Virus record (IMG/VR): IMGVR_UViG_3300008110_010375
Length of the DNA: 64,000 nt
Reading direction: 5' to 3' (one strand)
Origin: a virus
Positions 1 through 64,000 of the stretch are shown here, piece after piece. The notes under the pieces were generated by a model. That model saw nothing but the letters and a program-made list of their open reading frames with translations. It did not search any database and was not told the origin of the DNA. How positions within the stretch are numbered: position 1 is the first letter of the stretch; every line of letters starts with the position of its first letter. The translations under genes were made by a program, and so were the position numbers.

Positions 1-42
1 GGAGTCAAGGGGTCGTAGGTTCAAATCCTACTAGGCAGACCA
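1..42 (+). tRNA. 3' part of a tRNA cut by the window edge, probably tRNA-Pro
   Basis: T-arm GTAGG-TTCAAAT-CCTAC, acceptor 3' strand and CCA at 40-42; the anticodon is not fully visible. Confidence 0.8.
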
Positions 43-43
43 T

Positions 44-102
44 CGGGAGGGCGTGCTGGAAACAATCGCCGTAATTGAGGTTCAATCCTCAACTCCCGCC
101 CA
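44..102 (+). ncRNA. D-armless minimal tRNA-like RNA (59 nt)
   Basis: CGGGAG/CTCCCG acceptor stem, GGCGTG-CTGGAAA-CA(AT)CGCC hairpin, TTGAGG-TTCAAT-CCTCAA T-like arm, ends C-CCA. Confidence 0.6.
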
Positions 103-118
103 GTTTTAAGGAATCGAT

Positions 119-367
119 ATGTTTGAGTGGTTCGTAGCTTTCTTTGGTATGTTCTCGGTCGATATCTTGCACGCGATCTACATCAAGAGTGTGCAGAACG
201 ACAGACCAATCATAGCTTCCGGCTACGCGGCGGTCATATATGTTGCGGCGAGCTGGGTCACCATCAGCTACGTTGGAGACGCATGGATATTGATTCCGGC
301 TACGTTGGGAGCCGCGGCAGGTACGTACGGCGGCGTCTTAATAAATAAAAAGTTTAAGTCGGTGTAG
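119..367 (+). CDS. small membrane protein
   Basis: AAGGA SD, about 3 hydrophobic segments. Confidence 0.7.
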   Translation: MFEWFVAFFGMFSVDILHAIYIKSVQNDRPIIASGYAAVIYVAASWVTISYVGDAWILIPATLGAAAGTYGGVLINKKFKSV

Positions 368-431
368 TGTAACGGTAGCACAACGGCCTCCAACTCCGTT
401 AGTCAGGGTTCAAATCCTTGCACCTTCGCCA
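358..431 (+). tRNA. tRNA-Trp(CCA) with a mismatched acceptor stem
   Basis: cloverleaf; anticodon loop CTCCAAC; T-arm CAGGG-TTCAAAT-CCTTG; encoded CCA. Confidence 0.75.
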
Positions 432-446
432 ATCTTAGGGGTACAG

Positions 447-647
447 ATGAAAGACTTACAGGAATTTGATAAGTACATCGGCAGGAAGTACTCGGAAGTT
501 ATGTTTGAGCTTAAAGACCTTGCGAAGGGTAAGTTTGTGTTCTCATGGCCCGATGGAACGCCGGTAGTATCTCGCGACGGCGACACAGTCTTAGTAATCA
601 TCAACAACTCAGTCGACGGTGTAATTGTCAGGTTTGAAAACGGCTGA
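447..647 (+). CDS. hypothetical protein
   Basis: AGGGG SD, 66 aa. Confidence 0.6.
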   Translation: MKDLQEFDKYIGRKYSEVMFELKDLAKGKFVFSWPDGTPVVSRDGDTVLVIINNSVDGVIVRFENG

Positions 648-657
648 TAAGAATTCG

Positions 658-704
658 GTAGGCAGTACTGTTGGTCAGGGGTTCAATTCCCCTTGCCCGC
701 TCCA
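658..704 (+). ncRNA. tRNA minihelix-like element or tRNA remnant
   Basis: canonical T-arm AGGGG-TTCAATT-CCCCT, then TGCCCGC-T-CCA, partly pairing with GTAGGCA at 658-664. Confidence 0.45.
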
Positions 705-737
705 AAAAGAAAGGGAGGGTTTTTGCCCTCCCTTTTT
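705..737. terminator. bidirectional rho-independent terminator
   Basis: AAAGGGAGGG-TTTTTG-CCCTCCCTTTTT between convergent units. Confidence 0.85.
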
Positions 738-741
738 ATCA

Positions 742-2703
742 TCAAAACTTAATCACAAGTCCGGCCATGATGTATGAGTTACCGTAGTTGGTACCCTGAT
801 CGTATCCTGCCGAGACGTTGAAGTATACGTTGTTGGTGATCTTCTTCTTGACGATCACCTTGGCCCCGGTCACTTGACCGTATTGAGCGGTCTGCATAGT
901 CTTCACCTCGATCGTGACGTCTTCACCGATCGTCTTCCTAGCGCCTACGTATGGATTGACGTAGGACTTAGATCCGGTCTCAGGTGGATTCGACAAGAGC
1001 GAACTTCCGCTTTCATTGACCGAGTCGATAGTGCTTGTGATGAAAGTCGAACCGATGAACGGTTGAACGCCGAGTATCTCATTGGTCGAATAAAGAGCGA
1101 TGTCACCGTAGTACAGAGACTGCTTGGCTTTGGAGCTGTTCTCCAAGTTCAAGGAAGATATAAACACGCGGCTGTTGTACTCCATCATCGAGTAGCCGAT
1201 CGTACCCTTCACCGTCACGGGATCCATGTTGGTTACCACGTAGACGCTGCCGGCATACTTATTGCCGCTCATAAGAGAGTTGTTGTAGTTGCCGCTCTCC
1301 AATCCACCGGCCTGACCGGCGAACCCAAGGATGTTACCCTCGCCAGACATCTGGTGACCGAAGCTCAACGCCTTGGTCGTGAGGGATCCTGAGGTGCTGC
1401 TCGTGACGAAGGTCGGAGCCGCCCATGATCCGTTCGGGGTATTGAATGGGTCGATCATGAATGGGTTGACTATCGCCGCGTCTATCATATCCTGCATACC
1501 GGCCACTGAAGCCGAATCGCTGGAAGTGGTGACGTTGGTCGTGACTTGGTTTGAGAACGAAGTCGTGGTGACCACAGTGTTGGTGACCGATGAAGTCGTG
1601 GTCGCCGTTCCGGCCGCAGTGGTCGTGGTGCCATTGCTCCACGTAGTCACGGTGTTAGGTGTAGTCGTGGTGTTGGTAGTCACCGGTGTCGTCGCCGTGG
1701 TGACTGTGGTGACCGGAGTAGTGGTGGTTGTCGTCGTTGTCCTATTGACGATGACCGTGTTGCCCTCACGTGTAGCTGCGTCTGAGTCAGACGATGTTAC
1801 CACCGGAGTACCGTAGGTGTTCACCGAAGTCGTGACGGTAGCACCTGTCGTTGAAGTTGAAGTGACGGTTGGTGTTCCCGGTGCCGTGCTTACGACTGTA
1901 GGCGATCCACCGCCGCTCGGTGCAACACCGCCGTTGTTTACGGTTGCGAGGATCGTTGTAGATGTCAAAGTGGAGGTGTAACCGCCCGCTTGTCCGGTCG
2001 TGGTACCACCAGTCGCGCTGTATCCGCCGCCGCTCATGTTCGCCGTGACGCCTGAAGCGTTGGTGACGCACGCAGCTGATCCACTGACGGTACCGCAGAC
2101 GCCTGAATAGTTGGTGCTTGAGGCCCAGCCCTGCGCCTGAACGCCGTTAGGGTCAACGCCGAACTCAGGGTTGTAGAGGATGTTTGCGGTACCGCCGTTG
2201 AACGTCAAAGTAGGCATCTGCCACTGTGGACCGTAGTTGCCGGCCCACCACGAACTGTCTGTACCTATGAGTGTTACTTTAACGTAAGCAGTCTGTGCTG
2301 CATCCGATGCTGAAAGAGTATAAGTATGTGTTATAGTAGTCCATGGCTCGGAGTTGTCTCCAGGAGCAGAAGACCATGAATTCATCTGTAGAAGATTGTT
2401 TGAATAAGTGCTTTGCGTCGACGTAATCAAAACACCAGATGAGTTATAGAACTCAAGCTTCACGTTACCGGTGTCGTGCTGCAGGTTGCGGCCGCCGCCG
2501 GCGTGGGCGTTGACGGAGAAGTCGAAGGTTCCGCCGGCCTGCATATTTGAGTCGAACACGATGTTCTGGCTAATAGTTGAATTAGCCTGATAGCTCATGT
2601 TGACGGTGTTGTAGTTGGAACCTGAATTGAACTGCGCGAAAGCTGAGGGCGCAAAAAGCATCGTCGCGGCCAAGACGACCAGCGCGTAGAATTTCTTAAA
2701 CAT
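742..2703 (-). CDS. autotransporter-like surface protein (signal peptide, beta-rich domain, Thr-rich stalk, C-terminal beta-barrel)
   Basis: MFKKFY...AFA signal peptide with GAGGA SD; poly-Thr region; alternating barrel strands; C-terminal YIMAGLVIKF (BAM-type signal). Confidence 0.7.
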   Translation of the reverse strand: MFKKFYALVVLAATMLFAPSAFAQFNSGSNYNTVNMSYQANSTISQNIVFDSNMQAGGTFDFSVNAHAGGGRNLQHDTGNVKLEFYNSSGVLITSTQSTYSNNLLQMNSWSSAPGDNSEPWTTITHTYTLSASDAAQTAYVKVTLIGTDSSWWAGNYGPQWQMPTLTFNGGTANILYNPEFGVDPNGVQAQGWASSTNYSGVCGTVSGSAACVTNASGVTANMSGGGYSATGGTTTGQAGGYTSTLTSTTILATVNNGGVAPSGGGSPTVVSTAPGTPTVTSTSTTGATVTTSVNTYGTPVVTSSDSDAATREGNTVIVNRTTTTTTTTPVTTVTTATTPVTTNTTTTPNTVTTWSNGTTTTAAGTATTTSSVTNTVVTTTSFSNQVTTNVTTSSDSASVAGMQDMIDAAIVNPFMIDPFNTPNGSWAAPTFVTSSTSGSLTTKALSFGHQMSGEGNILGFAGQAGGLESGNYNNSLMSGNKYAGSVYVVTNMDPVTVKGTIGYSMMEYNSRVFISSLNLENSSKAKQSLYYGDIALYSTNEILGVQPFIGSTFITSTIDSVNESGSSLLSNPPETGSKSYVNPYVGARKTIGEDVTIEVKTMQTAQYGQVTGAKVIVKKKITNNVYFNVSAGYDQGTNYGNSYIMAGLVIKF

Positions 2704-2788
2704 GTCTATTTCCTCATTGGTTGGATGACGAGTCACTCAATCAATGCAGCATAGGCATGAAAAAGATGTTGTAAATAATAGTATACAC

Positions 2789-2796
2789 TATTTATA
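2789..2796 (-). promoter_or_regulatory. T4-type late promoter TATAAATA
   Basis: exact motif on the minus strand upstream of the autotransporter-like gene. Confidence 0.6.
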
Positions 2797-2809
2797 GTAA
2801 AGGGTTAAT

Positions 2810-3463
2810 ATGGCCTTTATAAACGCAAACGTTCCACCGATCGAGTGTTACGTACGCTCAAACTTCTTGCAAAATAGGCCGCATAAATTTGAGTCGACCG
2901 ACACCTATCTTCCGGCAGTTATAGTCGCGGTGTCATCCATCCCGCATCGAATACCATTATTCAACTTCATCATGGAAGACGGCGGCGTCTGGTGGCGTAT
3001 GCCAATTCACGCTTTCTGCTCACGACCTGACGTCGAGCAGCAGGAAGCACACAACCTCGTCTTGTGGGACAGCTTCTCCTATCACATATCCGTTAGTCGC
3101 ATCGACTTCTTTAAGGAGAAGCGTATGTGCTACACGGATAGGTATAAGAATCAAGTGTTCGGTAAGTATCTATTCACCCTTGACTGGGCGAACGAGGACT
3201 CCAACGTCATCGACGTTGGTTTCTCTGAGATTCCGGGACAACACAAGTGCGGTCATGTGATTCAGCTCGACAATGGCAACTACGCCATACAACCTAACAA
3301 CAGGGTTAAACTTTTTGAGCCGTCTTTTGTTACTAAGTGGGGACAGAATATAATCGAGCGAAAGTTAGGAACTGAGTACTTCAGCGTAGAGAATCAGCCT
3401 CGTTGGCTTCTTTCTGATGATGACAGGTTTGAGTATGATATGAAGGACACTTTAAAGAAATAA
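2810..3463 (+). CDS. conserved phage hypothetical protein
   Basis: 217-aa ORF; HKCGH..LDNGNYAIQPNNR motif recalled from alphaproteobacterial phages. Confidence 0.7.
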   Translation: MAFINANVPPIECYVRSNFLQNRPHKFESTDTYLPAVIVAVSSIPHRIPLFNFIMEDGGVWWRMPIHAFCSRPDVEQQEAHNLVLWDSFSYHISVSRIDFFKEKRMCYTDRYKNQVFGKYLFTLDWANEDSNVIDVGFSEIPGQHKCGHVIQLDNGNYAIQPNNRVKLFEPSFVTKWGQNIIERKLGTEYFSVENQPRWLLSDDDRFEYDMKDTLKK

Positions 3464-3476
3464 TTGGAGATTTGAT

Positions 3477-3884
3477 ATGAAGATAGGATTCACCTGCTCA
3501 ACTTTTGATTTGCTGCACTCCGGCCACATCCTCATGTTGAAGGAGTGCGCCTTGAACTGTGACTACCTGATAGTAGGCCTTCAGTCCGATCCGACACTTG
3601 ATCGACCCGACACAAAGAACAAGCCGGCGCAGGGAATGTACGAGCGCTGGACTCAGCTCAAGGGCTGCAGGTACGTTGATGAGATAATCCCCTACTCGAC
3701 TGAGGAAGACCTGATGAACCTCCTCGCGAGCCAGAAGATCGACGTCAGGTTCGTCGGCGAAGACTACATGGATAAGGACTTCACGGGAAAGCAGTGGTGC
3801 ATCGACAATAATGTCACACTGTTCTACAATAGTCGAAAACACAGCTACTCCACAACAAATTTACGTAGAAAGATGGCTCTATAG
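3477..3884 (+). CDS. tagD: glycerol-3-phosphate cytidylyltransferase-like protein
   Basis: FDLLHSGH (HxGH) motif, R..YSTT C-terminal motif. Confidence 0.85.
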   Translation: MKIGFTCSTFDLLHSGHILMLKECALNCDYLIVGLQSDPTLDRPDTKNKPAQGMYERWTQLKGCRYVDEIIPYSTEEDLMNLLASQKIDVRFVGEDYMDKDFTGKQWCIDNNVTLFYNSRKHSYSTTNLRRKMAL

Positions 3885-3889
3885 CCGTT

Positions 3890-3907
3890 TTGTCATCCTA
3901 CTGTAAT
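3890..3907 (+). promoter_or_regulatory. Pho box (PhoB site)
   Basis: TTGTCAT-CCTA-CTGTAAT matches the CTGTCAT-N4-CTGT(C/A)AY consensus, directly upstream of pstS. Confidence 0.75.
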
Positions 3908-3960
3908 ATAAGCGAAATATATACGGATGCAGCAATAGGGCTGCGCATGAGGAACTACGT

Positions 3961-4833
3961 ATGTTAAAGAAAATTGCAGCGATCGCGATCGCAACATTGA
4001 TGTCAACACAAGTCTACGCCGGTGAAGCCACCGGTGCCGGATCATCATTCTTCTTCCCCCTCGCTTCTAAGTGGGCGAACGACTATAGCAAGAAGACTGG
4101 AAACAGGATAAACTACCAGAGCGTGGGTAGCAGCGCCGGCGTGAAGCAGCTCGACAACAAGACCGTCGTGTTCGCAGCGACCGACGTTCCTATGAAGCCG
4201 GAAGATCTCGACAAAAAGAATCAGGTTCAGTTCCCGATGGTAGGTGGTGAGATCGTCATCGCGGTCAACGTTGCCGGAGTCGATAAGATCAACCTCAGCG
4301 TCGACGTTATCGCGAAGATCTACGCAGATAAGATTAAGAAGTGGAACGATAAGGAGATCGCCGATCTAAACCCAAGCGCGAAGCTCCCCGATCTTCCGAT
4401 CATCAAGGTTCGCAGGAGCGATGGATCAGGCACTACTTGGAACTTCACCAAGTTCCTCGCGGATTCAAACGAATCTTGGAAGAAGGAAGTCGGCTTCGGA
4501 TCGACCGTTGAGTGGCCGGGAAACACAGTCGGCGCGAAGGGCAACGACGGTGTAGCTTCAAACGTGCAGCAGACCAACGGCACCATCGGATACGTAGAAC
4601 TATCGTACGCGAAGCAGAACAAGCTTACCGTAGCTGCCATCCCAACGTCGATAGTGGCGACCGTATACGCGGTGATGTATAAAACAAACGACGATCCCGC
4701 TGCAGCTAAGCAGGCGATCGACTTCTTCAGCTTCTGTCTGGCTTCAGACCAGCAGGCTTTGGATCTGGACTATAAGCCACTGAGCCCTGAGAAGAAGGCT
4801 GAGGTCTCGAAGGTCGTTTCTCAGATAAAGTAA
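3961..4833 (+). CDS. pstS: phosphate ABC transporter substrate-binding protein
   Basis: signal peptide, GAGSSF, YQSVGSSAG, RRSDGSGTT motifs. Confidence 0.95.
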   Translation: MLKKIAAIAIATLMSTQVYAGEATGAGSSFFFPLASKWANDYSKKTGNRINYQSVGSSAGVKQLDNKTVVFAATDVPMKPEDLDKKNQVQFPMVGGEIVIAVNVAGVDKINLSVDVIAKIYADKIKKWNDKEIADLNPSAKLPDLPIIKVRRSDGSGTTWNFTKFLADSNESWKKEVGFGSTVEWPGNTVGAKGNDGVASNVQQTNGTIGYVELSYAKQNKLTVAAIPTSIVATVYAVMYKTNDDPAAAKQAIDFFSFCLASDQQALDLDYKPLSPEKKAEVSKVVSQIK

Positions 4834-4885
4834 GGTGTCAGAAAAACCGTTATTTTTCAATGGGTTAGCCCTAGGAAAATAACGG

Positions 4886-4927
4886 TTGACATTTCTCCAA
4901 GATTGTTGTAATATCTAGATAATGGCA
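4886..4927 (+). promoter_or_regulatory. early sigma70-type promoter with conserved CTAGATAATGGCA tail
   Basis: TTGACA-17-TAATAT; same tail as the promoters near 45.2-45.7 kb; IHF-like site at 4855-4867. Confidence 0.8.
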
Positions 4928-5272
4928 AATCAAACGGAGACCTATACTATGAGAACTTCAACCTATCGATGCACCGTTCAAAGTCTCGATGACAAAGTCA
5001 TTGAGATGTATCGCACTCAAGCCAAGATCGGTAACATGTTTGGTCGCGCATACGACGCCTCGCTTCTCGCTTCTGGTTCAAAAACGCCGCGTTATACCAA
5101 GCGTCTGCGTGTTCGCGTTCGCGGCCGTCTCGGCAAGAACAGCCCGTACGCACACCTCTATAAGAAGGGTGGACCGCACTATCAGTGGACTTCACAGGAC
5201 ATTCGTCCCGAGCACGCTTCGCGCTTCGACGTCTACGTCCACGAAGTCTCAGTTCCTTTCACGGGGCGCTGA
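4922..5272 (+). CDS. basic early hypothetical protein (start may be the second ATG)
   Basis: ORF directly after the early promoter. Confidence 0.7.
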   Translation: MANQTETYTMRTSTYRCTVQSLDDKVIEMYRTQAKIGNMFGRAYDASLLASGSKTPRYTKRLRVRVRGRLGKNSPYAHLYKKGGPHYQWTSQDIRPEHASRFDVYVHEVSVPFTGR

Positions 5273-5273
5273 C

Positions 5274-5453
5274 ATGAACGATCTATTAGTTATAGCCGAG
5301 CGCCTCGAGCGCATCGTCAGCCTCAAGGGAACTTTAGGCTACGACTCCGCCGACGTCGTCGAGCTGGTGCATGAGTACGCGAAGATGCTTCGCGAGCAAG
5401 CAGATGAGATTGAACGTAACTTTGTTATTGATCAGGGAGTACAAGATGGCTGA
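5274..5453 (+). CDS. hypothetical protein
   Basis: MNDLLV..., tightly packed in the operon. Confidence 0.6.
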   Translation: MNDLLVIAERLERIVSLKGTLGYDSADVVELVHEYAKMLREQADEIERNFVIDQGVQDG

Positions 5454-5688
5454 CGACGTCTACACCGAAGAAGAGATCATGGAGAACTACTTGAAGTACG
5501 GTTCGTCCAGCTACAATAAGAGGCAGCGGATCATGGACTACATGGACGTGCTGCACACCGAGATCCTTCTCCTTCGCAGCCGCATCCAGCCCGAAGACAC
5601 CGGTCACCTGCACACGACGGTCAACGTTCTTTGGAACAGGCTGTCTGAACTTGAGAAGATGTATGACGAAACGCTCGTCGAAGTCTGA
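5446..5688 (+). CDS. hypothetical protein
   Basis: GGAG SD, MADDVY... Confidence 0.65.
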   Translation: MADDVYTEEEIMENYLKYGSSSYNKRQRIMDYMDVLHTEILLLRSRIQPEDTGHLHTTVNVLWNRLSELEKMYDETLVEV

Positions 5689-5689
5689 C

Positions 5690-5857
5690 ATGATCCGACG
5701 GGTTCGCTACGTCTTTGGTGAGCTTCCGGCCCGATACGAGATGAAGGCCTACGCCAAGAAGTATGGCTTCATCATGGTGTCGGGTCCGACGCTCGTCACC
5801 GAGGGTCAGTGGGAGGGCATGTACAAGTATGAGTTCGACGAACCTAGACAAAGATGA
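5690..5857 (+). CDS. hypothetical protein
   Basis: operon packing. Confidence 0.55.
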   Translation: MIRRVRYVFGELPARYEMKAYAKKYGFIMVSGPTLVTEGQWEGMYKYEFDEPRQR

Positions 5858-6047
5858 ACGATTCAAGCGCGCGTTTTGGGACTGGTTCGACTCATTAAAT
5901 AAAGAGGAGAAGAACCGGTTCTGGTACTACACCGCCGACATGTCGAAGATCTACTTTTATAATAAACACTATGCCAAAGTACTCGCGAATAAACTTGAGA
6001 GCGACAAAGTACAAGACGTTCGAGCAGGGATGGAAGTTTCTTCATAA
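5829..6047 (+). CDS. hypothetical protein
   Basis: FWDWFDSL...FWYY motif, operon packing. Confidence 0.55.
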   Translation: MSSTNLDKDERFKRAFWDWFDSLNKEEKNRFWYYTADMSKIYFYNKHYAKVLANKLESDKVQDVRAGMEVSS

Positions 6048-6402
6048 CGTCGACGTCTATCTTCTAAACGAGATCTATAAGAAGTACTGTCGCTACAAGA
6101 AGTTCGAGAGCGTCATGCCGATCTTCTACGGAGAGTACACCGACCTTCACAGCGACGTCATAGGCTACTACGAAGGTGAGCGACTCATCGCGTTCAGCCT
6201 GATAAAGATACACGATTATGAGAACGTTGAGTGCGTTCAGTTCGCTTGGGACTATGAGAACCCTAAGCTTCGCCTAGGCATAGAGAGCTTGAAGCACGAG
6301 TGCGCCCTCTACAGGGACAAGGGATTCAAGTACATGTACCTCGGTGAGGCGGCTGAATACAAGAGCACCATCGACGGCTACGAGGAGCTAGGACCTATAT
6401 AA
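5971..6402 (+). CDS. aminoacyl-tRNA-protein transferase (ATE/Bpt C-terminal, GNAT-like) domain protein
   Basis: YYEGERLIAFS...WDYENPKLRLGIESLKHE...GFKYMYLG resembles ATE_C. Confidence 0.6.
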   Translation: MPKYSRINLRATKYKTFEQGWKFLHNVDVYLLNEIYKKYCRYKKFESVMPIFYGEYTDLHSDVIGYYEGERLIAFSLIKIHDYENVECVQFAWDYENPKLRLGIESLKHECALYRDKGFKYMYLGEAAEYKSTIDGYEELGPI

Positions 6403-6734
6403 TGGACATCTATCACGTATGGGCGAACAAGGCCGGCGACATCTCCGACGACAAGTGGGTCGCGAGGATGCGATCGTTCCTAGATCACTTGGTCGAAGAG
6501 GGTAAGATGGTGTCCTATCGCATCACCCGCTGTAAGATGGGCTTCCGCAGCTTAGACATTCCAGAGTGGCACATCATGATGGAGTTCACCGACATGGCGC
6601 AGATGGACAACGCGTTCAAGCGCGTCGCGAAGCGCGAGGGTGATCTCGAGAGGAAGCACGTTTCATTCAATCAGTTCGTAGGAGACGACATCCAGCATGC
6701 CCTTTACAGGGACTGGCCGGACGAGGTCACGTAG
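6402..6734 (+). CDS. dimeric alpha-beta barrel-like protein (DUF6614-like)
   Basis: MDIYHVW..., PEWHIMMEF, ALYRDWPD, recalled from alphaproteobacteria. Confidence 0.55.
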   Translation: MDIYHVWANKAGDISDDKWVARMRSFLDHLVEEGKMVSYRITRCKMGFRSLDIPEWHIMMEFTDMAQMDNAFKRVAKREGDLERKHVSFNQFVGDDIQHALYRDWPDEVT

Positions 6735-6801
6735 CTCAGCAGGATAGAGCATCGGTTTCCTAAACCGAGGGTCGGATGTTCGAGTCATCCCGTGATCGCC
6801 A
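6725..6801 (+). tRNA. tRNA-Arg(CCT)
   Basis: GGTCACG/CGTGATC acceptor, anticodon loop TTCCTAA, CCA. Confidence 0.95.
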
Positions 6802-6802
6802 A

Positions 6803-6877
6803 GCTGCCTTAGCTCAGTGGTAGAGCACTTCATTGGTAATGAAGAGGTCGACAGTTCAATCCTGTCAGGCAGCACCA
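6803..6877 (+). tRNA. tRNA-Thr(GGT)
   Basis: GCTGCCT/AGGCAGC acceptor, anticodon loop TTGGTAA, CCA. Confidence 0.95.
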
Positions 6878-6910
6878 TTAAATAGCAGATCGACAACTTG
6901 GGAGGATCCC

Positions 6911-7198
6911 ATGAGATACCTGTTACCCATAGCATTGATCTTATCCACGCCGGCGTTCGCTCAACCCTGCAGCGACGCCAACGAAGTTCATAAGCTTCTT
7001 GAGAAAGACTACAGCGAGAAGCCGTTCATCGAGATGGACGACAACCTTGGTCGTCACCTCGTCATCTACTTAAACGCGTCGACTCTTTCGTGGACCGCGG
7101 TCTCCTTGGATAAGGAGAAGAAAATCACGTGCGCGGTCGCAGCTGGAAGCAACTTCAAGCCTGCAAATCTCAAAGAATTCTTTGGTGACCCAAGCTGA
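6911..7198 (+). CDS. small exported protein
   Basis: GGAGG SD, signal peptide MRYLLPIALILSTPAFA. Confidence 0.7.
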   Translation: MRYLLPIALILSTPAFAQPCSDANEVHKLLEKDYSEKPFIEMDDNLGRHLVIYLNASTLSWTAVSLDKEKKITCAVAAGSNFKPANLKEFFGDPS

Positions 7199-8018
7199 TG
7201 AGAAACACCTCACCCTCGTATGCTACAGGAGTGGCTACGGGGGTGACTTCCTATGCGCACTCATCGATGAAGCCCTAGGTAACTCTAGCTTTCAATCGAG
7301 GGACGGGAACAATCGTTACTGGTTCGACAACTACGTATTCTCGTCCTGCAACAATCAGATTAAAAGCCTTCACCACATATTCTCATACTACTACGGTCAA
7401 GACAGCGTTCAACTCATCGACCAGCTTCTGGGTAAAGCTGAATGGGTCGATGAGATCAAGACGATCTACGATATGTGCTACGATGAGAACGAACAGTTCT
7501 TCATCGACAACATAATCTATCACATCACGAGCGGCCTGAGGCTTCCCTTCAGATACAACGTTGGAAACCTTCACTACATGGGTGAGTTTCCGGCGTTCGA
7601 CGTTGGTAAGATACACAGCCCGATGAGCATCGTCACGCTTAAGACGGAGAATGATCTATACTTTCAGTACTTCCATTCCTTCTCACAGATCAAGACGAAC
7701 TTCAAAGTTCTTAAGCGCGCTCGAGTGATGAAGAAGGAAGTGTTCGACTGCGAACCTATATCGAACTCTAGGATCATCGACGCCGGCAAGCTGTTCTTTG
7801 AGGATTCGCTCGACGATACGATATCGGATACGCTCTCTGAAATCATCGGACGTGAAGTGAAGATAAACATCGATGAGCTGAAAAGATACAGGAAAGACAA
7901 CGTTGAAGTGCTCGCGAAGTACTTCGGCGACGACTTTCAATCGCTAGACGCGGCGTCTTTCAGGGAGAGGAAGCTCGAGCTTTTTAGGAGAGTGGCCTCT
8001 GGCCAAGAGCTTCAATGA
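7182..8018 (+). CDS. GxxGxF-family paralogue 1 (putative sulfotransferase/P-loop-like fold)
   Basis: LVCYRSGYGGDF, CYDENEQFFIDNI, NLHY, DAGKLF. Confidence 0.7.
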   Translation: MVTQADEKHLTLVCYRSGYGGDFLCALIDEALGNSSFQSRDGNNRYWFDNYVFSSCNNQIKSLHHIFSYYYGQDSVQLIDQLLGKAEWVDEIKTIYDMCYDENEQFFIDNIIYHITSGLRLPFRYNVGNLHYMGEFPAFDVGKIHSPMSIVTLKTENDLYFQYFHSFSQIKTNFKVLKRARVMKKEVFDCEPISNSRIIDAGKLFFEDSLDDTISDTLSEIIGREVKINIDELKRYRKDNVEVLAKYFGDDFQSLDAASFRERKLELFRRVASGQELQ

Positions 8019-9676
8019 CCAACAGGTTGATCTTCGTCACGTATAAGGGTGGAAACTGCGGCGACTTCTTCTGCTTCCTTTTGAATAAAGCACTGGGCAA
8101 CGTTGATCCTTCTTACCAAGACGACACGAATCGCTGCGTCTTTAAGAACACTGCCTTCATCGATCACGGCATCAAGGGACTCGAGGAAGTATTCAGGCGA
8201 TACAACGGGCACAAATACATCATGGCCATCGATCAGATGGATAGGACCGGCCTCGAATACTTAGACTGGACCAGAAGAATACACGACTTCTGCTACGATG
8301 AAGACCGAGATCAGTTCATTAGAAACGTGCGCGACTACATTGGTGCCAACTTACACGTTTACGATAGAAACACCGTCGCGAGCATACACTACTACGACTA
8401 CTTTGATGGATTCACTTTAGCTGACGTCTATCAGCCGTCGACCACGATTCAGCTGATGACTGAAGACCCGCTATGTCACGCGTACTTCTTCTACCTTGCG
8501 AGGTACAAGCAACGATTCAGACTAATAAGAAACGCACCTGATTGGTATGATTTCATGGACGATCCTCCTATGGTTAATAAGCTTCCCTGCGACGTGACCA
8601 TCGTCGACTCAGGCAAGCTGTTCTTCGGCTCGAGCTACGATGATGAAGCCGAATCGATCTTGACAGATTCGCTTGGAATTGAGGTTAAATTTGATAGAGA
8701 AGTGTTGAACGTCTACCGCCAAAGCAACGAAAAGATTTTAGTCGATGGTTTCGGTAAGAACTACAGGAATATGTCTCTTATCGAATTTAGGACTGCGCGA
8801 AAAAAGATCTTTGAAGAGAACGTGTCTGAGTTCGTCAAGCTTCGCAGCTCCTTGTCGATGAAAGACTATCCGCAAGACTTCAATGAATACACGCAGCTGT
8901 TCTTAAGGGAGATCGATGAATGGATAAGATCACACCGATTCGTCGAGTACTATGGACTCGAGCATTTCCCAAGAAGAGACGTGATCCTTGGGACGACACA
9001 CCAGCTCGACGAGATTCACTGGGCCCACAAGGGACGGATCGCCGTGATGAACGGCGAGTACAAGTATCACCGAAGGCTGACTGACTATAAAGTCAAGCAG
9101 GTCAGTCATCACAGCGAGCTCTTCGAGGGCGACGTATTCGTCGTGTCGATGCCGAGCTGCATAACAACGAACGGTCACAGAGACTTTGAAGACTTGCTCG
9201 ATCATTGCTTGGCAAAGAAGATCCCAATACACATTGATGGGGCGTGGTTCGGTCAGTGCAAGAACTTTGAGCTCGACGTCTCACATCCAGCCATCAAGTC
9301 GGTCAGCGTCAGTTTATCAAAAGCGCTCGGCATGGGCAGCAACAGGATAGGGATACGATACACGCGCGAGAAGGTGAACGGACCGATCTCAATCATGAAC
9401 GACTTCGGCTACGTAAACGTATCAGACATGTGGCTCGGCGTCGAGAGCATGCGTAGGTTCGGAGCCGACTTCTGGTGGAAGAACTACGGCGACCTATATT
9501 CTAAAGTGTGTGAAGACTTCAAGCTTGAGGAGACCGACAGTATACATCTCGGAAGGCGTGGTGGTAAATACTACGGGATTCGAACGCCGCTTAGGTTATT
9601 GATCGACGGAACGTTTGACATCCGCGGCACCGACGCTGGTCTCAATGATATCGAGAAGAATGAAAGAAATGATTGA
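8015..9676 (+). CDS. GxxGxF-family paralogue 2 fused to a PLP-dependent (fold type I) domain
   Basis: N-terminal YKGGNCGDF; C-terminal HIDGAW and SLSKALG...RIG PLP motifs. Confidence 0.7.
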   Translation: MTNRLIFVTYKGGNCGDFFCFLLNKALGNVDPSYQDDTNRCVFKNTAFIDHGIKGLEEVFRRYNGHKYIMAIDQMDRTGLEYLDWTRRIHDFCYDEDRDQFIRNVRDYIGANLHVYDRNTVASIHYYDYFDGFTLADVYQPSTTIQLMTEDPLCHAYFFYLARYKQRFRLIRNAPDWYDFMDDPPMVNKLPCDVTIVDSGKLFFGSSYDDEAESILTDSLGIEVKFDREVLNVYRQSNEKILVDGFGKNYRNMSLIEFRTARKKIFEENVSEFVKLRSSLSMKDYPQDFNEYTQLFLREIDEWIRSHRFVEYYGLEHFPRRDVILGTTHQLDEIHWAHKGRIAVMNGEYKYHRRLTDYKVKQVSHHSELFEGDVFVVSMPSCITTNGHRDFEDLLDHCLAKKIPIHIDGAWFGQCKNFELDVSHPAIKSVSVSLSKALGMGSNRIGIRYTREKVNGPISIMNDFGYVNVSDMWLGVESMRRFGADFWWKNYGDLYSKVCEDFKLEETDSIHLGRRGGKYYGIRTPLRLLIDGTFDIRGTDAGLNDIEKNERND

Positions 9677-10328
9677 CTTTGGAAGCTTTGACTTCGACCT
9701 TGACTTAAAATCATTCCAAGATGAAGCTGAGCTCGCGCTCAACGGTCCAAGCGCGAAGGTGACTGGATCGAAGGGCCTCAATAAGTTCTACAATGTCGAG
9801 GGCGAAAGCAGGCGAAAGCTTATCGAATACTTCGACAATCACTTCCTCAAGAAGCTGATATGGCACGTCGAGTACTTCAACTCAGGCGAGCCGGCAGGTC
9901 TGCACACCGACGGCGCCGTATACAACGAGGGGTGCAAGACTGTTGTCGGCGTCATCATACCTCTCGCCTATAACACACATAAAGTCCCCTACACGGTGAC
10001 TTACGATCGCGTTCAGACCGAGTACAGGAAGCTTATGTTTAAGAACGGTGACATGCGTTATCTTGACACCGGCGAAATAGTTGAATATCGCGATAAATAT
10101 GAGTATGATCTGCTTAGTTTAAAGCATAATCCAAAAGGTACGCTCTACTACAAACAGTATGCCGACCTCAAAGTGCATGAGGAGTATGAATGGAAACTTG
10201 GCACTATGCTGATATTTGACACCCAGCGGTGGCACAGCTCATCTTGGTTCCTTTCAACACCAGATCTTCCAGATCATCTTGGTGAATACAAGAGATCAAT
10301 CATAGCTTTCGGTGACATAAAAAAATGA
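9669..10328 (+). CDS. 2OG-Fe(II) oxygenase-like protein
   Basis: LHTD and distal IFDTQRWHSS facial-triad motifs. Confidence 0.6.
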   Translation: MIDFGSFDFDLDLKSFQDEAELALNGPSAKVTGSKGLNKFYNVEGESRRKLIEYFDNHFLKKLIWHVEYFNSGEPAGLHTDGAVYNEGCKTVVGVIIPLAYNTHKVPYTVTYDRVQTEYRKLMFKNGDMRYLDTGEIVEYRDKYEYDLLSLKHNPKGTLYYKQYADLKVHEEYEWKLGTMLIFDTQRWHSSSWFLSTPDLPDHLGEYKRSIIAFGDIKK

Positions 10329-11191
10329 ACAAAAGAATTCTTGTCAACTATCAAGGTGGATACTGCGGAAGTTTCTTCTGCGGTTTAATCGCGCGTGCGC
10401 TGGATGTAGACCATATTTTAGAACATGATAATAAGATCAACATATACTACTATAGCAATAAAGACATCAAGACGATGTATGTTAAGACCTTTGGAAAACT
10501 TTTTGACATACGAAAAGGAGTGATCTCAAAAGAAGAGCTTAATGAGATCACTGAAAAAAAGTTAGATGCGTGTTACGTATATGCTAAGAATTTATATAAA
10601 ATTGTCGACGATGAAGATGAACAAGCATTTATTGAAAACATTAAAAGTTACTTTTCTGATTTAATGACTCTACAGAAGAGCGAGTATCTTATTGCGTCTA
10701 TTCATTACGCTTATAGATATAAAGACGTTGACATTCACGACATCTTTCCTGGTTCTACTATTCTTCATATCGTTACAGAAAACAAAAGACACGCAAGGTA
10801 TTTTCACCTTCTATATCACTATAAAACAAAAGACGATGAAACCGATAAAGTGCTTCAAAAAAATACTCTTACGTTGGAACAGATAAAGAAAGATTTTATT
10901 GATGTAATATCGCCCTCACCGTTTGATGACTCTTCTATTCATGTTGACATGGGTAAACTTATCTTTAACAGAGACTATGATCACTTCTCAGAGATTGAAC
11001 GTAAACTTTCTGAATCAATAGGAAAGTCCGTTGTGTTAGACAGAACCAAATTTTATGAATACGCCGATAGAAACATCGATATCATCAAAGGGATTTTAGG
11101 CGACGACTTCATGCAACAAACTGAGAAAGTTCAGATAGAGAAGTCGATCAAATTCATAGAAGGCGAAGTGCGTGTTAAGCGTCAACGATAA
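10325..11191 (+). CDS. GxxGxF-family paralogue 3 (AT-rich)
   Basis: YQGGYCGSF, SIHY, DMGKLIF. Confidence 0.7.
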   Translation: MNKRILVNYQGGYCGSFFCGLIARALDVDHILEHDNKINIYYYSNKDIKTMYVKTFGKLFDIRKGVISKEELNEITEKKLDACYVYAKNLYKIVDDEDEQAFIENIKSYFSDLMTLQKSEYLIASIHYAYRYKDVDIHDIFPGSTILHIVTENKRHARYFHLLYHYKTKDDETDKVLQKNTLTLEQIKKDFIDVISPSPFDDSSIHVDMGKLIFNRDYDHFSEIERKLSESIGKSVVLDRTKFYEYADRNIDIIKGILGDDFMQQTEKVQIEKSIKFIEGEVRVKRQR

Positions 11192-12032
11192 AACGCTAGT
11201 TGTCGTAGGATATTACGGTGGCTACGGCGGTTCGTTCTTCGCTAATATCTTAAGGAAAAGCATAGATTATAACTCGCCGCAGTTCACGCCTATAAACGAT
11301 AAGAATGAATATGGATTTGATACTCGTGTTCTTGGAATTGAAAGATATACTATAAACACACTGATGAAAGCCTATGATCAAGGCTTCGATGTACTTCTGA
11401 ACATTAAACTTTTTGAAAACACCGGCAATAAAGAAGACGCTGAGTTCGGTAAACTGGTGAAGAGGATGTACATAGATTGCTACGACAATGATCGTTCGGT
11501 GTTTTGTAGAAATCTGACGTTGTATCTTAAAAAAAGACTTAGACTTAAAGACGGATACAACGTAATTAACTCACATTATTCTAGAAAATTTAGTGGTTTT
11601 AGCATATACGATGTATATGATAAAACAATATTTTTTCTCTTAAGCTCCGAACACTCCATGCGATCAAAGCATCATTTACTTTTCGAAATGCTCATGGACT
11701 GTAAGAAAGATCGCTTCAGCTATCCAGAATTAATTAAACAGAGCTTGAACTCGTTAGATGGTAAGATAGAGCCTCCAAAACCATTTGATTCCTGTGTTTT
11801 ATTGGATGTTGGAAAGTTGTTTCTACAAACTAAAAACAATGGAATCGAAGAAATAGAACGTATCTTATCTGAGTCTTTGAATATGAAAATAAACCTTGAC
11901 AAAGAGGCGATTGTCGAATATACTAATTCAAATATAAAGCTTTTGAACAATTTTCTAGGCATAGAAATAGAAGACGCCAGCTTTGACGATGTTAAACAAG
12001 CTATAAAAAACAAGCTAAAATCACTGATATAA
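11172..12032 (+). CDS. GxxGxF-family paralogue 4 (AT-rich)
   Basis: YYGGYGGSF, CYDNDRSVF, NSHY, DVGKLF. Confidence 0.7.
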   Translation: MLSVNDKTLVVVGYYGGYGGSFFANILRKSIDYNSPQFTPINDKNEYGFDTRVLGIERYTINTLMKAYDQGFDVLLNIKLFENTGNKEDAEFGKLVKRMYIDCYDNDRSVFCRNLTLYLKKRLRLKDGYNVINSHYSRKFSGFSIYDVYDKTIFFLLSSEHSMRSKHHLLFEMLMDCKKDRFSYPELIKQSLNSLDGKIEPPKPFDSCVLLDVGKLFLQTKNNGIEEIERILSESLNMKINLDKEAIVEYTNSNIKLLNNFLGIEIEDASFDDVKQAIKNKLKSLI

Positions 12033-12035
12033 ATA
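12028..12035 (+). promoter_or_regulatory. late promoter TATAAATA
   Basis: exact motif upstream of the lytic transglycosylase. Confidence 0.7.
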
Positions 12036-12107
12036 ATCTACCTCGTCTTCTCTTGACGGGAGAAATGCACCGCTGATGAAGCCGTGCATCAATGCTAAGG
12101 AGAAAAA

Positions 12108-12545
12108 ATGAAGAAACTAATAGTGGCTCTGGCAACGGGGCTAAGTATTATCGTTTCTGCATCAACCACACAAGCGCAAGACTCCGAAAAGATACAAACG
12201 CTGATTCAGAAATACGCCGCACAATACAACGTTCCAATACACTTTGCAGACTCGATTATCTTTGTAGAATCAAGATACAACCCGACGGTCAGAGGACAAA
12301 AGGGTGAGTATGGCTTAGGGCAGATACTCTGCTCAACCGCCAAAGGTCTTGGTCTAAAGAAAAAATGCGACTCGTTGAAAGACCCTGAAGTAAACTTACA
12401 GTACACGATGATGTACTTAAGATGGGCGCTCGATGAGTCAAACAACGACCTGTGCCACGCCGCCGCGATATACAGCAGCGGAAGCACCTATAAACCTAAG
12501 AAGCCTACACCATACTGTAGGTTGGTCATGGCACGGATGAATTGA
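12108..12545 (+). CDS. SLT lytic transglycosylase with signal peptide (candidate endolysin)
   Basis: IIFVESRYNP, GLGQI motifs. Confidence 0.85.
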   Translation: MKKLIVALATGLSIIVSASTTQAQDSEKIQTLIQKYAAQYNVPIHFADSIIFVESRYNPTVRGQKGEYGLGQILCSTAKGLGLKKKCDSLKDPEVNLQYTMMYLRWALDESNNDLCHAAAIYSSGSTYKPKKPTPYCRLVMARMN

Positions 12546-13099
12546 TGATTGAATTCAAAAGGGCGTTTGAAGCTAGCGGTACGACCAAGAAGAATCACGG
12601 GTACCATGACTTCTACGCTCAGATGCTTAACGGGGTAGACGTCGACTCAGTTCTTGAGATCGGTGTCTACCTCGGACAATCACTTAAAGCTTGGAAGATG
12701 ATCTGGCCAGAAGCCACGATCGAAGCGGTCGACTACGACATGCGATTCGGCGCCGACGTCGCCGAGCAATTCAACATCTACACGTTCGACTCAAGATCCA
12801 AGGAGTCGACAGACAGGTACATCAAGCGTCAGTACGACGTAGTGATCGACGACGGTCTTCACCACTGGGCGGCTCAGCTTCAAACGTTCGACAACTTCAA
12901 GCGATTCGCCAAGAAGTTCTACGTCATCGAGGACATCACCGGCGAGTACTCGCAAAAGATGCTTCTCGACAATATTCCCAAAGACGTGTTGGATCGATCG
13001 ACGCTCTTTGTAGCCTACGGTCCAACGCGAACCTTTAGGCACGGAAGCTACGTTGAACAAAACGCTCAATACAGGGTACTTTTTATAGACTTGCGTTAA
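12542..13099 (+). CDS. class I SAM-dependent methyltransferase
   Basis: VLEIGVYLGQS, DVVIDDGLH, YVIEDI. Confidence 0.85.
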   Translation: MMIEFKRAFEASGTTKKNHGYHDFYAQMLNGVDVDSVLEIGVYLGQSLKAWKMIWPEATIEAVDYDMRFGADVAEQFNIYTFDSRSKESTDRYIKRQYDVVIDDGLHHWAAQLQTFDNFKRFAKKFYVIEDITGEYSQKMLLDNIPKDVLDRSTLFVAYGPTRTFRHGSYVEQNAQYRVLFIDLR

Positions 13100-13158
13100 A
13101 TAAACCACTCAGCGATGAGGTCTTAATGTTTTACATCTATCCAGAGAAAGAAAGAAAA

Positions 13159-13524
13159 ATGAATCACAGCACTTGGGGTTACCACCTTCTTCTCGACTGC
13201 ACCGCCGGCGACAAAGAGCTCATCTCATCGAAGCAAAACGTGCGCGAGTTCATCACCGAGCTCGTTTGGGCCATCGACATGGTGGCTTTCGGCGACCCAT
13301 GGATCGAGCGCTTCGCGACTCACTCTGCCGACAAAGCCGGCATCAGCTTCTGCCAGATGATCGAGACGTCGAACATCACCGGCCACTTCTGTGAGAACGA
13401 CGGAAACTTCTACATCGACATCTTCAGCTGCAAGCCCTACGCCGCGGAGACCGCGATGGAAGTCGTCGATAAGTACTTCAAGCCTACTAAGATTCGTCAG
13501 CACTACATCTCACGCGACGCCTGA
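13159..13524 (+). CDS. speD: S-adenosylmethionine decarboxylase proenzyme
   Basis: GYHLLLD, IETSNITGH cleavage motif, YIDIFSCK. Confidence 0.85.
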   Translation: MNHSTWGYHLLLDCTAGDKELISSKQNVREFITELVWAIDMVAFGDPWIERFATHSADKAGISFCQMIETSNITGHFCENDGNFYIDIFSCKPYAAETAMEVVDKYFKPTKIRQHYISRDA

Positions 13525-13539
13525 TTAGAAAGATTTGTT

Positions 13540-14112
13540 ATGAGCATTCCAGTGAACTACGGTCCAATGACAGAGATACAGATGCAGCCGGACGAGGTGA
13601 ACTACATCACCGGCTGCATTCAAAGCATGCCCAGCGACGGGCTCATGGTTGAGTGGGGATCGGGAGGATCCTCGGTCAAATGGCTTGAGACTATGACGGG
13701 AGACCAGCAGCTTGTGTCGATCGAACACAACCCGTCGTGGCACATGAAGGTGAGCGAGTACGTCAACACCCGCCCCGAGCTCAACGCGCGTTTCACCTAT
13801 ATGTTCAAACCTGAGCTGTTTGGCTACGAACACGGATACGCACAGATCGCAGAAGAACACCCGTTTGGTCTCGACGACTACATGTGGCCGAGCCACCCGC
13901 GCATCAAGCTGTCGGACGGCGACGTCTACTTGGTCGATGGGATCGCGCGCGGAGCGACGGCTCTTCTTGTCAAGTTGCTTTCGTCGAAGGAGGATCCGGT
14001 CATCTTCATCCACGACTACTACGGTGGACGCGAGAACTGGTACTCATGGGCTACCAAGCACTTCCACCGAGTTGAGAAAGTCGGTCACACCCTCGCGAGA
14101 CTCTACAAATGA
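13540..14112 (+). CDS. methyltransferase-like protein
   Basis: VEWGSGGSS, SIEHN, LVDG..R, IHDY. Confidence 0.75.
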   Translation: MSIPVNYGPMTEIQMQPDEVNYITGCIQSMPSDGLMVEWGSGGSSVKWLETMTGDQQLVSIEHNPSWHMKVSEYVNTRPELNARFTYMFKPELFGYEHGYAQIAEEHPFGLDDYMWPSHPRIKLSDGDVYLVDGIARGATALLVKLLSSKEDPVIFIHDYYGGRENWYSWATKHFHRVEKVGHTLARLYK

Positions 14113-14618
14113 AGGTGAACATCGGCCGATACCCTAAGTCGCACAGCAAGAATCGCATGATCAAGGTTCAGATCGATCCGTGGGACACTTGGTCGATGGA
14201 TCACACCCTAGCTCACATCATCCATCCGATGCTCGTTCAGCTCCATGAAACTAAGCATGGTTCTCCCAACGTCGACGACGACGATGTTCCGGACGAGCTT
14301 AAGTCGACGTCGGCGCCTGAACCGAAAGACGAGTTCGCCACCGACGACAACCATCACAAGCGCTGGGACTGGGTCTTAGAGGAGATGATCTGGTCATTCG
14401 CTCAGGTCATCGACAACGACGCAGACGATCAGTTCTACAGCGGTAAGGCCGACATCAAGTTTGAAAAGAAGAAGTTGAACGGCAAAGTGCTTTATGAGAT
14501 GGTGAAGGGACCAAACGACACTTTTGTATTCGACAAAGAAGGCTGGGAGAAGTGGAATGCAAGGAAACAAAACGGGTTCAGGCTCTTCGGCAAATACTAC
14601 CAAGCGCTCTGGGACTAA
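14109..14618 (+). CDS. conserved phage hypothetical protein
   Basis: DTWSMDHTLA...GFRLFGKYYQALWD. Confidence 0.75.
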   Translation: MKVNIGRYPKSHSKNRMIKVQIDPWDTWSMDHTLAHIIHPMLVQLHETKHGSPNVDDDDVPDELKSTSAPEPKDEFATDDNHHKRWDWVLEEMIWSFAQVIDNDADDQFYSGKADIKFEKKKLNGKVLYEMVKGPNDTFVFDKEGWEKWNARKQNGFRLFGKYYQALWD

Positions 14619-14746
14619 CCACAACTACTCCGTCGACGTACTAAAGAAGACGCTCTTTCAAGACGAGCTCGCTTTGGCGATGGCGAGAAGCGAGCGGGAC
14701 GAAGTGGTGTTCTATCTTACGAAGAGAATAAGAGAATTGATTGAGT

Positions 14747-15406
14747 CTACGAGTCAATGAACTCGTGATGGTCTAAGTAGAACTGACCAACCAGACTCTT
14801 GTCCTTCGGCATCATAGGGTCGTCGGGACCATCCCACCTCGTCGACTTCTTAACCATGAAGTGGATGTTCTTTGAATGCGCGAGATCACGGGCCTTTTCT
14901 ATGTCTTGTTCATTGAACGAGAATGGAATGTACTGCCACCGAACTCGAACGTCGAATTCCTTCGAGCCCATCTCGAGAATCTCGATGACCTGCTCGAAGT
15001 CGCTCTCCGTAAAGTTGACGCGATAACCCCCGGCGCTACCATAGTATCCATCAACAGCGAAGCTTACTTGGTCGTCAATATCGAGCATTGCGAAGAGTTC
15101 GCGAAAGAATTCTTTAGATTTACCGGATCCATTGGTCGAGATCCAGATGACTTTCCCAGCAGCTTTGAGACGCTTGACTACCTCGAGAAAATTGGGGTGG
15201 TATATCGGGTCACCGTAAGAACCGGAGAGGATGATCTTGTCGAAGGCGGAAGCGCAGTAGAAGTCAACGAGCTCCATCGTCATGTCGACGTTCGCGAGCT
15301 TCTCCTTCTTCTTCATGAGCGTTCGCTCACACTTAGGGCATTCGAGGCGGCATCTAGTGGTAAGCTCGAGGGCGGCGGTCTTAACCATACTCGACCTCCT
15401 GTCCAT
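14747..15406 (-). CDS. radical SAM protein (short, no SPASM domain)
   Basis: CRLECPKC, GDP, STNG. Confidence 0.85.
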   Translation of the reverse strand: MDRRSSMVKTAALELTTRCRLECPKCERTLMKKKEKLANVDMTMELVDFYCASAFDKIILSGSYGDPIYHPNFLEVVKRLKAAGKVIWISTNGSGKSKEFFRELFAMLDIDDQVSFAVDGYYGSAGGYRVNFTESDFEQVIEILEMGSKEFDVRVRWQYIPFSFNEQDIEKARDLAHSKNIHFMVKKSTRWDGPDDPMMPKDKSLVGQFYLDHHEFIDS

Positions 15407-15728
15407 TAGTGATCATAAACGGGTTGTCTTTTCCGGCGTCTACCACCTGCTTTGAGCACTTGAGTCTGCAGAACTTTGGAGCCTCAGTCGCTCCAGACTC
15501 TATGTCTCCGATCCACTTCAAGAAAGCGGGATGCTTATGGAAGCTGCCTATGTCTTTCGCAGACTTTATCCTGAAGTCTTCGCCTGAGAAGATCAGCTCG
15601 TTGAACCTAGAGTCGTATTGAGGGACGTTGCAGCAGGGAACCCAATGACCCGTAGCCGTTATCTGGTGCTCCGAGTCGTTCCTGCACTTTGGGATTATCT
15701 GAGAGTTTCGCATAATAACCATTGACAT
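15381..15728 (-). CDS. stand-alone SPASM/twitch Fe-S domain protein
   Basis: PKC...ITATGHWVPCC...CRLKC. Confidence 0.7.
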   Translation of the reverse strand: MSMVIMRNSQIIPKCRNDSEHQITATGHWVPCCNVPQYDSRFNELIFSGEDFRIKSAKDIGSFHKHPAFLKWIGDIESGATEAPKFCRLKCSKQVVDAGKDNPFMITNGQEVEYG

Positions 15729-15750
15729 TTACCACTAAACTATATATATT
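15722..15750 (+). promoter_or_regulatory. sigma70-type promoter
   Basis: TTGACA-17-TATATT. Confidence 0.65.
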
Positions 15751-15769
15751 TGGACTATGGAGGTAGACC

Positions 15770-16030
15770 ATGGCATACGTAACGACGAGTGTAGATGTAG
15801 AAGTTTATCTGGAAAAGTTCGATGACGATGATCTCGTAAACGAGGTCAGAAGTCGCGGATACGAGGTATTCAACAAAAATGAAGTCAGCAATGTAAAAAC
15901 TAGCGATACCAGTCACTATGATAAATCTATAAGCGATCTCTACAACACTTATATGACTTGCTCACCGGAACTCTTTAATAGAGAACTAAAAAAGTTCTTC
16001 CGTGAGTATCTAGACGTAGCTTTCATATAA
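15770..16030 (+). CDS. hypothetical protein
   Basis: GGAGG SD. Confidence 0.7.
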   Translation: MAYVTTSVDVEVYLEKFDDDDLVNEVRSRGYEVFNKNEVSNVKTSDTSHYDKSISDLYNTYMTCSPELFNRELKKFFREYLDVAFI

Positions 16031-16035
16031 GCCAG

Positions 16036-17361
16036 ATGAAAGATGTTGACAAGTTCTTAAGCACTAAGAAACAATTGGACTCAATCAGTCCATCGATGTG
16101 CTATGCAAAGTGGTCGCAGGTTTCAGTAAAGCTCGGCGACGGCTTCACGCATTCATGTCATCATCCTAAGACGCATAAGATACCCCTCTCTGAAATAGAG
16201 AATAACCCATCGGCTCTTCACAATACTAAATATAAAAAAGAAGCGCGTCGTCAGATGATTGATGGCGTCAGGCCTAAAGAGTGTACATACTGTTGGATAG
16301 CAGAAGACTCTACAAAAGACGAAAACACTTTTAGCGATAGGATCAAAAAAAGCTCATATGATTGGTCAGCGGCGCTAGTTGATAAGATCGTAGCTGATCC
16401 ACACGCCGACATCAATCCATCTTTCATAGAGCTAAGCTTCAATAACACGTGTAACATGAAGTGCAGCTACTGCAGCCCAACGTATAGCTCGAAGTGGGCT
16501 GAGGAGGTAAAGCAGCACGGAGGCTATCCAACATCTTCCAACTTCAACGGAATCGACGTTTCAAAGCTTGTGAAGCAGAGGGACTACAATCCATACATCG
16601 AAGCTTTTTGGAAGTGGTGGCCTGAGCTGAGCAAAGACTTAAAAGTCTTAAGGATCACCGGAGGCGAGCCGCTTCTGTCTAAAAACACCTTTGACTTGAT
16701 CGACATGCTGATCGATGATCCAAAGTCCGACCTAGAGCTTAGGATCAACACGAACCTCAGCGTACCCAATGAGCTCATCGATAAGTTCATAGATAAGATG
16801 CAGCGCGTTCGATTGGCTAAAAAGAGAGTCTTCACCAGCTGCGAGGCGTACGGCGAGAAAGCCGAGTACATCAGGTTTGGTTTGAACTATCAGAAGTGGC
16901 ATGAAAACTGTGAGAAGATCTTACGAAGCCTGCCTGACTGCAGTCTTCAGATCATGAGCGCCTACAACGCTTTATGCACTACCAGCTTTGACGACTTTAT
17001 AAAAGACTTACTTTCGTTCAAAGGTAGAAACAACTTCTACGTAGATGTAGCTTTCGTGACGGATCCGTATCATCAATCTATTTTCATACTCGACGAATCG
17101 TTTGATCGATTCTTTAAAGATCACATCGAGACTTTTGAACGACACGGATTCTCAGCGCCTGAGACTAACAACGTCAAGCGAATCTACGACGTCTATAAGA
17201 ATAGAAACAGTCATCCGGCCGCTGACGTAAAGAGGGGAAGGAAAGACTTTGTTAAGTTCATAGATGAGCACGACGCTAGGAGAGGCACTGATTTTTTTAC
17301 GACTTTTCCTGAGATGGAAAAGTTCTACATCGACTGCATGAATAGAATGATCGGAGAATAA
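16036..17361 (+). CDS. N-terminal twitch-domain radical SAM protein
   Basis: CYAKW..SCHH..CTYC, CNMKCSYC, GGEP. Confidence 0.9.
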   Translation: MKDVDKFLSTKKQLDSISPSMCYAKWSQVSVKLGDGFTHSCHHPKTHKIPLSEIENNPSALHNTKYKKEARRQMIDGVRPKECTYCWIAEDSTKDENTFSDRIKKSSYDWSAALVDKIVADPHADINPSFIELSFNNTCNMKCSYCSPTYSSKWAEEVKQHGGYPTSSNFNGIDVSKLVKQRDYNPYIEAFWKWWPELSKDLKVLRITGGEPLLSKNTFDLIDMLIDDPKSDLELRINTNLSVPNELIDKFIDKMQRVRLAKKRVFTSCEAYGEKAEYIRFGLNYQKWHENCEKILRSLPDCSLQIMSAYNALCTTSFDDFIKDLLSFKGRNNFYVDVAFVTDPYHQSIFILDESFDRFFKDHIETFERHGFSAPETNNVKRIYDVYKNRNSHPAADVKRGRKDFVKFIDEHDARRGTDFFTTFPEMEKFYIDCMNRMIGE

Positions 17362-18015
17362 ATGAGAGCCAACATAGTAGCGTATACGAAGTCAGAGAGC
17401 TCGACGCTCGATGAGTTCGTCGCATACGTCGCGAGGGTGTCTAACCCATCGAACCAGCACAACGCACAGACTTCTTCGAAGCTGATTAAATACTTGATCG
17501 ATCATCAGCACTGGTCGCCTTTTGAGATGGCACACATCACGATGGAGATAAACACTACCCGTGATATCGCGCGTCAAATCCTCAGGCACAGGTCGTTCTC
17601 GTTTCAAGAGTTCTCGCAAAGGTACGCCGACCCGACCTCGACCCTCGGCTTCACATCCAGAGAAGCCCGTCTCCAAGATACACGAAATCGCCAGAATTCG
17701 ATACACACAGACGATGAATCTCTACAGGGAGAGTGGAGACTCAAGCAGCGAGAAATCATCGAGCAATCGTTTGAAGTCTATAGCTGGGCTATTCAAAACG
17801 GAGTCGCCAAAGAACAGGCTCGAGCAGTTCTCCCTGAAGGCCTCACCCTATCTCGTCTTTATATGGCTGGCTCTCTGCGCTCTTGGATTCATTATTGCCA
17901 GCTTCGAATGAAGAAGGATACGCAGAAGGAGCACCGCGAGGTGGCCACCGACTGCTGGTATGAATTGATCCGCATCTGCCCCTCACTGAAAGATTTGAAC
18001 CTCATCGCGCCATGA
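17362..18015 (+). CDS. thyX: FAD-dependent thymidylate synthase
   Basis: HWSPFE, RHRSFSFQEFSQRY. Confidence 0.97.
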   Translation: MRANIVAYTKSESSTLDEFVAYVARVSNPSNQHNAQTSSKLIKYLIDHQHWSPFEMAHITMEINTTRDIARQILRHRSFSFQEFSQRYADPTSTLGFTSREARLQDTRNRQNSIHTDDESLQGEWRLKQREIIEQSFEVYSWAIQNGVAKEQARAVLPEGLTLSRLYMAGSLRSWIHYCQLRMKKDTQKEHREVATDCWYELIRICPSLKDLNLIAP

Positions 18016-18497
18016 TCACGTTTAAGAACACGAAGCTCGTCGATAAACAGTCGCTGAAGTACTGCAGGTCTTTAGCAGAATACGTCATGAACAAGTTCTT
18101 CACCAAGCAAAAGCAGTCAAGGATGAAGATCAGCGTGAACTTCGTACAAGGTTTGTACGACAAAGAACACAGCTACGCCGACTGCGTATGGGAAGACGAG
18201 CATCGCTTTGGAAACGAGTTCACGATTCGTCTCGATCCAAAGCAAAAAATTAACCTTCTGTTAAATAGCATCGCCCACGAGCTTGTACACGTTAAGCAGT
18301 GGGCAAAGGGCGAGTACTATGAATTGGTACATGAGCCTAAGGTATATAAGTTCAACGGAAAGAAGGTCGACACAGGTAAGGTCGACTATTGGGATACGCC
18401 GTGGGAGATCGAAGCCCACGGTCGTGCAATCGGGTTGGTCGTACAGTGGAAGAGGGACAACAAGATTCCCGCTTCCAACCTCATCTTAGAAGACTGA
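18012..18497 (+). CDS. zinc metallopeptidase-like protein
   Basis: AHELVHVKQ and PWEIEA. Confidence 0.8.
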   Translation: MITFKNTKLVDKQSLKYCRSLAEYVMNKFFTKQKQSRMKISVNFVQGLYDKEHSYADCVWEDEHRFGNEFTIRLDPKQKINLLLNSIAHELVHVKQWAKGEYYELVHEPKVYKFNGKKVDTGKVDYWDTPWEIEAHGRAIGLVVQWKRDNKIPASNLILED

Positions 18498-18517
18498 CCC
18501 ACAACTAGGAGTAAAAC

Positions 18518-19132
18518 ATGAAGAAGTATTTCATCGTCGCGGCCATGCTCGCGACAACCTCTGCGTTTGCTACGGACTTGCCAAACAAGAACAAAGCGCC
18601 TGCAGCTCCAGCGGCTAAAGCTAGCTCGGACAGCTTGACCGTAACTTACGGCCAAGACCTTGCGACCAACTTCGGCGCGAAGTCGAACGACACTTACGGC
18701 GTGTCTTACAAGAAGAACCTCGGCGGCGGCATCAGCGTAGGCGGATCTCTCTCGACGAGCCAAGCCGCGGCTTCAAACCTCAAGCAGAACATTGAAGGTC
18801 AAGTGGGCTACGCTCTTCCTGCGATCTCAGGTGTCGTTGTTTCAGGTAAGCTCGGCGTCGGTCAACGCTTCACGACCACAAACTTCCCCTACTACGCGGC
18901 ATACGGCAACGCCGACTATAAGCTCGGTCCCATCACCGTCAACGCCGTGCAGTATCGCTACCGTGCGGCTTTCGACGCGGCCAACGACTACACGAGCCAT
19001 CAGATCGGCACCGGTGTGACGTATGACATCACCGACACCTATGCTGTTTCAGCGAAGGTGACCCGCTCGTACGATACATCGCTCAATGCAACCGGCGACG
19101 CGATCTCCGGCGGCTTGACGATTAAGTTCTAA
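18518..19132 (+). CDS. outer-membrane beta-barrel protein
   Basis: signal peptide, TDLPNKNKAPAAP (Omp25/RopB-like), terminal Phe. Confidence 0.8.
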   Translation: MKKYFIVAAMLATTSAFATDLPNKNKAPAAPAAKASSDSLTVTYGQDLATNFGAKSNDTYGVSYKKNLGGGISVGGSLSTSQAAASNLKQNIEGQVGYALPAISGVVVSGKLGVGQRFTTTNFPYYAAYGNADYKLGPITVNAVQYRYRAAFDAANDYTSHQIGTGVTYDITDTYAVSAKVTRSYDTSLNATGDAISGGLTIKF

Positions 19133-20251
19133 GTGAAGCCCCTTTGCTACGCACCCTTCATAGGTCTGTACGCATCTAACAAGGATGGGTACGCGCCCTG
19201 CTGCGTATCAAAGAAGTTCAACGACGCCGGACCGGAGCAATTCTGGTCCGGCGAAGTCATGTCTAGGATAAGGAAGTCCCTCCTGCTGGGAGAGTTTCCA
19301 GACAGCTGCGGCCTCTGCGCAAAGAAGGTGGCAAACAGATTAACCAGCGACGTCGACTACTGGGCGCATGAGTATAAGATGGCGGGTGAACCCGATACGT
19401 CGGATCCGAAGCCTATAATACTCGACTATAGACCATCCAACCAATGCAACTTAAAGTGTAGGATGTGCGGATCGGCTGCGTCTAGCTCGATCGAGAATGA
19501 AGTCGAGGCGAATCCGGGGCTGGCGAAGTGGTACGGAAAGCCTAAGCCTGAGCTTAACATCAACGATAAGATGATAGAATACGTTCAGTCTCTCGACTTA
19601 CTCAAGGTAAAGATACTTGGCGGTGAGCCGTCGATCGATCCCGGTGTCTGGGACTTCATGGCGGCGATGGCGAACAGGAAGCGCAAGCCGACGCTTAAAG
19701 TGACCACGAACGCAACGAGTATAAACCCTAAGTTCATAGAGCTTCTCAAAAAGTTTGACAAGCTTGAGATGACGTTCAGCGTCGACGCGATCGGCGACAC
19801 GTACGACTACATAAGGACCAACGCAAGATGGAAGAACACCGAGCGTAACATCTTAAGCTTCATGTCCAGCAACGACTGCAAGGTAAGCTTCAACGTGGTG
19901 TTGACTCCCTTCAACATCTTCTCACTCGACAAGCTGGTGGATTGGTTCTACGACCTTTGGTTCAGAGGCTATAAGTTCAAAGTAAACTTCGATGATTCCG
20001 ACGACTTGACGACCAGCCTCTCATCGGTTTTAGTGGTGCACGTCGACGACGCCCTCAACTCCTTAAATATAAAGAAGCTGCAGGCGATAGGATCACTCGA
20101 ACTCATAAGCATCCTTGAGAAGTCTGAGTTCGATCATTCCGCGCATGAATCTTTCAAGCGATTCGCCGCCGCTCTCGACAGGGTTAGAAAAACAAGATTG
20201 ACAGATCTAGATTATAGGTTCCATGAGTACATTGAAGAAGCTTCCATCTGA
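19133..20251 (+). CDS. twitch-domain radical SAM protein
   Basis: CYAPF..PCC..CGLC, CNLKCRMC, GGEP. Confidence 0.9.
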   Translation: MKPLCYAPFIGLYASNKDGYAPCCVSKKFNDAGPEQFWSGEVMSRIRKSLLLGEFPDSCGLCAKKVANRLTSDVDYWAHEYKMAGEPDTSDPKPIILDYRPSNQCNLKCRMCGSAASSSIENEVEANPGLAKWYGKPKPELNINDKMIEYVQSLDLLKVKILGGEPSIDPGVWDFMAAMANRKRKPTLKVTTNATSINPKFIELLKKFDKLEMTFSVDAIGDTYDYIRTNARWKNTERNILSFMSSNDCKVSFNVVLTPFNIFSLDKLVDWFYDLWFRGYKFKVNFDDSDDLTTSLSSVLVVHVDDALNSLNIKKLQAIGSLELISILEKSEFDHSAHESFKRFAAALDRVRKTRLTDLDYRFHEYIEEASI

Positions 20252-21617
20252 CACCTTCTGCATCCTACCATGGATACACCTAAGCACGAGACCCGACGGC
20301 TCGATGCGCGTATGCTGCACGGCGAACGCGTCGTCGGTCGGTCCTACGAACGATAAGGTTCACGGTGGACAGGTGGGAATCCTAAAGACCGAGGACGGCA
20401 AGCCCAACAACTTAAACGTCTCCGACTTCCTATCGAGCTGGAACTCCAGCTACATGAAGAACGTTCGCCTGCAGATGCTCGACGGTGAGAAGCCTCCGTC
20501 CTGCCTGAAGTGCTTCAAGGAGGAAGCGGCGGGCTACGTAAGCAAGCGCAAGTGGGAGACTGAGTACTGGTCGAAGCGCGTCGACATCGAGCGACTCATC
20601 GACAACACAAACTGGGACGGATCGGTTCCGCCTGAGCTCATATACATCGACTTGCGCTTCGGCACCAAGTGTCAGCTCGCATGCGTCATGTGCAGCCCTC
20701 ACGACAGCTCGGGTTGGATCAAGGATCACCAAGCGATCTTTCCACAGGTCAAGAACCAAGTACTCAAGCAGAACATGACGTGGAGCAACAAGGGATCTTT
20801 CAATGGATCATCCTACAACTGGCACAAGAACAACCCAAAGTTCTGGGAACAGTTCTACGAGCAGATACCAAACATGCAGCAGATCTACTTCGCTGGTGGT
20901 GAGAGCACCATCATCGAGGAACACTACGATATATTGGAGAAATGCATCGAGCTCGGCCACGCAAAGAACCTCGAGATCAGGTACAACTCGAACTCCGTTG
21001 AGTGGAGGGAAGATCTATTTGATCTATGGAGCCAGTTCAAGCTCGTGCGGTTTCACTACTCAGTGGATGACATCTTTGCGAGAAACGAGTACATCCGCTA
21101 TCCGTCGAAGTGGGAGCGCACTCAAGAAGTTTTTCACATACTTGACACGCAGACGCCCGACAACACCGAAGTGACAATCGCCTGCTCCGTGCAGTTCCTC
21201 AACGCCTACTACATCCCTGAGTTCATCAGGTGGAAGCTCGAGCAGAACTTCAAGAAGATAAACGTATGGCCTCAGACCGGCGGAGGCGTCAACTTTCACT
21301 TCGTCTATCACCCCGCCCACCTCAACGTCAAGGTGCTGCCCAAGTGGTTCAAGGCTGAGATACGTAGAAAGTACGAGGAGTTCATTCCTTGGTGGGAAGC
21401 GAACTGGCGAATGGGAGTGAGAGAGGACATCACCTACGACGAGTGGCGCAACAACAAGTACGGCGTCAAGACCCTGCACAGCATCCTCGACTTCATGGAG
21501 GCCGAGGACTGGAGCGTGCGTCTTCCCGAGACTCAGGAGTTCTTGAAGCTGTGCGACAAGCAGCGCGGGATAAGCTTCGAGGAAACGTTTCCAGAGATGC
21601 GAAATGTCTTTAGTTAA
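20223..21617 (+). CDS. twitch-domain radical SAM protein
   Basis: FCILPW..VCC..CLKC, CQLACVMC, GGE. Confidence 0.9.
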   Translation: MSTLKKLPSDTFCILPWIHLSTRPDGSMRVCCTANASSVGPTNDKVHGGQVGILKTEDGKPNNLNVSDFLSSWNSSYMKNVRLQMLDGEKPPSCLKCFKEEAAGYVSKRKWETEYWSKRVDIERLIDNTNWDGSVPPELIYIDLRFGTKCQLACVMCSPHDSSGWIKDHQAIFPQVKNQVLKQNMTWSNKGSFNGSSYNWHKNNPKFWEQFYEQIPNMQQIYFAGGESTIIEEHYDILEKCIELGHAKNLEIRYNSNSVEWREDLFDLWSQFKLVRFHYSVDDIFARNEYIRYPSKWERTQEVFHILDTQTPDNTEVTIACSVQFLNAYYIPEFIRWKLEQNFKKINVWPQTGGGVNFHFVYHPAHLNVKVLPKWFKAEIRRKYEEFIPWWEANWRMGVREDITYDEWRNNKYGVKTLHSILDFMEAEDWSVRLPETQEFLKLCDKQRGISFEETFPEMRNVFS

Positions 21618-22470
21618 GGACGCGATACGCCAGTACAATGAGTTTTGGACGGGCGACGTCGACCCTGAATTCTATGAGTTCGGCGGGCTTCCGATACCGC
21701 TTTCGTTCTCATGGAAGCGCGTCTGCGTCAACTTATCCGGAGGCGCCGACAGCGCCCTGCTCATGGCCGCCCTGTGCAAAGTCATAATCGACAACGGTCT
21801 TAACACGAAAGTCGACGCCATAAGCTTCGCCAGGTGCTGGAGCAATCGACCGTGGCAGCCGTTCATAGGCGAAGCGGTGTTTAAGAAGATCAAGTCGATG
21901 TTTCCCGACGTGGTCGGCGTTCAGCACAAACCCTTCATAGCACCTGAGCTTGAGCACGCGGCCATCGGCTTCTTGACAGAAGACAACAAGAGTGCGTCGT
22001 CGATAACCACGAGAAGCTTCAACGACTTTCACTGCTTCTACAACGAAGACGTCGGAGCGGTGTTTCACGGCAGGACCAAGAACGCCCGCGACCTTCAAGA
22101 CCATCCGTGGAGGATGCAGGTTCGAGACGATCCACGCGAGGAGGATATGATCGAGCGACTGGAGCACTCGGAGAAGTATGTCTTCAGGCCTCTGCTGCTG
22201 GTGGAGAAGGACTGGGTCGTCGATCAGTACATTAGGAACGATTGGATGGAGTTGTTCGACACGACTCGAAGCTGCGAGGCGAACATCGATGAGTTCAACA
22301 GGGGCTGGAGATACAAAGCGGAAGATCCCATAGTCGAGTGTGGTGTATGCTATTGGTGCGTCGAGAGAAACTGGTCTTTGAAGAAGACGTTTGGATCGAC
22401 GTTGGTCTTCGAGGAAGTGGCGGCGGATAAATACGGTAATGGCCAACCTATCGATAAACGAACTTCTTAA
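21604..22470 (+). CDS. QueC-like PP-loop ATPase
   Basis: LSGGADS, TRSC, CGVCYWC. Confidence 0.75.
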   Translation: MSLVKDAIRQYNEFWTGDVDPEFYEFGGLPIPLSFSWKRVCVNLSGGADSALLMAALCKVIIDNGLNTKVDAISFARCWSNRPWQPFIGEAVFKKIKSMFPDVVGVQHKPFIAPELEHAAIGFLTEDNKSASSITTRSFNDFHCFYNEDVGAVFHGRTKNARDLQDHPWRMQVRDDPREEDMIERLEHSEKYVFRPLLLVEKDWVVDQYIRNDWMELFDTTRSCEANIDEFNRGWRYKAEDPIVECGVCYWCVERNWSLKKTFGSTLVFEEVAADKYGNGQPIDKRTS

Positions 22471-23728
22471 GCCGGGACGAGAGTTTAGATCGGCAAAGAT
22501 AGTTGAGAAGATGAAGTCCGGCAGCCCATTTGAGCTCGACACCGGAACCAAAGTCGTTCTTCTCTATGATAAAAACGTTGAAGACATCCTTCTTGATAAG
22601 AACAAGCTTTCAAAAGCTAAGAACATAGAGTTCACGACCAAGACCAACCAAAAGATCCCGCTGACTAAGATAAAGAAGAACTCTGAGTTTGGTGGAGCTG
22701 GGGGATCAGGATTGGGCGCCAAGGGTACGGCTATCGCGGAGTCGCTTCACGCTCTGTACGCTCAAGCCATCTTCGACTACGGATCAACTTCCGTCGACGC
22801 TTTGACGAAAGCTTCGAAGACGATCGATGTGACCGAGAGTCTGAATGATATGCTCAGCATGCCCGACGACTGGATAAAGTCGGCCGAAGCTTCGGCGAAG
22901 ATAATTCTATCAAACTTCAAGAGCGGAAAGAAGGTTCGCTTTCACCGAGGCTCGAGGTGGGTCAAGGCGCTTGAAGAAACTTTCAACAGGTTGAACAAGC
23001 AGCACGGCTCGTTCTCAGACATCAACAAGTGGTCGCCCGCTGACATATACCTCATCAGTGAAGCGGGATCAAAGATCGACTTCAGCAAGGCGAAGAACCT
23101 CACCGACTTAAACTCAATGATGTTCAGCGCTCTCAAGAGCAAAGACGTAGTCGGCATATCTCTGAAGAAGGTCGTCGGCAACGGCCACCTCAGCTTCTAC
23201 AACGTAGGCGATAAAAAGAAGAAGATCGAATTCAAGGACTACACCGTCGGTAAGACTGGCTTCTTTAATTCAAAAGACACGTTCATATTCTTCGAGGTCG
23301 ACGGACAACTTCAGATGAGAACCTTCCCATCGTTCCAAGGTGAGATCAAGGGTAAGAACGCCAGTCAAGGTAAGATAGGCTACGGCGGAATCGCGTCGAT
23401 CATTAGAACTAAGCTGAACGCCACGGCCCCCGACATCAACGCGACGAAAGCGAAGATAAAGGCGAAAGACTCAGACTTTCTCAAGAGCTTCTACGAGCTA
23501 TACCTAACCTTAAGCAAGGACGGCGGCAAGGTCAAGTACGACGAGTTCGTCAAGAAGTCATACGAACTAAACGAGGAGTGGATGCTTTCAAAGTACCTCG
23601 GCTCCTCATTGATCGACGTGCTTCTCAAGACTAAAATCAAGGACGGCAGGAACCTGTTCGTCTCGGCGATAGTCGACTACGCGGCTTCTTCGACAGACCT
23701 ATCGGGTCCATTCGCTAAGATTCAATAA
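22439..23728 (+). CDS. putative PD-(D/E)xK endonuclease
   Basis: AIAES, NKWSPADIY, GISLKK. Confidence 0.55.
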   Translation: MANLSINELLKPGREFRSAKIVEKMKSGSPFELDTGTKVVLLYDKNVEDILLDKNKLSKAKNIEFTTKTNQKIPLTKIKKNSEFGGAGGSGLGAKGTAIAESLHALYAQAIFDYGSTSVDALTKASKTIDVTESLNDMLSMPDDWIKSAEASAKIILSNFKSGKKVRFHRGSRWVKALEETFNRLNKQHGSFSDINKWSPADIYLISEAGSKIDFSKAKNLTDLNSMMFSALKSKDVVGISLKKVVGNGHLSFYNVGDKKKKIEFKDYTVGKTGFFNSKDTFIFFEVDGQLQMRTFPSFQGEIKGKNASQGKIGYGGIASIIRTKLNATAPDINATKAKIKAKDSDFLKSFYELYLTLSKDGGKVKYDEFVKKSYELNEEWMLSKYLGSSLIDVLLKTKIKDGRNLFVSAIVDYAASSTDLSGPFAKIQ

Positions 23729-23749
23729 ATAGTTTTTTAGGGAACGCAC

Positions 23750-24397
23750 ATGAAGACTTTTACAGACTTTCTGACCGAAGCAGCCGGCGCCAAGCTCAAA
23801 CACCTTGAGCATCCCGAGGACAACGCCGTGACTTCAGCCGCCGGCTTCACCCACGCTTTCAAGGCGCTTCACGACGTTCACAAGGCGCTGAAGGGTCAGA
23901 AGAGCACCTCGCACGTCACCACCAAGCTCGACGGATCGCCGTCGATAGTGTTCGGTCGCCATCCTCAGACGGGTAAGTTCTTCGTCGCATCGAAGTCGGC
24001 GTTCAACAAGAATCCAAAGATCAACTACAGCCACGAAGACATCGATCGCAACCACGGTCACTCACCGGGACTCGCATCGAAGCTCAAGCAGGCGCTTGAG
24101 CACCTACCGAAGGTGACGCCTAAGAAGGGCGTCTATCAGGGCGACTTCATGCACTCGCACGACGACAGGCACGAAACTGACACGCACGTTCACTTCAAGC
24201 CGAACACCATCAGCTACTCAATCAAGAAGAGCTCGCCCGAAGGTCAGAAGGCCGTCAAGTCGAAGATCGGCGTCGCGGTTCACACCAAGTACGAAGGAAA
24301 GAGCTTGGAAGACATGCACGCTACTCCACACGTTGACCATGAAAACTTCAAGCAGCATAGAGATGTACATCTAATCTCTACACAGGCTAAGATTTAA
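23750..24397 (+). CDS. RNA-ligase-like (DUF6267-like) protein, N-terminal half
   Basis: MKTFTDFLTE leader, HLEHPED, KLDG (motif I), YQGDF (motif III). Confidence 0.7.
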   Translation: MKTFTDFLTEAAGAKLKHLEHPEDNAVTSAAGFTHAFKALHDVHKALKGQKSTSHVTTKLDGSPSIVFGRHPQTGKFFVASKSAFNKNPKINYSHEDIDRNHGHSPGLASKLKQALEHLPKVTPKKGVYQGDFMHSHDDRHETDTHVHFKPNTISYSIKKSSPEGQKAVKSKIGVAVHTKYEGKSLEDMHATPHVDHENFKQHRDVHLISTQAKI

Positions 24398-25314
24398 TGG
24401 GTGATTGGTCAAAATTAATAACAGTTAACTTTGTAGGTGGTTATTGTGGAGATTTCATTTGCTCTCTTGTGTATAACAGCTATTATGGCTCTCAAGTAGA
24501 TTTTTTTAATAGTGTAACCAAAGCTAAATTTAGTCCTAACATGGCGAGCTTTAAAAATATAGCTTTTGAAGGTGAAGGACTAAGAAACTTTGATATGATT
24601 ACTAATCTTTATTATAATAATGATTTTTATTCAACGTTCGTTAATGATATCAATAGAGTTAGTGATAATATAGATTTTTTTGATTATGCTTATTCCCATG
24701 TTGCAAAAATTTATAGAACTTGTTATGATCCCGACAAACAAACATTTATTAATAATGTTCTTGACTACTGCAGAAATGTAGTCCCTAGTGATCTAAAAGA
24801 TTTTACAATTATTACTCATCATTCTACTGATACTAGAATTCCAGAATTCAAATTTAGTAACATTTTTTTAGGATCACATAATATTGCTATTGTTAGCTCT
24901 GATTCAAAATTTGACAGATATTTTAGACTTTTAGGATATCATAAGTTTTATAAAAGATTATATACAGATAGAACATTAAAACAAGCATTTCAACAGATGA
25001 GAGCTTTAGAATCAGAATTTTTGATAAGTTGTGAAAGATCTGTTCTTAACGATATGGGTGAAATTAAAATTTACGTAGATAAATTTCTTTTCAGCAATGA
25101 CTTTACATATGTTAAACAAATGGAAGATATATTTTCTTCTATAATGGGAAAGCAAATAGTCTTTAACAAAGATGCTATTAAAACATATAGAGAAAACAAT
25201 AGAAAGATTTATTCACGATACTTAAACATCCCAGAAGATTTTGATCATGTTGATCCAATCAATGTATCAAAGATAAATGCTTTTATGGATGATGTAGAGG
25301 GTAAGAATGTCTAA
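24397..25314 (+). CDS. GxxGxF-family paralogue 5, AT-rich insertion
   Basis: FVGGYCGDF, CYDPDKQTFINNV; abrupt AT-rich codon usage. Confidence 0.75.
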   Translation: MGDWSKLITVNFVGGYCGDFICSLVYNSYYGSQVDFFNSVTKAKFSPNMASFKNIAFEGEGLRNFDMITNLYYNNDFYSTFVNDINRVSDNIDFFDYAYSHVAKIYRTCYDPDKQTFINNVLDYCRNVVPSDLKDFTIITHHSTDTRIPEFKFSNIFLGSHNIAIVSSDSKFDRYFRLLGYHKFYKRLYTDRTLKQAFQQMRALESEFLISCERSVLNDMGEIKIYVDKFLFSNDFTYVKQMEDIFSSIMGKQIVFNKDAIKTYRENNRKIYSRYLNIPEDFDHVDPINVSKINAFMDDVEGKNV

Positions 25315-25849
25315 TTTAACCAAAGAACACAGTGATGCATTTGAACATCACATGGCAAAAGCAAAAGAGATTCATGACAAGCAGCCTCATGACTTTCACG
25401 ACATCGTTGGGAAGCACGCCGAACACATCACGACGTACATAAACCAAACGGTGCGCAGCGGTACGAAGCCGACGACCAAGGGTCTTAGGGCACACATCGC
25501 GGCTAGACACCAGAAGAACATAGACGCGGTCAGCACACCAGCGGCCAAGGCGAAGAAGACGGAGTCGATGAACGCCGATCTCGCACATCACGACACCCAT
25601 GAGCAGCACTTTGTAAACGCTCTCAAGATACACCATCACATCCAAGCGGCCAAGGACATATTGGTCGACGGTTTGAACAAAGCCTCGAAGCAGCACAACC
25701 CACTCGAGCACCACATCGATGGGAAGGAGACGCATCCCGAAGGCTACGTCGCACATCACAATGGACAGTCGATTAAACTAGTGAACAGGGGCGAGTTCTC
25801 ACGAGCGAACTTCGCGGCGACTAAAGCATGGAAGACTGGTCAAAGCTGA
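25307..25849 (+). CDS. RNA-ligase-like (DUF6267-like) protein, C-terminal half
   Basis: PEGYV (motif IV), KLVNRGEFSRANF (motif V); His-rich like the N-terminal half. Confidence 0.7.
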   Translation: MSNLTKEHSDAFEHHMAKAKEIHDKQPHDFHDIVGKHAEHITTYINQTVRSGTKPTTKGLRAHIAARHQKNIDAVSTPAAKAKKTESMNADLAHHDTHEQHFVNALKIHHHIQAAKDILVDGLNKASKQHNPLEHHIDGKETHPEGYVAHHNGQSIKLVNRGEFSRANFAATKAWKTGQS

Positions 25850-26550
25850 TCACCATAAACTACCCGCACGGGTACCATGGTGACTTCATCGCATGCCTCA
25901 TAACCAACACCAAGCCGATTCTCAGCGAGGGCCTCACCGCGACCTACACGACTCCAGAGGTGACGTCGTCGTTCGGTGTAAAGAACCTCGATGCGATCGT
26001 TGGTATGCACCTAAGCATGGACTGCAGGCACGTCTTATTCGATGATGAGTCTGAGTTCGCCAGAAGACAGGTTAACTACTACAGCCAGCTTCACGGCGAA
26101 GACTTTAGGCAGAACTTGAAAGAAGACCTTCGCTGGAAGCTCGATCACCTGCACGGAGTGAAGACGGTCTTCAACACCCACTACTGCAAGCACCAATCTT
26201 TCCTTCCGCTGCAAGAGGTGTTTCCCGGATCCCTCAACGTCTACCTTACGCTTGAGAACCCCAACAACAAACGAATATATGACTTCTTGTTTGAGCATAA
26301 GATACTGCACCACTACAGAAACATGACGGCGTATAGGTTCTATAGAAACCATCACAGCGATCCTCGAGACGCCGAGAAACCCATATACGTCGACAGGCTC
26401 ATGGCCGAAGATGGATACGTGTACGCGAAGATCGTTGAGCACATGTTCGACAGCTGGTTCGACCTCGAGGCCTTAAGCGAATACAAGCGACTGAACAAAG
26501 AACTACTTCTACAGAATGGATACGAATATGAAGCTCTTGATCACTGGTAA
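25828..26550 (+). CDS. GxxGxF-family paralogue 6
   Basis: MEDWSKLITINYPHGYHGDF, NTHY, VFPGS. Confidence 0.7.
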   Translation: MEDWSKLITINYPHGYHGDFIACLITNTKPILSEGLTATYTTPEVTSSFGVKNLDAIVGMHLSMDCRHVLFDDESEFARRQVNYYSQLHGEDFRQNLKEDLRWKLDHLHGVKTVFNTHYCKHQSFLPLQEVFPGSLNVYLTLENPNNKRIYDFLFEHKILHHYRNMTAYRFYRNHHSDPRDAEKPIYVDRLMAEDGYVYAKIVEHMFDSWFDLEALSEYKRLNKELLLQNGYEYEALDHW

Positions 26551-27094
26551 CCCTGAGTTCGGTCTAGCCAGAGCGCTGCATGAGATATACCCCGACGCCG
26601 ATTTTATAAGCAGGAAGACCGGTCACGACCTATGTAAGAAGGAGCATAGGCGATGGGTCGCCGTCGAGTGCATCGGGTACGACGTCTTAATAAACAACTC
26701 CGCCCTACACGAGTTCAACCAGACCCTATTGCTCGAGGAGGTGTACACCGCCGCTCTGAAGTACAGCCATAACCTGCACATCATAAACATCGGCAGCACC
26801 ACGGACAAAACGAACTCATCGCGCGTCTGGATGTACAACGCCGAGAAGAAGGCGCTCAGGGACGTCAACAACACGATGGGTCTCGCGGCAAACTGGAGGA
26901 AGGATGAGGGGCCTAAGGTGACCTACATAAGCTTCGGTACGCTATCGAACAACCAGCACAAGCACCCCGATCGCAGGTGCATAGACATCGAGCAGGCGGC
27001 GAGGTATATAAAGTGGGTGGTGGATCAACCCAAGTACTTGTCTATAAATGAGTTGAGCATCGACAGGATGCAGAGTGACACATGGATCAGCTGA
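26528..27094 (+). CDS. short-chain dehydrogenase/reductase-like protein
   Basis: LITG...GL, INNS, NIGS, YxxxK. Confidence 0.75.
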   Translation: MKLLITGNPEFGLARALHEIYPDADFISRKTGHDLCKKEHRRWVAVECIGYDVLINNSALHEFNQTLLLEEVYTAALKYSHNLHIINIGSTTDKTNSSRVWMYNAEKKALRDVNNTMGLAANWRKDEGPKVTYISFGTLSNNQHKHPDRRCIDIEQAARYIKWVVDQPKYLSINELSIDRMQSDTWIS

Positions 27095-28191
27095 GCTGGA
27101 GCAACTACGACTTCACCAAGATACCGTTCGACAGGATCGTGAAGGTCGGTCAGCGAACGATGCTGTATCGCGATATGTTCGTGGTGAGCTGGATCCTTGG
27201 TAGGTTCTGCAACTACAACTGCTCCTACTGCTGGCCGTACGCAAACAGCCGCACCAAGGATCACCGACCGACCGAGCTCTGCCTCAAGACGATCGATGAG
27301 ATCAAGCGCCAGTCGCGAAGGAACGGCTTCAACAGCTACCACTTCAGCTTGTCGGGAGGCGAGCCGACCTTCCATCCGGGATACCTAGACATACTTCAGC
27401 ACCTAGCCGACGACGTCCCAAACTGCAACTACACCTCGGTCCACATGACGTCGAACTGCTCGCAGAGCATGAAGTTCTTTGAGAAGTACGTTCGCATCGC
27501 GTCGAACTTCAACCGAGCGTCGGTGACCGCGAGCTTTCACAAGGAGCACCTCAACACGCCTGAGAAGGTCGCGGAGTTCGCCGACAAGCTTGAGTTCTTT
27601 CAGAGCTGGGACATACAGGTCACGATCAACATGGTCATGGTGCCGCAGTGGTTCTATGAGCTCTACGACGAGGCGATGTACTTCCACGATCGCGGGATCA
27701 ACGTCACGCTCAAGCCGCAGAGCGACCCTAAGGCTTCGGTCGTCGTTCCGGGATACACCGACCACATGCTGCAGATCCTATGGAACGGGATGCCGCAGAG
27801 GTTCTTCACCGACACCAAGAAGAAGTTCATCAGGCCCAAGCCTAAGAAGCCCTTGGAAGACATCGCGATTGAGAACGACAACAAGGTTCCTCAGGACTTT
27901 CAGGTCGAGCTCACCGACGAGCTCGGGAACAAGTGGTACATGGATCAGTCGGAGAGGTTCAACGCCTTCAACTTCAATAAGTTCGAGGGATGGATGTGCA
28001 ACTCAGGATACCAGTCCTGCATCATCCGCGAGCCCGATGGGTCGATCAAGAGAAGCTACAGCTGCCACGACAAGCCGCTCGGAAACATCGAGACCGGATT
28101 CGAGCTCTTTCCTAAACCGGTCATATGCACGACCAAGACCTGCGTCTCAAGCGCGGACAGCAAGATACCAAAGAGGTTGATGAATGTCTAA
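27082..28191 (+). CDS. radical SAM protein with C-terminal Cys domain
   Basis: CNYNCSYC, GGEP. Confidence 0.9.
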   Translation: MDQLSWSNYDFTKIPFDRIVKVGQRTMLYRDMFVVSWILGRFCNYNCSYCWPYANSRTKDHRPTELCLKTIDEIKRQSRRNGFNSYHFSLSGGEPTFHPGYLDILQHLADDVPNCNYTSVHMTSNCSQSMKFFEKYVRIASNFNRASVTASFHKEHLNTPEKVAEFADKLEFFQSWDIQVTINMVMVPQWFYELYDEAMYFHDRGINVTLKPQSDPKASVVVPGYTDHMLQILWNGMPQRFFTDTKKKFIRPKPKKPLEDIAIENDNKVPQDFQVELTDELGNKWYMDQSERFNAFNFNKFEGWMCNSGYQSCIIREPDGSIKRSYSCHDKPLGNIETGFELFPKPVICTTKTCVSSADSKIPKRLMNV

Positions 28192-28855
28192 CCAACAGTT
28201 TACGGTGAAGCAAGTTCCCGGATACGAAGCAAAAGTCAGGCGTGAGAAGATCGACGACGTCGATGAGTGGCTCTGGCCTTGGGACGACCAAGGCCTATGG
28301 CTCGGGCCGAGTCAGGAGTGGTCACCGATCAAGGAGCTGATCCTTGAACACTGCCCATCTAGACATACGGTGTTGCAGGCCGGAGGCGCCTGCGGCATGT
28401 ACCCGAGGCTGCTGTCGAACATATTCGAGCGGGTGGTGACGTTCGAGCCCGATCCGATCAACTTCTTCTTCCTATCGCACAACTGCAAGGACAAGCGCAT
28501 CACCAAGATCAACGGGGTCTTAGGCAACGAGAACAGGTGGTCAACCTTCTGCTACCCAGCGGAAAACAACCGAGGAACCGGATCGATCAACTTCAACGCC
28601 GACGATCCTACGGCCGGCGACACCGTGATGTTCCGCGGGGACAGCATGGTCTTTAAGAAGCTTGACCTGATCTACCTCGACATCGAGGGCGGAGAGTACA
28701 ATGCAATCACAGGATTGATAAATACAATTAGACTACATAAACCCGTAATCATATGTGAAAACGCGCACGCCGGACCATTAGACTACCTGACTCAGTTCGG
28801 ATACAAGGCGATCGCGCGATCTCACTCAGACACCCTAATGAAGATCGAAGAATGA
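28184..28855 (+). CDS. FkbM-family methyltransferase
   Basis: QAGGACG, FEP, LDIEGGE. Confidence 0.85.
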   Translation: MSNQQFTVKQVPGYEAKVRREKIDDVDEWLWPWDDQGLWLGPSQEWSPIKELILEHCPSRHTVLQAGGACGMYPRLLSNIFERVVTFEPDPINFFFLSHNCKDKRITKINGVLGNENRWSTFCYPAENNRGTGSINFNADDPTAGDTVMFRGDSMVFKKLDLIYLDIEGGEYNAITGLINTIRLHKPVIICENAHAGPLDYLTQFGYKAIARSHSDTLMKIEE

Positions 28856-30828
28856 GCACTAACGACACCGGAACTTCAGGGTCCCCTAAGGGCAGCAAGA
28901 AGCTTCAAGCTCGAAAGGTCAATGACGACATTGAGAAGAAGGGTGCCACGATCAGCGGCGGGAAGCCTAACCCGATCAACATCAATCCGGTTCAGGAGCA
29001 GGCCGAGCAGACGGCCGTCACAAACCTCAACATGAGGGCGCAGCCTCTCCATAAAGGGCACGTCAAAGTCATACAGGCGGTCGAGGACGAAGCCAAGCGC
29101 GTCGGCGGATCGGCCCACATCGTCACCTCGCACTCAGAGGGCGACGAGAAGAACCCGATTCCCGTGTCTAAGAAGATGAGCTACCTGCGCAAGGTGGCCT
29201 CCCAAGGCACGCACGTCATGTCGACGTCTAGGGAAGCACCGAGCCCGCTTCACACCGCGGCGCGTCTCAACAGGCACGCCCACCACCTAGTCGTGGTCGC
29301 GGGCAGCGATCGCGCCGGCGAGTACGAGAAGCTTCTCAACAAGTACAACGGTAAAGAGGGCCCTCACGGGTACTACAACTTCAAGTCGATCAAGGTCAAG
29401 TCGATAGGACGCGATCCCGACGCCGAGGGAACCGAGGGGATCTCCGGCACCAAGATGCGTGAGCACGCCAAGAGCGGGAACATCTCCGGATTCAAAGCGG
29501 GACTTCCACCTGAGCTGCACCAGCACGCGGAGGAGATGATGAGCGACATCAACAAATCAAGCAAGAAGAAGGTCAGGGAGAGCGTTGATGAGACGTTCAC
29601 CGAGAAGTTCATCGACACAGCGGACACCGAGAAAGTTCTCGAAGCGATCGAGACCGCACACCGCGAAGCCCTCGCCCGCAGGGGAGACAGGAAGAAGCTC
29701 GAGTACGTCGCGCGCAAGGACCAAGATCGCAAGACGAGCTCGGTGCCGTATCGCCAAGACTCGATAAAGAAGCAGATCGTCGACGAGGACGCGCTCAACG
29801 TTTCCCTCAACAACAAGTTCAAGACCGCTTCGACACCTAAGCTTCCGAATACAAAAGACTTCAATCCATCCATGTTCAAAGACAAACCAGCGGGCGCGAA
29901 GATGCCGAACACCAAAGACTTCAACCCACCGATGTTCAACAAGGAAGCCTACGGCAAGGGATACAAATCGCCCGCGGACAAGATCGCCGCTGCCGCTAAG
30001 AGGTTGGGAAAGAAGGACCCGCTTCAGGGCATGGCTGACGCCGCTGAGAGGCTCAAGCAGAACGCCGCCGACTATCAGAAGATAGTCGATAAAGACAAGA
30101 AGAACGAAGAGGTCGAGCGTGTCGATGAAGTCTCAAAAGAATTGATAGGTCAAGTGAACAAGAAGCGCACCCTGCAGAACATCCCGTCGAAGACTAAGAA
30201 GGCTTCCGACGTCCTCAACCGCGGTCTCATGCGCGCGGCTGGAATCAAGCCGCCGGTTCAGAAGGAAGAAGCCGTCGAAGAGGAGCGCAAGGGTCTTTGG
30301 GCGAACATCTGGGCTAGGCGCCGCGCCGGCAAGCGGATGCGCAAGCCCGGTGAAAAGGGCGCGCCGTCGGCTGAAGCTTTGAAGTCGGCTCAAGAGTCGA
30401 TTGAGATCGATGAAGCGGCGAGCGCAGGTTTAGCGGCTAAGGCGAGCAAGTCGGGCATATCACTCTCTACGCTACAGAAAGTCTACCGCCGCGGCGTGGC
30501 TGCATGGAACTCAGGACACCGTCCCGGCACCACACCACAGCAGTGGGGCATGGCTCGAGTCAACTCCTACATCGCCAAGGGCAAGGGAACATACGGCGGC
30601 GCCGACAAAGACCTTCACGAGATGGAGGAGAACTACTCTTCCAGCAACCCAAAGTACCACGCGGGATTAAGCGCGTCGACAAAAGCGGCACGCGTCGCAC
30701 ACTGGAAGCGTGCCGACAAGATGTCTGATCGCGATCCACGTGCTTACGAGCCAGCGCCGGGTGATAAGACCGCGAAGACGAAACCAAGCAAGTACACGAA
30801 AGCGTACCACAAGAAGTACGGAGACTGA
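28852..30828 (+). CDS. HxGH nucleotidyltransferase fused to basic virion-type modules
   Basis: QPLHKGH, GSDR, ISGTKMR; C-terminal VYRRG..AW..GHRPG..QWGMARVNS module. Confidence 0.75.
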   Translation: MSTNDTGTSGSPKGSKKLQARKVNDDIEKKGATISGGKPNPININPVQEQAEQTAVTNLNMRAQPLHKGHVKVIQAVEDEAKRVGGSAHIVTSHSEGDEKNPIPVSKKMSYLRKVASQGTHVMSTSREAPSPLHTAARLNRHAHHLVVVAGSDRAGEYEKLLNKYNGKEGPHGYYNFKSIKVKSIGRDPDAEGTEGISGTKMREHAKSGNISGFKAGLPPELHQHAEEMMSDINKSSKKKVRESVDETFTEKFIDTADTEKVLEAIETAHREALARRGDRKKLEYVARKDQDRKTSSVPYRQDSIKKQIVDEDALNVSLNNKFKTASTPKLPNTKDFNPSMFKDKPAGAKMPNTKDFNPPMFNKEAYGKGYKSPADKIAAAAKRLGKKDPLQGMADAAERLKQNAADYQKIVDKDKKNEEVERVDEVSKELIGQVNKKRTLQNIPSKTKKASDVLNRGLMRAAGIKPPVQKEEAVEEERKGLWANIWARRRAGKRMRKPGEKGAPSAEALKSAQESIEIDEAASAGLAAKASKSGISLSTLQKVYRRGVAAWNSGHRPGTTPQQWGMARVNSYIAKGKGTYGGADKDLHEMEENYSSSNPKYHAGLSASTKAARVAHWKRADKMSDRDPRAYEPAPGDKTAKTKPSKYTKAYHKKYGD

Positions 30829-30829
30829 C

Positions 30830-31171
30830 ATGAAGACCTTTAAACAGTTCAAGGAAGAGGGCTGTGGCGACGACTGCGAGTGCAGGAAAGAGGGCATCGA
30901 TGAAGCCGCCGTCGACTCAAAGGGCTTCCGCAGCTCAACCGGCGGCTTGACCCAGAAGGGCCGCGACTACTACAACCGTAAGACCGGCGGCAACCTTCAG
31001 GCGCCTGTGACGACCAAGCCGTCGAAGCTCAAGAAGGGATCGAAGGCTGCCAACCGTCGCAAGTCCTTCTGCGCCCGCATGGGTGGCATGAAGAAGCGCT
31101 TGACATCGGCGAAGACCGCGCGCGATCCAGACTCACGGATCAACAAAGCGTTGAGAAAGTGGAACTGCTGA
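30830..31171 (+). CDS. basic internal-protein-like protein
   Basis: MKTFKQFKEE leader; RRKSFCARM...ALRKWNC. Confidence 0.7.
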   Translation: MKTFKQFKEEGCGDDCECRKEGIDEAAVDSKGFRSSTGGLTQKGRDYYNRKTGGNLQAPVTTKPSKLKKGSKAANRRKSFCARMGGMKKRLTSAKTARDPDSRINKALRKWNC

Positions 31172-31353
31172 TGAAGACCTTCAAGTCTTACGTATCTAAG
31201 CTTTCAGTGCCGGCAGGAACAACCGGAAAGCGAAGGGAGTGGAACCCTCCCCTCGTCGGCGTGCGCATGGCCGATGGTAAGATAAAGAAGCTCCCTCCCG
31301 GAAAGAGCGGTAGCTCAGGCGGCGGCGGTGCCGGAAACGGTGGAGGCGACTGA
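31171..31353 (+). CDS. small Gly-rich protein with MKTF leader
   Basis: TGATG translational coupling on both sides. Confidence 0.6.
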   Translation: MKTFKSYVSKLSVPAGTTGKRREWNPPLVGVRMADGKIKKLPPGKSGSSGGGGAGNGGGD

Positions 31354-32693
31354 TGGCACAGTTTAGGAAAGACACACACAAATACTTAGGCGACGGAACC
31401 ACCATCTTTGAGGTGATGATGCTCGCCGATCAGTACGGTAACCTCGTAGGTCCTGCAAACCCTTCAGGCATGGCGGTCGATGCATTTGGCCGTGCACGCA
31501 TGTCGACTCCTCTTACGCTGTTTGATTCTTCCCATCGCTACAAAGACAACGGACTTTGGTCAACTTCCAACACATCTACTGCAACATACAGTTTCAATGC
31601 AAACGCTGGGTTGATTGAACTTAACTTGGACACGACCGCGAACGCTGAGATCATCAGAGAAACCACCAAGGTATTTTCTTACCAGCCGGGAAAGTCCCTT
31701 CAGTCGCTTCACACCTTCGTATTCAACACTGCTAAGTCTGGGCTGCGGCAAAGGGTTGGATACTTTGGTGCGCTGCGGCAAAGGGTTGGATACTTTGGTG
31801 CACAGAACGGTATATTCTTGGAGCAGGATGGAACCAACGTATACTTCGTGGAGAGGTCTTACGTCGAAGGTTCCGTATCTGAAACTAGGGTGGCTCAAGC
31901 TAACTGGAACATCGATACGCTTCTCGGCGCCGTTTCATCGAGCCCATCTCAAATCACTCTTGATCTAACGAAAGCGCAGATCTTATTCATAGACATCGAG
32001 TGGCTTGGTCTTGGAACCATTAGGTGTGGATTCGTCATCGATGGGCGGTTGATACACTGTCATTCTTTCCATCACGCCAATCAAATTCAATCTACATACA
32101 TGACGACTGGCTCGCTTCCGGTCCGCTATGAGATCAAGAATACGACTGCCACCGCCAGCAACAGTATGTTGAAGCAGGTTTGCACATCCGTCATCTCCGA
32201 GGGTGGATATGAGCTAAGGGGTCAGCAGGAATCAATCGGCACGGCTATCACTGCTCCAAAAACCCTTACGGTCGCTGGAACATTTTATCCGGTGGTTTCA
32301 ATCAGATTGAAGTCAGATCGCCTAGATAGTATAGTGATCCTAACTGCAACTTCGATGCTCGGCCTTGGAAACGGTTTAAACTTCAACTGGCGAGTCATTC
32401 AGGGCGGCACTGTCACCACAGCGGCATGGACCGACTACGGTGCAAACTCCGCTGTCGAGTATACCATATCGGGCACCGCGATCAGCGGCGGAAGAGTGCT
32501 TGCTTCTGGTTTCATTAACTCATCTAACCAAGGGTCGCCTTCGCTCGATATTCTAAAAGAAGCTCTGTTTAAGTTCCAGCTTGAAAGAAACGGAATAACA
32601 GGTACACCTGAATCATTAACTTTCGCCGTAGCGGCAGACACTCCCACGAGCAACTGCTACGCATCTTTTGACTGGGAAGAGATATCAAGGTAA
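31353..32693 (+). CDS. putative virion structural protein
   Basis: DAFGR..S.P.TLFDS, YQPGKS, WLGLG.IRCGF. Confidence 0.7.
   Translation: MAQFRKDTHKYLGDGTTIFEVMMLADQYGNLVGPANPSGMAVDAFGRARMSTPLTLFDSSHRYKDNGLWSTSNTSTATYSFNANAGLIELNLDTTANAEIIRETTKVFSYQPGKSLQSLHTFVFNTAKSGLRQRVGYFGALRQRVGYFGAQNGIFLEQDGTNVYFVERSYVEGSVSETRVAQANWNIDTLLGAVSSSPSQITLDLTKAQILFIDIEWLGLGTIRCGFVIDGRLIHCHSFHHANQIQSTYMTTGSLPVRYEIKNTTATASNSMLKQVCTSVISEGGYELRGQQESIGTAITAPKTLTVAGTFYPVVSIRLKSDRLDSIVILTATSMLGLGNGLNFNWRVIQGGTVTTAAWTDYGANSAVEYTISGTAISGGRVLASGFINSSNQGSPSLDILKEALFKFQLERNGITGTPESLTFAVAADTPTSNCYASFDWEEISR
31742..31801 (+). repeat. perfect 30-bp tandem duplication
   Basis: GCTGCGGCAAAGGGTTGGATACTTTGGTGC x2. Confidence 0.95.
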
Positions 32694-32697
32694 AAAC

Positions 32698-33126
32698 ATG
32701 CTTATAGATCAGATGAAAGTCATTCACGCAACAAACTTCTCATTCTACTTGAAAGCTCAATTCTTTCATTGGAACGTCGAGGGTCCGTTCTTTTCCCAGC
32801 TTCATGAGCTGTTTGCCGGCATCTACGAAGACAGTTTCGGCGCGGTCGATAAGATCGCCGAGGAGATCAGAGCTATAAAGGGATACGCACCGGGATCGTT
32901 CACCCGCTTCGCACAGGATTCAAAGATCAAGGATCAAGTCGACGTCGTCCCCGCGATGGACATGGTCAAGACTTTGCTCGCGGACAATGACCTGCTCATA
33001 GTCGAGCTCGCGAAGGGCCAGAAGATGGCTGAGGTAGAGGGTGAGCTGGGTCTCGCCAACTACCTGCAGGACCGCTTAGACGCACACAAGAAGCACGGAT
33101 GGATGCTTAGGGCAACATCGAAATGA
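32698..33126 (+). CDS. dps: Dps/ferritin-like DNA protection protein
   Basis: HWNVEG..F..LH..F, D.IAE, H.K..WML. Confidence 0.9.
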   Translation: MLIDQMKVIHATNFSFYLKAQFFHWNVEGPFFSQLHELFAGIYEDSFGAVDKIAEEIRAIKGYAPGSFTRFAQDSKIKDQVDVVPAMDMVKTLLADNDLLIVELAKGQKMAEVEGELGLANYLQDRLDAHKKHGWMLRATSK

Positions 33127-33172
33127 CCGAACCTGAAGCGAATACGTCTCCTAAGGCCAAGGAAGATCATGC

Positions 33173-33180
33173 TATAAATA
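33173..33180 (+). promoter_or_regulatory. late promoter TATAAATA
   Basis: exact motif upstream of structural genes. Confidence 0.7.
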
Positions 33181-33277
33181 AAGATATGATCAAACCTAAA
33201 CACATCAAGACAGATAAACGTGTTTTTTATAAATCTTCAATCTATGTTCGAGATTTATTAGGAGAAGGAAAGTAACA

Positions 33278-34252
33278 ATGGCACTTTGGGGCAACAACGA
33301 CTCTAAGACGGCGTCGGGAACCGTGGCGATCGCAGCCAACGGTCTCGTCACCGGTTCAAGCTCTAGCTTAGACACCGAAGCTAGGGTCGGCGACTTCATC
33401 AGCATGGCTAACACCGACTATTTGATTAAGTCTATCACCAATGCAACTTCAGCGCAAGTCATTGGTCAATATGGAAGCGCGACCGTTACGGCTCAATCAG
33501 ACGGATCATACATCCTTTCTGAAAAGCCTAAGTATGCAATCTGGGAAGCAACCGGACTCTATACCAACACCATCTATGGTGAAGATACAACTGAAGCCCA
33601 AGTGGCGAACGGTGCGATTCGCGAAGTCGTCATCGTCACCGGTGGATCGGGCTACGGCGCGAACGGCACCGTCACTGTGACCGGCGGCCTCGGCAACTCA
33701 GTCGCAGCGGCGGCGAACGCTTTCGTCTCGGGCGGTCGCGTGACTCAGATCAAGTTCTCAAACAACGGTGTCGGATACACCTCGTCGCCGACGTTGACGG
33801 TCTCAGCTCCGGCTGGAATCACCTTCAACGCGTTGACCGCGGTGTCGAACACCAATGAGACGATCACCTTGACGTCGGCGAACTCCAAGTTCCTTGCCGG
33901 CGACCAAGTAACCTACACTGTCGCAGCCGGCAACACGGCGGTCGGCGGCTTGTCGAACAACACCACCTACTTCGTATCGTTCGCGAACACGACCGTCATC
34001 GCCCTCACCGATCGCTTGAACGGTGCTAACATCGACCTCACCGCTTCGGTCTCTGAAACTGGTCACACGTTGACCGGTCAGACGGCAGTAGTGGCTGCGA
34101 TCCTCTCGGGCGTTCACCACTCGGCGCACGCCGGTTGGGTGAGGCGCACGGTTGGAACCGGCGGCCGTGCGGGCAGGGTGACCTTTGAAACCCTCGTCGC
34201 GATGGGCACCATCGCCGGCGACGCGGAAGACGACGTCCTTCCAGACGCTTAA
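33278..34252 (+). CDS. virion structural or fibre-like protein
   Basis: MALWG start, GSGY/GVGYT..P beta repeats, HAGWV...ETLVAM. Confidence 0.7.
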   Translation: MALWGNNDSKTASGTVAIAANGLVTGSSSSLDTEARVGDFISMANTDYLIKSITNATSAQVIGQYGSATVTAQSDGSYILSEKPKYAIWEATGLYTNTIYGEDTTEAQVANGAIREVVIVTGGSGYGANGTVTVTGGLGNSVAAAANAFVSGGRVTQIKFSNNGVGYTSSPTLTVSAPAGITFNALTAVSNTNETITLTSANSKFLAGDQVTYTVAAGNTAVGGLSNNTTYFVSFANTTVIALTDRLNGANIDLTASVSETGHTLTGQTAVVAAILSGVHHSAHAGWVRRTVGTGGRAGRVTFETLVAMGTIAGDAEDDVLPDA

Positions 34253-34274
34253 TCAGTATAAAGGGTGAACCAGC

Positions 34275-34625
34275 ATGACGGACACTAAGATCTCAGAACT
34301 AACCGCCGCCACGACGATGGCGTCCGGCGACCTGATTCCCATAGTGGCCGACCCAGCTGGTTCACCCGCTACTAAAAAGATCACTCTCGCGAACTTCTAC
34401 GCGAACGTGGTCGTCACGGCTAAGTTCGCCAACACGGTCACATTTACGGCCGCGGTCACATCGAACAACTCGTTGACGGCGAACAACCTATTCATCACCT
34501 ACAGGACCACGCCGGCTTCATCCGGCGACACGGTCACCAGCGGCAAGCTCTGGTTCGATGAGACATACCTATACGTATCAACGAACACGAACGTGATCAA
34601 GCGAGTCACACTGAACACCTTCTAA
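34275..34625 (+). CDS. small virion structural protein
   Basis: KISELTA, TKKIT motifs. Confidence 0.65.
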   Translation: MTDTKISELTAATTMASGDLIPIVADPAGSPATKKITLANFYANVVVTAKFANTVTFTAAVTSNNSLTANNLFITYRTTPASSGDTVTSGKLWFDETYLYVSTNTNVIKRVTLNTF

Positions 34626-34628
34626 AAT

Positions 34629-35021
34629 ATGCAGGACAAACTCGACGCGTCCAACTTTTTGCTATACGCCGCGAAGCACTACGACAACCCACAGTGCTTC
34701 GACACGCTTGAGTTCTACGAGGATCTCAAGCGATTCAAGTACATCAAGAGGCTTCTCAACAGGTACGTCGAGGACGGCGACCTCAAGGAGCGCCTGATCC
34801 TCAACCACATCGTCGTCCTGTTCAACCTCTTCGGCACGAACGCGGCCATACGCATGCTATTCTACAAGTGCGAGGGATTCGAGTCGCAGCTCATACCGTT
34901 CCTAGTCACACTGAACAACCTTCCCGACAGGGTTGAGAACATCGGTATATCCTGCAGGACTATAAATACAACTGACATACCTCTGGATCTAAACGTAGTC
35001 GAAGCTCTCAGGAGAATCTAA
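34629..35021 (+). CDS. conserved T4-like hypothetical protein
   Basis: YDNPQC..EF.EDLKRFKYIKRL. Confidence 0.8.
   Translation: MQDKLDASNFLLYAAKHYDNPQCFDTLEFYEDLKRFKYIKRLLNRYVEDGDLKERLILNHIVVLFNLFGTNAAIRMLFYKCEGFESQLIPFLVTLNNLPDRVENIGISCRTINTTDIPLDLNVVEALRRI
34961..34968 (+). promoter_or_regulatory. late promoter TATAAATA
   Basis: exact motif about 50 bp before the next gene. Confidence 0.6.
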
Positions 35022-36193
35022 TGGCGGTCATGGACATCTACATGATATACCAGTTCATCAGGAAGCTGGTGACGCCCTTCACCGAGATGCCGGCATACAA
35101 GGCTGGGATCATCGACAACCAAGGCAGGTTCCTCAAGCAGAGGTCGCAGTTCACGGCCGCCGACCAGCGCGCCTGCACCTACTTCGACATCCTCGTCATC
35201 AACCTCAAGCGCTTGATCTCAAAGCTTCCCGGAGGGAAGTCACAGCTCGCTTCATACGCCGCGGCGCTTCTCTTGACGAGGACGTATGAATCCTATCAAA
35301 AGAACCCTACCGACGTCCTCTTCAACCTCGAGGAGGAGTTCTATAAGACCTACGCCGAGGTGCAGTCACTGAAGGAAGACGCGCCCATGAACTCCACCGC
35401 GGTCATTCCCGATAAGACCGTCGTGTCGAAGTCGGCGGCTCGCAGGTACAAGGTCGCCAACCTCTTGGCCCAGCGGAAGATGAAAAAAAAACTGAAGGAG
35501 GAGTCGAGCCTTCAGTACCACTCGGAGCTCAACCCGAAGCTATGGCAAGACGGTAAGCTCAAGGACGAGGTTCGCGGCAAACTCCTGCAGATCGCCGCGA
35601 CTTGGATGAAGTTCGCCAACATACCAGCCGAAGCCGTAGTCGACATCATCATCACCGGCGGCAACGTCAACTACAACTACACGCCGCTCTCCGACGTCGA
35701 CCTGCACATCGTCATATCACGCGACTCGCTCAATCCAAACAGGGCGCTGATCGACGACTACCTGCAGGACAAGAAGATCCTCTGGACGCTGTCGCACCAA
35801 GACATCAACATCTACGGTTATCCGGTCGAGCTGTACGCTCAAGACGTCAACGAGCAGCCGCACGAGAACCAAGGCGTCTACTCTATCCAAAGGAACGAGT
35901 GGATCGCGACGCCTAGGAACCTAGGACTCGACTTTGAATCGGACACCCACCTACAGAAGAAGGTGCAGTTCTACAAGGATCTCATCGACAAGATGATCTC
36001 ACAGCAGGCGACCGACGGCACGTTCGACATGCTTAAGCAGCGTATCAAAAAGATGCGCGGCGACTCGATCGCTAAGTCGGGTGAGTTCGCCTTCGGCAAC
36101 CTCGTGTTCAAGGAGCTGAGGAACCAAGGCTACTTGGATAAGATGGACGCCTATCAGAGGTCTAACCTAGACAAGGCGCTGTCGCTGTCATGA
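35021..36193 (+). CDS. conserved N-terminal domain fused to a Pol-beta-type nucleotidyltransferase
   Basis: ITGGNVNYNY...SDVDLH, PVELY. Confidence 0.75.
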   Translation: MAVMDIYMIYQFIRKLVTPFTEMPAYKAGIIDNQGRFLKQRSQFTAADQRACTYFDILVINLKRLISKLPGGKSQLASYAAALLLTRTYESYQKNPTDVLFNLEEEFYKTYAEVQSLKEDAPMNSTAVIPDKTVVSKSAARRYKVANLLAQRKMKKKLKEESSLQYHSELNPKLWQDGKLKDEVRGKLLQIAATWMKFANIPAEAVVDIIITGGNVNYNYTPLSDVDLHIVISRDSLNPNRALIDDYLQDKKILWTLSHQDINIYGYPVELYAQDVNEQPHENQGVYSIQRNEWIATPRNLGLDFESDTHLQKKVQFYKDLIDKMISQQATDGTFDMLKQRIKKMRGDSIAKSGEFAFGNLVFKELRNQGYLDKMDAYQRSNLDKALSLS

Positions 36194-36567
36194 TCAGGCT
36201 CGTGTTAAGCTTATTCACCGGCGCCTCGTCGCTCCCATGGATAATCGGTGGGATCGTCGCTCTGGTCGTCGCTTTCGGAGGATGGCTTGCCTACCACGAT
36301 CACCAGATCTGGAACAAGGCGATGAACGCCTTCAACGAGAAGCAGGAAGCTCTGGTTGAGGAGAAGAAGCAGGAATTCGAGAAGAAGACCGTTGAGATAA
36401 ACGACACCGCCGAGAGGATTCGAGCGGCGATCGCCGAGCAGCAGAAGAAGGAAAGCTCGACCGCGGCGAACATAATAAAGAACACCGAGGGCGGAACCGG
36501 TCAGGCGTCCTCCTACTTGAAGAGCATAGTCAAGCAGCTTGAGCAGAACTATGGAGAGAAGAAGTGA
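36190..36567 (+). CDS. i-spanin (Rz-like)
   Basis: N-terminal TM segment plus coiled coil. Confidence 0.7.
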   Translation: MIRLVLSLFTGASSLPWIIGGIVALVVAFGGWLAYHDHQIWNKAMNAFNEKQEALVEEKKQEFEKKTVEINDTAERIRAAIAEQQKKESSTAANIIKNTEGGTGQASSYLKSIVKQLEQNYGEKK

Positions 36568-36836
36568 AGAAGATCATGCTTGCGTCTTGCCTCTTTCTAG
36601 CCGGCTGCGGATCAGACATAAAGCTCATAGCCCCTGAGTACAAGATAGTCAAGGCTCCCGATGAGCTCTACGACTGTCCGGTCGAGAAGAAGTTCCCTAA
36701 GCCCGATACCTTGACAGAAAGACAGGTAGGTGTTCTTTTGTTGAAACTTCAGCGAAACAACCTAGCCTGCAAGAACTCCATAGAAGCTGTTAAAAAGTTC
36801 TACGACGAAGCCGAGAAGACCATAGACGAAAAATAA
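36564..36836 (+). CDS. o-spanin (Rz1-like lipoprotein)
   Basis: LAGC lipobox, Pro/Cys-rich. Confidence 0.75.
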   Translation: MKKIMLASCLFLAGCGSDIKLIAPEYKIVKAPDELYDCPVEKKFPKPDTLTERQVGVLLLKLQRNNLACKNSIEAVKKFYDEAEKTIDEK

Positions 36837-36839
36837 TGG

Positions 36840-36867
36840 TTGACATTTGAGTCAGCTGTTGTATAAT
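36840..36867 (+). promoter_or_regulatory. sigma70-type promoter
   Basis: TTGACA-16-TATAAT. Confidence 0.7.
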
Positions 36868-36898
36868 AGTCTTACTAGTTTTCAAAAGGTTATAGTCG

Positions 36899-37933
36899 AT
36901 GAATACTCTTTGGATAGATCAAAAGTTCGCTTCACTGATCGGACTGCAGCTTGAGCAGTTCAAGGTCGTAAAGACCAAGCCGTACAACGCCAAGTTCAGG
37001 TGCAACGTCTGCGGCGACAGCCAGACCAACAAGTACAAAGCACGCGGTCACTTCTACGAGAAGAACGACCACATAAACTTCAAGTGCTTCAACTGCGGTT
37101 TCAGCACCTCCCTCTCCAAGTACATAAAGACCTACAACCCGTCGCTCTACGCCGAGTACCGGATGGAGGTCATGCGCGAGAACGGACAGGAGCCGGTCAA
37201 GTTTGAGCCCGATATATCGAAGTTCTCACAGCGACGCGTCGACAAGTTCGACCCTATGAAGGACCTCAAGAAGGTCTCCCAGCTCGCGCCAAACCACCCA
37301 GCAAAAAAATACGTTGTCGACAGGAATATACCGTCGAACCAACACTTTCGAATCTACTACGCCGATATATACTACACGTGGGTAAACTCGATCGTTCCCG
37401 ATAAGTTCAGCGAGAAGGCGGTCAAGGCAGATGAGCCGAGGATCGTCCTCCCGTTCATAGACTTCAACGGGTACGTGTTTGGATTTACCGGCCGTGCATT
37501 GAATCCCAATTCTAAAGTTAGATACGCCACCATAATGCTCGACGACAGCAAGCCTAAGCTGTTTGGCATGGAGGCCATCGACAAGACGAAGCGGGTGTAC
37601 GTGGTGGAGGGTCCCATCGACAGCATGTTCCTCAGCAACTGCGCGGCGATGGCCGGCTCCGACGCCGACTTCACTCCGCTCGGCGACCCGCGAAACGTGA
37701 CAGTGGTCTACGACAACGAGCCGAGGAACAGGGAGATCGTCAAGAAGATGCATCGAGCGGTCGACCAAGGGTACGGCGTGTGCATCTGGCCCGAACACAT
37801 AGATCAGAAAGACGTGAACGACATGGTCAACCGCATGGGTCTCGACGGTCCATCCATACAGGCGATCATAGATCAGAACACCCACTGCGGCCTCTCAGCG
37901 AAGATGAGGCTTTCATCATGGAGCAAGGCGTGA
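36899..37933 (+). CDS. 61: DNA primase (T4 gp61-like)
   Basis: C..CGDS, CFNC zinc finger, EGPIDS, DNEPRN. Confidence 0.95.
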   Translation: MNTLWIDQKFASLIGLQLEQFKVVKTKPYNAKFRCNVCGDSQTNKYKARGHFYEKNDHINFKCFNCGFSTSLSKYIKTYNPSLYAEYRMEVMRENGQEPVKFEPDISKFSQRRVDKFDPMKDLKKVSQLAPNHPAKKYVVDRNIPSNQHFRIYYADIYYTWVNSIVPDKFSEKAVKADEPRIVLPFIDFNGYVFGFTGRALNPNSKVRYATIMLDDSKPKLFGMEAIDKTKRVYVVEGPIDSMFLSNCAAMAGSDADFTPLGDPRNVTVVYDNEPRNREIVKKMHRAVDQGYGVCIWPEHIDQKDVNDMVNRMGLDGPSIQAIIDQNTHCGLSAKMRLSSWSKA

Positions 37934-38139
37934 GAGATAAATCCGTATCCGAGAGATACTTCACCAACTACTACACCTCATACGTAAAGTATGACCCTGA
38001 ATTGGATGAATACCACCTAGAGGTCCCATCGACAGCGCTCTTCCACCTAGGTTGGGAGGAGGGCGACGATATTGAATTTGTCATCGACGAACGCACGAAG
38101 AATGTAATTGTATCAAAGAAAGAGAAAAAAGATGTCTAA
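37930..38139 (+). CDS. AbrB/MazE-like small protein
   Basis: LEVP.....LGWEEGD.IEF. Confidence 0.6.
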   Translation: MRDKSVSERYFTNYYTSYVKYDPELDEYHLEVPSTALFHLGWEEGDDIEFVIDERTKNVIVSKKEKKDV

Positions 38140-40060
38140 CTTCCTTCCATCCCTCTACCAAGAGTTCATCTACAAGAGCCGCTACGCCAAGTTCCTCGAC
38201 AAGGAGGGACGCCGCGAGAACTGGGACGAGACCGTCAAGCGCTACTTCGACTACATGCAGGCCCACCTTCTCGACAACAACAAGTACGCTCTTCCGGACG
38301 ATGAAAGGAAGGAGCTTGAGGAAGCGGTGTTGAACCTAGAGATCATGCCGTCGATGCGCGCGCTTATGACCGCGGGTCCGGCCTTAGATCGCGACAACAC
38401 CTGCGCCTACAACTGCTCATACCTCGCGGTCGACGATCCGAAGGCCTTCGACGAGGCGCTTCTCATCCTCATGAACGGCACGGGCGTAGGCTTCTCGGTC
38501 GAGCGTCAGTACGTCAACAAGCTTCCTGAGATCCCTGAGAAGATGTTCGACTCAGACACCAACATCATAGTCAAGGACTCGAAAGAGGGTTGGGCCAAGG
38601 GCTACCGTCAGCTCGTCGCCCTCCTCTACTCCGGCGAAGTTCCTAAGTGGGACTTGTCGTTCCTTCGTCCCGCCGGCGCGCGTCTCAAGACCTTCGGTGG
38701 ACGCTCGTCCGGTCCCGGACCGCTCGACGACTTGTTTAAGTTCACGGTCAAGATGTTCCGTCAAGCCGCCGGTCGCAAGCTCAACTCCCTCGAGTGCCAC
38801 GACATCATGTGTAAGATCGGTGAAGTCGTTGTGGTCGGAGGCGTGCGTCGCTCGGCGATGATCTCACTCTCGAACTTGACCGACGAGCGCATGCGCGGAG
38901 CGAAGAACGGCTCATGGTGGGAGAACAACCCGCAGCGCGCCCTCTCCAACAACTCGGCTGCATACACCGAGAAGCCTGAGATGGGTACGTTCATGCGTGA
39001 GTGGCTCTCGCTCTACGACTCAAAGTCCGGCGAGCGCGGCATCTTCTCCCGCGTGGCTTCGAAGAGTCAGGCGGCGAAGAACGGCCGACGCGACCCGAAC
39101 CACGACTTCGGCACGAACCCATGCTCGGAGATCATCCTTCGTCCCAACCAGTTCTGCAACCTCACCGAGGTCGTGGTTCGCTCGACTGACGATGTGATCA
39201 GCATGTCTAGGAAGGTTCGCCTAGCCGCGCGTCTCGGCACCATCCAGTCGACGCTCACCCGCTTCCCCTACCTTCGCAAGTCGTGGACGACGAACACCGA
39301 GGAGGAGCGCCTGCTCGGCGTCTCACTCACGGGCATCATGGACAGCACGCTGATGAACGGTCGTCAGGGCGAAGACAAGCTTCGCGAGGTCCTCGAGACG
39401 CTTAAGACCGTCGCCGTCGAGGCCAACAAGACACTGGCCGAGGCGATCGGCATACAACAGTCGACCGCCGTCACGTGCGTCAAGCCGTCGGGAACGGTGT
39501 CTCAGCTCGTCGACTCAGCGTCGGGCATCCACGCCCGCCACTCGCAGTACTACATCCGCACAGTTCGCGGAGACAACAAGGATCCGCTCACGAAGCTCAT
39601 GAAGGACATGGGATTCGTCAACGAGCCTGACGTGATGAAGCCCGACTCAACTACCGTGTTCTCATTCCCGCAGAAAGCTCCGTTAGGCGCCGTGCTTCGC
39701 GAGGAGATGTCGGCGATCGACCAGCTCAACATGTGGATGATCTACCAAGAACACTGGTGCGAGCACAAGCCGTCCGTCACGATCTCGGTTCGCGAAGACG
39801 AGTGGATGGAGGTGGGCGCCTTCGTGTATGAGAACTTCGATAAGATCTCCGGCATCTCGTTCCTTCCTCACTCGGACCATGTGTATCGCCAAGCCCCGTA
39901 CCAAGACTTCTCGGAGCGTGAGTACAACCAGCTCGCGGCGCTCATGCCGAAGGAGATCAACTGGTCGGATTTGTCTAAATACGAGCAAGAAGACAACACC
40001 AAAGGTTCACAGACGCTTGCCTGTGCTGCCGATGGATGCGAGATCGTTGATTTGAACTAA
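38132..40060 (+). CDS. nrdJ: class II (B12-dependent) ribonucleotide reductase
   Basis: NPCSEI, KPSGTVSQL, C-terminal C....C. Confidence 0.95.
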   Translation: MSNFLPSLYQEFIYKSRYAKFLDKEGRRENWDETVKRYFDYMQAHLLDNNKYALPDDERKELEEAVLNLEIMPSMRALMTAGPALDRDNTCAYNCSYLAVDDPKAFDEALLILMNGTGVGFSVERQYVNKLPEIPEKMFDSDTNIIVKDSKEGWAKGYRQLVALLYSGEVPKWDLSFLRPAGARLKTFGGRSSGPGPLDDLFKFTVKMFRQAAGRKLNSLECHDIMCKIGEVVVVGGVRRSAMISLSNLTDERMRGAKNGSWWENNPQRALSNNSAAYTEKPEMGTFMREWLSLYDSKSGERGIFSRVASKSQAAKNGRRDPNHDFGTNPCSEIILRPNQFCNLTEVVVRSTDDVISMSRKVRLAARLGTIQSTLTRFPYLRKSWTTNTEEERLLGVSLTGIMDSTLMNGRQGEDKLREVLETLKTVAVEANKTLAEAIGIQQSTAVTCVKPSGTVSQLVDSASGIHARHSQYYIRTVRGDNKDPLTKLMKDMGFVNEPDVMKPDSTTVFSFPQKAPLGAVLREEMSAIDQLNMWMIYQEHWCEHKPSVTISVREDEWMEVGAFVYENFDKISGISFLPHSDHVYRQAPYQDFSEREYNQLAALMPKEINWSDLSKYEQEDNTKGSQTLACAADGCEIVDLN

Positions 40061-40878
40061 TGACTTCTTACGAAAACATGACCATCGTGCAGTACGACCG
40101 TGGAAACATGGGCGAGTTCGTGTGTCTAGCTATGCACAAGAACATATACGGCGAGGACATGTTTACCGAGAAGAGGAAGAACGACCTAGGTTGGTACTTC
40201 ATGAACATAGACGGGGCGTTCGACTGCCTCCTCTACGATTACCACCGACCTAAGGTCGAGTCCGTATACCTTCAGAAGGTGGTGTTTGGATCTTGCGCGT
40301 ATGAGTCGATCCTAGATGGAAACATCGACGAAGCGCGCGAGACCATGCACGCCATGATCAACTACAGGAAGACTTTCCCCAAGACGTCTCCCGATATGAT
40401 CGACATACTGGACATACCGGAACCTGATTTTTCATACGATCCCAATCATAAAGTTTTGACGAGGATCCACAACTTCGACGGGCTTGATCTAGTTCCGGTG
40501 TTTCCTGGAGCTAAGATCGTCAACGTTTACTGCCGTCCTGAGAAGAGGTGGATATTCAAGTTTCTCTACCTATACAAGAAGCACCTCGACTCTACCGACA
40601 GCCTGAAAGATAGGTTCAAAAACGGCGTCGAAGATTTTTGGAACTTCAACTGGGTCAGGAACCTTGAGCCTAAGAAGGGACTGATAAACGTCGACTGCTA
40701 CAACATATTCCTAGGTAAGGTCGGTGGAATCTTCGGTGATGAGTTCACCAATATATTCAGTGAGAACTTCAATAATAACAAATCTATGCTCGATAGATAT
40801 AGTTTAGATTACAAAAGAGACAATGTGACCAGCGACGAGCTTCTGTCAGTGATAAGAAGCATCTACGGCAGCTACTAA
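40060..40878 (+). CDS. GxxGxF-family paralogue 7 (divergent)
   Basis: IVQYDRGNMGEF, TRIHN, VFPGA. Confidence 0.55.
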   Translation: MTSYENMTIVQYDRGNMGEFVCLAMHKNIYGEDMFTEKRKNDLGWYFMNIDGAFDCLLYDYHRPKVESVYLQKVVFGSCAYESILDGNIDEARETMHAMINYRKTFPKTSPDMIDILDIPEPDFSYDPNHKVLTRIHNFDGLDLVPVFPGAKIVNVYCRPEKRWIFKFLYLYKKHLDSTDSLKDRFKNGVEDFWNFNWVRNLEPKKGLINVDCYNIFLGKVGGIFGDEFTNIFSENFNNNKSMLDRYSLDYKRDNVTSDELLSVIRSIYGSY

Positions 40879-40894
40879 TCGAAGGAACCCAGCA

Positions 40895-41164
40895 ATGGAC
40901 ATCAACAACATCGTAACCATCCTTTCTGAGCTCATCAAAGATGAGGCGACGCGAAAAGAGATCTACACGAGGATCCTAGAAGAATCGGACGAATATGACC
41001 TCGAAGACGTTGAGCTTGGGATCGATGACTCCTTCGATGAAGTCTATGAAGACATGGCTGAAGAAGACGAAGAAGAAGAATTTGAAGAGGACGAAGACTA
41101 CGAGGACGACGATGAAGACGACTCGTCTGAGTGGGATGACTTCGGTGATTCGGATAAGGAATGA
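40895..41164 (+). CDS. highly acidic small protein
   Basis: D/E-dominated C-terminal half. Confidence 0.75.
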   Translation: MDINNIVTILSELIKDEATRKEIYTRILEESDEYDLEDVELGIDDSFDEVYEDMAEEDEEEEFEEDEDYEDDDEDDSSEWDDFGDSDKE

Positions 41165-41718
41165 GAATTGTCGGAATTGACTACAGCCTTACTAGCCCTT
41201 GTGTTTCTATCACCGGGACTTCTCGGTTCAGCTTTGCTGGTTGTAGATTTTATTACCTTACTGCGAAAGAAAGACTCTGCCTAGACGTAGGCAACGTTCA
41301 GGGCGACCTACACAGCGAGTACGCCACGAACGAGCAGAGGTACTACCAGATAGCTGATTGGGTATTGACAAAGCTTGAAGAAGGTGATACTGTATACCTT
41401 GAGGGTTACTCGATGGGATCGACCGGAATGGTCTTCAACATCGCTGAGAACGCCGGACTCCTCAAGCACTACCTGTGGAAGCGAGGGTTCGAGTTTCACT
41501 TGGTCCCACCGACCGTGGTGAAGAAGTTCGCGACCGGAAAGGGTAACGCGAACAAGGAGAAGCTCCAGGAAGCCTTCATCGAGGAGACTGGGGTGGACAT
41601 AAAGAAGATGCTGGATATGACTGAGAAGCAGTGGAACCCATCATCGGACATAATAGACGCCTACTACATCTGTAAATATGGACATAATCAGGAGACATCC
41701 AATGTGGAATGCAGTTAA
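41161..41718 (+). CDS. RuvC-like nuclease
   Basis: GIDYSLT, EGY, KK.ATGKGNA.K, DIIDA. Confidence 0.85.
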   Translation: MRIVGIDYSLTSPCVSITGTSRFSFAGCRFYYLTAKERLCLDVGNVQGDLHSEYATNEQRYYQIADWVLTKLEEGDTVYLEGYSMGSTGMVFNIAENAGLLKHYLWKRGFEFHLVPPTVVKKFATGKGNANKEKLQEAFIEETGVDIKKMLDMTEKQWNPSSDIIDAYYICKYGHNQETSNVECS

Positions 41719-41899
41719 GAAGTTCTTTGCGTTCTTCTTCTCAGTGGAAGAAGTCAACAGGGTTGAAGCGAAGATCGATGAAGAAGTAAAGACAGTCAAG
41801 CGCAAGGCGAAAGAGAAGCTCGACGTCAACAAAGACGGCAAAGTCAACGTTGAAGACGTGAAAGAAGTAGTCAAGAAAGCTACACGGAAGAAGAAGTGA
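41702..41899 (+). CDS. small protein with an EF-hand-like motif
   Basis: AGGAG SD; DVNKDGKVNVED. Confidence 0.65.
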   Translation: MWNAVKKFFAFFFSVEEVNRVEAKIDEEVKTVKRKAKEKLDVNKDGKVNVEDVKEVVKKATRKKK

Positions 41900-42105
41900 G
41901 CAAGAGCGGTTTTCAGGTCTTCCTCGACGGCAACCTACCGGTGGTCGTCGGGGAGTGCCCGAAGTGCAAGAACGGGGACAGGGGCATGGTCTTAGTCGAC
42001 TACGTTCACAACCCCGTGAACGAACATCGAAGCACCGTGTACATCAAGTGCATCGCATGCTTCTCAGTCTATCAAACGAACATCAGTGAAGTCGCTGAGG
42101 ATTAA
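41896..42105 (+). CDS. small zinc-ribbon protein
   Basis: CPKC...CIAC. Confidence 0.6.
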   Translation: MSKSGFQVFLDGNLPVVVGECPKCKNGDRGMVLVDYVHNPVNEHRSTVYIKCIACFSVYQTNISEVAED

Positions 42106-42107
42106 AC

Positions 42108-42380
42108 ATGGCAAAGAAAACAAAAAGAAAAGCTTACACCTCGAAGGGCGGGACCCCCAGCATGAAACGCGACACCGTCAAGGCGATGCGTCGCGATAAG
42201 TCTGAAGTTGAGAAGCTCATGAACAAGGTCGAAGTCTGGGCGCGCGGAAAGCGCGTTATGGTGACGATCCCGAACCCAAACAAGAACGAAACCAACAAGC
42301 GCTTCATCCGAGTCGAGGGGATCCACTCAGGTGCCTTCGGACCATGGAAGCGTGAAGACAAGAGACAATCGAATGATTGA
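42108..42380 (+). CDS. basic conserved phage protein
   Basis: TIPNPNK.ETNKRFIRV. Confidence 0.7.
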   Translation: MAKKTKRKAYTSKGGTPSMKRDTVKAMRRDKSEVEKLMNKVEVWARGKRVMVTIPNPNKNETNKRFIRVEGIHSGAFGPWKREDKRQSND

Positions 42381-42621
42381 CGTCTACGGTAGGGAGGGCT
42401 GCAGCTACTGCACGCTTGCCCAGAAGCTTCTCGAGGAGAGAAAGATCCCATACAACTACATTCAGCTTGGCGTCGACATCACCGTCCCTGAGTTTCAGGA
42501 CAAGTTTCCTGGGCAGAAGACGGTGCCCGTAGTCGTGGCGCACGGGATGAAGGTCGGCGGATACACGGACCTAGTCAACTACATCGAAGAAACAAGCGGC
42601 GGACACACAGATGACATCTAA
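42373..42621 (+). CDS. glutaredoxin
   Basis: CSYC, TVP, GGY. Confidence 0.9.
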   Translation: MIDVYGREGCSYCTLAQKLLEERKIPYNYIQLGVDITVPEFQDKFPGQKTVPVVVAHGMKVGGYTDLVNYIEETSGGHTDDI

Positions 42622-42862
42622 GCAAGAGATCATGCAGGCCCTCAACGAGCGGGTCGTGACGGTGAAGTTTAAGAAGGTGAACGGCGAGGAGCGCACCATG
42701 AAGTGCACGCTTCTCAGCTCAATCGTTCCCCAGATCCACAGCGATCCGGCTCGGGTCGAGAGGGAGCGCAGGGAGAATCCAGACGTCGTAGCCGCGTGGG
42801 ACGTCGAGAAGAAGGGATGGCGATCCTTCAGGGTAGACTCAATTCTAGAAATAAATAAATAA
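42611..42862 (+). CDS. SH3/WYL-like T4 conserved protein
   Basis: F.KVNGE.R.M.CTL, WD....WRSF. Confidence 0.75.
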   Translation: MTSKQEIMQALNERVVTVKFKKVNGEERTMKCTLLSSIVPQIHSDPARVERERRENPDVVAAWDVEKKGWRSFRVDSILEINK

Positions 42863-42966
42863 ACATATAAAAATTGACAGTCGGCATGCACCTCGTGTCA
42901 ATATATTGACAACGCAAAAAAAACTTTTTTTGATATATAAAAATAAAACCAAAAAAAGAGAGTGCA

Positions 42967-43305
42967 ATGCCCGACTTCATTTCTACGCCCCTGATGGCGA
43001 AGCTATTATCAGGTCTCGGTGGTTTAATCGGTGGAGCAGCTTTCATGGCTTTCTACAAACCGAGGAACGTTTGGGACGCGGCCATACGCTCAGGATTAAG
43101 CGTGACATCGGCCATAGTGTTTTCTCCGATAATCATCGATCACTATCAGATAACCGACACCATGAACAACCAGATCGCCCTATCGGTCGGCCTAGGTTTC
43201 GTCTCATGGAGCATACTGTCTCTAGTGGCTAGGTTCCTGATAAAGATTCAAGACGAGAAAGTCAACATCAAGCTCCCCAACTTTCTCGAGCAAAACAAAC
43301 AGTAA
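42967..43305 (+). CDS. holin-like membrane protein
   Basis: 3 TM segments, charged C-terminus. Confidence 0.55.
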   Translation: MPDFISTPLMAKLLSGLGGLIGGAAFMAFYKPRNVWDAAIRSGLSVTSAIVFSPIIIDHYQITDTMNNQIALSVGLGFVSWSILSLVARFLIKIQDEKVNIKLPNFLEQNKQ

Positions 43306-43321
43306 AACAGGATTTTTTGTT

Positions 43322-44254
43322 ATGATGGAAGTGAATGAACTCAATAAGAACGCGAGGGGCGGCACGGAGCTGATGCAGGAGCGCCTGCACTCGACCCTGC
43401 CCAAGGACCTCCTCGACAAGTTTCAGATCATCCCGTCGCGGGTTCGCGAGATCGACCCAAGCAAGAAGGCGATCCTCTGGCTTCACGACCTACCAAACGA
43501 TCCCGAGTCCCAGCACCTCAAAGACCCTGAGTCGCGAAAGCGATTCTCAAAGATCGTCGCGGTCTCCAACTGGCAGATGCAGCTCTACAACCTGATCCTC
43601 GGCGTACCGTACGAGGAGTGCGTGGTCATCAGGAACGGCATCACACCGATAGACATCGAGGAGAAAGAATTCGATGGCACTGTGCGGCTCATCTATCACA
43701 CCACACCTCACCGAGGACTTGAGATCCTCGTACCAGTTTTTGAGAAGCTCTGCGAGCGGTATGACAACGTCGTACTGGACGTGTTCTCGAGCTTTAGCAT
43801 ATATGGTTGGAGCCAGCGCGATGCTCCCTATGAACACCTTTTTGAGCGCTGTCGAAATCACCCAAAGATTAACTACCATGGAGCCGTCCCTAATGAGCGC
43901 ATTAGAGAGGAGCTCAAGCGATCTCACGTCTTCGCTTATCCAAGCATTTGGCCCGAAACATCCTGTATCGCTGCTATTGAGGCGATGAGCGCGAAGAACT
44001 TCGTCGTCGCCCCGAACTACGCCGCCCTGCCTGAGACGACCGGCGGCATCTCACCCCTGTATCAATGGAGCGAAACCCCGAACGACCACGCGAACAGGTT
44101 CTATCACGTGCTCGAAGCGGTAGTTGAGACCATCATACAAAAAGGCCCAGACGAGAACCGTCTGGGCTTTCAGAAAGCTTACGCGGACGCAACCTTCAAC
44201 TGGGAAGACAACGTCTCAAAGCATTGGGAGCACCTGCTCAGGCAGCTTGCCTGA
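43322..44254 (+). CDS. GT-B glycosyltransferase
   Basis: PHRGL, YPSIWPETSCI..IEAM. Confidence 0.85.
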   Translation: MMEVNELNKNARGGTELMQERLHSTLPKDLLDKFQIIPSRVREIDPSKKAILWLHDLPNDPESQHLKDPESRKRFSKIVAVSNWQMQLYNLILGVPYEECVVIRNGITPIDIEEKEFDGTVRLIYHTTPHRGLEILVPVFEKLCERYDNVVLDVFSSFSIYGWSQRDAPYEHLFERCRNHPKINYHGAVPNERIREELKRSHVFAYPSIWPETSCIAAIEAMSAKNFVVAPNYAALPETTGGISPLYQWSETPNDHANRFYHVLEAVVETIIQKGPDENRLGFQKAYADATFNWEDNVSKHWEHLLRQLA

Positions 44255-44399
44255 GCCAGTACTTGTGGTACGACACCAGAGTGTCCACTATCTTAGGCTC
44301 AAGCGGACCGTTGCTTACGAGTCCCTCGACGTAGCGGTCGAGATCTAGACTACGAGAGTCACAGAACTCGACCACCAGCGATCCGAGCCTCTCGGGGAT

Positions 44400-44882
44400 T
44401 CAGCCAACCAAGTTGGCGGCGCGCTTAGCGGCAACCGACTTGATGACTTCAAGGTTCTTAGCCTTGATCGCCTGAATGCGGGCGGCGGCCGCCTTGACGT
44501 CGGCAGAAGCTTGAACCTTGCGCTCAGCCTTGGGCTTAGCGACCTTGTCGGCCTTGGCCTTAGCCATCGGAGCGACCGAAGTCACCGCACCGAAGACGCT
44601 ACGGAAGTCAGCAGGCGAAGCCTCGAAGACGGTGTACGACTTGTTGCGCTTAGCGAGCTGGAGGCTAAGCTTGTCGAAGATCGTGGATACGATAGCTTCG
44701 TGCATTTTAGCCGAAGCGCCTGAGCCTACGATAACGCGACCAGACTTGTAGTTGAACTCGATCTTGCCCCAGTTCTGGGTCTTGATGAAGAGGACTGAGT
44801 TGCCCTGCTTCTGGATGTCACCGAGGTCCGAGTTGGACTTGATGAAAGCTGTTGTGTCGAAAGTCACTTTTGAATTAGCCAT
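44400..44882 (-). CDS. early protein with Ala/Lys-rich tail
   Basis: AAGGAG SD and its own promoter. Confidence 0.75.
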   Translation of the reverse strand: MANSKVTFDTTAFIKSNSDLGDIQKQGNSVLFIKTQNWGKIEFNYKSGRVIVGSGASAKMHEAIVSTIFDKLSLQLAKRNKSYTVFEASPADFRSVFGAVTSVAPMAKAKADKVAKPKAERKVQASADVKAAAARIQAIKAKNLEVIKSVAAKRAANLVG

Positions 44883-44912
44883 GATAAACTCCTTTGATTG
44901 GCTTACTTTTAG

Positions 44913-44941
44913 ATACTATAACAACCAGAAAAAATTGTCAA
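44913..44941 (-). promoter_or_regulatory. early sigma70-type promoter
   Basis: TTGACA-17-TAGTAT. Confidence 0.75.
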
Positions 44942-45156
44942 CCATTTTTTTCTAGCAATTTTAAGATATGCTGGAACTCAGATACAGTCTCGCGATAGAT
45001 CGCGGCCTGCAGCTGGTCCACGTCGACCTGTCCCGAGGATACCCCCGGATACTGATCGATCATTTGTTCGAGCGTCTTGATGCGCCCTTGGTAGGTCCCG
45101 ATCCGGTCCATCAGGAACAGTTTCGGGTCGTTTCTTATAAAGTCCGTAGGTGTCAT
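44938..45156 (-). CDS. early hypothetical protein
   Basis: downstream of the minus-strand promoter. Confidence 0.65.
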   Translation of the reverse strand: MTPTDFIRNDPKLFLMDRIGTYQGRIKTLEQMIDQYPGVSSGQVDVDQLQAAIYRETVSEFQHILKLLEKNG

Positions 45157-45170
45157 ATTTCTGTTTCCAT

Positions 45171-45212
45171 TGCCATTATCTAGATCTTATACCGGTCTGG
45201 GGAAAATGTCAA
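45171..45212 (-). promoter_or_regulatory. early promoter with conserved tail
   Basis: TTGACA-17-TAAGAT-CTAGATAATGGCA. Confidence 0.8.
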
Positions 45213-45253
45213 CCAGAAAGTGCACTTTTTTCAAAAAAAAAATTAGTCAATAG

Positions 45254-45344
45254 AATCAATGGGTTATGCCGCGGCCGGAAAAAACCCTTATATTTCAATG
45301 GGTTAGTCCGAAGCCCAGAAAAACCCTTATATCTCAATGGCTTA
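45254..45344 (+). repeat. three IHF-consensus-like direct repeats with a 39-bp period
   Basis: AATCAATGGGTTA 45254, TTTCAATGGGTTA 45293, TCTCAATGGCTTA 45332. Confidence 0.75.
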
Positions 45345-45374
45345 ATTTTTTTTCAAAAAAATGCATTTTTCTGG

Positions 45375-45416
45375 TTGACATTTCCCTAGAACTGTTATAA
45401 GATCTAGATAATGGCA
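45375..45416 (+). promoter_or_regulatory. early promoter with conserved tail
   Basis: TTGACA-17-TAAGAT-CTAGATAATGGCA. Confidence 0.8.
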
Positions 45417-45629
45417 ATAGGGAATAAAGACATGAACGAATACGTATCGAGCTTCGTAGAAGCAATCCTTGAGAACGACACGAATCAAGAACTCAACGCG
45501 GTCGTCGTGGCCACGATAGTTGAGAAGCACCACGTAGGCAACGGGTACTTCTCGTTTGACGGGATCCTTGACGACCTCACGGACATCTTGGGCTACGAGC
45601 CCGCGAGTGAAATTCTTGGAAATTGCTGA
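45411..45629 (+). CDS. early hypothetical protein (start may be the second ATG)
   Basis: follows the promoter. Confidence 0.65.
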   Translation: MAIGNKDMNEYVSSFVEAILENDTNQELNAVVVATIVEKHHVGNGYFSFDGILDDLTDILGYEPASEILGNC

Positions 45630-45638
45630 AAATAACGG

Positions 45639-45680
45639 TTGACATTTCTTTGAAAATAATATAAGATCTAGATAATGGCA
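45639..45680 (+). promoter_or_regulatory. early promoter with conserved tail
   Basis: TTGACA-17-TAAGAT-CTAGATAATGGCA. Confidence 0.8.
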
Positions 45681-45944
45681 ATAGGAAATCAGTCAATGAC
45701 TTATGATCAAGAAATTCAAATGTTCGGTATGACCAAAGAACAGATCAAGAAGGAGTACATCCAAAGCTGGATGTCGTACCACACGGGTATCGAGATGCAG
45801 GTCATCTCCATCCTCTCGGACGCCCAACACCTCATGGAATTTGGTCAAGACGATCGCGCGCGTAAGCTCATGAACGTAGCAAAATACATCCTCTCAGAAC
45901 AACTCGACAGCAAAATCAGCAAAATGCAGAAGAAGGTAGCTTAA
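45675..45944 (+). CDS. early hypothetical protein (start may be the second ATG)
   Basis: follows the promoter. Confidence 0.7.
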   Translation: MAIGNQSMTYDQEIQMFGMTKEQIKKEYIQSWMSYHTGIEMQVISILSDAQHLMEFGQDDRARKLMNVAKYILSEQLDSKISKMQKKVA

Positions 45945-45945
45945 T

Positions 45946-46146
45946 ATGAAGAACTTAGAATTAGCTGAAGCGATGCGCCATGGACTATTCGCCGAGCGCG
46001 CGAACGTAAAGCAGGCGTGGAACGAAGTCTTCGAGATGATCGAGCGCCTTCCATGGGCTCATCAAGCGGGAGCCACCACTTCGATTATGGTGCTCATGAA
46101 TACGATCTCTAAACAGATCATTGAAAACGAAAAGAAAGCTAACTAA
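45946..46146 (+). CDS. hypothetical protein
   Basis: operon packing. Confidence 0.65.
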   Translation: MKNLELAEAMRHGLFAERANVKQAWNEVFEMIERLPWAHQAGATTSIMVLMNTISKQIIENEKKAN

Positions 46147-46287
46147 TATGAATACGTACACCTTCACAAGCAAGAGCCGCAGCTACATTGTTAAGCGACT
46201 CGACTCACTTCGCGCCAGCGGCTGGAAAGTCAAAGCCCAGCACGCTCATCCAGACGGTGGCATCACGACGACTCTGGTGAGGTAATC

Positions 46288-46527
46288 ATGGAGCTCAGCT
46301 ACGAACTGACACTCAAGAACGGTAAGAGGGTAGGCGTCTGGGACGAGCGCGCCAGCGGAGGAATGATCGACAAGTACGTCGGTCCGTTCGCGGACACCGT
46401 AGAAGCCAACGACTACGCCAACGCCTTCACGGAAGCGTACGGCATGGGATACAACGGACGAGCCCGCCTTACAGTCATGAACGACGCAGTCTACGTTGCA
46501 TGCACCCGCTGGACATCTTGCGATTGA
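46288..46527 (+). CDS. hypothetical protein
   Basis: GAGG SD. Confidence 0.65.
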   Translation: MELSYELTLKNGKRVGVWDERASGGMIDKYVGPFADTVEANDYANAFTEAYGMGYNGRARLTVMNDAVYVACTRWTSCD

Positions 46528-46552
46528 CAAATAAATCAAACTATGGTAGTAT
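46524..46552 (+). promoter_or_regulatory. sigma70-type promoter
   Basis: TTGACA-17-TAGTAT. Confidence 0.65.
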
Positions 46553-46745
46553 CGACTATGAAGATCAGGTTAGAATACTTCCCGCCGCTTAGGGACGTCT
46601 ACGGCTCATTCGATGATCGCGATTGGGAAGTCACGGCGGCGGTTTCATACTACGGCAGGCTGGATGAAGACGTCATCCCATCGTCTTCGTTCCAGATCTA
46701 CTGGCCCCTGAACCCTTGGGATGAACTTGAAAAAGTGGAAAAGAA

Positions 46746-47846
46746 ATGGCTAAGTCGCTCCTGAAAGTACGTAAGATCAAGAAGCCTAAGACCACCAAGT
46801 CCGAGACGTATCTCGTCAACTTGAAGTACTTAGGCGACGAGCCCGACTCAACCAAGCTGTCGACGCAGGCGGACTGGGCGAAAGCGTTCAACTGGTACCA
46901 CAGCATGTGTACCCGCGAGGACGCCCGTCAGTACCTCAAGGACTACTTCGCCAGCGACAAGTCGATGCTGAAGAAGATCACCAAGATCCCCGACGCTCAC
47001 ATGCCGTACACGGCCGCTTGGCAGTGTCGCATCTGGAAGCGCATCGGTAAACCTATCGACGGTGAGTCGCTCGAGCGCGTACACCGCTGGATCGATGAGG
47101 CTTCGTCGTTCGCCCGCGAGGAGAAGCCTAAGGAAGATAAGCCCGAGCGGCCGACGATCCAAGACCGTATGAAGGAGAAGATCTCCGAGCTCATCGGCGA
47201 CATCGAGGTGCTGTACGACGCGGACATGCCCGTCGACCTGTACTCGTATCTCCAGAAGAAGGAGATCCCCGCGATGTACACCGGCAGGATCGTTGAGTAC
47301 TACAAGCCGATCCTCGAGGAGATGCAGCTCGCCGCGGCCGGCGAGATCGAGGGCTATGAGTCGTACACCAAGAAGTGGCTCCGCGACCGAGTGGCCATGC
47401 TTGAGAAGATGATCGACGACGCCAAGCGCTACGGCGGCAACGTCAAGAAAGCCCGCGCACCCCGTAAGAAGAAAGCACCCACGGCTGAGAAGCTCCTGAA
47501 GCACTTCGTATATCAGAAAGAAAGCAATGAGTATAAACTACAATCGTGTGACCCCGCAAAGATTATCGGCGCTCAAGAACTTTGGACCTTTAACACTAAG
47601 TATAAAACTCTTAGCGTGTTTAGGGCTCGCGGCCCTGCTGGTCTCAGTGTACGGCGCACTACTATTGATGGTTTTGATAGCGATTCTTCCGTGACGAAGA
47701 CCCTGCGCAAGCCCGACGAGGTCTTGAAGAAGGTGCTGACCGGCGGTAAGCTGGTGCTCCGTAAGCTCATGGATGAGCTCAAGACCAAGCCCATGAAGCT
47801 GGCCGAGCGCATCAACGAGAACGTGATCCTCGTCAAGGTTTCATGA
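46746..47846 (+). CDS. conserved T4-like hypothetical protein
   Basis: IIGAQELWTFNTK, KTLRKP. Confidence 0.8.
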   Translation: MAKSLLKVRKIKKPKTTKSETYLVNLKYLGDEPDSTKLSTQADWAKAFNWYHSMCTREDARQYLKDYFASDKSMLKKITKIPDAHMPYTAAWQCRIWKRIGKPIDGESLERVHRWIDEASSFAREEKPKEDKPERPTIQDRMKEKISELIGDIEVLYDADMPVDLYSYLQKKEIPAMYTGRIVEYYKPILEEMQLAAAGEIEGYESYTKKWLRDRVAMLEKMIDDAKRYGGNVKKARAPRKKKAPTAEKLLKHFVYQKESNEYKLQSCDPAKIIGAQELWTFNTKYKTLSVFRARGPAGLSVRRTTIDGFDSDSSVTKTLRKPDEVLKKVLTGGKLVLRKLMDELKTKPMKLAERINENVILVKVS

Positions 47847-47861
47847 TCGCCTCGGGCAGCC

Positions 47862-47869
47862 TATAAATA
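47862..47869 (+). promoter_or_regulatory. late promoter TATAAATA
   Basis: exact intergenic motif. Confidence 0.65.
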
Positions 47870-47895
47870 ACTTATAGGTAGCCAGAGAAAGCGCT

Positions 47896-48240
47896 ATGAC
47901 AAACATCATTCAATTCCCAAAAAACAACTCAAACCCGTTCGGTCTTGAGCAGAACTCCCCCGATCTCTTGGTTGAGGTGCGGAAGGAGTTCTGCGACGAA
48001 GTCGTATCCGACGCGCTTGACGCGATCGTGGCGGTCTTCGCGAGCTACGGTATAGTATCCAAGGGCGACGTCTCATCCATCAAGGACATCGTCTTTCTCG
48101 AAGAGTCCCTCAAAGCTTTGACGTATCGTCATAAGAATCTAGAACACAGCCTTCATGAGATCATCGATCACACGATCACCATCTCCCCTGAGCTGGAGAA
48201 GCAGATCGAAGAAAAGTACACACAAAAAGATTTGACATAA
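47896..48240 (+). CDS. hypothetical protein
   Basis: NIIQFP start motif. Confidence 0.7.
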   Translation: MTNIIQFPKNNSNPFGLEQNSPDLLVEVRKEFCDEVVSDALDAIVAVFASYGIVSKGDVSSIKDIVFLEESLKALTYRHKNLEHSLHEIIDHTITISPELEKQIEEKYTQKDLT

Positions 48241-48260
48241 CCTACACGCCGTTATATAAT
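48232..48260 (+). promoter_or_regulatory. sigma70 consensus promoter
   Basis: TTGACA-17-TATAAT. Confidence 0.85.
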
Positions 48261-48292
48261 CTTATATAGTATAAATTTGATGGAAACATATC

Positions 48293-49138
48293 ATGATCAT
48301 CGTCGACTTTCACCAAGTCATGATCGCCAACCTGATGACTCAGCTTGGTAATCACACCAACACACCCATCGAGGAAAGCCTATTCAGGCACATGGTCCTC
48401 AACTCACTCCGCTCGTTTCGACAGAAGTTCAAGGAATACGGCGAGATCGTAATCGCATGCGACGACAAGAACTTCTGGCGCAAGCAGGTCTTTCCCTACT
48501 ACAAGGCGAATCGCAAGAAGGCCCGCGACAAGTCTGAGATCGATTGGAATACGATCTTTGAGTACTTCGGTAAGATCAAAGCTGAGATCCGCGAGCACTT
48601 CCCGTATCGCATGGTGCAGGTCGATACCGCTGAGGCCGACGACATCATCGCCACTCTCGTCTATCGCTTTCAAGTCGATGAGAAGATCCTCATCCTCTCA
48701 GGAGACAAAGACTTCATACAGCTTCACATGTTGGCGAACGTCAAGCAGTACGATCCGGTTCGCAAGAAGTTCATCACACACAACGACCCGTTCATGTTTC
48801 GCTTTGAGCACATCATGAAGGGCGACGCCGGCGACGGCGTTCCAAACGTCTTGTCCGACGACGACACCTTCGTCACCGACAAGCGCCAGCGCCCTATGAC
48901 ACAGAAGCGCATCGATGAAGCATATGACTCTTACGTGGGAACAATGGTCGACGCCTCGATCGATCGCAACTTCCAGCGAAACAGGCAGCTCATCGACTTG
49001 ACCTGCATTCCGTCAAATATCGCCGATGCTATCAACGCCGCATACGACGCCGAAGCGGGCAAAGACCGCAGCAAGATGTTCAACTACTTTATATCATACA
49101 AGCTCAAGGGTATGATGGATTCAATCGGAGACTTTTAA
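48293..49138 (+). CDS. rnh: T4 RNase H (5'-3' exonuclease)
   Basis: YKANR, EADD, SGDKDF.QL, GD.GDG.PN. Confidence 0.95.
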   Translation: MIIVDFHQVMIANLMTQLGNHTNTPIEESLFRHMVLNSLRSFRQKFKEYGEIVIACDDKNFWRKQVFPYYKANRKKARDKSEIDWNTIFEYFGKIKAEIREHFPYRMVQVDTAEADDIIATLVYRFQVDEKILILSGDKDFIQLHMLANVKQYDPVRKKFITHNDPFMFRFEHIMKGDAGDGVPNVLSDDDTFVTDKRQRPMTQKRIDEAYDSYVGTMVDASIDRNFQRNRQLIDLTCIPSNIADAINAAYDAEAGKDRSKMFNYFISYKLKGMMDSIGDF

Positions 49139-49139
49139 C

Positions 49140-49556
49140 ATGGCAAGGATGAGCGTATCTGAGATCCTCAAGAAGTGCAGTGAGTTCAAGAAGAAGGAGG
49201 AGCGCGTCGAGGCGCTGCGCGTCAACTGCAACGAAGCGTGCAAGATCGTGCTACAGTACATGTTTCACCCCGACGTGAAGTTCGCCCTTCCCGAGGGTAA
49301 GCCTCCCTTCAGGTACTCGCAGTTCGATGAGCAGAACATGCTTCACAGCGAGGCGCGCCGACTCTACCTCTTTCTCGAGGGAGTCAATCCAGAGATGAAG
49401 CCGCTGAAGCGCGAGACCCTGTTCCTCGAGATCCTTCAGTCGGTCGCTCCCGACGACGCCGACCTGTTGCTCGCGATGAAGGACAAAAAGAGTCCATACA
49501 AGGGACTCACTCAAGACGTGGTCGTCGCGGCGTTTCCGGAGCTCTTCCCCAAATGA
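49140..49556 (+). CDS. conserved T4-like hypothetical protein
   Basis: LPEG.PP, KRE.LF. Confidence 0.75.
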   Translation: MARMSVSEILKKCSEFKKKEERVEALRVNCNEACKIVLQYMFHPDVKFALPEGKPPFRYSQFDEQNMLHSEARRLYLFLEGVNPEMKPLKRETLFLEILQSVAPDDADLLLAMKDKKSPYKGLTQDVVVAAFPELFPK

Positions 49557-49741
49557 ATCGCTATGGTAACCTTAAAAAGTTATCTGATAAGGGCAAGAAG
49601 ATCGATGTTCGTCTCTACGAGGAGGCCCCGTCTTCTTTCAAAGAACTAAAGCGCGAAAGATACGATAAGCTTCGCAAGAACTACGACAACGCCCTTAGGT
49701 CGAAGAACCTAGATCGCCTGCTCTCATACGACGAGGAATAG
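49553..49741 (+). CDS. hypothetical protein
   Basis: ATGA overlap. Confidence 0.55.
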   Translation: MNRYGNLKKLSDKGKKIDVRLYEEAPSSFKELKRERYDKLRKNYDNALRSKNLDRLLSYDEE

Positions 49742-49927
49742 ATGGAAAACTTCTACTTTGCCGTGGGATATACCCTGCTGTTAGTATTCGTGGCGTCCTA
49801 CTACTACTTTCACGGTAAAAAGACCGGAATCGAGGAGGCCTGCATGGTGTTTCATGAGAAGGAGCCCGTAGCCTACAAGAGGATGAAGTCCACGCTTCAA
49901 CAGGAGATGGGAATTGCAGACGAGTAA
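49742..49927 (+). CDS. small membrane protein
   Basis: N-terminal TM segment. Confidence 0.6.
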   Translation: MENFYFAVGYTLLLVFVASYYYFHGKKTGIEEACMVFHEKEPVAYKRMKSTLQQEMGIADE

Positions 49928-50091
49928 CACCGACGTACGGTTCATAGACGAAGTCTATAAGCCGGAAAAAGAAAATAAAATTATTTTGCCTGAGTATGTG
50001 GTCAAAGATATGGTCGCTCAGGGATTGAATCCGTTAAATAAGGATGACATCCAGTCTTACTGGTTGTCCAAAGGCATAAGCGAATAACTGT

Positions 50092-50331
50092 ATGGCAAAC
50101 TATACTTTCTTAGACACCAAGACAGACAAAGAGTTCGACATTGACATGCCTATATCTGAGCTTGACGACTACAAAGCTCGCAATCCCCACCTAGAACAGA
50201 TCATCTCCCGTGCACCCGCGCTCGCGGACCCATCCCGATTAGGCATAAGAAAGCCTGATGCGGGTTTTCGTGATGTTCTAAAGAGGATCAAGAAGGCTAG
50301 TGGGAGGAGTAACAAGATCAACACTTGGTAG
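50092..50331 (+). CDS. FmdB-like small protein
   Basis: typical position before phoH; PD.GF.DVL.RIK. Confidence 0.65.
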   Translation: MANYTFLDTKTDKEFDIDMPISELDDYKARNPHLEQIISRAPALADPSRLGIRKPDAGFRDVLKRIKKASGRSNKINTW

Positions 50332-50342
50332 AAGGGTACCGC

Positions 50343-51131
50343 ATGGATAAGCTATCTCGCGCTGAAAAAAGACTACAAAAAGCACAGAGGCGACAGGAGC
50401 AGCAGGAAAGAAAGAACCACCTAGAGTTAAAAAGCGTAACACCTAAGACGGTAAACCAAGAAAACATATTCAGAGAGTTCTGCAACGGCAAGAACTTACT
50501 CATCCATGGACTTCCCGGAACGGGCAAATCGTTCCTATCAGTGTATCTCGCGCTCAATGAATTGACGCGCTACAGAGACTTCAAGAAGATTGTAATAGTC
50601 AGGTCGGTCGTGCCGTCGCGCGACATGGGATTCCTTCCCGGATCTGTGAAAGAAAAAGCGGCGGTCTACGAAGCACCCTACCAATCTATAGTTCAGGAGC
50701 TCTACGGTCGAGGCGACGCGTATGAGATGCTCAAGGCGAAGGGTGTCATCGAGTTCACCACATCGTCGTTCCTTCGCGGAGTCACCATCGACAACGCGAT
50801 CGTCATCGTCGACGAGTGTCAGAACATGACGTATCACGAGCTTTGCACCATCGTCACCCGCATGGGCAAGCACTCGAAGATCGTGTTCTGCGGAGACTAC
50901 AAGCAGTCCGACCTCAAGTACGACGACGAGAGGGTAGGCATAGTGCACTTCATGAAGATCATCGCGTCGATGAAGCGATACTTCACAACAATCGAAATGG
51001 AAGCCGATGACATCGTCAGGTCCGGGCTCGTTAAAGAGTTCATCATTCGAAGAGATGCGTACGAGAACCCAAGGGTCGTTGTCGTTCCATCCGCTTACTC
51101 GGATTCTCGAGAACCGAAAGTCGTTCACTAA
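50343..51131 (+). CDS. phoH: PhoH-like ATPase
   Basis: GLPGTGKS, GFLPG, RG.T, DECQN, GD..QSD. Confidence 0.95.
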   Translation: MDKLSRAEKRLQKAQRRQEQQERKNHLELKSVTPKTVNQENIFREFCNGKNLLIHGLPGTGKSFLSVYLALNELTRYRDFKKIVIVRSVVPSRDMGFLPGSVKEKAAVYEAPYQSIVQELYGRGDAYEMLKAKGVIEFTTSSFLRGVTIDNAIVIVDECQNMTYHELCTIVTRMGKHSKIVFCGDYKQSDLKYDDERVGIVHFMKIIASMKRYFTTIEMEADDIVRSGLVKEFIIRRDAYENPRVVVVPSAYSDSREPKVVH

Positions 51132-51789
51132 GACTTCTCTCGAGCTCCTCGCGGTCGAGCTCGAGCAGGTCAACACCGAGGCCGGCAGGTTCTATAAGAC
51201 TCCCGCCGGCCTCCTCTACCCATCCGTCACGACCGTGACCGGACTCCTCGGCCGCGCGAGCATACAGGCTTGGCGCAAGAAGGTCGGTGAGGAGAAGGCG
51301 AACGAGATCTCGCAGCAGGCGGCCAATCGCGGTACGCGCATCCATCAGTTGGCTGAAGACTACATCAACGGCGACGAGATCGACGTCAGCAAGTATACAC
51401 ACTACGACGCCGAGATGTTTGAAGACCTCAAGCAGGTGCTCGATGAATCAGTCGACAACGTCTTCATGCAGGAGACGCGGATGTACTCAGACTACGTCCG
51501 CATGGCGGGCACCGTCGACATGGTCGCGGAGTTCGAGGGCAAGCGATGCGTGGTCGACTTCAAGACTTCAAGGAAGCTGAAGCGTTCGGAGGACATCCTC
51601 AACTACTACTGCCAAGCGACCGCGTACGCGATCATGTTCGAGGAGATGACGGGCGTTCCGGTCTCTAGGTTCGCCATCATCATAGCCGTCGACGGCGAGG
51701 GAATCCAGATCTTTCGCGGAAAGAGGGACGACTACGTAGACACCCTGATGATGCTCAGGAAGCAGTACGACGACGAAAATGGCTATTGA
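51007..51789 (+). CDS. PD-(D/E)xK exonuclease (start uncertain)
   Basis: YPSVTT, RGT.IH, AGTVD, DFKTS, Q.TAY. Confidence 0.85.
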   Translation: MTSSGPGSLKSSSFEEMRTRTQGSLSFHPLTRILENRKSFTKTSLELLAVELEQVNTEAGRFYKTPAGLLYPSVTTVTGLLGRASIQAWRKKVGEEKANEISQQAANRGTRIHQLAEDYINGDEIDVSKYTHYDAEMFEDLKQVLDESVDNVFMQETRMYSDYVRMAGTVDMVAEFEGKRCVVDFKTSRKLKRSEDILNYYCQATAYAIMFEEMTGVPVSRFAIIIAVDGEGIQIFRGKRDDYVDTLMMLRKQYDDENGY

Positions 51790-51816
51790 CAAATTATTCT
51801 ACATGTGGTATAAATA
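51786..51816 (+). promoter_or_regulatory. overlapping sigma70 and late promoter for the tmRNA
   Basis: TTGACA-17-TATAAA coincides with TATAAATA at 51809-51816. Confidence 0.7.
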
Positions 51817-51821
51817 ATAAT

Positions 51822-52152
51822 GCTGATGTCGTTGACGGAAGTAGAATAAACATTCTGGACGCGGGGGCAGTACCCGCCGCCTCCACCACGGATACACTGG
51901 TCGTTGGGTGCAACAGTCCTCCTATTATAAAGAGGGTATGGCGGAAGAGACTAGCATATAACTGTTGCACTGATCAAAGCGGTGTCTCACAGTGTATCTT
52001 TGATGGGGGCGAATATTTAGGATCGACAGGTGTAGTAAAGACTGGCCCGAGACAAAAGCAACAACGTTAAATGCAAACGATAACAATGCATCTCGTTACG
52101 CCCTAGCGGCCTAACATGAGCCCGAGGGGAGCTTGGAAACAGAATCCCCTCA
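51822..52152 (+). ncRNA. ssrA: circularly permuted (two-piece) tmRNA; tag ANDNNASRYALAA; outer ends approximate
   Basis: acceptor piece ends GCGGG-GGCAGTA-CCCGC-CGCCTCC-A-CCA (51888); coding piece starts GGGGGCG (52005) with G3:U70; tag at 52073-52114. Confidence 0.93.
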
Positions 52153-52170
52153 CTTTCTTTTTGGAATCAC

Positions 52171-53493
52171 ATGAAAACATTCTGCCCACTACCTTGGAAC
52201 GGTGTATCCGTACGGAACAACGGCGACCTTCGAGTCTGCTGCAACGCGAATTCATACACAAAGAACCAAGGCATCCTTCGAAAGAAGGACGGTAAGCCCT
52301 ACAACGTAGGACGCGACGACATAGGTGAGTCGCGCAACTCAGACGTTCTCAAGGACATCCGCGTCTCGATGCTGCACGGAGAGTGGCACGAGGAGTGCAC
52401 TAGGTGTAGGCTCGAGGAAGAAGCCGGCATCAAGTCGCGACGCGAGTATGAGAACGAGATCTGGCCGGACGTCAAGCACGAGGTTCTCAATAAGACCGAC
52501 GACGACGGGACGATCGACACCGACGACATCAACCTCGACTACTTCGACCTTCGCTACGGAAACTTCTGCAACCTCAAGTGCAGGATGTGCGGACCAACCG
52601 ACTCACATATGTGGTACGGCGACCACGTAGCGACGACTGGATACACGGGATTCACAGACTCACACGGCCGCGTTCAACTCACCAAGAACGCGAAGGGCAA
52701 GTGGTCGACGAACGACTACGACTGGTTTCAGGGATCCAACTTCTACTGGGATCAGTTTGAGAAGCACACGAAGAACGCCACGAAGTTCTACATCGTGGGC
52801 GGTGAGCCGCTCATCATCGAGGAGCACATTCAGTCTCTCGAGCGGCTCATCGCCTCAGGTAGGGCACACGAGGTTGAGATAGAGTACAACACCAACCTGA
52901 CGAACGTCACCGACAGGATCATCGAGCTCTGGAAGAACTTCAAAGAAATCAGAATCGGTGCGTCGATCGACGGCTTCGGTGAAGTGTTTGAGTATCAAAG
53001 GTTTCCGGCGAACTGGGACCAAGTGTATAAGAACATGCAGAAGCTCGACTCGACACCGGGACTCAACGTCGTGTCGTGGTTCGCCTTCACCGTGACACCG
53101 TTCAACATCCTTCACCTCCCTGAGTTCATGAAGTGGAAGCTGACCGACTCCGGACTGAAGAGCTTCAACTCAATAAAGCAGGCGCGAAAGATCGTCAGCC
53201 ACCACATGTGCCACAGGCCTAAGCACTACAACGTCAAGTGTCTGCCCGACGACTTCAAGCGCGTAGTCGATAAGAAGTTCGCCGAGTACAAAGACTGGGC
53301 TATTCGCAACCAACCCGAGTTTATATCCGCACAGTTCATCAAGCTCCTCGACGGAGTTTCGAGCTTCATGAACGCCGAGAGCTACCACGACGAGCACTTC
53401 GACAAGTTCGTCGACCTGACGAAGAAGCTCGACGAGCTGCGCGGTCAAAACATTCTAGACGTCGTCCCAGAGTTCAAGGAGTATTTCAAGTGA
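52171..53493 (+). CDS. twitch-domain radical SAM protein
   Basis: FCPLPW..VCC..CTRC, CNLKCRMC, GGEP. Confidence 0.9.
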   Translation: MKTFCPLPWNGVSVRNNGDLRVCCNANSYTKNQGILRKKDGKPYNVGRDDIGESRNSDVLKDIRVSMLHGEWHEECTRCRLEEEAGIKSRREYENEIWPDVKHEVLNKTDDDGTIDTDDINLDYFDLRYGNFCNLKCRMCGPTDSHMWYGDHVATTGYTGFTDSHGRVQLTKNAKGKWSTNDYDWFQGSNFYWDQFEKHTKNATKFYIVGGEPLIIEEHIQSLERLIASGRAHEVEIEYNTNLTNVTDRIIELWKNFKEIRIGASIDGFGEVFEYQRFPANWDQVYKNMQKLDSTPGLNVVSWFAFTVTPFNILHLPEFMKWKLTDSGLKSFNSIKQARKIVSHHMCHRPKHYNVKCLPDDFKRVVDKKFAEYKDWAIRNQPEFISAQFIKLLDGVSSFMNAESYHDEHFDKFVDLTKKLDELRGQNILDVVPEFKEYFK

Positions 53494-53726
53494 AGATCAA
53501 CAACCTAAAGGTTCCAATCGAGATGATTCAGGAGATCGAGGTCATCGTGAAGAAGCGCAACCTTGAGTACATCGACGCTGTGATCTACTACTGTGAGAAG
53601 AACAACCTCGAGATCGAGACGATGGCTGAGATCATCAAGCAGAACTCCGCGATCAAGTCGAAGATCCAGATCGAGGCTGAGAACTTAAAGATGGTGAAGA
53701 GGACTTCGGCGCGGCTACCTATATGA
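53490..53726 (+). CDS. 33: late transcription coactivator gp33
   Basis: YIDAV..YCE.N..EIE; synteny. Confidence 0.85.
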   Translation: MKINNLKVPIEMIQEIEVIVKKRNLEYIDAVIYYCEKNNLEIETMAEIIKQNSAIKSKIQIEAENLKMVKRTSARLPI

Positions 53727-54328
53727 CACAGTTTGAAGCCTACCAGCTGTACAACGCCCTGCACCTGCACTTCACGCAGGACGGCTACGACTACCATAAG
53801 TATCGCGGAAAGACGCGGGTCACGGAGCACTCGCTCGACGTTCGACCCGATAAGTACATGTTCTACAAGCTGTCGAAGCACGAGGATCCCCTGATCTACC
53901 TCGTGTCAAACTTCTCAGAGAACGCCAAGTTCTACTCACGCGATATGTTCAGCGTCAACGCCGACCTCAACTACAACGAGTTCCTTCGGCGACAACAATC
54001 CTTGACATATCAGTTCGAGTGTGATATAGATAATCTATTGGAAGACTTCGACAAGAACTTTGAGGTTCCAGACGGAGACTATCCCCACCTTCTCAAGCTG
54101 CTCACCCGTAAGAAGATCAGCAAAGAGAGTTTCATAATCATCCAAGACTGCGTACGCTTCTTCGGTGCATGGAACAAACGGATCACCGACCCGGTGCTCT
54201 GGCCTAAGATCGCGATGAACTGCAGGAAGCTACACCCTTTCCTTAAGTACGATCGAGATAAATACCGTGGGATCTTGCAAAACAAGTTCTCACACACAAC
54301 GTATACACCGCAACACAACGGAGAATAA
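53723..54328 (+). CDS. 59: helicase loader gp59
   Basis: Y.AL.LHF...YDY.KY.GK; synteny. Confidence 0.9.
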   Translation: MTQFEAYQLYNALHLHFTQDGYDYHKYRGKTRVTEHSLDVRPDKYMFYKLSKHEDPLIYLVSNFSENAKFYSRDMFSVNADLNYNEFLRRQQSLTYQFECDIDNLLEDFDKNFEVPDGDYPHLLKLLTRKKISKESFIIIQDCVRFFGAWNKRITDPVLWPKIAMNCRKLHPFLKYDRDKYRGILQNKFSHTTYTPQHNGE

Positions 54329-54330
54329 AC

Positions 54331-55242
54331 ATGGCAACATCATTCGACTCACTCAAACAGAATCGTAAGTCAGCGTTCGATAAACTTACGAGCGAGCTCA
54401 ACAAGCTCAGCACCAACCAGCAAGACTCATCCGACGACAACTATTGGAAGCCCGAGGTCGACAAGGCCGGCAACGGCTACGCGGTCATCCGTTTCCTCCC
54501 GCCTCCGCAGGGCGAGGACGTTCCGTTCGTTCGCATCTGGGATCACGGCTTTCAGGGCGACGGCGGCTGGTACATCGAGAAGTCGCTGACGACCATCGGT
54601 AAGAACGATCCGGTCGGCGAGCTCAACAGCAAGCTCTGGAACTCCGGCGTCGAGGCCGACAAGGAGATCGCGCGCAAGCAGAAGCGTCGCCTCGCTTATC
54701 ACTCGAACATCTACGTCGTCAAGGATTCTGCGAATCCAGCGAACGAGGGCAAGGTGTTCCTGTATAAGTACGGCAAGAAGATCTTCGATAAGATCAACGA
54801 AGCCATGCACCCTCAGTTCGAGGGCGAAGTGGCGATCAATCCGTTCGATCTTTGGGAAGGCGCGAACTTCAAGCTGAAGATTCGCAACGTCGAGGGCTAC
54901 CGCAACTACGACAAGTCTGAGTTCGACGATCCGGCCCCGCTCCTCAGCGACGACGATAAGCTCGAAGCTATTTGGAAGTCGGAACACTCGCTCAGCGAAC
55001 TCATCGATCCTAAGAACTTCAAGTCCTACGACGAACTGAAGGCGCGCTTGTCGCGCGCACTCGGCGTCGGTGTCGAAGCCGCACGTGCATCTGCACCTAA
55101 GATCGACGAGGACGAGGCGTTCCCGGTGCCGCAGAAAGCTGCAGCGGCACCTAAGGTTGAGTCGGCCGCACCTTCGTGGAATAGCTCCACGGATGACGAC
55201 GACGATGACCTCAGCTTCTTTAAGAAGATGGCGAACGACTAA
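54331..55242 (+). CDS. 32: ssDNA-binding protein gp32
   Basis: GNGYAVIRFLP, NYDKSEF, acidic tail. Confidence 0.97.
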   Translation: MATSFDSLKQNRKSAFDKLTSELNKLSTNQQDSSDDNYWKPEVDKAGNGYAVIRFLPPPQGEDVPFVRIWDHGFQGDGGWYIEKSLTTIGKNDPVGELNSKLWNSGVEADKEIARKQKRRLAYHSNIYVVKDSANPANEGKVFLYKYGKKIFDKINEAMHPQFEGEVAINPFDLWEGANFKLKIRNVEGYRNYDKSEFDDPAPLLSDDDKLEAIWKSEHSLSELIDPKNFKSYDELKARLSRALGVGVEAARASAPKIDEDEAFPVPQKAAAAPKVESAAPSWNSSTDDDDDDLSFFKKMAND

Positions 55243-56972
55243 TAGTAGTACATATTGTCGCCGTACAGTGGTTTATCCCACGGATTGCTCGGCGCGGTAG
55301 ATGAGTTAGGGAAGCCGGGAGCGGAACCACCGCCTCCGGCTTTACTGTTATCTGCGTTGTTGATGACTCGGTTGTCGTTGATGATCGTGGATCCGGATTG
55401 ATTGCTTTGGATCGAAGGAGCGGTACGCGTCGAGGGAGTCACCCTAGACATGATGTCTTCTTCAAGCTGTCTCGCTTGAGACATTCCTGGTGACCGTGCT
55501 GGTGAAACTCCTGTATAATCTCCAATTTCTTCCAACTGCATCGTATCAGGATTATACCTAGTTCTTTTCTTACCATCTGCAAACTTTACACCGGCATTAT
55601 CTTCAACTGTCTGCATCTGTTCATTGGCTGTTCTGCCTTCACGAACTTCTTGATTTGATTTAACTTGAAACGCGTTAGAAAGATCTTTCCACACTTCTGC
55701 TAAGTACTCGTTTACAGCTTCTTGTATTTCATCGGATGAAACGTCTTTAAGCTCTTCGATACCTAAAGCGTCACGCCTGATGTCGTTGACGAGTTGACCG
55801 GTGCCAAGTGCGCTTGACATAGCAGCTAGAGGTCCAGCTGCAGTGGCTCCTGCCGGAGTCGCTTCGGCTATCGATATCGCCGCCTGTGCCGCGTCGATAA
55901 ACGCACCCATGTAATCGCCTCTTGTCAATCTTCCAATGCTGCTAGCGCCAGCGACGAAAGCACCGAGTAGAGGAACCTGTTTTGACACGAGTCCAACGGC
56001 GCCGCCTACAGACTTTTCAACAGTTTTAGAAACTAATCCCTTTAGCTTCTCTTTCCTTGAAGCTTTGGGCGCGACCAACGGCGCGGAGGTTGCACCGGTC
56101 TTAGCTCCGGCTCTTGCACCGGCCGCGTTGCTAGCTAGAGTCTTTCTCGCTTGATTCTTGGTGGCTTCATCGTAAGCTGACATCCTTCGGCGATTATCTT
56201 CCTCGCTCGCTTCAGGTCCTTCACCTGCGAAAGCTGATTTAGCTTCAGCGGCTCTCGCCTGTATTGCTTTCCGTTGAGCGTTCCTACGCTTCTGCTCAGC
56301 TATGTCTTCCTCGGTGCCGAGGAATGAGATCTTCTTTCCACCCTTGGTGTACTCAGGCGTGTTGACCCCTAGAGCGTTTAAGATCTTTATAAGCGTCGAT
56401 GAGACTTCCTTGTTGCTGGCGAAGAACTCACCGGCCGTGGCAGCGAAGTTTAAGAACGGATCTAAGTAGGGCTTGATCGTGTTCGTATAGAATTCTTTGA
56501 GCGCAGGGATGATCTTATCGATCGTGCCTGCCAGCAAAGCTGCGAGGCCGCCTAGCGCTCCAAGCTCAGTTAAGTCGAGACCACGACCCCTGCCTTCAGC
56601 CTTTGTGCCGTCTTTAGCTTTGACTGGAATCTCGATAGCCCGTCTACCGCGCTCCTTCTCCTGCTCTTGAGAGATGAGCATGCGCTCGATTAGCTCGTTG
56701 TTGCTCTCAAAAACTTTTGAGATCGACTGGATGAATCCGGAGAGAAGGCTGTTCGTCTTCTTGACTTCGTTGAGGACCTTGTTCTGGGTCTTATCGAGCT
56801 CACCTACGGTCTCACCCTCGGCGACGGCAGCGGGCCTGTTGATGAACTGAGGCGCGACTGCCTCAGCGAGCATCGCCTTCGTCTCCTGCAGACGGGCCGA
56901 CCTTTCCTCCTCAGGGATCTTCTCCATCCCCTTGATGATCTCGCTGAGATCCTTGATCTTAACCTGAGCCAT
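55239..56972 (-). CDS. tape-measure/baseplate hub-like protein
   Basis: Ala/Gly-rich helical protein downstream of gp26/gp51. Confidence 0.6.
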   Translation of the reverse strand: MAQVKIKDLSEIIKGMEKIPEEERSARLQETKAMLAEAVAPQFINRPAAVAEGETVGELDKTQNKVLNEVKKTNSLLSGFIQSISKVFESNNELIERMLISQEQEKERGRRAIEIPVKAKDGTKAEGRGRGLDLTELGALGGLAALLAGTIDKIIPALKEFYTNTIKPYLDPFLNFAATAGEFFASNKEVSSTLIKILNALGVNTPEYTKGGKKISFLGTEEDIAEQKRRNAQRKAIQARAAEAKSAFAGEGPEASEEDNRRRMSAYDEATKNQARKTLASNAAGARAGAKTGATSAPLVAPKASRKEKLKGLVSKTVEKSVGGAVGLVSKQVPLLGAFVAGASSIGRLTRGDYMGAFIDAAQAAISIAEATPAGATAAGPLAAMSSALGTGQLVNDIRRDALGIEELKDVSSDEIQEAVNEYLAEVWKDLSNAFQVKSNQEVREGRTANEQMQTVEDNAGVKFADGKKRTRYNPDTMQLEEIGDYTGVSPARSPGMSQARQLEEDIMSRVTPSTRTAPSIQSNQSGSTIINDNRVINNADNSKAGGGGSAPGFPNSSTAPSNPWDKPLYGDNMYYY

Positions 56973-57132
56973 TCTTCTTGTTCTGCTCGTCTATGTGCTG
57001 CGCGATCATGGTCAAGTATAGGTCGCGCTCGTAGGGATACATCTCGTTCAGTTCTGTCACTGAGTATTTATGGTGAAACGTCATCGCGAAGTGGGTTTGA
57101 TAGTAGACCGCGATACTGGAGTATCCGGTCAA
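56959..57132 (-). CDS. 51: gp51-like baseplate hub assembly protein (absent from the ORF track)
   Basis: YYQTHFAMTFHHKYSVTELNEMYPYERDLY. Confidence 0.85.
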   Translation of the reverse strand: MTGYSSIAVYYQTHFAMTFHHKYSVTELNEMYPYERDLYLTMIAQHIDEQNKKNGSG

Positions 57133-57842
57133 TAGGTAAAAAAATCCTTCATACCCCTCAGCTCGACTTTGACCTTTTCGCCACCCACGTCGAGCTCGAC
57201 TTCATGTTGGACGGCAGGCATAGTTGCAAAGAAGTTCTGGATCTTAGTCAAGTCCTCGACCCTGAGTGAGTTCAAGAAGTCGGTGATCTCGTCTTTGGTG
57301 AATTCTTTGTAGACCTTGTCGTCGTCGAATATGTACTCTATCGAGCCGACGATCAGGTTGAAGATCGAGTCGTTGACTATCGCCGCGTCGAAGTTGTTCA
57401 GACGAACGTCGAACTCCATGGTCATCATGGTCTCAAGGTCTGGGTACTTCATCTTGATGCCCAAAGCCTCGTTGATCATGATCTTATCGGTGTGGTCAGG
57501 ATTGAACTTGACCTTGACCTCATCGAGATCGACGTTGAACGCGACCTTCTTTTCATTGTGTGTATAGAACAGCTCGACGACGTTGCTGATCGACACCTTG
57601 CGGATGTTGATGAATATGTACTCGATGTCGAAGATCGCCAGCTTATCGACGTCGATGCTGTCGATGACGCAGTTGTTTATGACCTGCTTGACCGCGTCGA
57701 TGACTTCCTTGAGGTCGTCCGACATCTTCACGACGAGGAGGAGCTTCTCCTCCTGCACGGTGAAGGGCCTATAGCTTATAGTCTTCCCAGTCGAGGGAAC
57801 CACCAGCTTGAAGAGCGGGTGCTTGATCTTTGGCAGAGCCAT
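57129..57842 (-). CDS. 26: gp26-like baseplate hub assembly chaperone
   Basis: MALPKI..P, RPF.V.EEK.LL, ends G..DFF. Confidence 0.9.
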   Translation of the reverse strand: MALPKIKHPLFKLVVPSTGKTISYRPFTVQEEKLLLVVKMSDDLKEVIDAVKQVINNCVIDSIDVDKLAIFDIEYIFINIRKVSISNVVELFYTHNEKKVAFNVDLDEVKVKFNPDHTDKIMINEALGIKMKYPDLETMMTMEFDVRLNNFDAAIVNDSIFNLIVGSIEYIFDDDKVYKEFTKDEITDFLNSLRVEDLTKIQNFFATMPAVQHEVELDVGGEKVKVELRGMKDFFTY

Positions 57843-57853
57843 CTTATACTCCA

Positions 57854-58606
57854 TTATCTAAGGGATGTAGCGAACGCGTTCACTCCACTGATGAGCGCGA
57901 GGGGACTCTTGCGCCCGTTCTGTAGTAGGTTTAGGCCGAAGGCGAAGGCGCCTCCGTAGTTGAATCTTTGGGAAGCGTAGTAGGCGTTCATCGCCCTCTC
58001 GGCTTCGAGCGAGTCCATCTCAGTCGCGGGTATTCCCTCGCTGTCCCACGTCTTATAGGCGAAGGTCACCGGCAAGCGGGCGATCGTATCGTTCATCTCC
58101 CAACCCACCGGCACCGAGCCGATCTGCATCGGGAAGGCGCGATCTAAGCTGTACTTGATTATCTGATCGGCGCTTGGGTTCAAGAAGTAGATGTCGATGG
58201 ACGGCGACTCATAGGTCTCAGGGTACGCGAATTCACCGTACTTCAACGACGAGCCGCGCTGAACGCCGGTCGTGTCGACGCTGAAGTTGTGAATGAGGGT
58301 GGACCACTTATGAAAGTAGTCGATGACTTTGGCGTCGTTGTCGACCATGAACGTCAGGGTGACTTCGTTGAAGTTGATGTCCGTCGGCCTGTTCTCGTGC
58401 ACCCCGTATCCGCCGAGCTTGACGGGCGTCGTGCTGTACACAAGTCCCGGAAGGACCGCGTCGCTGCAAAAGAACGGAACTTGACCGGTGTAGCTCGCGT
58501 AGAGTAGGTTCTTGGGAGGCGTGATCTGTACGTAGAACAGGTTCTGCTTGGCGACGCCGCCGGTCTTATTGAGTGCCGAAGTTATGTCTGTGATGTTGAA
58601 TGCCAT
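57854..58606 (-). CDS. tail tube-like baseplate protein (gp54/gp19 family)
   Basis: C....LPG, AFP......VTFAY. Confidence 0.75.
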   Translation of the reverse strand: MAFNITDITSALNKTGGVAKQNLFYVQITPPKNLLYASYTGQVPFFCSDAVLPGLVYSTTPVKLGGYGVHENRPTDINFNEVTLTFMVDNDAKVIDYFHKWSTLIHNFSVDTTGVQRGSSLKYGEFAYPETYESPSIDIYFLNPSADQIIKYSLDRAFPMQIGSVPVGWEMNDTIARLPVTFAYKTWDSEGIPATEMDSLEAERAMNAYYASQRFNYGGAFAFGLNLLQNGRKSPLALISGVNAFATSLR

Positions 58607-59196
58607 CAGGACCTTCTTACAGTTGCGTTCGAGTCTCTATAGACGCTCGCCTTGTTCACTGTGAACCTCTCGAGCGGGAGGAACAAAGCGATGTCCCACT
58701 CGTTGGATGGTATAAGGAGGAACCTCGTCCTGAGCTGGGTGTACAGGTACCTCTTGATGCACGGTTTGAAGTATTTATACCTTGAAGCTGAGTTGAGTAT
58801 GTCGTAGGACATCCTCAGCTTCGTCCTGTCGTCGAAGTTCTGGTTCGAAGCTAGGTTGTATAAAGCGTCCATCAGGCGCGCCCGCAGCAGGTGCGGGAGG
58901 TAGTGCATGTTTATGCCGGTGAAGCCATCGGGATGCATGGTGAAGGGGAACACCAGCGGGTACCTATCGTAGTACGGCAGGTCGTCCTTGAACTTAGGGT
59001 CATAGCTGAAGAGATACATGTATCCCGGAGCGACCGCGGCGCGCTGCATGGCGGGATTGCTGTTGATCAGTCTCGTCAAGTTGACGTTTGAGACCTCGCG
59101 CGCCTTCTCACGAAACCAGTCGCGCGAGTCGGCGAAGCCGGCGCGCATGAAGTTCTGTCTGCCTTGGTTGAGTATGTCGGTGAATACCGGCATCAC
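58606..59196 (-). CDS. 2: DNA end protector gp2
   Basis: YDPK.K..LPYYD..PL, G.N.HYLP. Confidence 0.9.
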   Translation of the reverse strand: MMPVFTDILNQGRQNFMRAGFADSRDWFREKAREVSNVNLTRLINSNPAMQRAAVAPGYMYLFSYDPKFKDDLPYYDRYPLVFPFTMHPDGFTGINMHYLPHLLRARLMDALYNLASNQNFDDRTKLRMSYDILNSASRYKYFKPCIKRYLYTQLRTRFLLIPSNEWDIALFLPLERFTVNKASVYRDSNATVRRS

Positions 59197-59630
59197 TTGA
59201 CTCCGATCTCTTTCTCAGTCATTATCTTAAACTTCCAGTTCCTATCTCTACAGAACTCGCTGGCCGCCTTCCACTTGGCTTGGTTGACGCCGTACTGAAA
59301 CACTTCCTTCAAGTACCTGCGCGGGTGCGCGGGATTCTTCTTAGGCTCGATGGTTTGACTGTACGGCTTGACCTCGATCATAAGCGTTGAGGTGTCTCCG
59401 CCGGTCTCACGCATCTTCACGATGAAGTCTGGGTAGTACCTGTGAATCCTGTTGTCGACCGGCGATACGTATGGAATCGCGAGCTCCTCCGATCCCCACT
59501 TCAATACGTTAGGGTGTTGGTCGAAGTACCTCATCAGCCTCAGCTCCCATAGGCTCCTGTAGATGATGTTGGTCGGGTCACCGGCGTATTTCTCAGGGTA
59601 CTTAGGCCTGAATCTTCCCTTGTAGGACAT
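59193..59630 (-). CDS. 4: head completion nuclease gp4
   Basis: YRSLWE, YYPDF, EVKP. Confidence 0.92.
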   Translation of the reverse strand: MSYKGRFRPKYPEKYAGDPTNIIYRSLWELRLMRYFDQHPNVLKWGSEELAIPYVSPVDNRIHRYYPDFIVKMRETGGDTSTLMIEVKPYSQTIEPKKNPAHPRRYLKEVFQYGVNQAKWKAASEFCRDRNWKFKIMTEKEIGVK

Positions 59631-59640
59631 AAGAAATCTC

Positions 59641-59665
59641 TATAAATATCATAGAACTATTTATA
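59641..59665. promoter_or_regulatory. pair of opposing late promoters
   Basis: TATAAATA (+) at 59641-59648 and (-) at 59658-59665 between divergent structural operons. Confidence 0.8.
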
Positions 59666-59674
59666 GAGGGTTTC

Positions 59675-60550
59675 ATGCCAGACGATTCAACGACAGCATC
59701 GGGCTCGGTCGTCATCTCGAGCACAGCTTCGCACAAGTACAAGACAAGGATTGAGTCGTTCGAGTACAGGCGCGAGCGTCCCGGAAAGGCGAACCCTGAA
59801 GTTCGCAACCAAAACATCGTGTTCTTTCCGCTTCCCCTTCAGATGCCTGAGGATCACTACGGCGCGAACGTCAAGGACTTCGACCTAGCTGAGATAGGCA
59901 CGACGATCGATACATTCAGGGACTTCAGCGGATCGACCCTCTCCGAGAAGATCGGCGCGGTTGCTTTGACCGGTGGTCTTGCGGCAGCCGCGCTGTCTAA
60001 GCTCACTGGATTCGCCAAAGCCGCCACCGACAACATAGTCGTAGGCGGAGGCGCCGCTGCTGCCGCCGCTCTTCCATTCCTTGGAGCGTACCAAGGCGTT
60101 GCTAGGAACCCACACACCGCTTTGCTCTTCGACGGCATGAGCCTCAGGCAGTTCAGCTTTACGTTTAGGATAGCGCCGCGCAACGAAGCTGAGAGCATAC
60201 AGCTCAACAACACGATTCGCATGCTTAAGCTGCGCATGCACCCATCCTACAACAGCACGCTGAATTCATACGCGCTCGACTACCCGTTCCTATTCACCGT
60301 GTCGTTCCAAGGCTTTGAGAACATCGAGGGTGTGCCCAACGTCGCCCCGTCGTTCATGACCAACCTATCCGTCAACAACGCAAGTCAAGGAAACGTGTTC
60401 TTCAAGAACGGTATGCCGGCGATCGTTGACGTCAGGATGGACTTCAAGGAGATCGACATGAAGACGCGTGAGTTCTTCACCGGTGCTGGTCCAAACACGA
60501 CCGGCAACGAGCTCGGTCGAGAGGGAAATCCTGGGGCTAGGGAACGATAA
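59675..60550 (+). CDS. 48: baseplate tail tube cap gp48-like
   Basis: NP....LF.G..LR.FSF.F...P; synteny. Confidence 0.8.
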   Translation: MPDDSTTASGSVVISSTASHKYKTRIESFEYRRERPGKANPEVRNQNIVFFPLPLQMPEDHYGANVKDFDLAEIGTTIDTFRDFSGSTLSEKIGAVALTGGLAAAALSKLTGFAKAATDNIVVGGGAAAAAALPFLGAYQGVARNPHTALLFDGMSLRQFSFTFRIAPRNEAESIQLNNTIRMLKLRMHPSYNSTLNSYALDYPFLFTVSFQGFENIEGVPNVAPSFMTNLSVNNASQGNVFFKNGMPAIVDVRMDFKEIDMKTREFFTGAGPNTTGNELGREGNPGARER

Positions 60551-60553
60551 TCG

Positions 60554-61108
60554 ATGGCTTACTTCAACAACTTCCCTAAGATAACCTACAACGACTCGAC
60601 CATCAGGAACATCCTCCTTAAGTCGGCGCTCGTGGCTGAAGTCTTTGAGAACCAAGACTCGTTCTACCCGTACATCGTCAAGGACGGATATCGTCCGGAC
60701 CTCGTGGCCAACGAGTTCTACGGAGACTCAAGGTACGACTGGGTGGTGTACTTCAGCAACAAGATCGTCGATCCATACTACGAGTGGCCCCTGAGCGTCA
60801 ACGACTTCAACTCATTCCTTGAGAAGAAGTACAACACGACGATATACAGCCTTCAGAACACCACCTCACACTATGAGTACACAGGCACGACAGGCGAATT
60901 GGCCGAGGACATCGCGAGAAAGTCTTGGAAGATGTCGACCGCCACGCACGCGAAGAAGACGACGTACGGTGAGAGCACCGCGGGCTGGACCGCCGTGAGC
61001 GTATACGACTACGAAGACAGGCTGAACGAGGAGAGGCGATCGATAAAGCTTCTCGCGCCGGCTTACCTGAATCAGATTGAAAAAGAACTCGCGACGATCT
61101 TTTCATGA
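60554..61108 (+). CDS. 53: baseplate wedge gp53
   Basis: YF..FP, RPD..A...YG, WPL. Confidence 0.9.
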   Translation: MAYFNNFPKITYNDSTIRNILLKSALVAEVFENQDSFYPYIVKDGYRPDLVANEFYGDSRYDWVVYFSNKIVDPYYEWPLSVNDFNSFLEKKYNTTIYSLQNTTSHYEYTGTTGELAEDIARKSWKMSTATHAKKTTYGESTAGWTAVSVYDYEDRLNEERRSIKLLAPAYLNQIEKELATIFS

Positions 61109-62565
61109 GCGACACCAATCCATACCTCGTAGGCGTCGATGAGATCTCGATGGTCAAGTTCGACGGCACCGACCAGATGTCGATCAAGCCTCAGGTCGTC
61201 GAAGTGGTCGTCTACCAATCGATCTTCTCGCCTACTCTCAAGGTGACTCTTCTTCTCAACGACTACGTCAACCTCCTCAACAACTACCCCATGGTCGGCG
61301 AGGAGACGATAACGCTTACGCTCAAGCAGCGCGGACCCGACGACGAGCCCGTTACGTATACGGCTGAGTTCGTGGTGTCGGCGATTCGCGACATTATAGT
61401 CAACGACGGAGGCCGTCAGCTCATATACTCCATCGACTTGGTGTCGAAGGAGGCGTTTGAGAACGCGAAGACGAGGGTCTCAAAAGCCTACTACAACAAC
61501 GTCGAGTCGATAATCAGGGACATCCTTAAGTCGCACCTGAAGTCGTCGAAGGACCTGATCCTCTACGACACCAAGGAGACGACCACCCAAGAGACCGTCA
61601 CGAAGAAAACGCGCAAGTACGTCGTTCCAAACATAACCCCCTTCGCCGCGATCAAGTTTCTCACGAAGTACGCCGTGTCGAACGACGACAAAGAGAACTT
61701 CATGTACCTCTTCTACGAGGTTCTGAACGGCGTCAAGAGGAGCACGGTGATCACTGACTACCGCGAGTCTAGAAGCAAGACGACGAAGCCGAACTTCATA
61801 TTCAAACCGCTTCAGAAGCAGACGTACCTAGGTGTCGCCGACGGCGCCGCGAGGAAAGCCGCTGAGGAGAACCCATACTTCTTCGTGTCAAACATCGAGG
61901 CGCTCAGGGGAAACCAAGCCGCGATGGAGACCCTCGCCAAGCGCGGGTTCACCGAGTCGAGGTCGATCACCGGCATGAAGTTCAACAAGAGGTACGCGAC
62001 GCTTGAGAAGATCATAGGCGGCTACTTCGAGAATGAGTTCGTCGAAGTGAACATGCACCAGAAGGATCACAAGAACACACAGTTCAAGCTCGATGACCTC
62101 AAGAACACCCTCTACCCATCGAGGCTCAACACGGACAAGTACATAAAGAACGTCGTCGAGCATAAAGAGGGATCGGAGACGTCCGCTAGGCAGAGATACA
62201 TAGTAAACAACTACGACGATCTCAACCAACCCGCGCTCAGGGATAAGTTCGGTAGGTCAGCGGCAGACTACTTAGCTTACAATAGCATCGACATAAGCGT
62301 CGGCATACCCACGAACTTAGACGTCAGGCCGGGAGACTTGATCTACATTCACGTTCCTGAGTTTCACGGCTTCAACCAAGTCACCGACGATGCGTACTTG
62401 ACTGGATTCTTCGTCGTGTCTGAGGTGAAGAACGTCGTCAGGACGTCGGGTGAGACTTCGACGCTGCTGAGAGTCAACAAGGACTCGCTGCTGAACGGTA
62501 TATTTGAGACTTCATCCTTCAACCTTGGCAGCGGCGCTGAGAACATGCGAAAGATCAAAGAGTGA
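61105..62565 (+). CDS. baseplate hub protein (gp27-like)
   Basis: position between gp53 and gp5; P.VGEE motif. Confidence 0.65.
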   Translation: MSDTNPYLVGVDEISMVKFDGTDQMSIKPQVVEVVVYQSIFSPTLKVTLLLNDYVNLLNNYPMVGEETITLTLKQRGPDDEPVTYTAEFVVSAIRDIIVNDGGRQLIYSIDLVSKEAFENAKTRVSKAYYNNVESIIRDILKSHLKSSKDLILYDTKETTTQETVTKKTRKYVVPNITPFAAIKFLTKYAVSNDDKENFMYLFYEVLNGVKRSTVITDYRESRSKTTKPNFIFKPLQKQTYLGVADGAARKAAEENPYFFVSNIEALRGNQAAMETLAKRGFTESRSITGMKFNKRYATLEKIIGGYFENEFVEVNMHQKDHKNTQFKLDDLKNTLYPSRLNTDKYIKNVVEHKEGSETSARQRYIVNNYDDLNQPALRDKFGRSAADYLAYNSIDISVGIPTNLDVRPGDLIYIHVPEFHGFNQVTDDAYLTGFFVVSEVKNVVRTSGETSTLLRVNKDSLLNGIFETSSFNLGSGAENMRKIKE

Positions 62566-63464
62566 TGAGGGACGACTTCTACGGCGATAAGTTCAAGTGG
62601 TTCGTCGGCGTCGTGAAGGACACGGCCGGTGACAAGAACCGCGTGCGCGTTCGCATCTTCGGTGTTCACAGGACCGACGACGTCACCGACGTATCCGACG
62701 GCGACCTTCCGTTGGCGGTGGTTCTTTACCCAACGACGGGCGGCCACACGTCGGGCGGCAACATGTCGCACGGCCTCGTAAACGGAACTTGGGTCTTTGG
62801 ATTCTTCGCGGATGGAGACGACTGTCAGCAGCCCGTGATCGTAGGAGTCATGAACGGAGGCGTCGGAAGCTCGAGCGACTACCAGTCTTCGTCTAAGCTT
62901 GAGGCCGGCGCTTTAGGTGAAGCCGCGTCGGCGGTCAACTCACCGCACCTCACGAACGTTCAAGGAAACACGAACGCTGAGAAGACATACAACATGATAT
63001 ATGAGCTCATCGAGCGCAGCGGTCAGTCCGGCAGCAGCATCCACGCTCAAGTCAGCGGCATCATGGGAAACATACTCGCTGAGAGCAACTGCAACCCGAC
63101 GGCGAACAACCCAAACGACGCTGGCGAGAGGTCCTTCGGCATCTGTCAGTGGCGCGGAGGTAAGTACGACAGGCTGACTCCCCTGCTCAGGCGATACGGC
63201 GACAACCCATCGCTCGAACAGCAGGTCTCATACATGTGGGACGAGTTCATGACGACCGAGCAGAAGGCGTACAAGCGAATCCTTGCGGCCGGCAGCTACT
63301 ACGAAGCCACGATAGGGATGTGCTTCTTTGAAAGGCCTAGGTGCTACAAGGGATCCTACATCGACACGAACGACTCGACCTTCACGCCGAGGCTGAAGTA
63401 CGCCGAGCAGGTGTACAACAGCTTCAAGTACTCACCTAGGACCGTTGGGAGGGGCGACAGGTGA
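62562..63464 (+). CDS. 5: gp5 N-terminal OB domain fused to a phage tail lysozyme
   Basis: RVRVRIFGVH, GFF.DG...Q.P; GNI.AES, GICQW. Confidence 0.85.
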   Translation: MMRDDFYGDKFKWFVGVVKDTAGDKNRVRVRIFGVHRTDDVTDVSDGDLPLAVVLYPTTGGHTSGGNMSHGLVNGTWVFGFFADGDDCQQPVIVGVMNGGVGSSSDYQSSSKLEAGALGEAASAVNSPHLTNVQGNTNAEKTYNMIYELIERSGQSGSSIHAQVSGIMGNILAESNCNPTANNPNDAGERSFGICQWRGGKYDRLTPLLRRYGDNPSLEQQVSYMWDEFMTTEQKAYKRILAAGSYYEATIGMCFFERPRCYKGSYIDTNDSTFTPRLKYAEQVYNSFKYSPRTVGRGDR

Positions 63465-63832
63465 TAGTTGGACCAAACAAAGTTTCGATGGTGAATGAGA
63501 TCTCATTCGCAACGACCAATACGCTGCGCAACGAGACCGTCGACATTGGATCGATCGATGCGAACTACGTAGTCTCTATCGACGGCGTTATAAATGAGAA
63601 TAAACCGGTCACAGGAACCTCGGCCACCGTTGTGCTCGTGGGAGGCAACGACACCTTCGTGCATGAGAAGCAACCTAGGGAACCGATGTTCTATATGACC
63701 GTTAGGCAAAAGCTGACGATCTACGCGATACTTAAGGCACTCGCTACGCGCACGGACACCGCTTCGGTCAGCGCTTCGGTGCCTATTCTAGACACTATAG
63801 TTAAAGCAACCTACACCAACTTCCGCGGTTAA
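63461..63832 (+). CDS. degenerate amidase_2-like protein
   Basis: YVV..DG.I...P, LVGG, T..Q..L pattern without the zinc-binding His. Confidence 0.45.
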   Translation: MIVGPNKVSMVNEISFATTNTLRNETVDIGSIDANYVVSIDGVINENKPVTGTSATVVLVGGNDTFVHEKQPREPMFYMTVRQKLTIYAILKALATRTDTASVSASVPILDTIVKATYTNFRG

Positions 63833-63834
63833 TC

Positions 63835-64000
63835 ATGGCACTTGAAGACGGATTCAACGACTTAAAAGCTAACACCAAGGGATCGACCAATCGCGAGAGC
63901 GACGGTCTGGCGGTAGGCTACAACGTCAACCAGCTCAGCGCGACTCCATACAAGTCGTACGAAGTTTCTGTGAAGCGCGGCGGCAAGGCTTCAGACACAA
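63835..64000 (+). CDS. partial gene, probably the gp5 C-terminal/spike part
   Basis: MALEDGFND..., open to the window end. Confidence 0.5.
   Translation, partial: MALEDGFNDLKANTKGSTNRESDGLAVGYNVNQLSATPYKSYEVSVKRGGKASDT

Follow-up and report, generated by a model that had tools for sequence, protein, structure and literature searches.

A family of D-armless, tRNA-like RNA genes in the tRNA arrays of uncultured T4-like phages

Introduction

The tRNA gene arrays carried by phages are usually read as helpers in codon usage or as a supply of replacements for tRNAs destroyed by host defences. Of the non-decoding RNAs encoded in such arrays, the species 1 RNA (rnaC) and species 2 RNA (rnaD) of phage T4 are the nearest parallels to the element described here. 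Both lie within a T4-type tRNA cluster on the tRNA strand and are excised from tRNA precursor transcripts, and rnaC has a canonical T-arm beside an acceptor-like 3' end; to our knowledge, the function of these RNAs is still unknown. However, at 139 and 119 nt, they differ from the element in architecture and are without an encoded CCA. When covariance model R1 of the family reported below was run on the T4 tRNA region with filters off, no significant match was obtained, the best scoring 10 bits and lying at neither rnaC nor rnaD. The likeness is best regarded as analogy, not homology.

Several other groups of RNAs share part of the design. The 12-bp stack of acceptor stem and T-arm, ending in NCCA, is what RNase P, the CCA-adding enzyme, EF-Tu and several synthetases recognise in a tRNA, and acceptor/T-arm minihelices retain the same stack but, unlike the family, are laboratory constructs. 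The D-armless mitochondrial tRNAs (e.g. metazoan mt-tRNA-Ser(AGY)) combine an acceptor, a T-arm and one more helix in ~60 nt with no D-arm, as does the family, but they keep a 7-nt anticodon loop and decode, whereas the family is viral and has a GAAA tetraloop in that place. The tRNA-like domain of tmRNA is part of an RNA of ~350 nt that includes a long connecting helix and a tag reading frame, and it has the G3:U70 alanine identity pair, whereas the element is a free-standing 59-nt unit with G3:C70, C73 and an extra helix with a GAAA tip. The mascRNA-type RNAs and the tRNA-like domain of bacterial Y RNAs (YrlA) are non-decoding tRNA mimics, of which at least mascRNA is freed by tRNA-processing enzymes, but their hosts and architectures are different. 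Finally, tRNAs with an 8/4 or 9/3 split between acceptor and T-stem, in which the 12-bp branch is kept and the boundary shifts, have been found in metagenomes (PMC5389517); these are reported as complete decoding cloverleafs, unlike the family.

The element and its surroundings

The window (the whole stretch of viral DNA analysed, 64,000 nt, IMG/VR record IMGVR_UViG_3300008110_010375) opens within a tRNA-Pro(tgg) gene, for which a truncated Rfam tRNA match was obtained at positions 1-39. The element occupies positions 44-102 on the forward strand and begins 1 nt past the CCA of this tRNA, as seen by direct reading and in identical contigs that include the upstream DNA. The features at this location are as follows.

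1-42, forward strand: 3' part of tRNA-Pro(tgg), with encoded CCA at 40-42; the window opens within this gene, and the whole gene is visible in identical contigs L001-L006
43, forward strand: 1-nt spacer (T43), equivalent to U at position -1 of the element
44-49, forward strand: 5' strand of the acceptor helix, CGGGAG, which pairs with 93-98; the same in 20 of 20 aligned variants, including ones retrieved without specifying the acceptor
50-70, forward strand: helix 1, replacing the D and anticodon arms; four pairs at the base, then a mismatched internal stretch, then U57-A64 and G58-C63 beneath the GAAA tetraloop (59-62)
71-74, forward strand: single-stranded linker GUAA, where a variable loop would be; 4-8 nt across the family in alignments
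75-92, forward strand: helix 2, the T-arm analogue; 75-80 pair with 87-92 (6 bp) around a 6-nt loop (81-86), stacked directly on the acceptor
93-98, forward strand: 3' strand of the acceptor helix, CTCCCG, which pairs with 44-49
99-102, forward strand: discriminator C73 (C99) and encoded CCA (100-102), by direct reading
103-107, forward strand: conserved 3' trailer GUUUU, the GUU of which is enriched relative to canonical array tRNAs

The six Watson-Crick pairs of the acceptor (44-49 with 93-98) and the 6-bp helix 2 form a stack of 12 bp, and a D-arm is absent. This layout was reproduced by single-sequence RNAfold (-22.7 kcal/mol; z = -2.6 against shuffles). On its own this z value is modest support, and the strong evidence beyond chance comes from the family. 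Direct reading and the fold thus bear out the anatomy given in a first-pass annotation of this DNA, namely the start 1 nt after a tRNA CCA, a 6-bp acceptor and 6-bp T-stem adding up to 12 bp, the encoded CCA and the missing D-arm. The 7-nt CTGGAAA loop drawn in the same annotation was not retained. Those letters are present in the hairpin at 50-70, but the feature conserved there across the family is the 4-nt GAAA loop (59-62), which is closed by G58-C63 and U57-A64 on a helix of 8-10 layers with an internal mismatch or bulge.

Upstream DNA was obtained from contigs carrying an identical copy of the neighbouring 82-aa gene (n = 7; all but L007 usable). The order in the identical contigs is a terminator-like hairpin, tRNA-Asn(gtt), 1 nt, tRNA-Pro(tgg), T43 and the element. 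On the other side, the element is followed by a 16-nt gap, the 82-aa ORF (119-367), tRNA-Trp (358-431), a 66-aa ORF, a tRNA fragment and a bidirectional terminator, and the ribosome-binding site of ORF 119-367 starts ~6 nt past the CCA of the element. Alignment to related arrays identified the fragment (667-704, forward strand) as the bare 3' half of tRNA-Gly(tcc), extending from the 3' strand of the anticodon stem to the CCA. The end of the 66-aa ORF has taken the place of its 5' half, and the fragment sits just before the bidirectional terminator (hairpin at ~710-735). Only five intact tRNAs were found within the 74 kb of sequence examined for this phage. The element is intact in this much reduced array, near a decayed tRNA-Gly.

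Identification of a family

A gp41-type helicase encoded 0.9 kb upstream, which places these phages near T4-like cyanophages (~65% identity), was used to retrieve 80 related viral contigs. Among the closest relatives examined with ARAGORN, a tRNA array was present at this place solely in contig L008 (88% helicase identity). L008 shares with the window copy the acceptor strands, the GUAA linker, the C-CCA end and the GUUUU trailer. Both of its inner helices are rewritten with full compensation, and helix 1 is capped by an unambiguous GAAA tetraloop.

Two pattern scans of IMG/VR, one not requiring GAAA and the other not requiring the trailer, identified 21 distinct variants (59-64 nt), and a further one of 76 nt, in contigs of uncultured T4-like phages, together with a few high-GC chance matches that lacked the architecture. 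GAAA was found in every member recovered by the pattern that did not require it. In every contig the family was located on the tRNA strand within an array of 3-24 called tRNAs, typically starting 1-7 nt past the CCA of a tRNA, and most arrays had canonical tRNAs on both sides of the element. The usual order was Asn(gtt), Thr(tgt), element, Thr(agt), Cys, Asp, Trp. The family occupies a tRNA slot in the operons of these phages, which are uncultured, T4-like and from fresh water. Five contigs were scanned whole with model R1, two of them genomes with completeness ratings of 99% and 91%, and each has a single copy; the model found no match in ten helicase-related contig fragments (21-56% complete). 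Two copies are carried by L088, the second of which looks weaker.

The 76-nt variant (L096:1291-1366) has helix 2 in tandem duplicate, giving a four-helix junction. A chimera was also found (L378:2775-2870): its 5' part comes from the element as far as the T-loop, and its 3' end from a tRNA-Cys-like gene, as if recombination between two T-loops had caused a deletion.

Covariation and invariant features

Covariance model R1 aligned 20 distinct members. In this alignment 92.7% of cells were standard pairs, compared with ~45% (37-50%) when the 3' partners were slid by 1-3 columns, both sides had changed in 10 of the 12 inner-helix pairs, and the observed pairing and covariation scores were reached by none of 500 column shuffles. 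For helix 1, seven of the eight pairs covary across the family. The first-pass annotation had proposed a tRNA mimic and not random decay, a proposal that it would have given up if homologues with compensatory changes were missing or if relatives showed a recent deletion of a normal tRNA. Compensatory changes are found in the ten pairs above, no such deletion is seen in the relatives, and all 21 diverged variants keep the armless architecture, so the mimic proposal stands.

The acceptor helix, the C73-CCA end, the 12-bp stack and the GAAA tetraloop are unchanged in all 20 aligned variants. The continuous stack of acceptor and helix 2 divides as 6/6, 7/5 or 8/4 depending on the reading, and in two variants it reaches 13 bp if a G-U closing pair is counted. 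Helix 1 has 8-10 layers and the GAAA end throughout, with closing pairs that alternate between G-C and A-U. Pairwise identity is 100% in the acceptor strands and tail and 51% in the interior. As these 16 nt are identical where the inner helices are only half identical, the acceptor and tail positions evolve far more slowly. Nine variants have a canonical 7-nt T-loop on helix 2; the rest have a loop of 5 or 6 nt (readable as 4 nt in two), with a non-canonical 6-nt loop in about half of the members. A true T-loop elbow is thus not a requirement of the family, which weakens strict mimicry of the tRNA shape.

Invariance of the acceptor

As most members were retrieved with the acceptor sequence fixed in the pattern, the invariance of the acceptor is partly built in, and the checks that were blind to it are few. 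Although partly circular, the invariance is considered to be real, and three lines argue for it. The window copy and L008 were linked by synteny, and the acceptor is common to both. A scan specifying only the helix 1 tip, the T-loop and CCA returned tRNAs, tmRNAs and family members among the matches listed, and all of these family members have the same acceptor. A metagenome scan specifying only helix 1 and the T-loop recovered four intact members, again all with the same acceptor, plus the L378 chimera. A further scan anchored on the flanks, acceptor-blind by design, had chance matches among those listed. The tRNA-Gly genes of the same contigs have many different acceptor stems.

Comparison with the tRNAs of the same arrays

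A CCA is encoded in 288 of 292 array tRNAs, but only one of the 288 canonical tRNAs that end in CCA has C73, and this is an aberrant tRNA-Val call. All tRNA-Pro of the arrays have C1:G72, a pair seen in only three other calls. The element has C73 with U or A at position -1, and C1:G72 without A73. Its acceptor-stem features match no complete known identity set, whether G3:U70 (Ala), G-1:C73 (His) or A73 with C1:G72 (bacterial Pro), and its acceptor matches no tRNA of the arrays. A derivation from tRNA-Gly was considered and set aside. The 3' end resembles that of tRNA-Gly without U73, yet the stem is absent from array tRNA-Gly, and the resemblance is suggestive at most.

Most family members have U at position -1, as do 193 of the 298 canonical tRNAs in these arrays. 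On the 3' side, the trailer begins with GUU in 16 of 21 variants compared with 10 of 298 canonical array tRNAs (Fisher p = 2e-16). The GUU trailer might base-pair with the 3' side of the GAAA loop, or it might be a site that an endonuclease prefers, and no covariation supporting trailer-loop pairing was seen among the 21 variants.

Searches for known relatives

No Rfam 15 family, YrlA included, matched the window copy at E up to 10, and none matched six further members at E up to 1. The tRNA family RF00005 gave no match at 44-102 (E up to 10), whereas three neighbouring tRNAs scored 48-73 bits, and likewise none in the six other members (E up to 1). ARAGORN called 0 of 20 members in bacterial mode and 0 of 20 with -mt and -mtmam on the sense strand, while calling the neighbours. 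When compared with a canonical tRNA, the element has the 12-bp stack, the discriminator and the CCA, but not the D-arm cloverleaf or a 7-nt anticodon loop with U33.

Among bacteria and archaea, a pattern scan of 185,579 genomes (one per species) found only 17 chance matches, all without the architecture. Model R1 found nothing in HTVC008M, DLP_6, phiM12, CcrColossus and vB_OspM_OC, of which three are T4-like and three infect Alphaproteobacteria. Among GenBank phages, only tRNA-sized matches to this DNA were obtained. The blastn matches were partial and T-arm-like, and the best two (BUCT-ZZ01 and BDU-MI-1) were examined as candidates and are not members. Full-text searches of the literature found no description of the family. 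The family is new, belongs with the non-decoding tRNA-like small RNAs of phage tRNA clusters, and is absent from Rfam.

Two other kinds of unusual tRNA-like gene were observed. Synechococcus phage BUCT-ZZ01 (GenBank accession number ON615601.1; L386:1290-1545) carries two unannotated tRNA-like genes. An insert interrupts each of them after the anticodon-stem region, ~35 nt of sequence is common to both inserts, and ARAGORN calls neither gene. Another tRNA-like gene, which has C1:G72 and A73, a long extra arm and what may be a UGG anticodon, was found in L139 (3768-3860, reverse strand) and also in L204, L210 and L225, again with no ARAGORN call.

Proposed maturation and role

It is very likely that positions 44-102 of the window are a real, selected and structured RNA gene. 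Its U at -1, 12-bp stack and 3' NCCA are compatible with an RNase P substrate, and these features, the encoded CCA and the position in a tRNA slot suggest, at the level of sequence, that the element is processed. It would be co-transcribed with the neighbouring tRNAs, RNase P would cut before C44, guided by the 12-bp stack and the CCA, and the 3' end would be trimmed to the CCA. The predicted product is a stable, roughly L-shaped RNA unable to pair with a codon, whose acceptor stem, C73 and CCA would be read by a sequence-specific partner. Taken as a whole, this chain, in which the element undergoes tRNA-like maturation and yields an L-shaped mimic that does not decode and whose fixed acceptor end is read by a specific putative partner, is judged somewhat probable.

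The reasoning behind the last step is as follows. As helix 1 ends in a GAAA tetraloop and no anticodon loop is present, the RNA cannot decode, and any function must then use the acceptor end or the overall shape. The acceptor end does not vary whereas the rest of the RNA covaries freely, from which a sequence-specific reader is inferred; the unvarying acceptor and GAAA tip, like the unusual C73, would point to one. The RNA may be a dedicated non-ribosomal substrate that is charged or otherwise modified at its CCA end, which is a plausible though tentative reading, or a decoy that competes with tRNAs for an enzyme or toxin active on their 3' ends, which is possible but rather doubtful. The aminoacyl carrier suggested in the first-pass annotation is a possible role as well. 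It is also conceivable, if somewhat speculative, that the element is a natural free-standing 'top-half' tRNA with its own identity set (C1:G72, the GGG/CCC run, C73-CCA, and the GAAA tip at anticodon distance), serving as a non-decoding private carrier or a high-affinity decoy. Such a carrier could be charged or modified at the CCA end, and such a decoy could soak up a host enzyme or an immune toxin with tRNA 3' ends as its target.

A conserved non-decoding array member with a frozen acceptor and exact tRNA dimensions would represent a second, non-translational use of the tRNA scaffold by phages, which may also be relevant to the stable RNAs encoded, with no explanation so far, in the T4 tRNA cluster. 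It also provides annotators with a model for a gene missed by every tRNA finder tried here, in a compact, testable object of ~60 nt.

Alternative explanations

The element could be a processing or punctuation unit only, a tRNA-shaped handle at which RNase P and 3' nucleases cut the polycistronic transcript, with the released RNA inert in trans. The 12-bp stack plus CCA is what RNase P needs, the window copy lies between tRNA-Pro and a protein gene with a ribosome-binding site close by, and an ORF is directly downstream in several relatives too. However, the flanking canonical tRNAs already provide cleavage sites in most arrays, the downstream ORFs are unrelated to one another, and a handle has no need for an invariant acceptor sequence, C73 or an invariant GAAA tip, making this explanation unlikely. 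Less likely again is a cis-acting element with its functional 3' end past the CCA, for example a pseudoknot between the GAAA loop and the GUUU trailer that controls 3' processing or the downstream gene. The strong enrichment of the GUU trailer would fit such an element, as would the AAAC of the loop region, which could pair with GUUU, but the pairing is only 4 bp, the G is missing in five variants, the loop-closing base and the trailer do not covary, and the next tRNA starts 5-6 nt on in many arrays, so that the trailer would be removed.

Arrays of these phages do decay, as the tRNA-Gly(tcc) half at 667-704 shows, and both the L378 chimera and the weaker-looking second copy in L088 would fit a drifting tRNA pseudogene from which the D-arm was deleted. 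This is largely refuted by the 21 variants with the same armless architecture and constant 12-bp stack, by the single copy in each contig scanned whole, and by the compensatory changes in both inner helices, which are not expected of drift; a pseudogene is highly improbable. A decoy for host anticodon nucleases, the leading example offered in the first-pass annotation, is improbable to a similar degree. Phage tRNA arrays do counter such nucleases, by supplying replacement tRNAs, but here a compact GNRA tetraloop ends helix 1, leaving no anticodon loop to bind or cut. The least probable of all is a genuine decoding D-armless tRNA for serine with anticodon GGA. The window copy, taken alone, allows CTGGAAA to be drawn as a 7-nt loop closed by G55-C63, but comparison with the family refutes this reading: the loop of the relatives is unambiguously a GAAA tetraloop with closing pairs that covary from G-C to A-U, ARAGORN called none of the 20 members even in the mitochondrial mode that allows armless tRNAs, and there was no Rfam tRNA match (E up to 10).

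Host and partner candidates

All 11 distinct tRNA-His genes of these phages (e.g. L088:2960-3033) have G1:U72 and A73 with no paired G-1, as delimited by ARAGORN, which we take to be the atypical form of tRNA-His from a clade of Alphaproteobacteria. A circularly permuted, alpha-type tmRNA was found in the window (51782-52154, forward strand; RF01849, 110.5 bits; RF04321, 95.4 bits; both above the Rfam threshold), for which ARAGORN made no call, and an alpha-type two-piece tmRNA is also above the Rfam threshold in the near-complete relatives G001 and G002. The type of tRNA-His and the alpha-type tmRNA point to hosts that are probably alphaproteobacterial. A GGAAACA motif that the element shares with the terminal hairpin of the window tmRNA was dismissed as chance, as it is not conserved in the tmRNAs of G001 and G002.

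Mimicry of a host tRNA-Pro was considered and rejected: a pattern for tRNA-Pro with the acceptor of the element at its start matched 28 of 301 alphaproteobacterial genomes, and all 12 matches inspected were coding sequence and not tRNA. A common downstream gene was likewise rejected as a partner, the ORFs that follow the element being unrelated to one another. Thg1, which could add G-1, was not found. No CCA-adding enzyme was found in the two near-complete genomes that bear the element; as the CCA is moreover encoded in the genome, the earlier suggestion that the RNA is a substrate for such an enzyme is unsupported.

An ATE_C-like gene is present in two of five contigs, and the G002 homologue also adjoins a tRNA-Arg(cct). 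It was discarded as a partner as it is missing from G001, an element-bearing genome rated 99% complete, and is thus not tied to the element. In the window, this region (5971-6877, forward strand) encodes a protein of 143 aa that matches Pfam ATE_C (27.1 bits; cut-off 25), a DUF6614 protein, tRNA-Arg(cct) and tRNA-Thr(ggt). ORF 6402-6734 extends 10 nt into the next tRNA gene (tRNA-Arg, 6725-6734), and the same extension of 10 nt was observed for ORF 119-367 downstream of the element (tRNA-Trp, 358-367).

Follow-up and report, generated by a model that had tools for sequence, protein, structure and literature searches.

The window examined here is a stretch of 64,000 nucleotides of viral DNA (IMG/VR record IMGVR_UViG_3300008110_010375), within which an RNA-ligase-like gene lies in two pieces around an AT-rich gene. 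Did the AT-rich gene break the ligase gene, as an earlier note on this DNA had proposed, or did it come to a gene that was already broken, and do the two pieces still serve one protein? We favor the second order of events, at a probability of about 0.78: the split would predate the insert, and foreign AT-rich cargo would later have been placed at the junction via recombination, the insert being passive and both halves intact. The features of the locus are as follows.

22439..23728, + strand: upstream gene, 429 aa; phrog_1462 (E 8e-51); a variable neighbor of DUF6267, given as context and lying outside the split
23750..24397, + strand: DUF6267 N half, 215 aa; PF19782 profile 2-196
24395..24399, + strand: TAATG, in which the N-half stop overlaps the start of the inserted gene (read directly)
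24397..25314, + strand: inserted gene, putative cargo, 305 aa, 27.5% GC; a phage family without Pfam or PHROG match
25297..25301, + strand: GAGGG, Shine-Dalgarno-like, 5 nt before the C-half ATG and within the end of the inserted gene (read directly)
25307..25849, + strand: DUF6267 C half, 180 aa; PF19782 profile 204-376
25307..25390, + strand: head tract of the C half, resembling a low-GC sister lineage (window-wise identity, fixed-difference sites)
25828..26550, + strand: resident gene of 240 aa with normal GC, paralogous to the insert family; also in insert-free relatives

Two halves of one ligase-like protein

The two ORFs that flank the AT-rich gene belong to a single family. The N half matches PF19782 (DUF6267) over positions 2-196 of the 376 in the profile (E 1.5e-64, 219 bits) and the C half over positions 204-376 (E 7.6e-31, 108 bits), both exceeding the gathering threshold of 27 bits on complementary parts of the profile; both also match phrog_455. 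Histidine makes up 10% of the N half, whose N-terminus reads MKTFTDFLTE, and 13% of the C half. The earlier note's statement that other T4-like phages carry a single polypeptide proved correct, with one unsplit ORF in the cultured cyanophages P-HM2 (PHM2_162, 1221 nt) and phage C48C1 (CDS0087, 1224 nt) and in 45 distinct IMG/VR homologues of 377-452 aa. The P-HM2 record labels the DUF6267 gene as cyanophage gene cluster T4-GC 71, and a literature search on DUF6267 found no paper naming the family.

The ligase-type identity, first read from short motifs, was borne out by structure. When an unsplit homologue was modelled (pLDDT 90.5) and submitted to an exhaustive structure search, the best match was the Naegleria RNA ligase NgrRnl (5cot; Z 10.3, 184 residues aligned), followed by REL1 (Z 9.5), T4 Rnl2 (9.0 and 8.4), T4 Rnl1 (8.4) and Trl1 (8.1); 14 of the 15 top matches were ligases, the DNA ligases ranking after the RNA ligases at Z 6-7.8. 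Since the aligned ranges span model residues 15-385, both ends of the protein take part in the ligase fold. Foldseek returned DNA ligases as the top PDB matches of the model, a viral structure library included RNA ligases among its remote matches, and PDB sequence searches with the N half and the DUF6267 profile gave no meaningful match. The adenylyltransferase fold is thus shared with NgrRnl, T. brucei REL1, T4 Rnl2 and T4 Rnl1 over 176-187 residues (Z 8.4-10.3), although sequence identity to the RNA ligases is only 10-15%. Unlike these enzymes, DUF6267 has a helical bundle of ~120 residues that interrupts the adenylyltransferase domain between its N-side strands and the strands of motifs IV and V, and in the split clade described below the domain is spread over two polypeptides.

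The short sequences that the earlier note had read as motifs are all present. KLDG occupies residues 59-62 of the window's N half, which also contains QGDF; in the C half, EGYV occupies residues 145-148 and KLV begins with K157. Among 33 homologues, K61, D63 and G64 of motif I are invariant, as is QGD (132-134); about 90% of sequences retain E359-G360-x-V362 and K371. The invariant KxDG and the conserved EGxV and motif V lysine follow the pattern of the RNA ligases, and PNTIxY (153-158) is also conserved in DUF6267 homologues. QGD and PNTIxY are candidates for motifs III and IIIa, which place an acidic and an aromatic residue at the nucleotide. As sequence patterns, the window's EGYV and K157 fit motifs IV and V. 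The N half holds most of the nucleotidyltransferase domain, including the motif I lysine, and the C half comprises the helical bundle and the last nucleotidyltransferase strands with motifs IV and V. The model supports the view of DUF6267 as a group of phage proteins that fold like RNA ligases and are putative ligases.

In the model, the break falls in a loop (residues 212-223) that links the final strand of the N side to the helix at 224-242, and it involves neither loss of residues nor added tails (21 residues across it versus 22 in unsplit forms). The N and C halves are respectively 94% and 89% identical to the stand-alone N and C ORFs of an insert-free locus, L003. Measured against relatives at dS 0.9-1.6, dN/dS is 0.046-0.060 for the N half and 0.055-0.061 for the C half, values that support strong purifying selection keeping both halves, as expected of a two-subunit protein.

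The AT-rich gene and its surroundings

The insert is 918 nt long, is coding throughout and overlaps both neighboring ORFs, through the TAATG at its start, which had been noted before, and through the 8 nt (25307-25314) that it shares with the C half, likewise noted. It has its own ATG and TAA in a frame that differs from the host gene's. By their coordinates the window's N and C halves share one reading frame, and more than 25 stops interrupt the N-half frame within the insert. The GAGGG within the end of the insert may be used for translation of the C half. At 27.5% GC, compared with 51% for the genome, and with a GC3 of 18% compared with 64-84% in the neighboring genes, the insert is the most AT-rich 900-nt stretch within the 64 kb. 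The drop in GC begins near 24300 and recovers near 25380, so that AT-rich sequence does extend into both halves, as had been claimed, but only slightly. No direct or inverted repeats were found flanking the insert, promoter-like and terminator-like counts around it stayed at the level of shuffled controls with no excess of terminators, and a search of 23500-26200 against Rfam yielded nothing at E up to 1. A megablast of 21600-27100 against phage records also gave no match, and the locus therefore has no close cultured relative there.

Homologues of the insert were found at 99, 63, 47 and 34% identity, and its family comprises 120 clusters at 50% identity. Members begin with a strand, a Gly-rich loop (GGxCGDF) and a helix, and G15, G18, F20, H142, K183 and Y264 are conserved. 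The insert had been called a paralogue of other genes in the window, and it is a distant one (21-25% identity) of the ORFs at 7182-8018, 8015-9676, 10325-11191 and 25828-26550, the last at 21%; these paralogues stand among radical SAM and SDR-like genes nearby. The insert protein matched nothing in Pfam or PHROGs, nor did tblastn against phage records or a single-sequence IMG/VR scan return a match. A Pfam scan of 92 family members yielded scattered chance matches only, with no nuclease family and neither PF00685 nor PF13469, and two family profiles found nothing meaningful among PDB sequences. No nuclease, intron or intein was recognized in the insert, in keeping with the earlier description of it as a non-nuclease gene. 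In a protein-atlas structure search it reached TM 0.47-0.50 with sulfotransferase families and 0.55-0.58 with unnamed viral clusters, and one atlas feature match (score 0.96) was named sulfotransferase; an AlphaFold2 model built from five sequences was poor (pLDDT 52). A sulfotransferase-like fold is a weak lead drawn from protein-atlas similarity alone. The 47% homologue, also low-GC and the only one returned by a metagenome scan, follows an unsplit DUF6267 gene in locus L084; the insert family occupies gene boundaries elsewhere too.

A split without an insert

In the window's ten closest insert-free loci (L003-L011 and L087; 77-94% identity), the N ORF stops where the window's does. The C ORF follows there through an ATGA overlap in nine of the ten, L004 ending before it, and N and C ORFs are in different frames in these relatives. 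Stand-alone N halves of 215-226 aa make up about 50 clusters, on contigs of up to 229 kb, and stand-alone C halves of 172-179 aa another 42; N halves known from databases only were called split from their length and shared C-terminal ending, the adjacent C ORF being seen directly in nine loci. In the tree, 53 split forms including the window make up one clade (SH-aLRT 99), in which the window nests beside the insert-free L003, P0005 and L005. Because insert-free relatives are already split at this point, sequence comparison indicates that the split came first and that the AT-rich gene landed at an existing junction as later cargo. The claim that this gene split the ligase gene is not supported. 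The earlier note had also allowed that homologues might normally be two genes; they are within the 53-sequence clade, whereas the cultured cyanophages keep the gene whole.

The flanks of the insert offer some indication of how it arrived. In 30-nt windows, the head of the C half is 73-93% identical to the low-GC lineage locus L006 versus 40-70% to L003, and the ranking flips after about 25375. Sites of fixed difference agree: 7 are of the low-GC type and 3 of the close-relative type in the head tract, against 4 and 29 downstream. The best breakpoint on the C side falls between 25390 and 25417 (Fisher p 9e-4, uncorrected), and the N-side test gives p 8e-3 at its best breakpoint, also uncorrected. 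At the protein level, 19 of the 22 residues in the C-half head MSNLTKEHSDAFEHHMAKAKEI agree with the 177-aa type and the rest of the protein is of the 179-aa type; the window and the low-GC lineage also have in common one codon gained where the C half begins and one lost where the N half ends. Since the C half matches the low-GC sister lineage over its initial ~55-85 nt, the insert probably arrived by recombination with flanks, and the tract 25307..25390 is probably one of these. The mosaic lends this moderate support, as AT-biased change beside so AT-rich a gene could produce some of the same pattern. Among the loci compared, which do not include the contexts of the 99% (P0001) and 63% (P0002) insert homologues, no donor arranged as N half, insert, C half was recovered.

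The history we propose would begin with breakage of the DUF6267 gene in the loop just before the helical bundle, in a large clade of uncultured relatives of T4-like cyanophages, yielding two translationally coupled ORFs with an ATGA overlap. With the motif I lysine on the N ORF and motifs IV and V on the C ORF, both polypeptides would have to assemble to form one active site. Much later, and within the window's lineage, a foreign AT-rich gene would have been put exactly at the ORF junction. Homologous recombination with a low-GC relative already carrying the insert there is the likely route, because adjoining sequence appears to have come along, namely the C-half head and possibly 40-100 nt from the end of the N half. 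The outcome would be three cistrons, in which the N half is joined by TAATG to the cargo gene and the cargo gene by the 8-nt overlap, with its own GAGGG site, to the C half; the insert would be passive cargo at an already permissive site.

Rival histories and related systems

The strongest competitor holds that the AT-rich gene, in its present or an ancestral form, split an intact gene and that relatives later lost it precisely, leaving ATGA, so that the window would retain the original state. The insert is located exactly at the split point, its mosaic flanks imply at least one other lineage with the insert at the junction, and a precedent exists in phage Aeh1, where the intervening mobE, a mobile endonuclease, split nrdA into two working genes and left essential tail sequences (PMC3045599). 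Like the present locus, nrdA-a/mobE/nrdA-b is a T4-like phage enzyme gene retained as two ORFs around a free-standing gene (PMC3045599). Here, however, no recognizable nuclease lies between the halves, no tails were added, the split appears older than the insert and the insert-free close relatives are not unsplit; on these grounds a split of the nrdA/mobE type is unlikely. Since the window sits deep in the split clade with insert-free members nearest to it, precise loss would have to have occurred many times independently. The GC3 contrast argues for recent arrival, and dS to the insert-free L003 is already about 0.9-1.2. We consider this history unlikely.

That the insertion inactivated the gene and left decaying remnants, a possibility the earlier note had raised, has the interruption itself in its favor and nothing further; with both ORFs full length, every conserved motif in place and dN/dS about 0.05, it is very improbable. 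The suggestion that the halves act either as two subunits or through splicing or bypassing is supported in its first part, given the selection on both halves, and not in its second. If the insert were a group I or II intron or an intein, or were skipped by translational bypass, a single ligase polypeptide would be made, and the shared reading frame of the two halves speaks for this. The lack of an Rfam match, the stops in the N-half frame, the different frames of the two ORFs in relatives without the insert, and the single conserved ORF that fills the insert end to end with its own start and stop make this scarcely credible; its wholly coding, overlapping layout led to rejection of an intron, and its independent start and stop codons, which lie in a different frame, to that of an intein. 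An assembly chimera, for which the extreme jump in composition might speak, is just as hard to credit, since each boundary is an exact junction between genes whose stop and start codons overlap, a 99% identical protein is present in an independent public assembly, and the 47% homologue occurs in the same gene neighborhood in L084.

Two further systems bear comparison. The heterodimeric DNA ligase of phage PR1 (PDB 9hu3) is a phage ligase likewise assembled from two polypeptides and resembles the model in fold (Z 5.3), a remote similarity to a system known here from the entry title alone; a literature search for heterodimeric phage ligases gave nothing usable. Moron-type cargo, which enters variable regions of phage genomes at the borders between genes, also consists of a single foreign gene of deviant composition exactly between two cistrons. 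Unlike that type, the boundary used here lies inside what most relatives keep as one gene, and the insert has neither a flanking terminator nor a convincing promoter of its own.

The structural evidence places DUF6267, a family without assigned function, among the RNA ligases, and its large clade, in which motif I and motifs IV and V reside on separate polypeptides, would offer a covalent nucleotidyltransferase that was split in nature. For scans of phage genomes the locus carries a caution, namely that a gene found between two halves need not have split them; an existing split junction may act like any gene boundary and take up foreign genes. One can go further and imagine that the fission created an inter-cistronic landing site for exchange of cargo via recombination in both halves, and that the enzyme is a head-packaged, injected two-subunit RNA-repair ligase. 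The capsid-targeting-like leader, MKTFTDFLTE, is found only on the N half, so the C half would enter the capsid riding on it. We offer this as a tentative and rather doubtful extension.

The genes on either side of the split show their own variation. The upstream gene, a phrog_1462 member without a Pfam match, is 26% identical to the gene preceding the unsplit DUF6267 in P-HM2, and in L003 its place is taken by a 317-aa gene that looks unrelated. For the window's upstream gene, protein-atlas feature scores of 0.85-0.86, rated as leads only, weakly suggest a restriction endonuclease. The idea that this gene, read as a PD-(D/E)xK protein, mobilizes the insert finds no support; phrog_1462 also occurs beside the unsplit, insert-free DUF6267 of P-HM2. 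Downstream, the resident paralogue at 25828..26550 is 67% identical to its counterpart in the same position in L003 (6166-6897).

The split gene and its layout

The causal story of the earlier note, in which a ligase-like gene had been split by a non-nuclease AT-rich gene, is reversed here: the split is ancient, and a foreign cargo gene was recently acquired at the inter-cistronic junction. The structure proposed in that note stands; the idea that the insert split the gene does not, since insert-free relatives are already split. We regard the split ligase-fold family, rather than the insertion, as the most interesting part of the locus. Five tightly packed ORFs lie on the plus strand between 22439 and 26550.

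Features of the locus (all ORF calls)
22439-23728, + strand: upstream gene, 429 aa
23750-24397, + strand: N half of DUF6267 (PF19782), 215 aa; Pfam and phrog_455 matches
24397-25314, + strand: AT-rich insert ORF, 305 aa
25307-25849, + strand: C half of DUF6267, 180 aa; Pfam and phrog_455 matches
25828-26550, + strand: resident paralogue of the insert, 240 aa

The two halves cover the 376-position DUF6267 profile in a complementary manner in the Pfam search (2-196 for the N half and 204-376 for the C half), and both alike matched phrog_455 in the PHROG search. The N-half stop overlaps the insert start as TAATG, the end of the insert overlaps the C-half start by 8 nt, and GAGGG stands 5 nt 5' of the C-half ATG. 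The insert is the most AT-rich 900 nt within the 64-kb window, with a GC content of 27.5% and a GC3 of 18%, as against 51% GC for the window and a GC3 of 64-84% in the adjoining genes. The observation made in the earlier note was therefore accurate in all details. Both halves are very rich in histidine, distributed along the sequence (22/215 residues, 10.2%, in the N half and 23/180, 12.8%, in the C half); the figure is 2.0% for the insert and 0.9% for the upstream gene.

Fold, motifs and neighbourhood of DUF6267

A literature search found no paper naming DUF6267, and no chain was matched in a PDB sequence search with it. An unsplit homologue of 389 aa (locus L018), which shares 63% identity with the N half, was modelled from a 33-sequence alignment (pLDDT 90.5, pTM 0.87). 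In an exhaustive structural comparison RNA ligases ranked first, led by the Naegleria nick-sealing RNA ligase (5cot; Z 10.3 over 184 residues) and including T. brucei REL1 (Z 9.5), T4 Rnl2 (Z 9.0 and 8.4), T4 Rnl1 (Z 8.4) and fungal Trl1 (Z 8.1), with many ATP-dependent DNA ligases below them (Z 6-7.8). Foldseek against the PDB gave DNA ligases as its top, weak matches (E 0.009-0.3), and named RNA ligases were among the remote matches in a viral structure library. In the ligase alignments the matched model residues extend from roughly 15 to 385; they take in the strand-rich N-terminal part (57-211) as well as the final strands (348-372), and they leave out the helical bundle (224-341). The sequence alignment shows no variation in K61-x-D63-G64 or Q132-G133-D134, and about 90% of its sequences retain E359-G360-x-V362 and K371. 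Fold and motifs thus support the "RNA-ligase-like" label, and DUF6267 is a predicted RNA-ligase-like protein.

In some phages DUF6267 is fused to a cytidylyltransferase-like domain, as in a 591-aa protein of S-PM2; the two parts are united in phrog_455, and the window has a cytidylyltransferase-like gene at 28852-30828. In P-HM2, cytidylyltransferase genes come directly after the ligase-like gene; by comparison, the window's block 25828-28855 has the look of an island that entered between DUF6267 and the gene at 28852. Around the ligase halves (20223-21617, 21604-22470, 26516-27094 and 27082-28191) are encoded two radical SAM proteins, one of them with a SPASM-like match under the Pfam threshold, one PP-loop/QueC-like protein and one SDR-like protein. 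Immediately 5' of the unsplit gene in L018 lies a 201-aa protein (L018:4399-5004) that matches the polynucleotide-kinase family phrog_415 (E 1.5e-9) and has no significant Pfam match; the same ORF is found one gene farther 5' in L013 (3380-3985). Such a neighbour would fit an RNA end-healing and sealing pair.

DUF6267 begins with MxxFxxF(L/I)xE, in which M1 and E10 are almost invariant (window 23750-23779, L003:4051-4080, L084:2859-2888), and residues 1-14 of the L018 model are disordered. This start is similar to MKTYQEFIAE, the capsid-targeting peptide of T4. Only the N half fits the strict form of the motif in the window.

The upstream gene, a member of phrog_1462, shares 26% identity with the one preceding unsplit DUF6267 in P-HM2; in L003 its position is taken by a different, unrelated-looking gene of 317 aa, whose product begins MLTFFDFMLE. 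Restriction-endonuclease families appear for the upstream gene as protein-atlas leads alone (0.85-0.86), and nothing ties it to the insert, which it had been suggested to mobilise as a PD-(D/E)xK nuclease.

Position and age of the split

When aligned to unsplit forms, the end of the N half and the start of the C half both fall in the model's loop 212-223, which connects the final strand on the N side to the first bundle helix. The break is spanned by 21 residues in the split form and 22 in unsplit proteins, with no loss and no addition. The split puts motif I and motifs IV/V on separate polypeptides; an active enzyme would therefore need both chains.

When the N half was compared with IMG/VR, the top nine of its 80 best relatives (L003-L011) proved to have an N ORF that stops at the same point with no gene between the halves. 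Three of these (L003-L005) have 89-94% identity and a GC content of about 50%, and six (L006-L011) have 77-80% identity and about 36% GC. Except in L004, whose contig ends earlier, the C ORF begins at the split point in another frame with an ATGA overlap, and L087 has its N and C ORFs arranged in the same way. Relatives at 64% identity or less have a single ORF of 377-452 aa. Since the nearest relatives are split without the insert, the split came first and the insert later. A collection of 5.8 billion proteins contained about 50 clusters of stand-alone N halves (215-226 aa, ending DVH(L/M)ISPEAKL(K/S)), some on contigs of 90-229 kb, and 42 clusters of stand-alone C halves (172-179 aa).

When the N-terminal region was placed in a maximum-likelihood tree, 53 split forms made up one clade (SH-aLRT 99), with the window deep within it adjoining the insert-free L003, P0005 (a database protein) and L005. 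Four further, apparently split forms group in a small clade of their own surrounded by unsplit ones, and the tree requires two state changes. Strong purifying selection acts on both halves: dN/dS between the window and L003 or L005 is 0.046-0.061 at dS 0.9-1.6, similar to the values among insert-free relatives. In this clade homologues are as a rule two genes, which the earlier note had itself named as a finding that would refute its reading; the dN/dS values speak against the inactive, decaying halves that it had also considered. Split DUF6267 is apparently a two-subunit protein with an RNA-ligase fold, predicted to be functional.

The four proteins nested among unsplit forms (P0040, P0056, P0057 and P0060; 215 aa, N-half-like, ending DVHIIDTETK) may have arisen when this loop was broken a second time, independently; candidates for their C halves are the 238-aa proteins P0286 and P0287.

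Nature and origin of the insert

The insert matched neither Pfam nor PHROGs. When 1.8 billion representatives were searched with a profile, 120 clusters of its family were found, nearly all of 270-310 aa, with G15, G18, F20, H142, K183 and Y264 conserved; 92 members gave no convincing Pfam match. The protein-atlas model (pTM 0.72) is nearest to viral clusters without a name (TM 0.55-0.58) and reaches TM 0.47-0.50 with bacterial sulfotransferase families, and one atlas feature match carries a sulfotransferase name, which together provide a lead to a possible sulfotransferase-like fold. Nothing in Pfam, PHROGs or the atlas points to a nuclease, in line with the earlier note, which had called the insert a non-nuclease gene.

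The host frame meets more than 25 stops within the insert, and an intron, transposon-like element, intein or read-through is therefore excluded; the region has no Rfam match and no flanking repeats were found. The option of splicing or bypassing is accordingly very unlikely.

Next to the insert the sequence of the halves changes affinity. L003 is the nearest relative of the window's ligase halves throughout, apart from the sequence beside the insert: over its initial 55-85 nt the C half is 73-93% identical to the low-GC lineage versus 40-70% to L003, and the order flips past about 25375. At fixed-difference sites, low-GC-type and L003-type bases number 7 and 3 in the C-half head, as against 4 and 29 in the remainder (uncorrected Fisher p 9e-4 for the best breakpoint). 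The N-half end has a weaker shift toward the low-GC lineage (p 8e-3), and a codon gained at the head of the C half and a codon lost at the end of the N half are common to the window and that lineage. The protein encoded by the C half is chimeric: the head (MSNLTKEHSDAFEHHMAKAKEI) is of the 177-aa type, with 19/22 residues shared with P0248 and P0250, and the body is of the 179-aa type, whose own start is MSLSKQES. The simplest reading of these sequence patterns is that homologous recombination brought the insert from a putative low-GC member of the split clade, which would already have carried the gene at its junction.

Homologues of the insert include P0001 (99% identity) and P0002 (63%). A 47% homologue in L083-L085 and L088-L090, with 28% GC among neighbours of 35-44%, lies between an unsplit 377-aa DUF6267 before it and the resident paralogue after it; the insert subfamily therefore occurs at various gene boundaries around DUF6267.

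The window encodes five paralogues of this GGxxGDF family (7182-8018, 8015-9676, 10325-11191, 24397-25314 and 25828-26550), with GC contents of 27.5-50%, which suggests repeated acquisition at different times. The ORF at 10325-11191 and the adjoining 11172-12032 are both low in GC (about 35%). Inside the insert and facing the C half, 24590-24618 is a near-consensus sigma-70-like site (TTGATA, 17 nt, TATAAT; 11/12); the overall number of such sites equals that of shuffled controls. In L084 (4880-4960), the resident paralogue lacks its usual MEDWSK start and begins within the end of the 47% insert homologue, with the shared LIT(V/I)N next, which may be a recombination joint in the family's conserved N-terminal motif.

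Follow-up and report, generated by a model that had tools for sequence, protein, structure and literature searches.

Xu, Hendrix and Duda (Mol Cell, 2004) reportedly described a -1 frameshift that is conserved among the genes of tail assembly chaperones, gpG and gpGT of phage lambda being the example. The -1 frameshift of Escherichia coli dnaX uses a cassette made of a Shine-Dalgarno-like (SD-like) element, the heptamer A AAA AAG and a hairpin. The T4 proteins gp26 and gp51 are listed as hub assembly chaperones (Leiman et al. 2010, PMC3004832). Cyanophage gp51 was reported to be without the first approximately 200 residues, and no explanation was given (Sullivan et al. 2010, PMC3037559). Tail assembly chaperone (TAC) genes of T4-like phages, gp26 (TAC-N) and gp51 (TAC-NC), were reported by Vladimirov, Gautam and Davidson (Virology 2022;566:9-15; PMID 34826709). 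In the summary given by the PRFect paper (PMC10885494), this 2022 work concerns some T4-like phages in which a short gene and a long, fused one take the place of a frameshift, and PMC12846349 refers to it as a source for -1 signals of the poly-T type in the TAC-N genes of T4-like phages.

The DNA analysed here is a viral stretch of 64,000 nucleotides (the window), which carries a gp26 gene followed by a short gp51 open reading frame (ORF). On comparison with its relatives, the recoding site at the junction of the two is judged to be real and strongly conserved, and to be a divergent example of the published chaperone pair of T4-like phages. The first-pass annotation had proposed that gp26 and gp51 are the unrecognised tail assembly chaperone pair of this lineage; the logic of a chaperone pair stands, while the word unrecognised is overtaken by the 2022 publication. 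In view of that publication, the value of the present locus is that of a further divergent example, together with a quantitative test of conservation.

The gp26 locus of the window

The features of the locus, in the order in which they are read on the minus strand, are as follows.

59193-59630, minus strand: gp4-like head completion gene
58606-59196, minus strand: gp2-like DNA end protector gene
57854-58606, minus strand: tail-tube-family gene adjoining gp26 upstream (PF23849 Phage_TTP_2, E 5.9e-8; phrog_45 tail tube, E 4.6e-38)
57129-57854, minus strand: gp26, zero frame, 241 aa, putative short chaperone form (TAC-N; PF12322 T4_baseplate, E 6.7e-54; phrog_150 baseplate hub, E 1.5e-62)
57138-57144, minus strand: slippery heptamer T TTT TTT, in X XXY YYZ register in the gp26 frame
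56959-57144, minus strand: -1 extension of 61 codons, both slip-site Phe included, plus stop; putative TAC-NC part, equivalent to T4 gp51
56959-57132, minus strand: 57-codon ORF, annotated as gp51 in relatives (phrog_634 'baseplate hub assembly catalyst', E 6.6e-18)
57130-57132, minus strand: TTG overlapping the gp26 stop (TTGA), sole candidate for an independent start of the annotated 57-aa gp51
55239-56972, minus strand: gene of a 577-aa protein directly downstream; its position, length and composition make it a tape measure candidate

The PF12322 match of gp26 spans positions 4-218 of the 219 profile positions. The gp51 ORF matches the gp51 profiles towards their end only (positions 61-112 of 121; in phrog_23772 positions 193-241 of 244, E 4e-5). 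No second gene of the gp26 family was found within the 64-kb window, which holds one gp26-family gene and one extension ORF. The first-pass annotation had called the next gene tape-measure-like, a description for which sequence comparison gave no backing: the 577-aa protein, rich in Ala, Gly and Glu, matches no Pfam, PHROG or NCBIfam family, and neither T4 gp29 nor the genes in syntenic position in about 100 relatives showed detectable similarity to it. Its model in the Atlas is of low confidence, and the nearest clusters there are viral hypothetical proteins of 518-669 aa. The syntenic gene of Sinorhizobium phage phiM19 matches tape-measure PHROGs weakly (E 1.8e-5).

Read on the minus strand, the gp26 gene ends in AAG GAT TTT TTT ACC TAT TGA, and the heptamer lies within this end as the first-pass annotation had described it. 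From the heptamer onward the -1 frame reads FFYLLTGYSSIAVYYQTHFAM..., remains open for 61 codons and stops at 56959-56961; past the heptamer it is the same frame as that of the 57-aa gp51 ORF, so that the earlier claim that a -1 slip would lead into gp51 is borne out. The predicted long form has 298 aa, composed of gp26 residues 1-239 and 59 further residues (or residues 1-237 and 61, when the two slip-site Phe are counted with the extension), with DFFYLLTGYSSIAVYYQTHFAMTFHHK as its predicted junction peptide. Ahead of the YYQTHF motif the gp51 frame contains only the TTG at 57130-57132, and its first ATG comes after the motif, again as first claimed.

The first-pass annotation had also stated that Phe is usually encoded by TTC in this DNA, and this is the case: the 61 ORFs of the window contain 623 TTC and 230 TTT codons (73% and 27%). 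GAT makes up 31% of the Asp codons of these ORFs, and the chance of the heptamer, given Asp-Phe-Phe, is about 0.08. GAT TTT TTT occurs in frame at three further sites in the window ORFs, where the -1 frame is shut after 2-6 codons; only the site in gp26 leads into a long conserved -1 ORF. Taken alone, the heptamer in this window is weak evidence, not beyond chance, and its significance comes from the comparison with relatives.

Conservation of the slip site and its flanks

The comparison comprised 87 evaluable IMG/VR loci and the named phages S-CREM1, Syn9, S-PRM1, P-HM1, Sinorhizobium phiM19, Pseudomonas Milchi, Aeromonas AS-zj, Rhizobium LG08, Stenotrophomonas Yut3, a KVP40-like vibriophage and Vibrio K351, giving 98 evaluable loci in 42 clusters at 60% identity. 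All the compared relatives are at most 43% identical to the gp26 of the window, and a search of phage and IMG/VR collections gave nothing above this limit. In 97 of the 98 loci (41 of 42 clusters) T TTT TTY is present, in frame with gp26 and 6-15 nt ahead of its stop codon. The lone exception is Vibrio phage K351, which has CTT TTC AAG TAA, yet its gp51-like ORF still lies in the -1 frame. Together with the -1 peptides described below, these counts confirm that heptamer and phase are conserved.

The codon preceding the run is AGT in 44 loci, GAT in 21, AAT in 15, TCT in 13, GCT in 3 and ACT in 1; thus six codons for five amino acids are used, and all 97 have T as third base. The first slip-site Phe codon is likewise TTT in all 97 loci. 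The heptamer closes with C in 60 loci and with T in 37, a freedom at Z that the X XXY YYZ rule permits. The conserved Phe-Phe in the FFATMP motif serves as a control inside gp26: its first codon is TTC in 49 of 72 loci, and it gives the heptamer in none (0/72). Phe-Phe at the slip site is conserved at the protein level too (T4 gp26 ends in ...KEFFELL), so coding accounts for part of the T-run. The bases at the run are constrained exactly as tandem tRNA slippage requires.

Two putative stimulators flank the heptamer in the window.

57154-57159, minus strand: SD-like GAGGGG, 9 nt 5' of the heptamer
57106-57130, minus strand: 10-bp hairpin, interrupted by a single bulge, that begins 7 nt 3' of the heptamer

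Among the relatives, 82 of 97 loci, belonging to 29 of 41 clusters, have an SD-like 4-mer that ends 8-11 nt upstream of the heptamer, compared with approximately 10% at random positions in gp26. Glu codons at this site are GAG in 59% of cases, and in 31% elsewhere in gp26. The window encodes Arg where most relatives have Glu, and GAGG is nonetheless kept. The structure downstream of the heptamer in the window has a minimum free energy of -13.9 kcal/mol and a z score of -1.07 over 80 nt (-1.8 over 60 nt). At z -1.07 it is not significantly more stable than shuffled sequences, and the hairpin was rejected as significant evidence in the window. Across the 97 loci downstream structure is enriched on average (mean z score -1.08, with 40% of the loci below -1.5), and the hairpin is not universal, nor is the SD-like element.

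The layout has three parts, as in the E. coli dnaX cassette: the heptamer is preceded at 9 nt by GAGGGG and followed at 7 nt by a hairpin. It differs in the heptamer itself (U UUU UUU here, A AAA AAG in dnaX) and in that many relatives, though not all, have the flanking elements. These elements favour a ribosomal mechanism, short of proof. A more specific proposal can be offered only tentatively: the T4-like recoding site may be a dnaX-like cassette, in which U UUU UUY is preceded at 8-11 nt by an SD-like element (GAGG or AAGG), kept at the nucleotide level despite a change of residue, and followed at 5-8 nt by a hairpin. A free 57-aa gp51 made from the TTGA overlap might be a third product in this phage.

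The same 298-aa protein would be made by transcriptional slippage, in which RNA polymerase would add one U at the T-run in some transcripts; the protein product would be identical, a homopolymer of 6-8 T is present at the site in all relatives, and the title of Vladimirov et al. (2022) also speaks in its favour. Slippage by bacterial RNA polymerase, however, usually needs runs of about nine or more, and 60 of the 97 loci have only six T. Also, T is fixed on the 5' side of the run (97/97) and not on the 3' side (37/97), a pattern of tandem tRNA codon register and not of the longest possible run. The enriched SD-like element upstream and the structure downstream would both act on ribosomes. Because of the six-T runs and of selection on the 5' T and not on run length, transcriptional slippage is disfavoured, and it is considered unlikely. 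Against it also stands the passage of the PRFect paper (PMC10885494) that takes the title of the 2022 work to mean phages with two genes.

The -1 peptide and its T4 and lambda counterparts

Forty -1 peptides, aligned from the slip site onward, have no gaps in the first 18 alignment columns. Their conserved pattern (hydrophobic residues, S-H, S-L, Y-Y and N-F) starts right behind the two Phe. The first possible start codon in the -1 frame (ATG, GTG or TTG) is found anywhere from codon 3 to codon 31 among the relatives, and about one third of the loci have none before the conserved block. The annotated starts of gp51 vary between records, and the records of AS-zj and S-PRM1 are without a gp51 gene. 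The variable start codons and the differing or missing annotations together show that there is no conserved independent start of gp51. In the 11 named phage records, separate genes or nothing are annotated, and a joined coding sequence in none (0/11).

In T4, genes 26 and 51 are on opposite strands and divergent. Residues 1-201 of T4 gp51 match the gp26 family model PF12322 over its full length (E 3.9e-52; T4 gp26 itself, E 8.8e-64), and residues 199-249 align with the -1 peptides without gaps and colinearly, junction included. On these matches, T4 gp51 is a gp26-family domain carrying the same C-terminal extension, and is thus the ready-made equivalent of the predicted fusion. The 3' end of T4 gene 26 is GAG TTC TTT GAG TTA CTA TAA, in which Phe-Phe is kept and the heptamer is absent. 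The full-length form of gp51 is present in approximately 1375 phage records, mostly of phages of enterobacteria, Acinetobacter and Aeromonas, and one Acinetobacter phage record labels it 'tape measure protein assembly chaperone'. The published T4-like pair and that of the window have in common the PF12322 family, the C-terminal extension of gp51 and the assignment as chaperones and, going by PMC12846349, also the type of poly-T -1 signal at the end of TAC-N genes. They differ in that T4 and its relatives use two separate genes for the two forms, whereas the phage of the window has the layout of one recoded gene.

The alternative that there is no recoding, with gp51 an independent protein of 57 aa started at the TTG by termination-reinitiation at TTGA, is supported by the overlap of TTG 57130-57132 with the gp26 TGA and by the 11 of 11 named records without a joined coding sequence. 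It is no better placed than transcriptional slippage, and is held to be slightly less probable still. The scattered or missing start codons, the inconsistent annotated starts and the two records without the gene all speak against it, as does the fact that the peptide is conserved gap-free from the heptamer, upstream of those starts. T4 has the homologous segment solely at the C-terminal end of a gp26-like protein. The closest SD-like motif, AAGGA, lies 12 nt upstream of the TTG, and the constraints on synonymous sites of the heptamer would be left unexplained. As read from the loci compared, independent TTG initiation cannot account for the family-wide pattern.

That the heptamer is a functionless chance by-product of a conserved Phe-Phe C-terminus is very improbable: the expectation of about 0.08, the three other in-frame copies in the window and the Phe-Phe C-terminus of T4 gp26 would allow it, but 97 of 98 loci keep the heptamer while the internal Phe-Phe control gives it in 0 of 72, the wobble base before it is invariant across five amino acids, and its loss coincides exactly with the presence of a separate full-length gp51 (T4).

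An AlphaFold2 model of the gp26 of the window was built from 41 sequences (pLDDT 91.7, pTM 0.86). When compared with PDB representatives, residues 1-98 of the model matched 3fgx (Z 8.2), the HK97 tail assembly chaperone 2ob9 (Z 7.9; 86 of 104 residues aligned), YqbN 3klu (Z 7.2) and 5ir0 (Z 5.4), with unrelated entries at 4.6 or below. A Foldseek search of the PDB with the model gave no match at E ≤0.001 (2ob9 ranked third, E 0.78, probability 0.57), and a profile search of PDB sequences gave no meaningful match. PF12322 alone was listed by hmmscan of gp26 at E values up to 10, with no lambda-type TAC family of Pfam among the matches. With moderate confidence, the model suggests a tail-assembly-chaperone-like fold for the N-terminal domain of gp26.

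Like lambda gpG and gpGT, the pair in the window would consist of a short and a C-terminally extended form from overlapping ORFs, with a heptamer near the end of the first ORF and the second ORF in the -1 frame. Also in common are the position of the gene pair downstream of the tail tube gene and, according to the model, the TAC-like N-terminal fold. The gp26 of the window differs in being larger (241 aa), with additional domains. Further differences are that the gene downstream of the pair is a tape measure candidate by position, and that the T4 homologues are known as baseplate hub assembly factors. The lambda-like arrangement proposed in the first-pass annotation is thus strongly supported by the conserved -1 site that would join gp26 to the gp51 ORF, with moderate support from the modelled fold.

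Proposed mechanism and its meaning

The gp26 gene and the short gp51 ORF are probably one gene, recoded by a ribosomal -1 frameshift, which from the sequences compared is the most likely mechanism. The majority of ribosomes would stop at the gp26 TGA and release the short form of 241 aa. A minority would slip back by one nucleotide, with two Phe-tRNAs on U UUU UUU (57138-57144), and would read on in the -1 frame to give the long form of 298 aa, with the architecture of T4 gp51. The rate of slipping may be increased by GAGGGG 9 nt upstream and by the hairpin 7 nt downstream. The short and long forms would then serve as the TAC-N and TAC-NC chaperones of the T4-like tail, in the manner of lambda gpG and gpGT. 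The TTGA overlap in this phage would allow an independently initiated 57-aa peptide as an additional product.

Recoding would account for the gp51 of cyanophages and marine phages, which has about one fifth of the length of T4 gp51, the puzzle of 2010 (PMC3037559). It would also mean that one recoded gene is mis-annotated in the database records of these phages, either split into two genes or with its second part left out. Production of both a short and a long tail chaperone, the general rule among long-tailed phages, would then extend to the T4-like phages.

Loci with an unannotated gp51 or without the canonical heptamer

Sullivan et al. 2010 (PMC3037559) give gp51 of Aeh1 as missing. Two of the gp26-gp51 loci compared come from records in which no gp51 is annotated:

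L095:3202-3378, Aeromonas phage AS-zj (NC_048673), gp51-type extension region
L100:3199-3417, Synechococcus virus S-PRM1, gp51-type extension region

A T TTT TTC site is nevertheless present in both, and their -1 frame encodes a conserved extension of the gp51 type. AS-zj is a relative of Aeh1, so the gp51 of Aeh1 may be merely hidden, like that of these two phages. Among the loci compared, the canonical heptamer is absent only in Vibrio phage K351:

L094:3220-3460, K351 (OZ196363), gp26 end and gp51-like ORF

The 3' end of its gp26 reads TCA CTT TTC AAG TAA. The -1 frame still holds a gp51-like ORF, so a slip site of weaker or different kind may be in use. The full-length gp51 homologue of Acinetobacter phage vB_AbaM_Konradin (MN648195.1, match H63) is named 'tape measure protein assembly chaperone'; thus some database records already carry the chaperone reading.

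Other heptamers in the window

The window has five Phe pairs written TTT-TTT, and in four of them the codon before is GAT. Besides the site in gp26, it contains three in-frame GAT TTT TTT heptamers:

17292-17298, + strand
24501-24507, + strand
24675-24681, + strand

These fall within ORFs 16036-17361, which is radical SAM-like (phrog_14086, E 3.9e-15), and 24397-25314. At each the -1 frame is shut after 2-6 codons, and an extended product is therefore impossible.

Overlap with the downstream gene

56959-56972, - strand, gp51 extension end and start of the 577-aa gene (AAG AAT GGC TCA GGT TAA)

The downstream gene starts before the gp51 extension ORF has ended, with its ATG 14 nt inside that end, an arrangement which suggests that its translation would be coupled to whichever ribosomes complete the extension.
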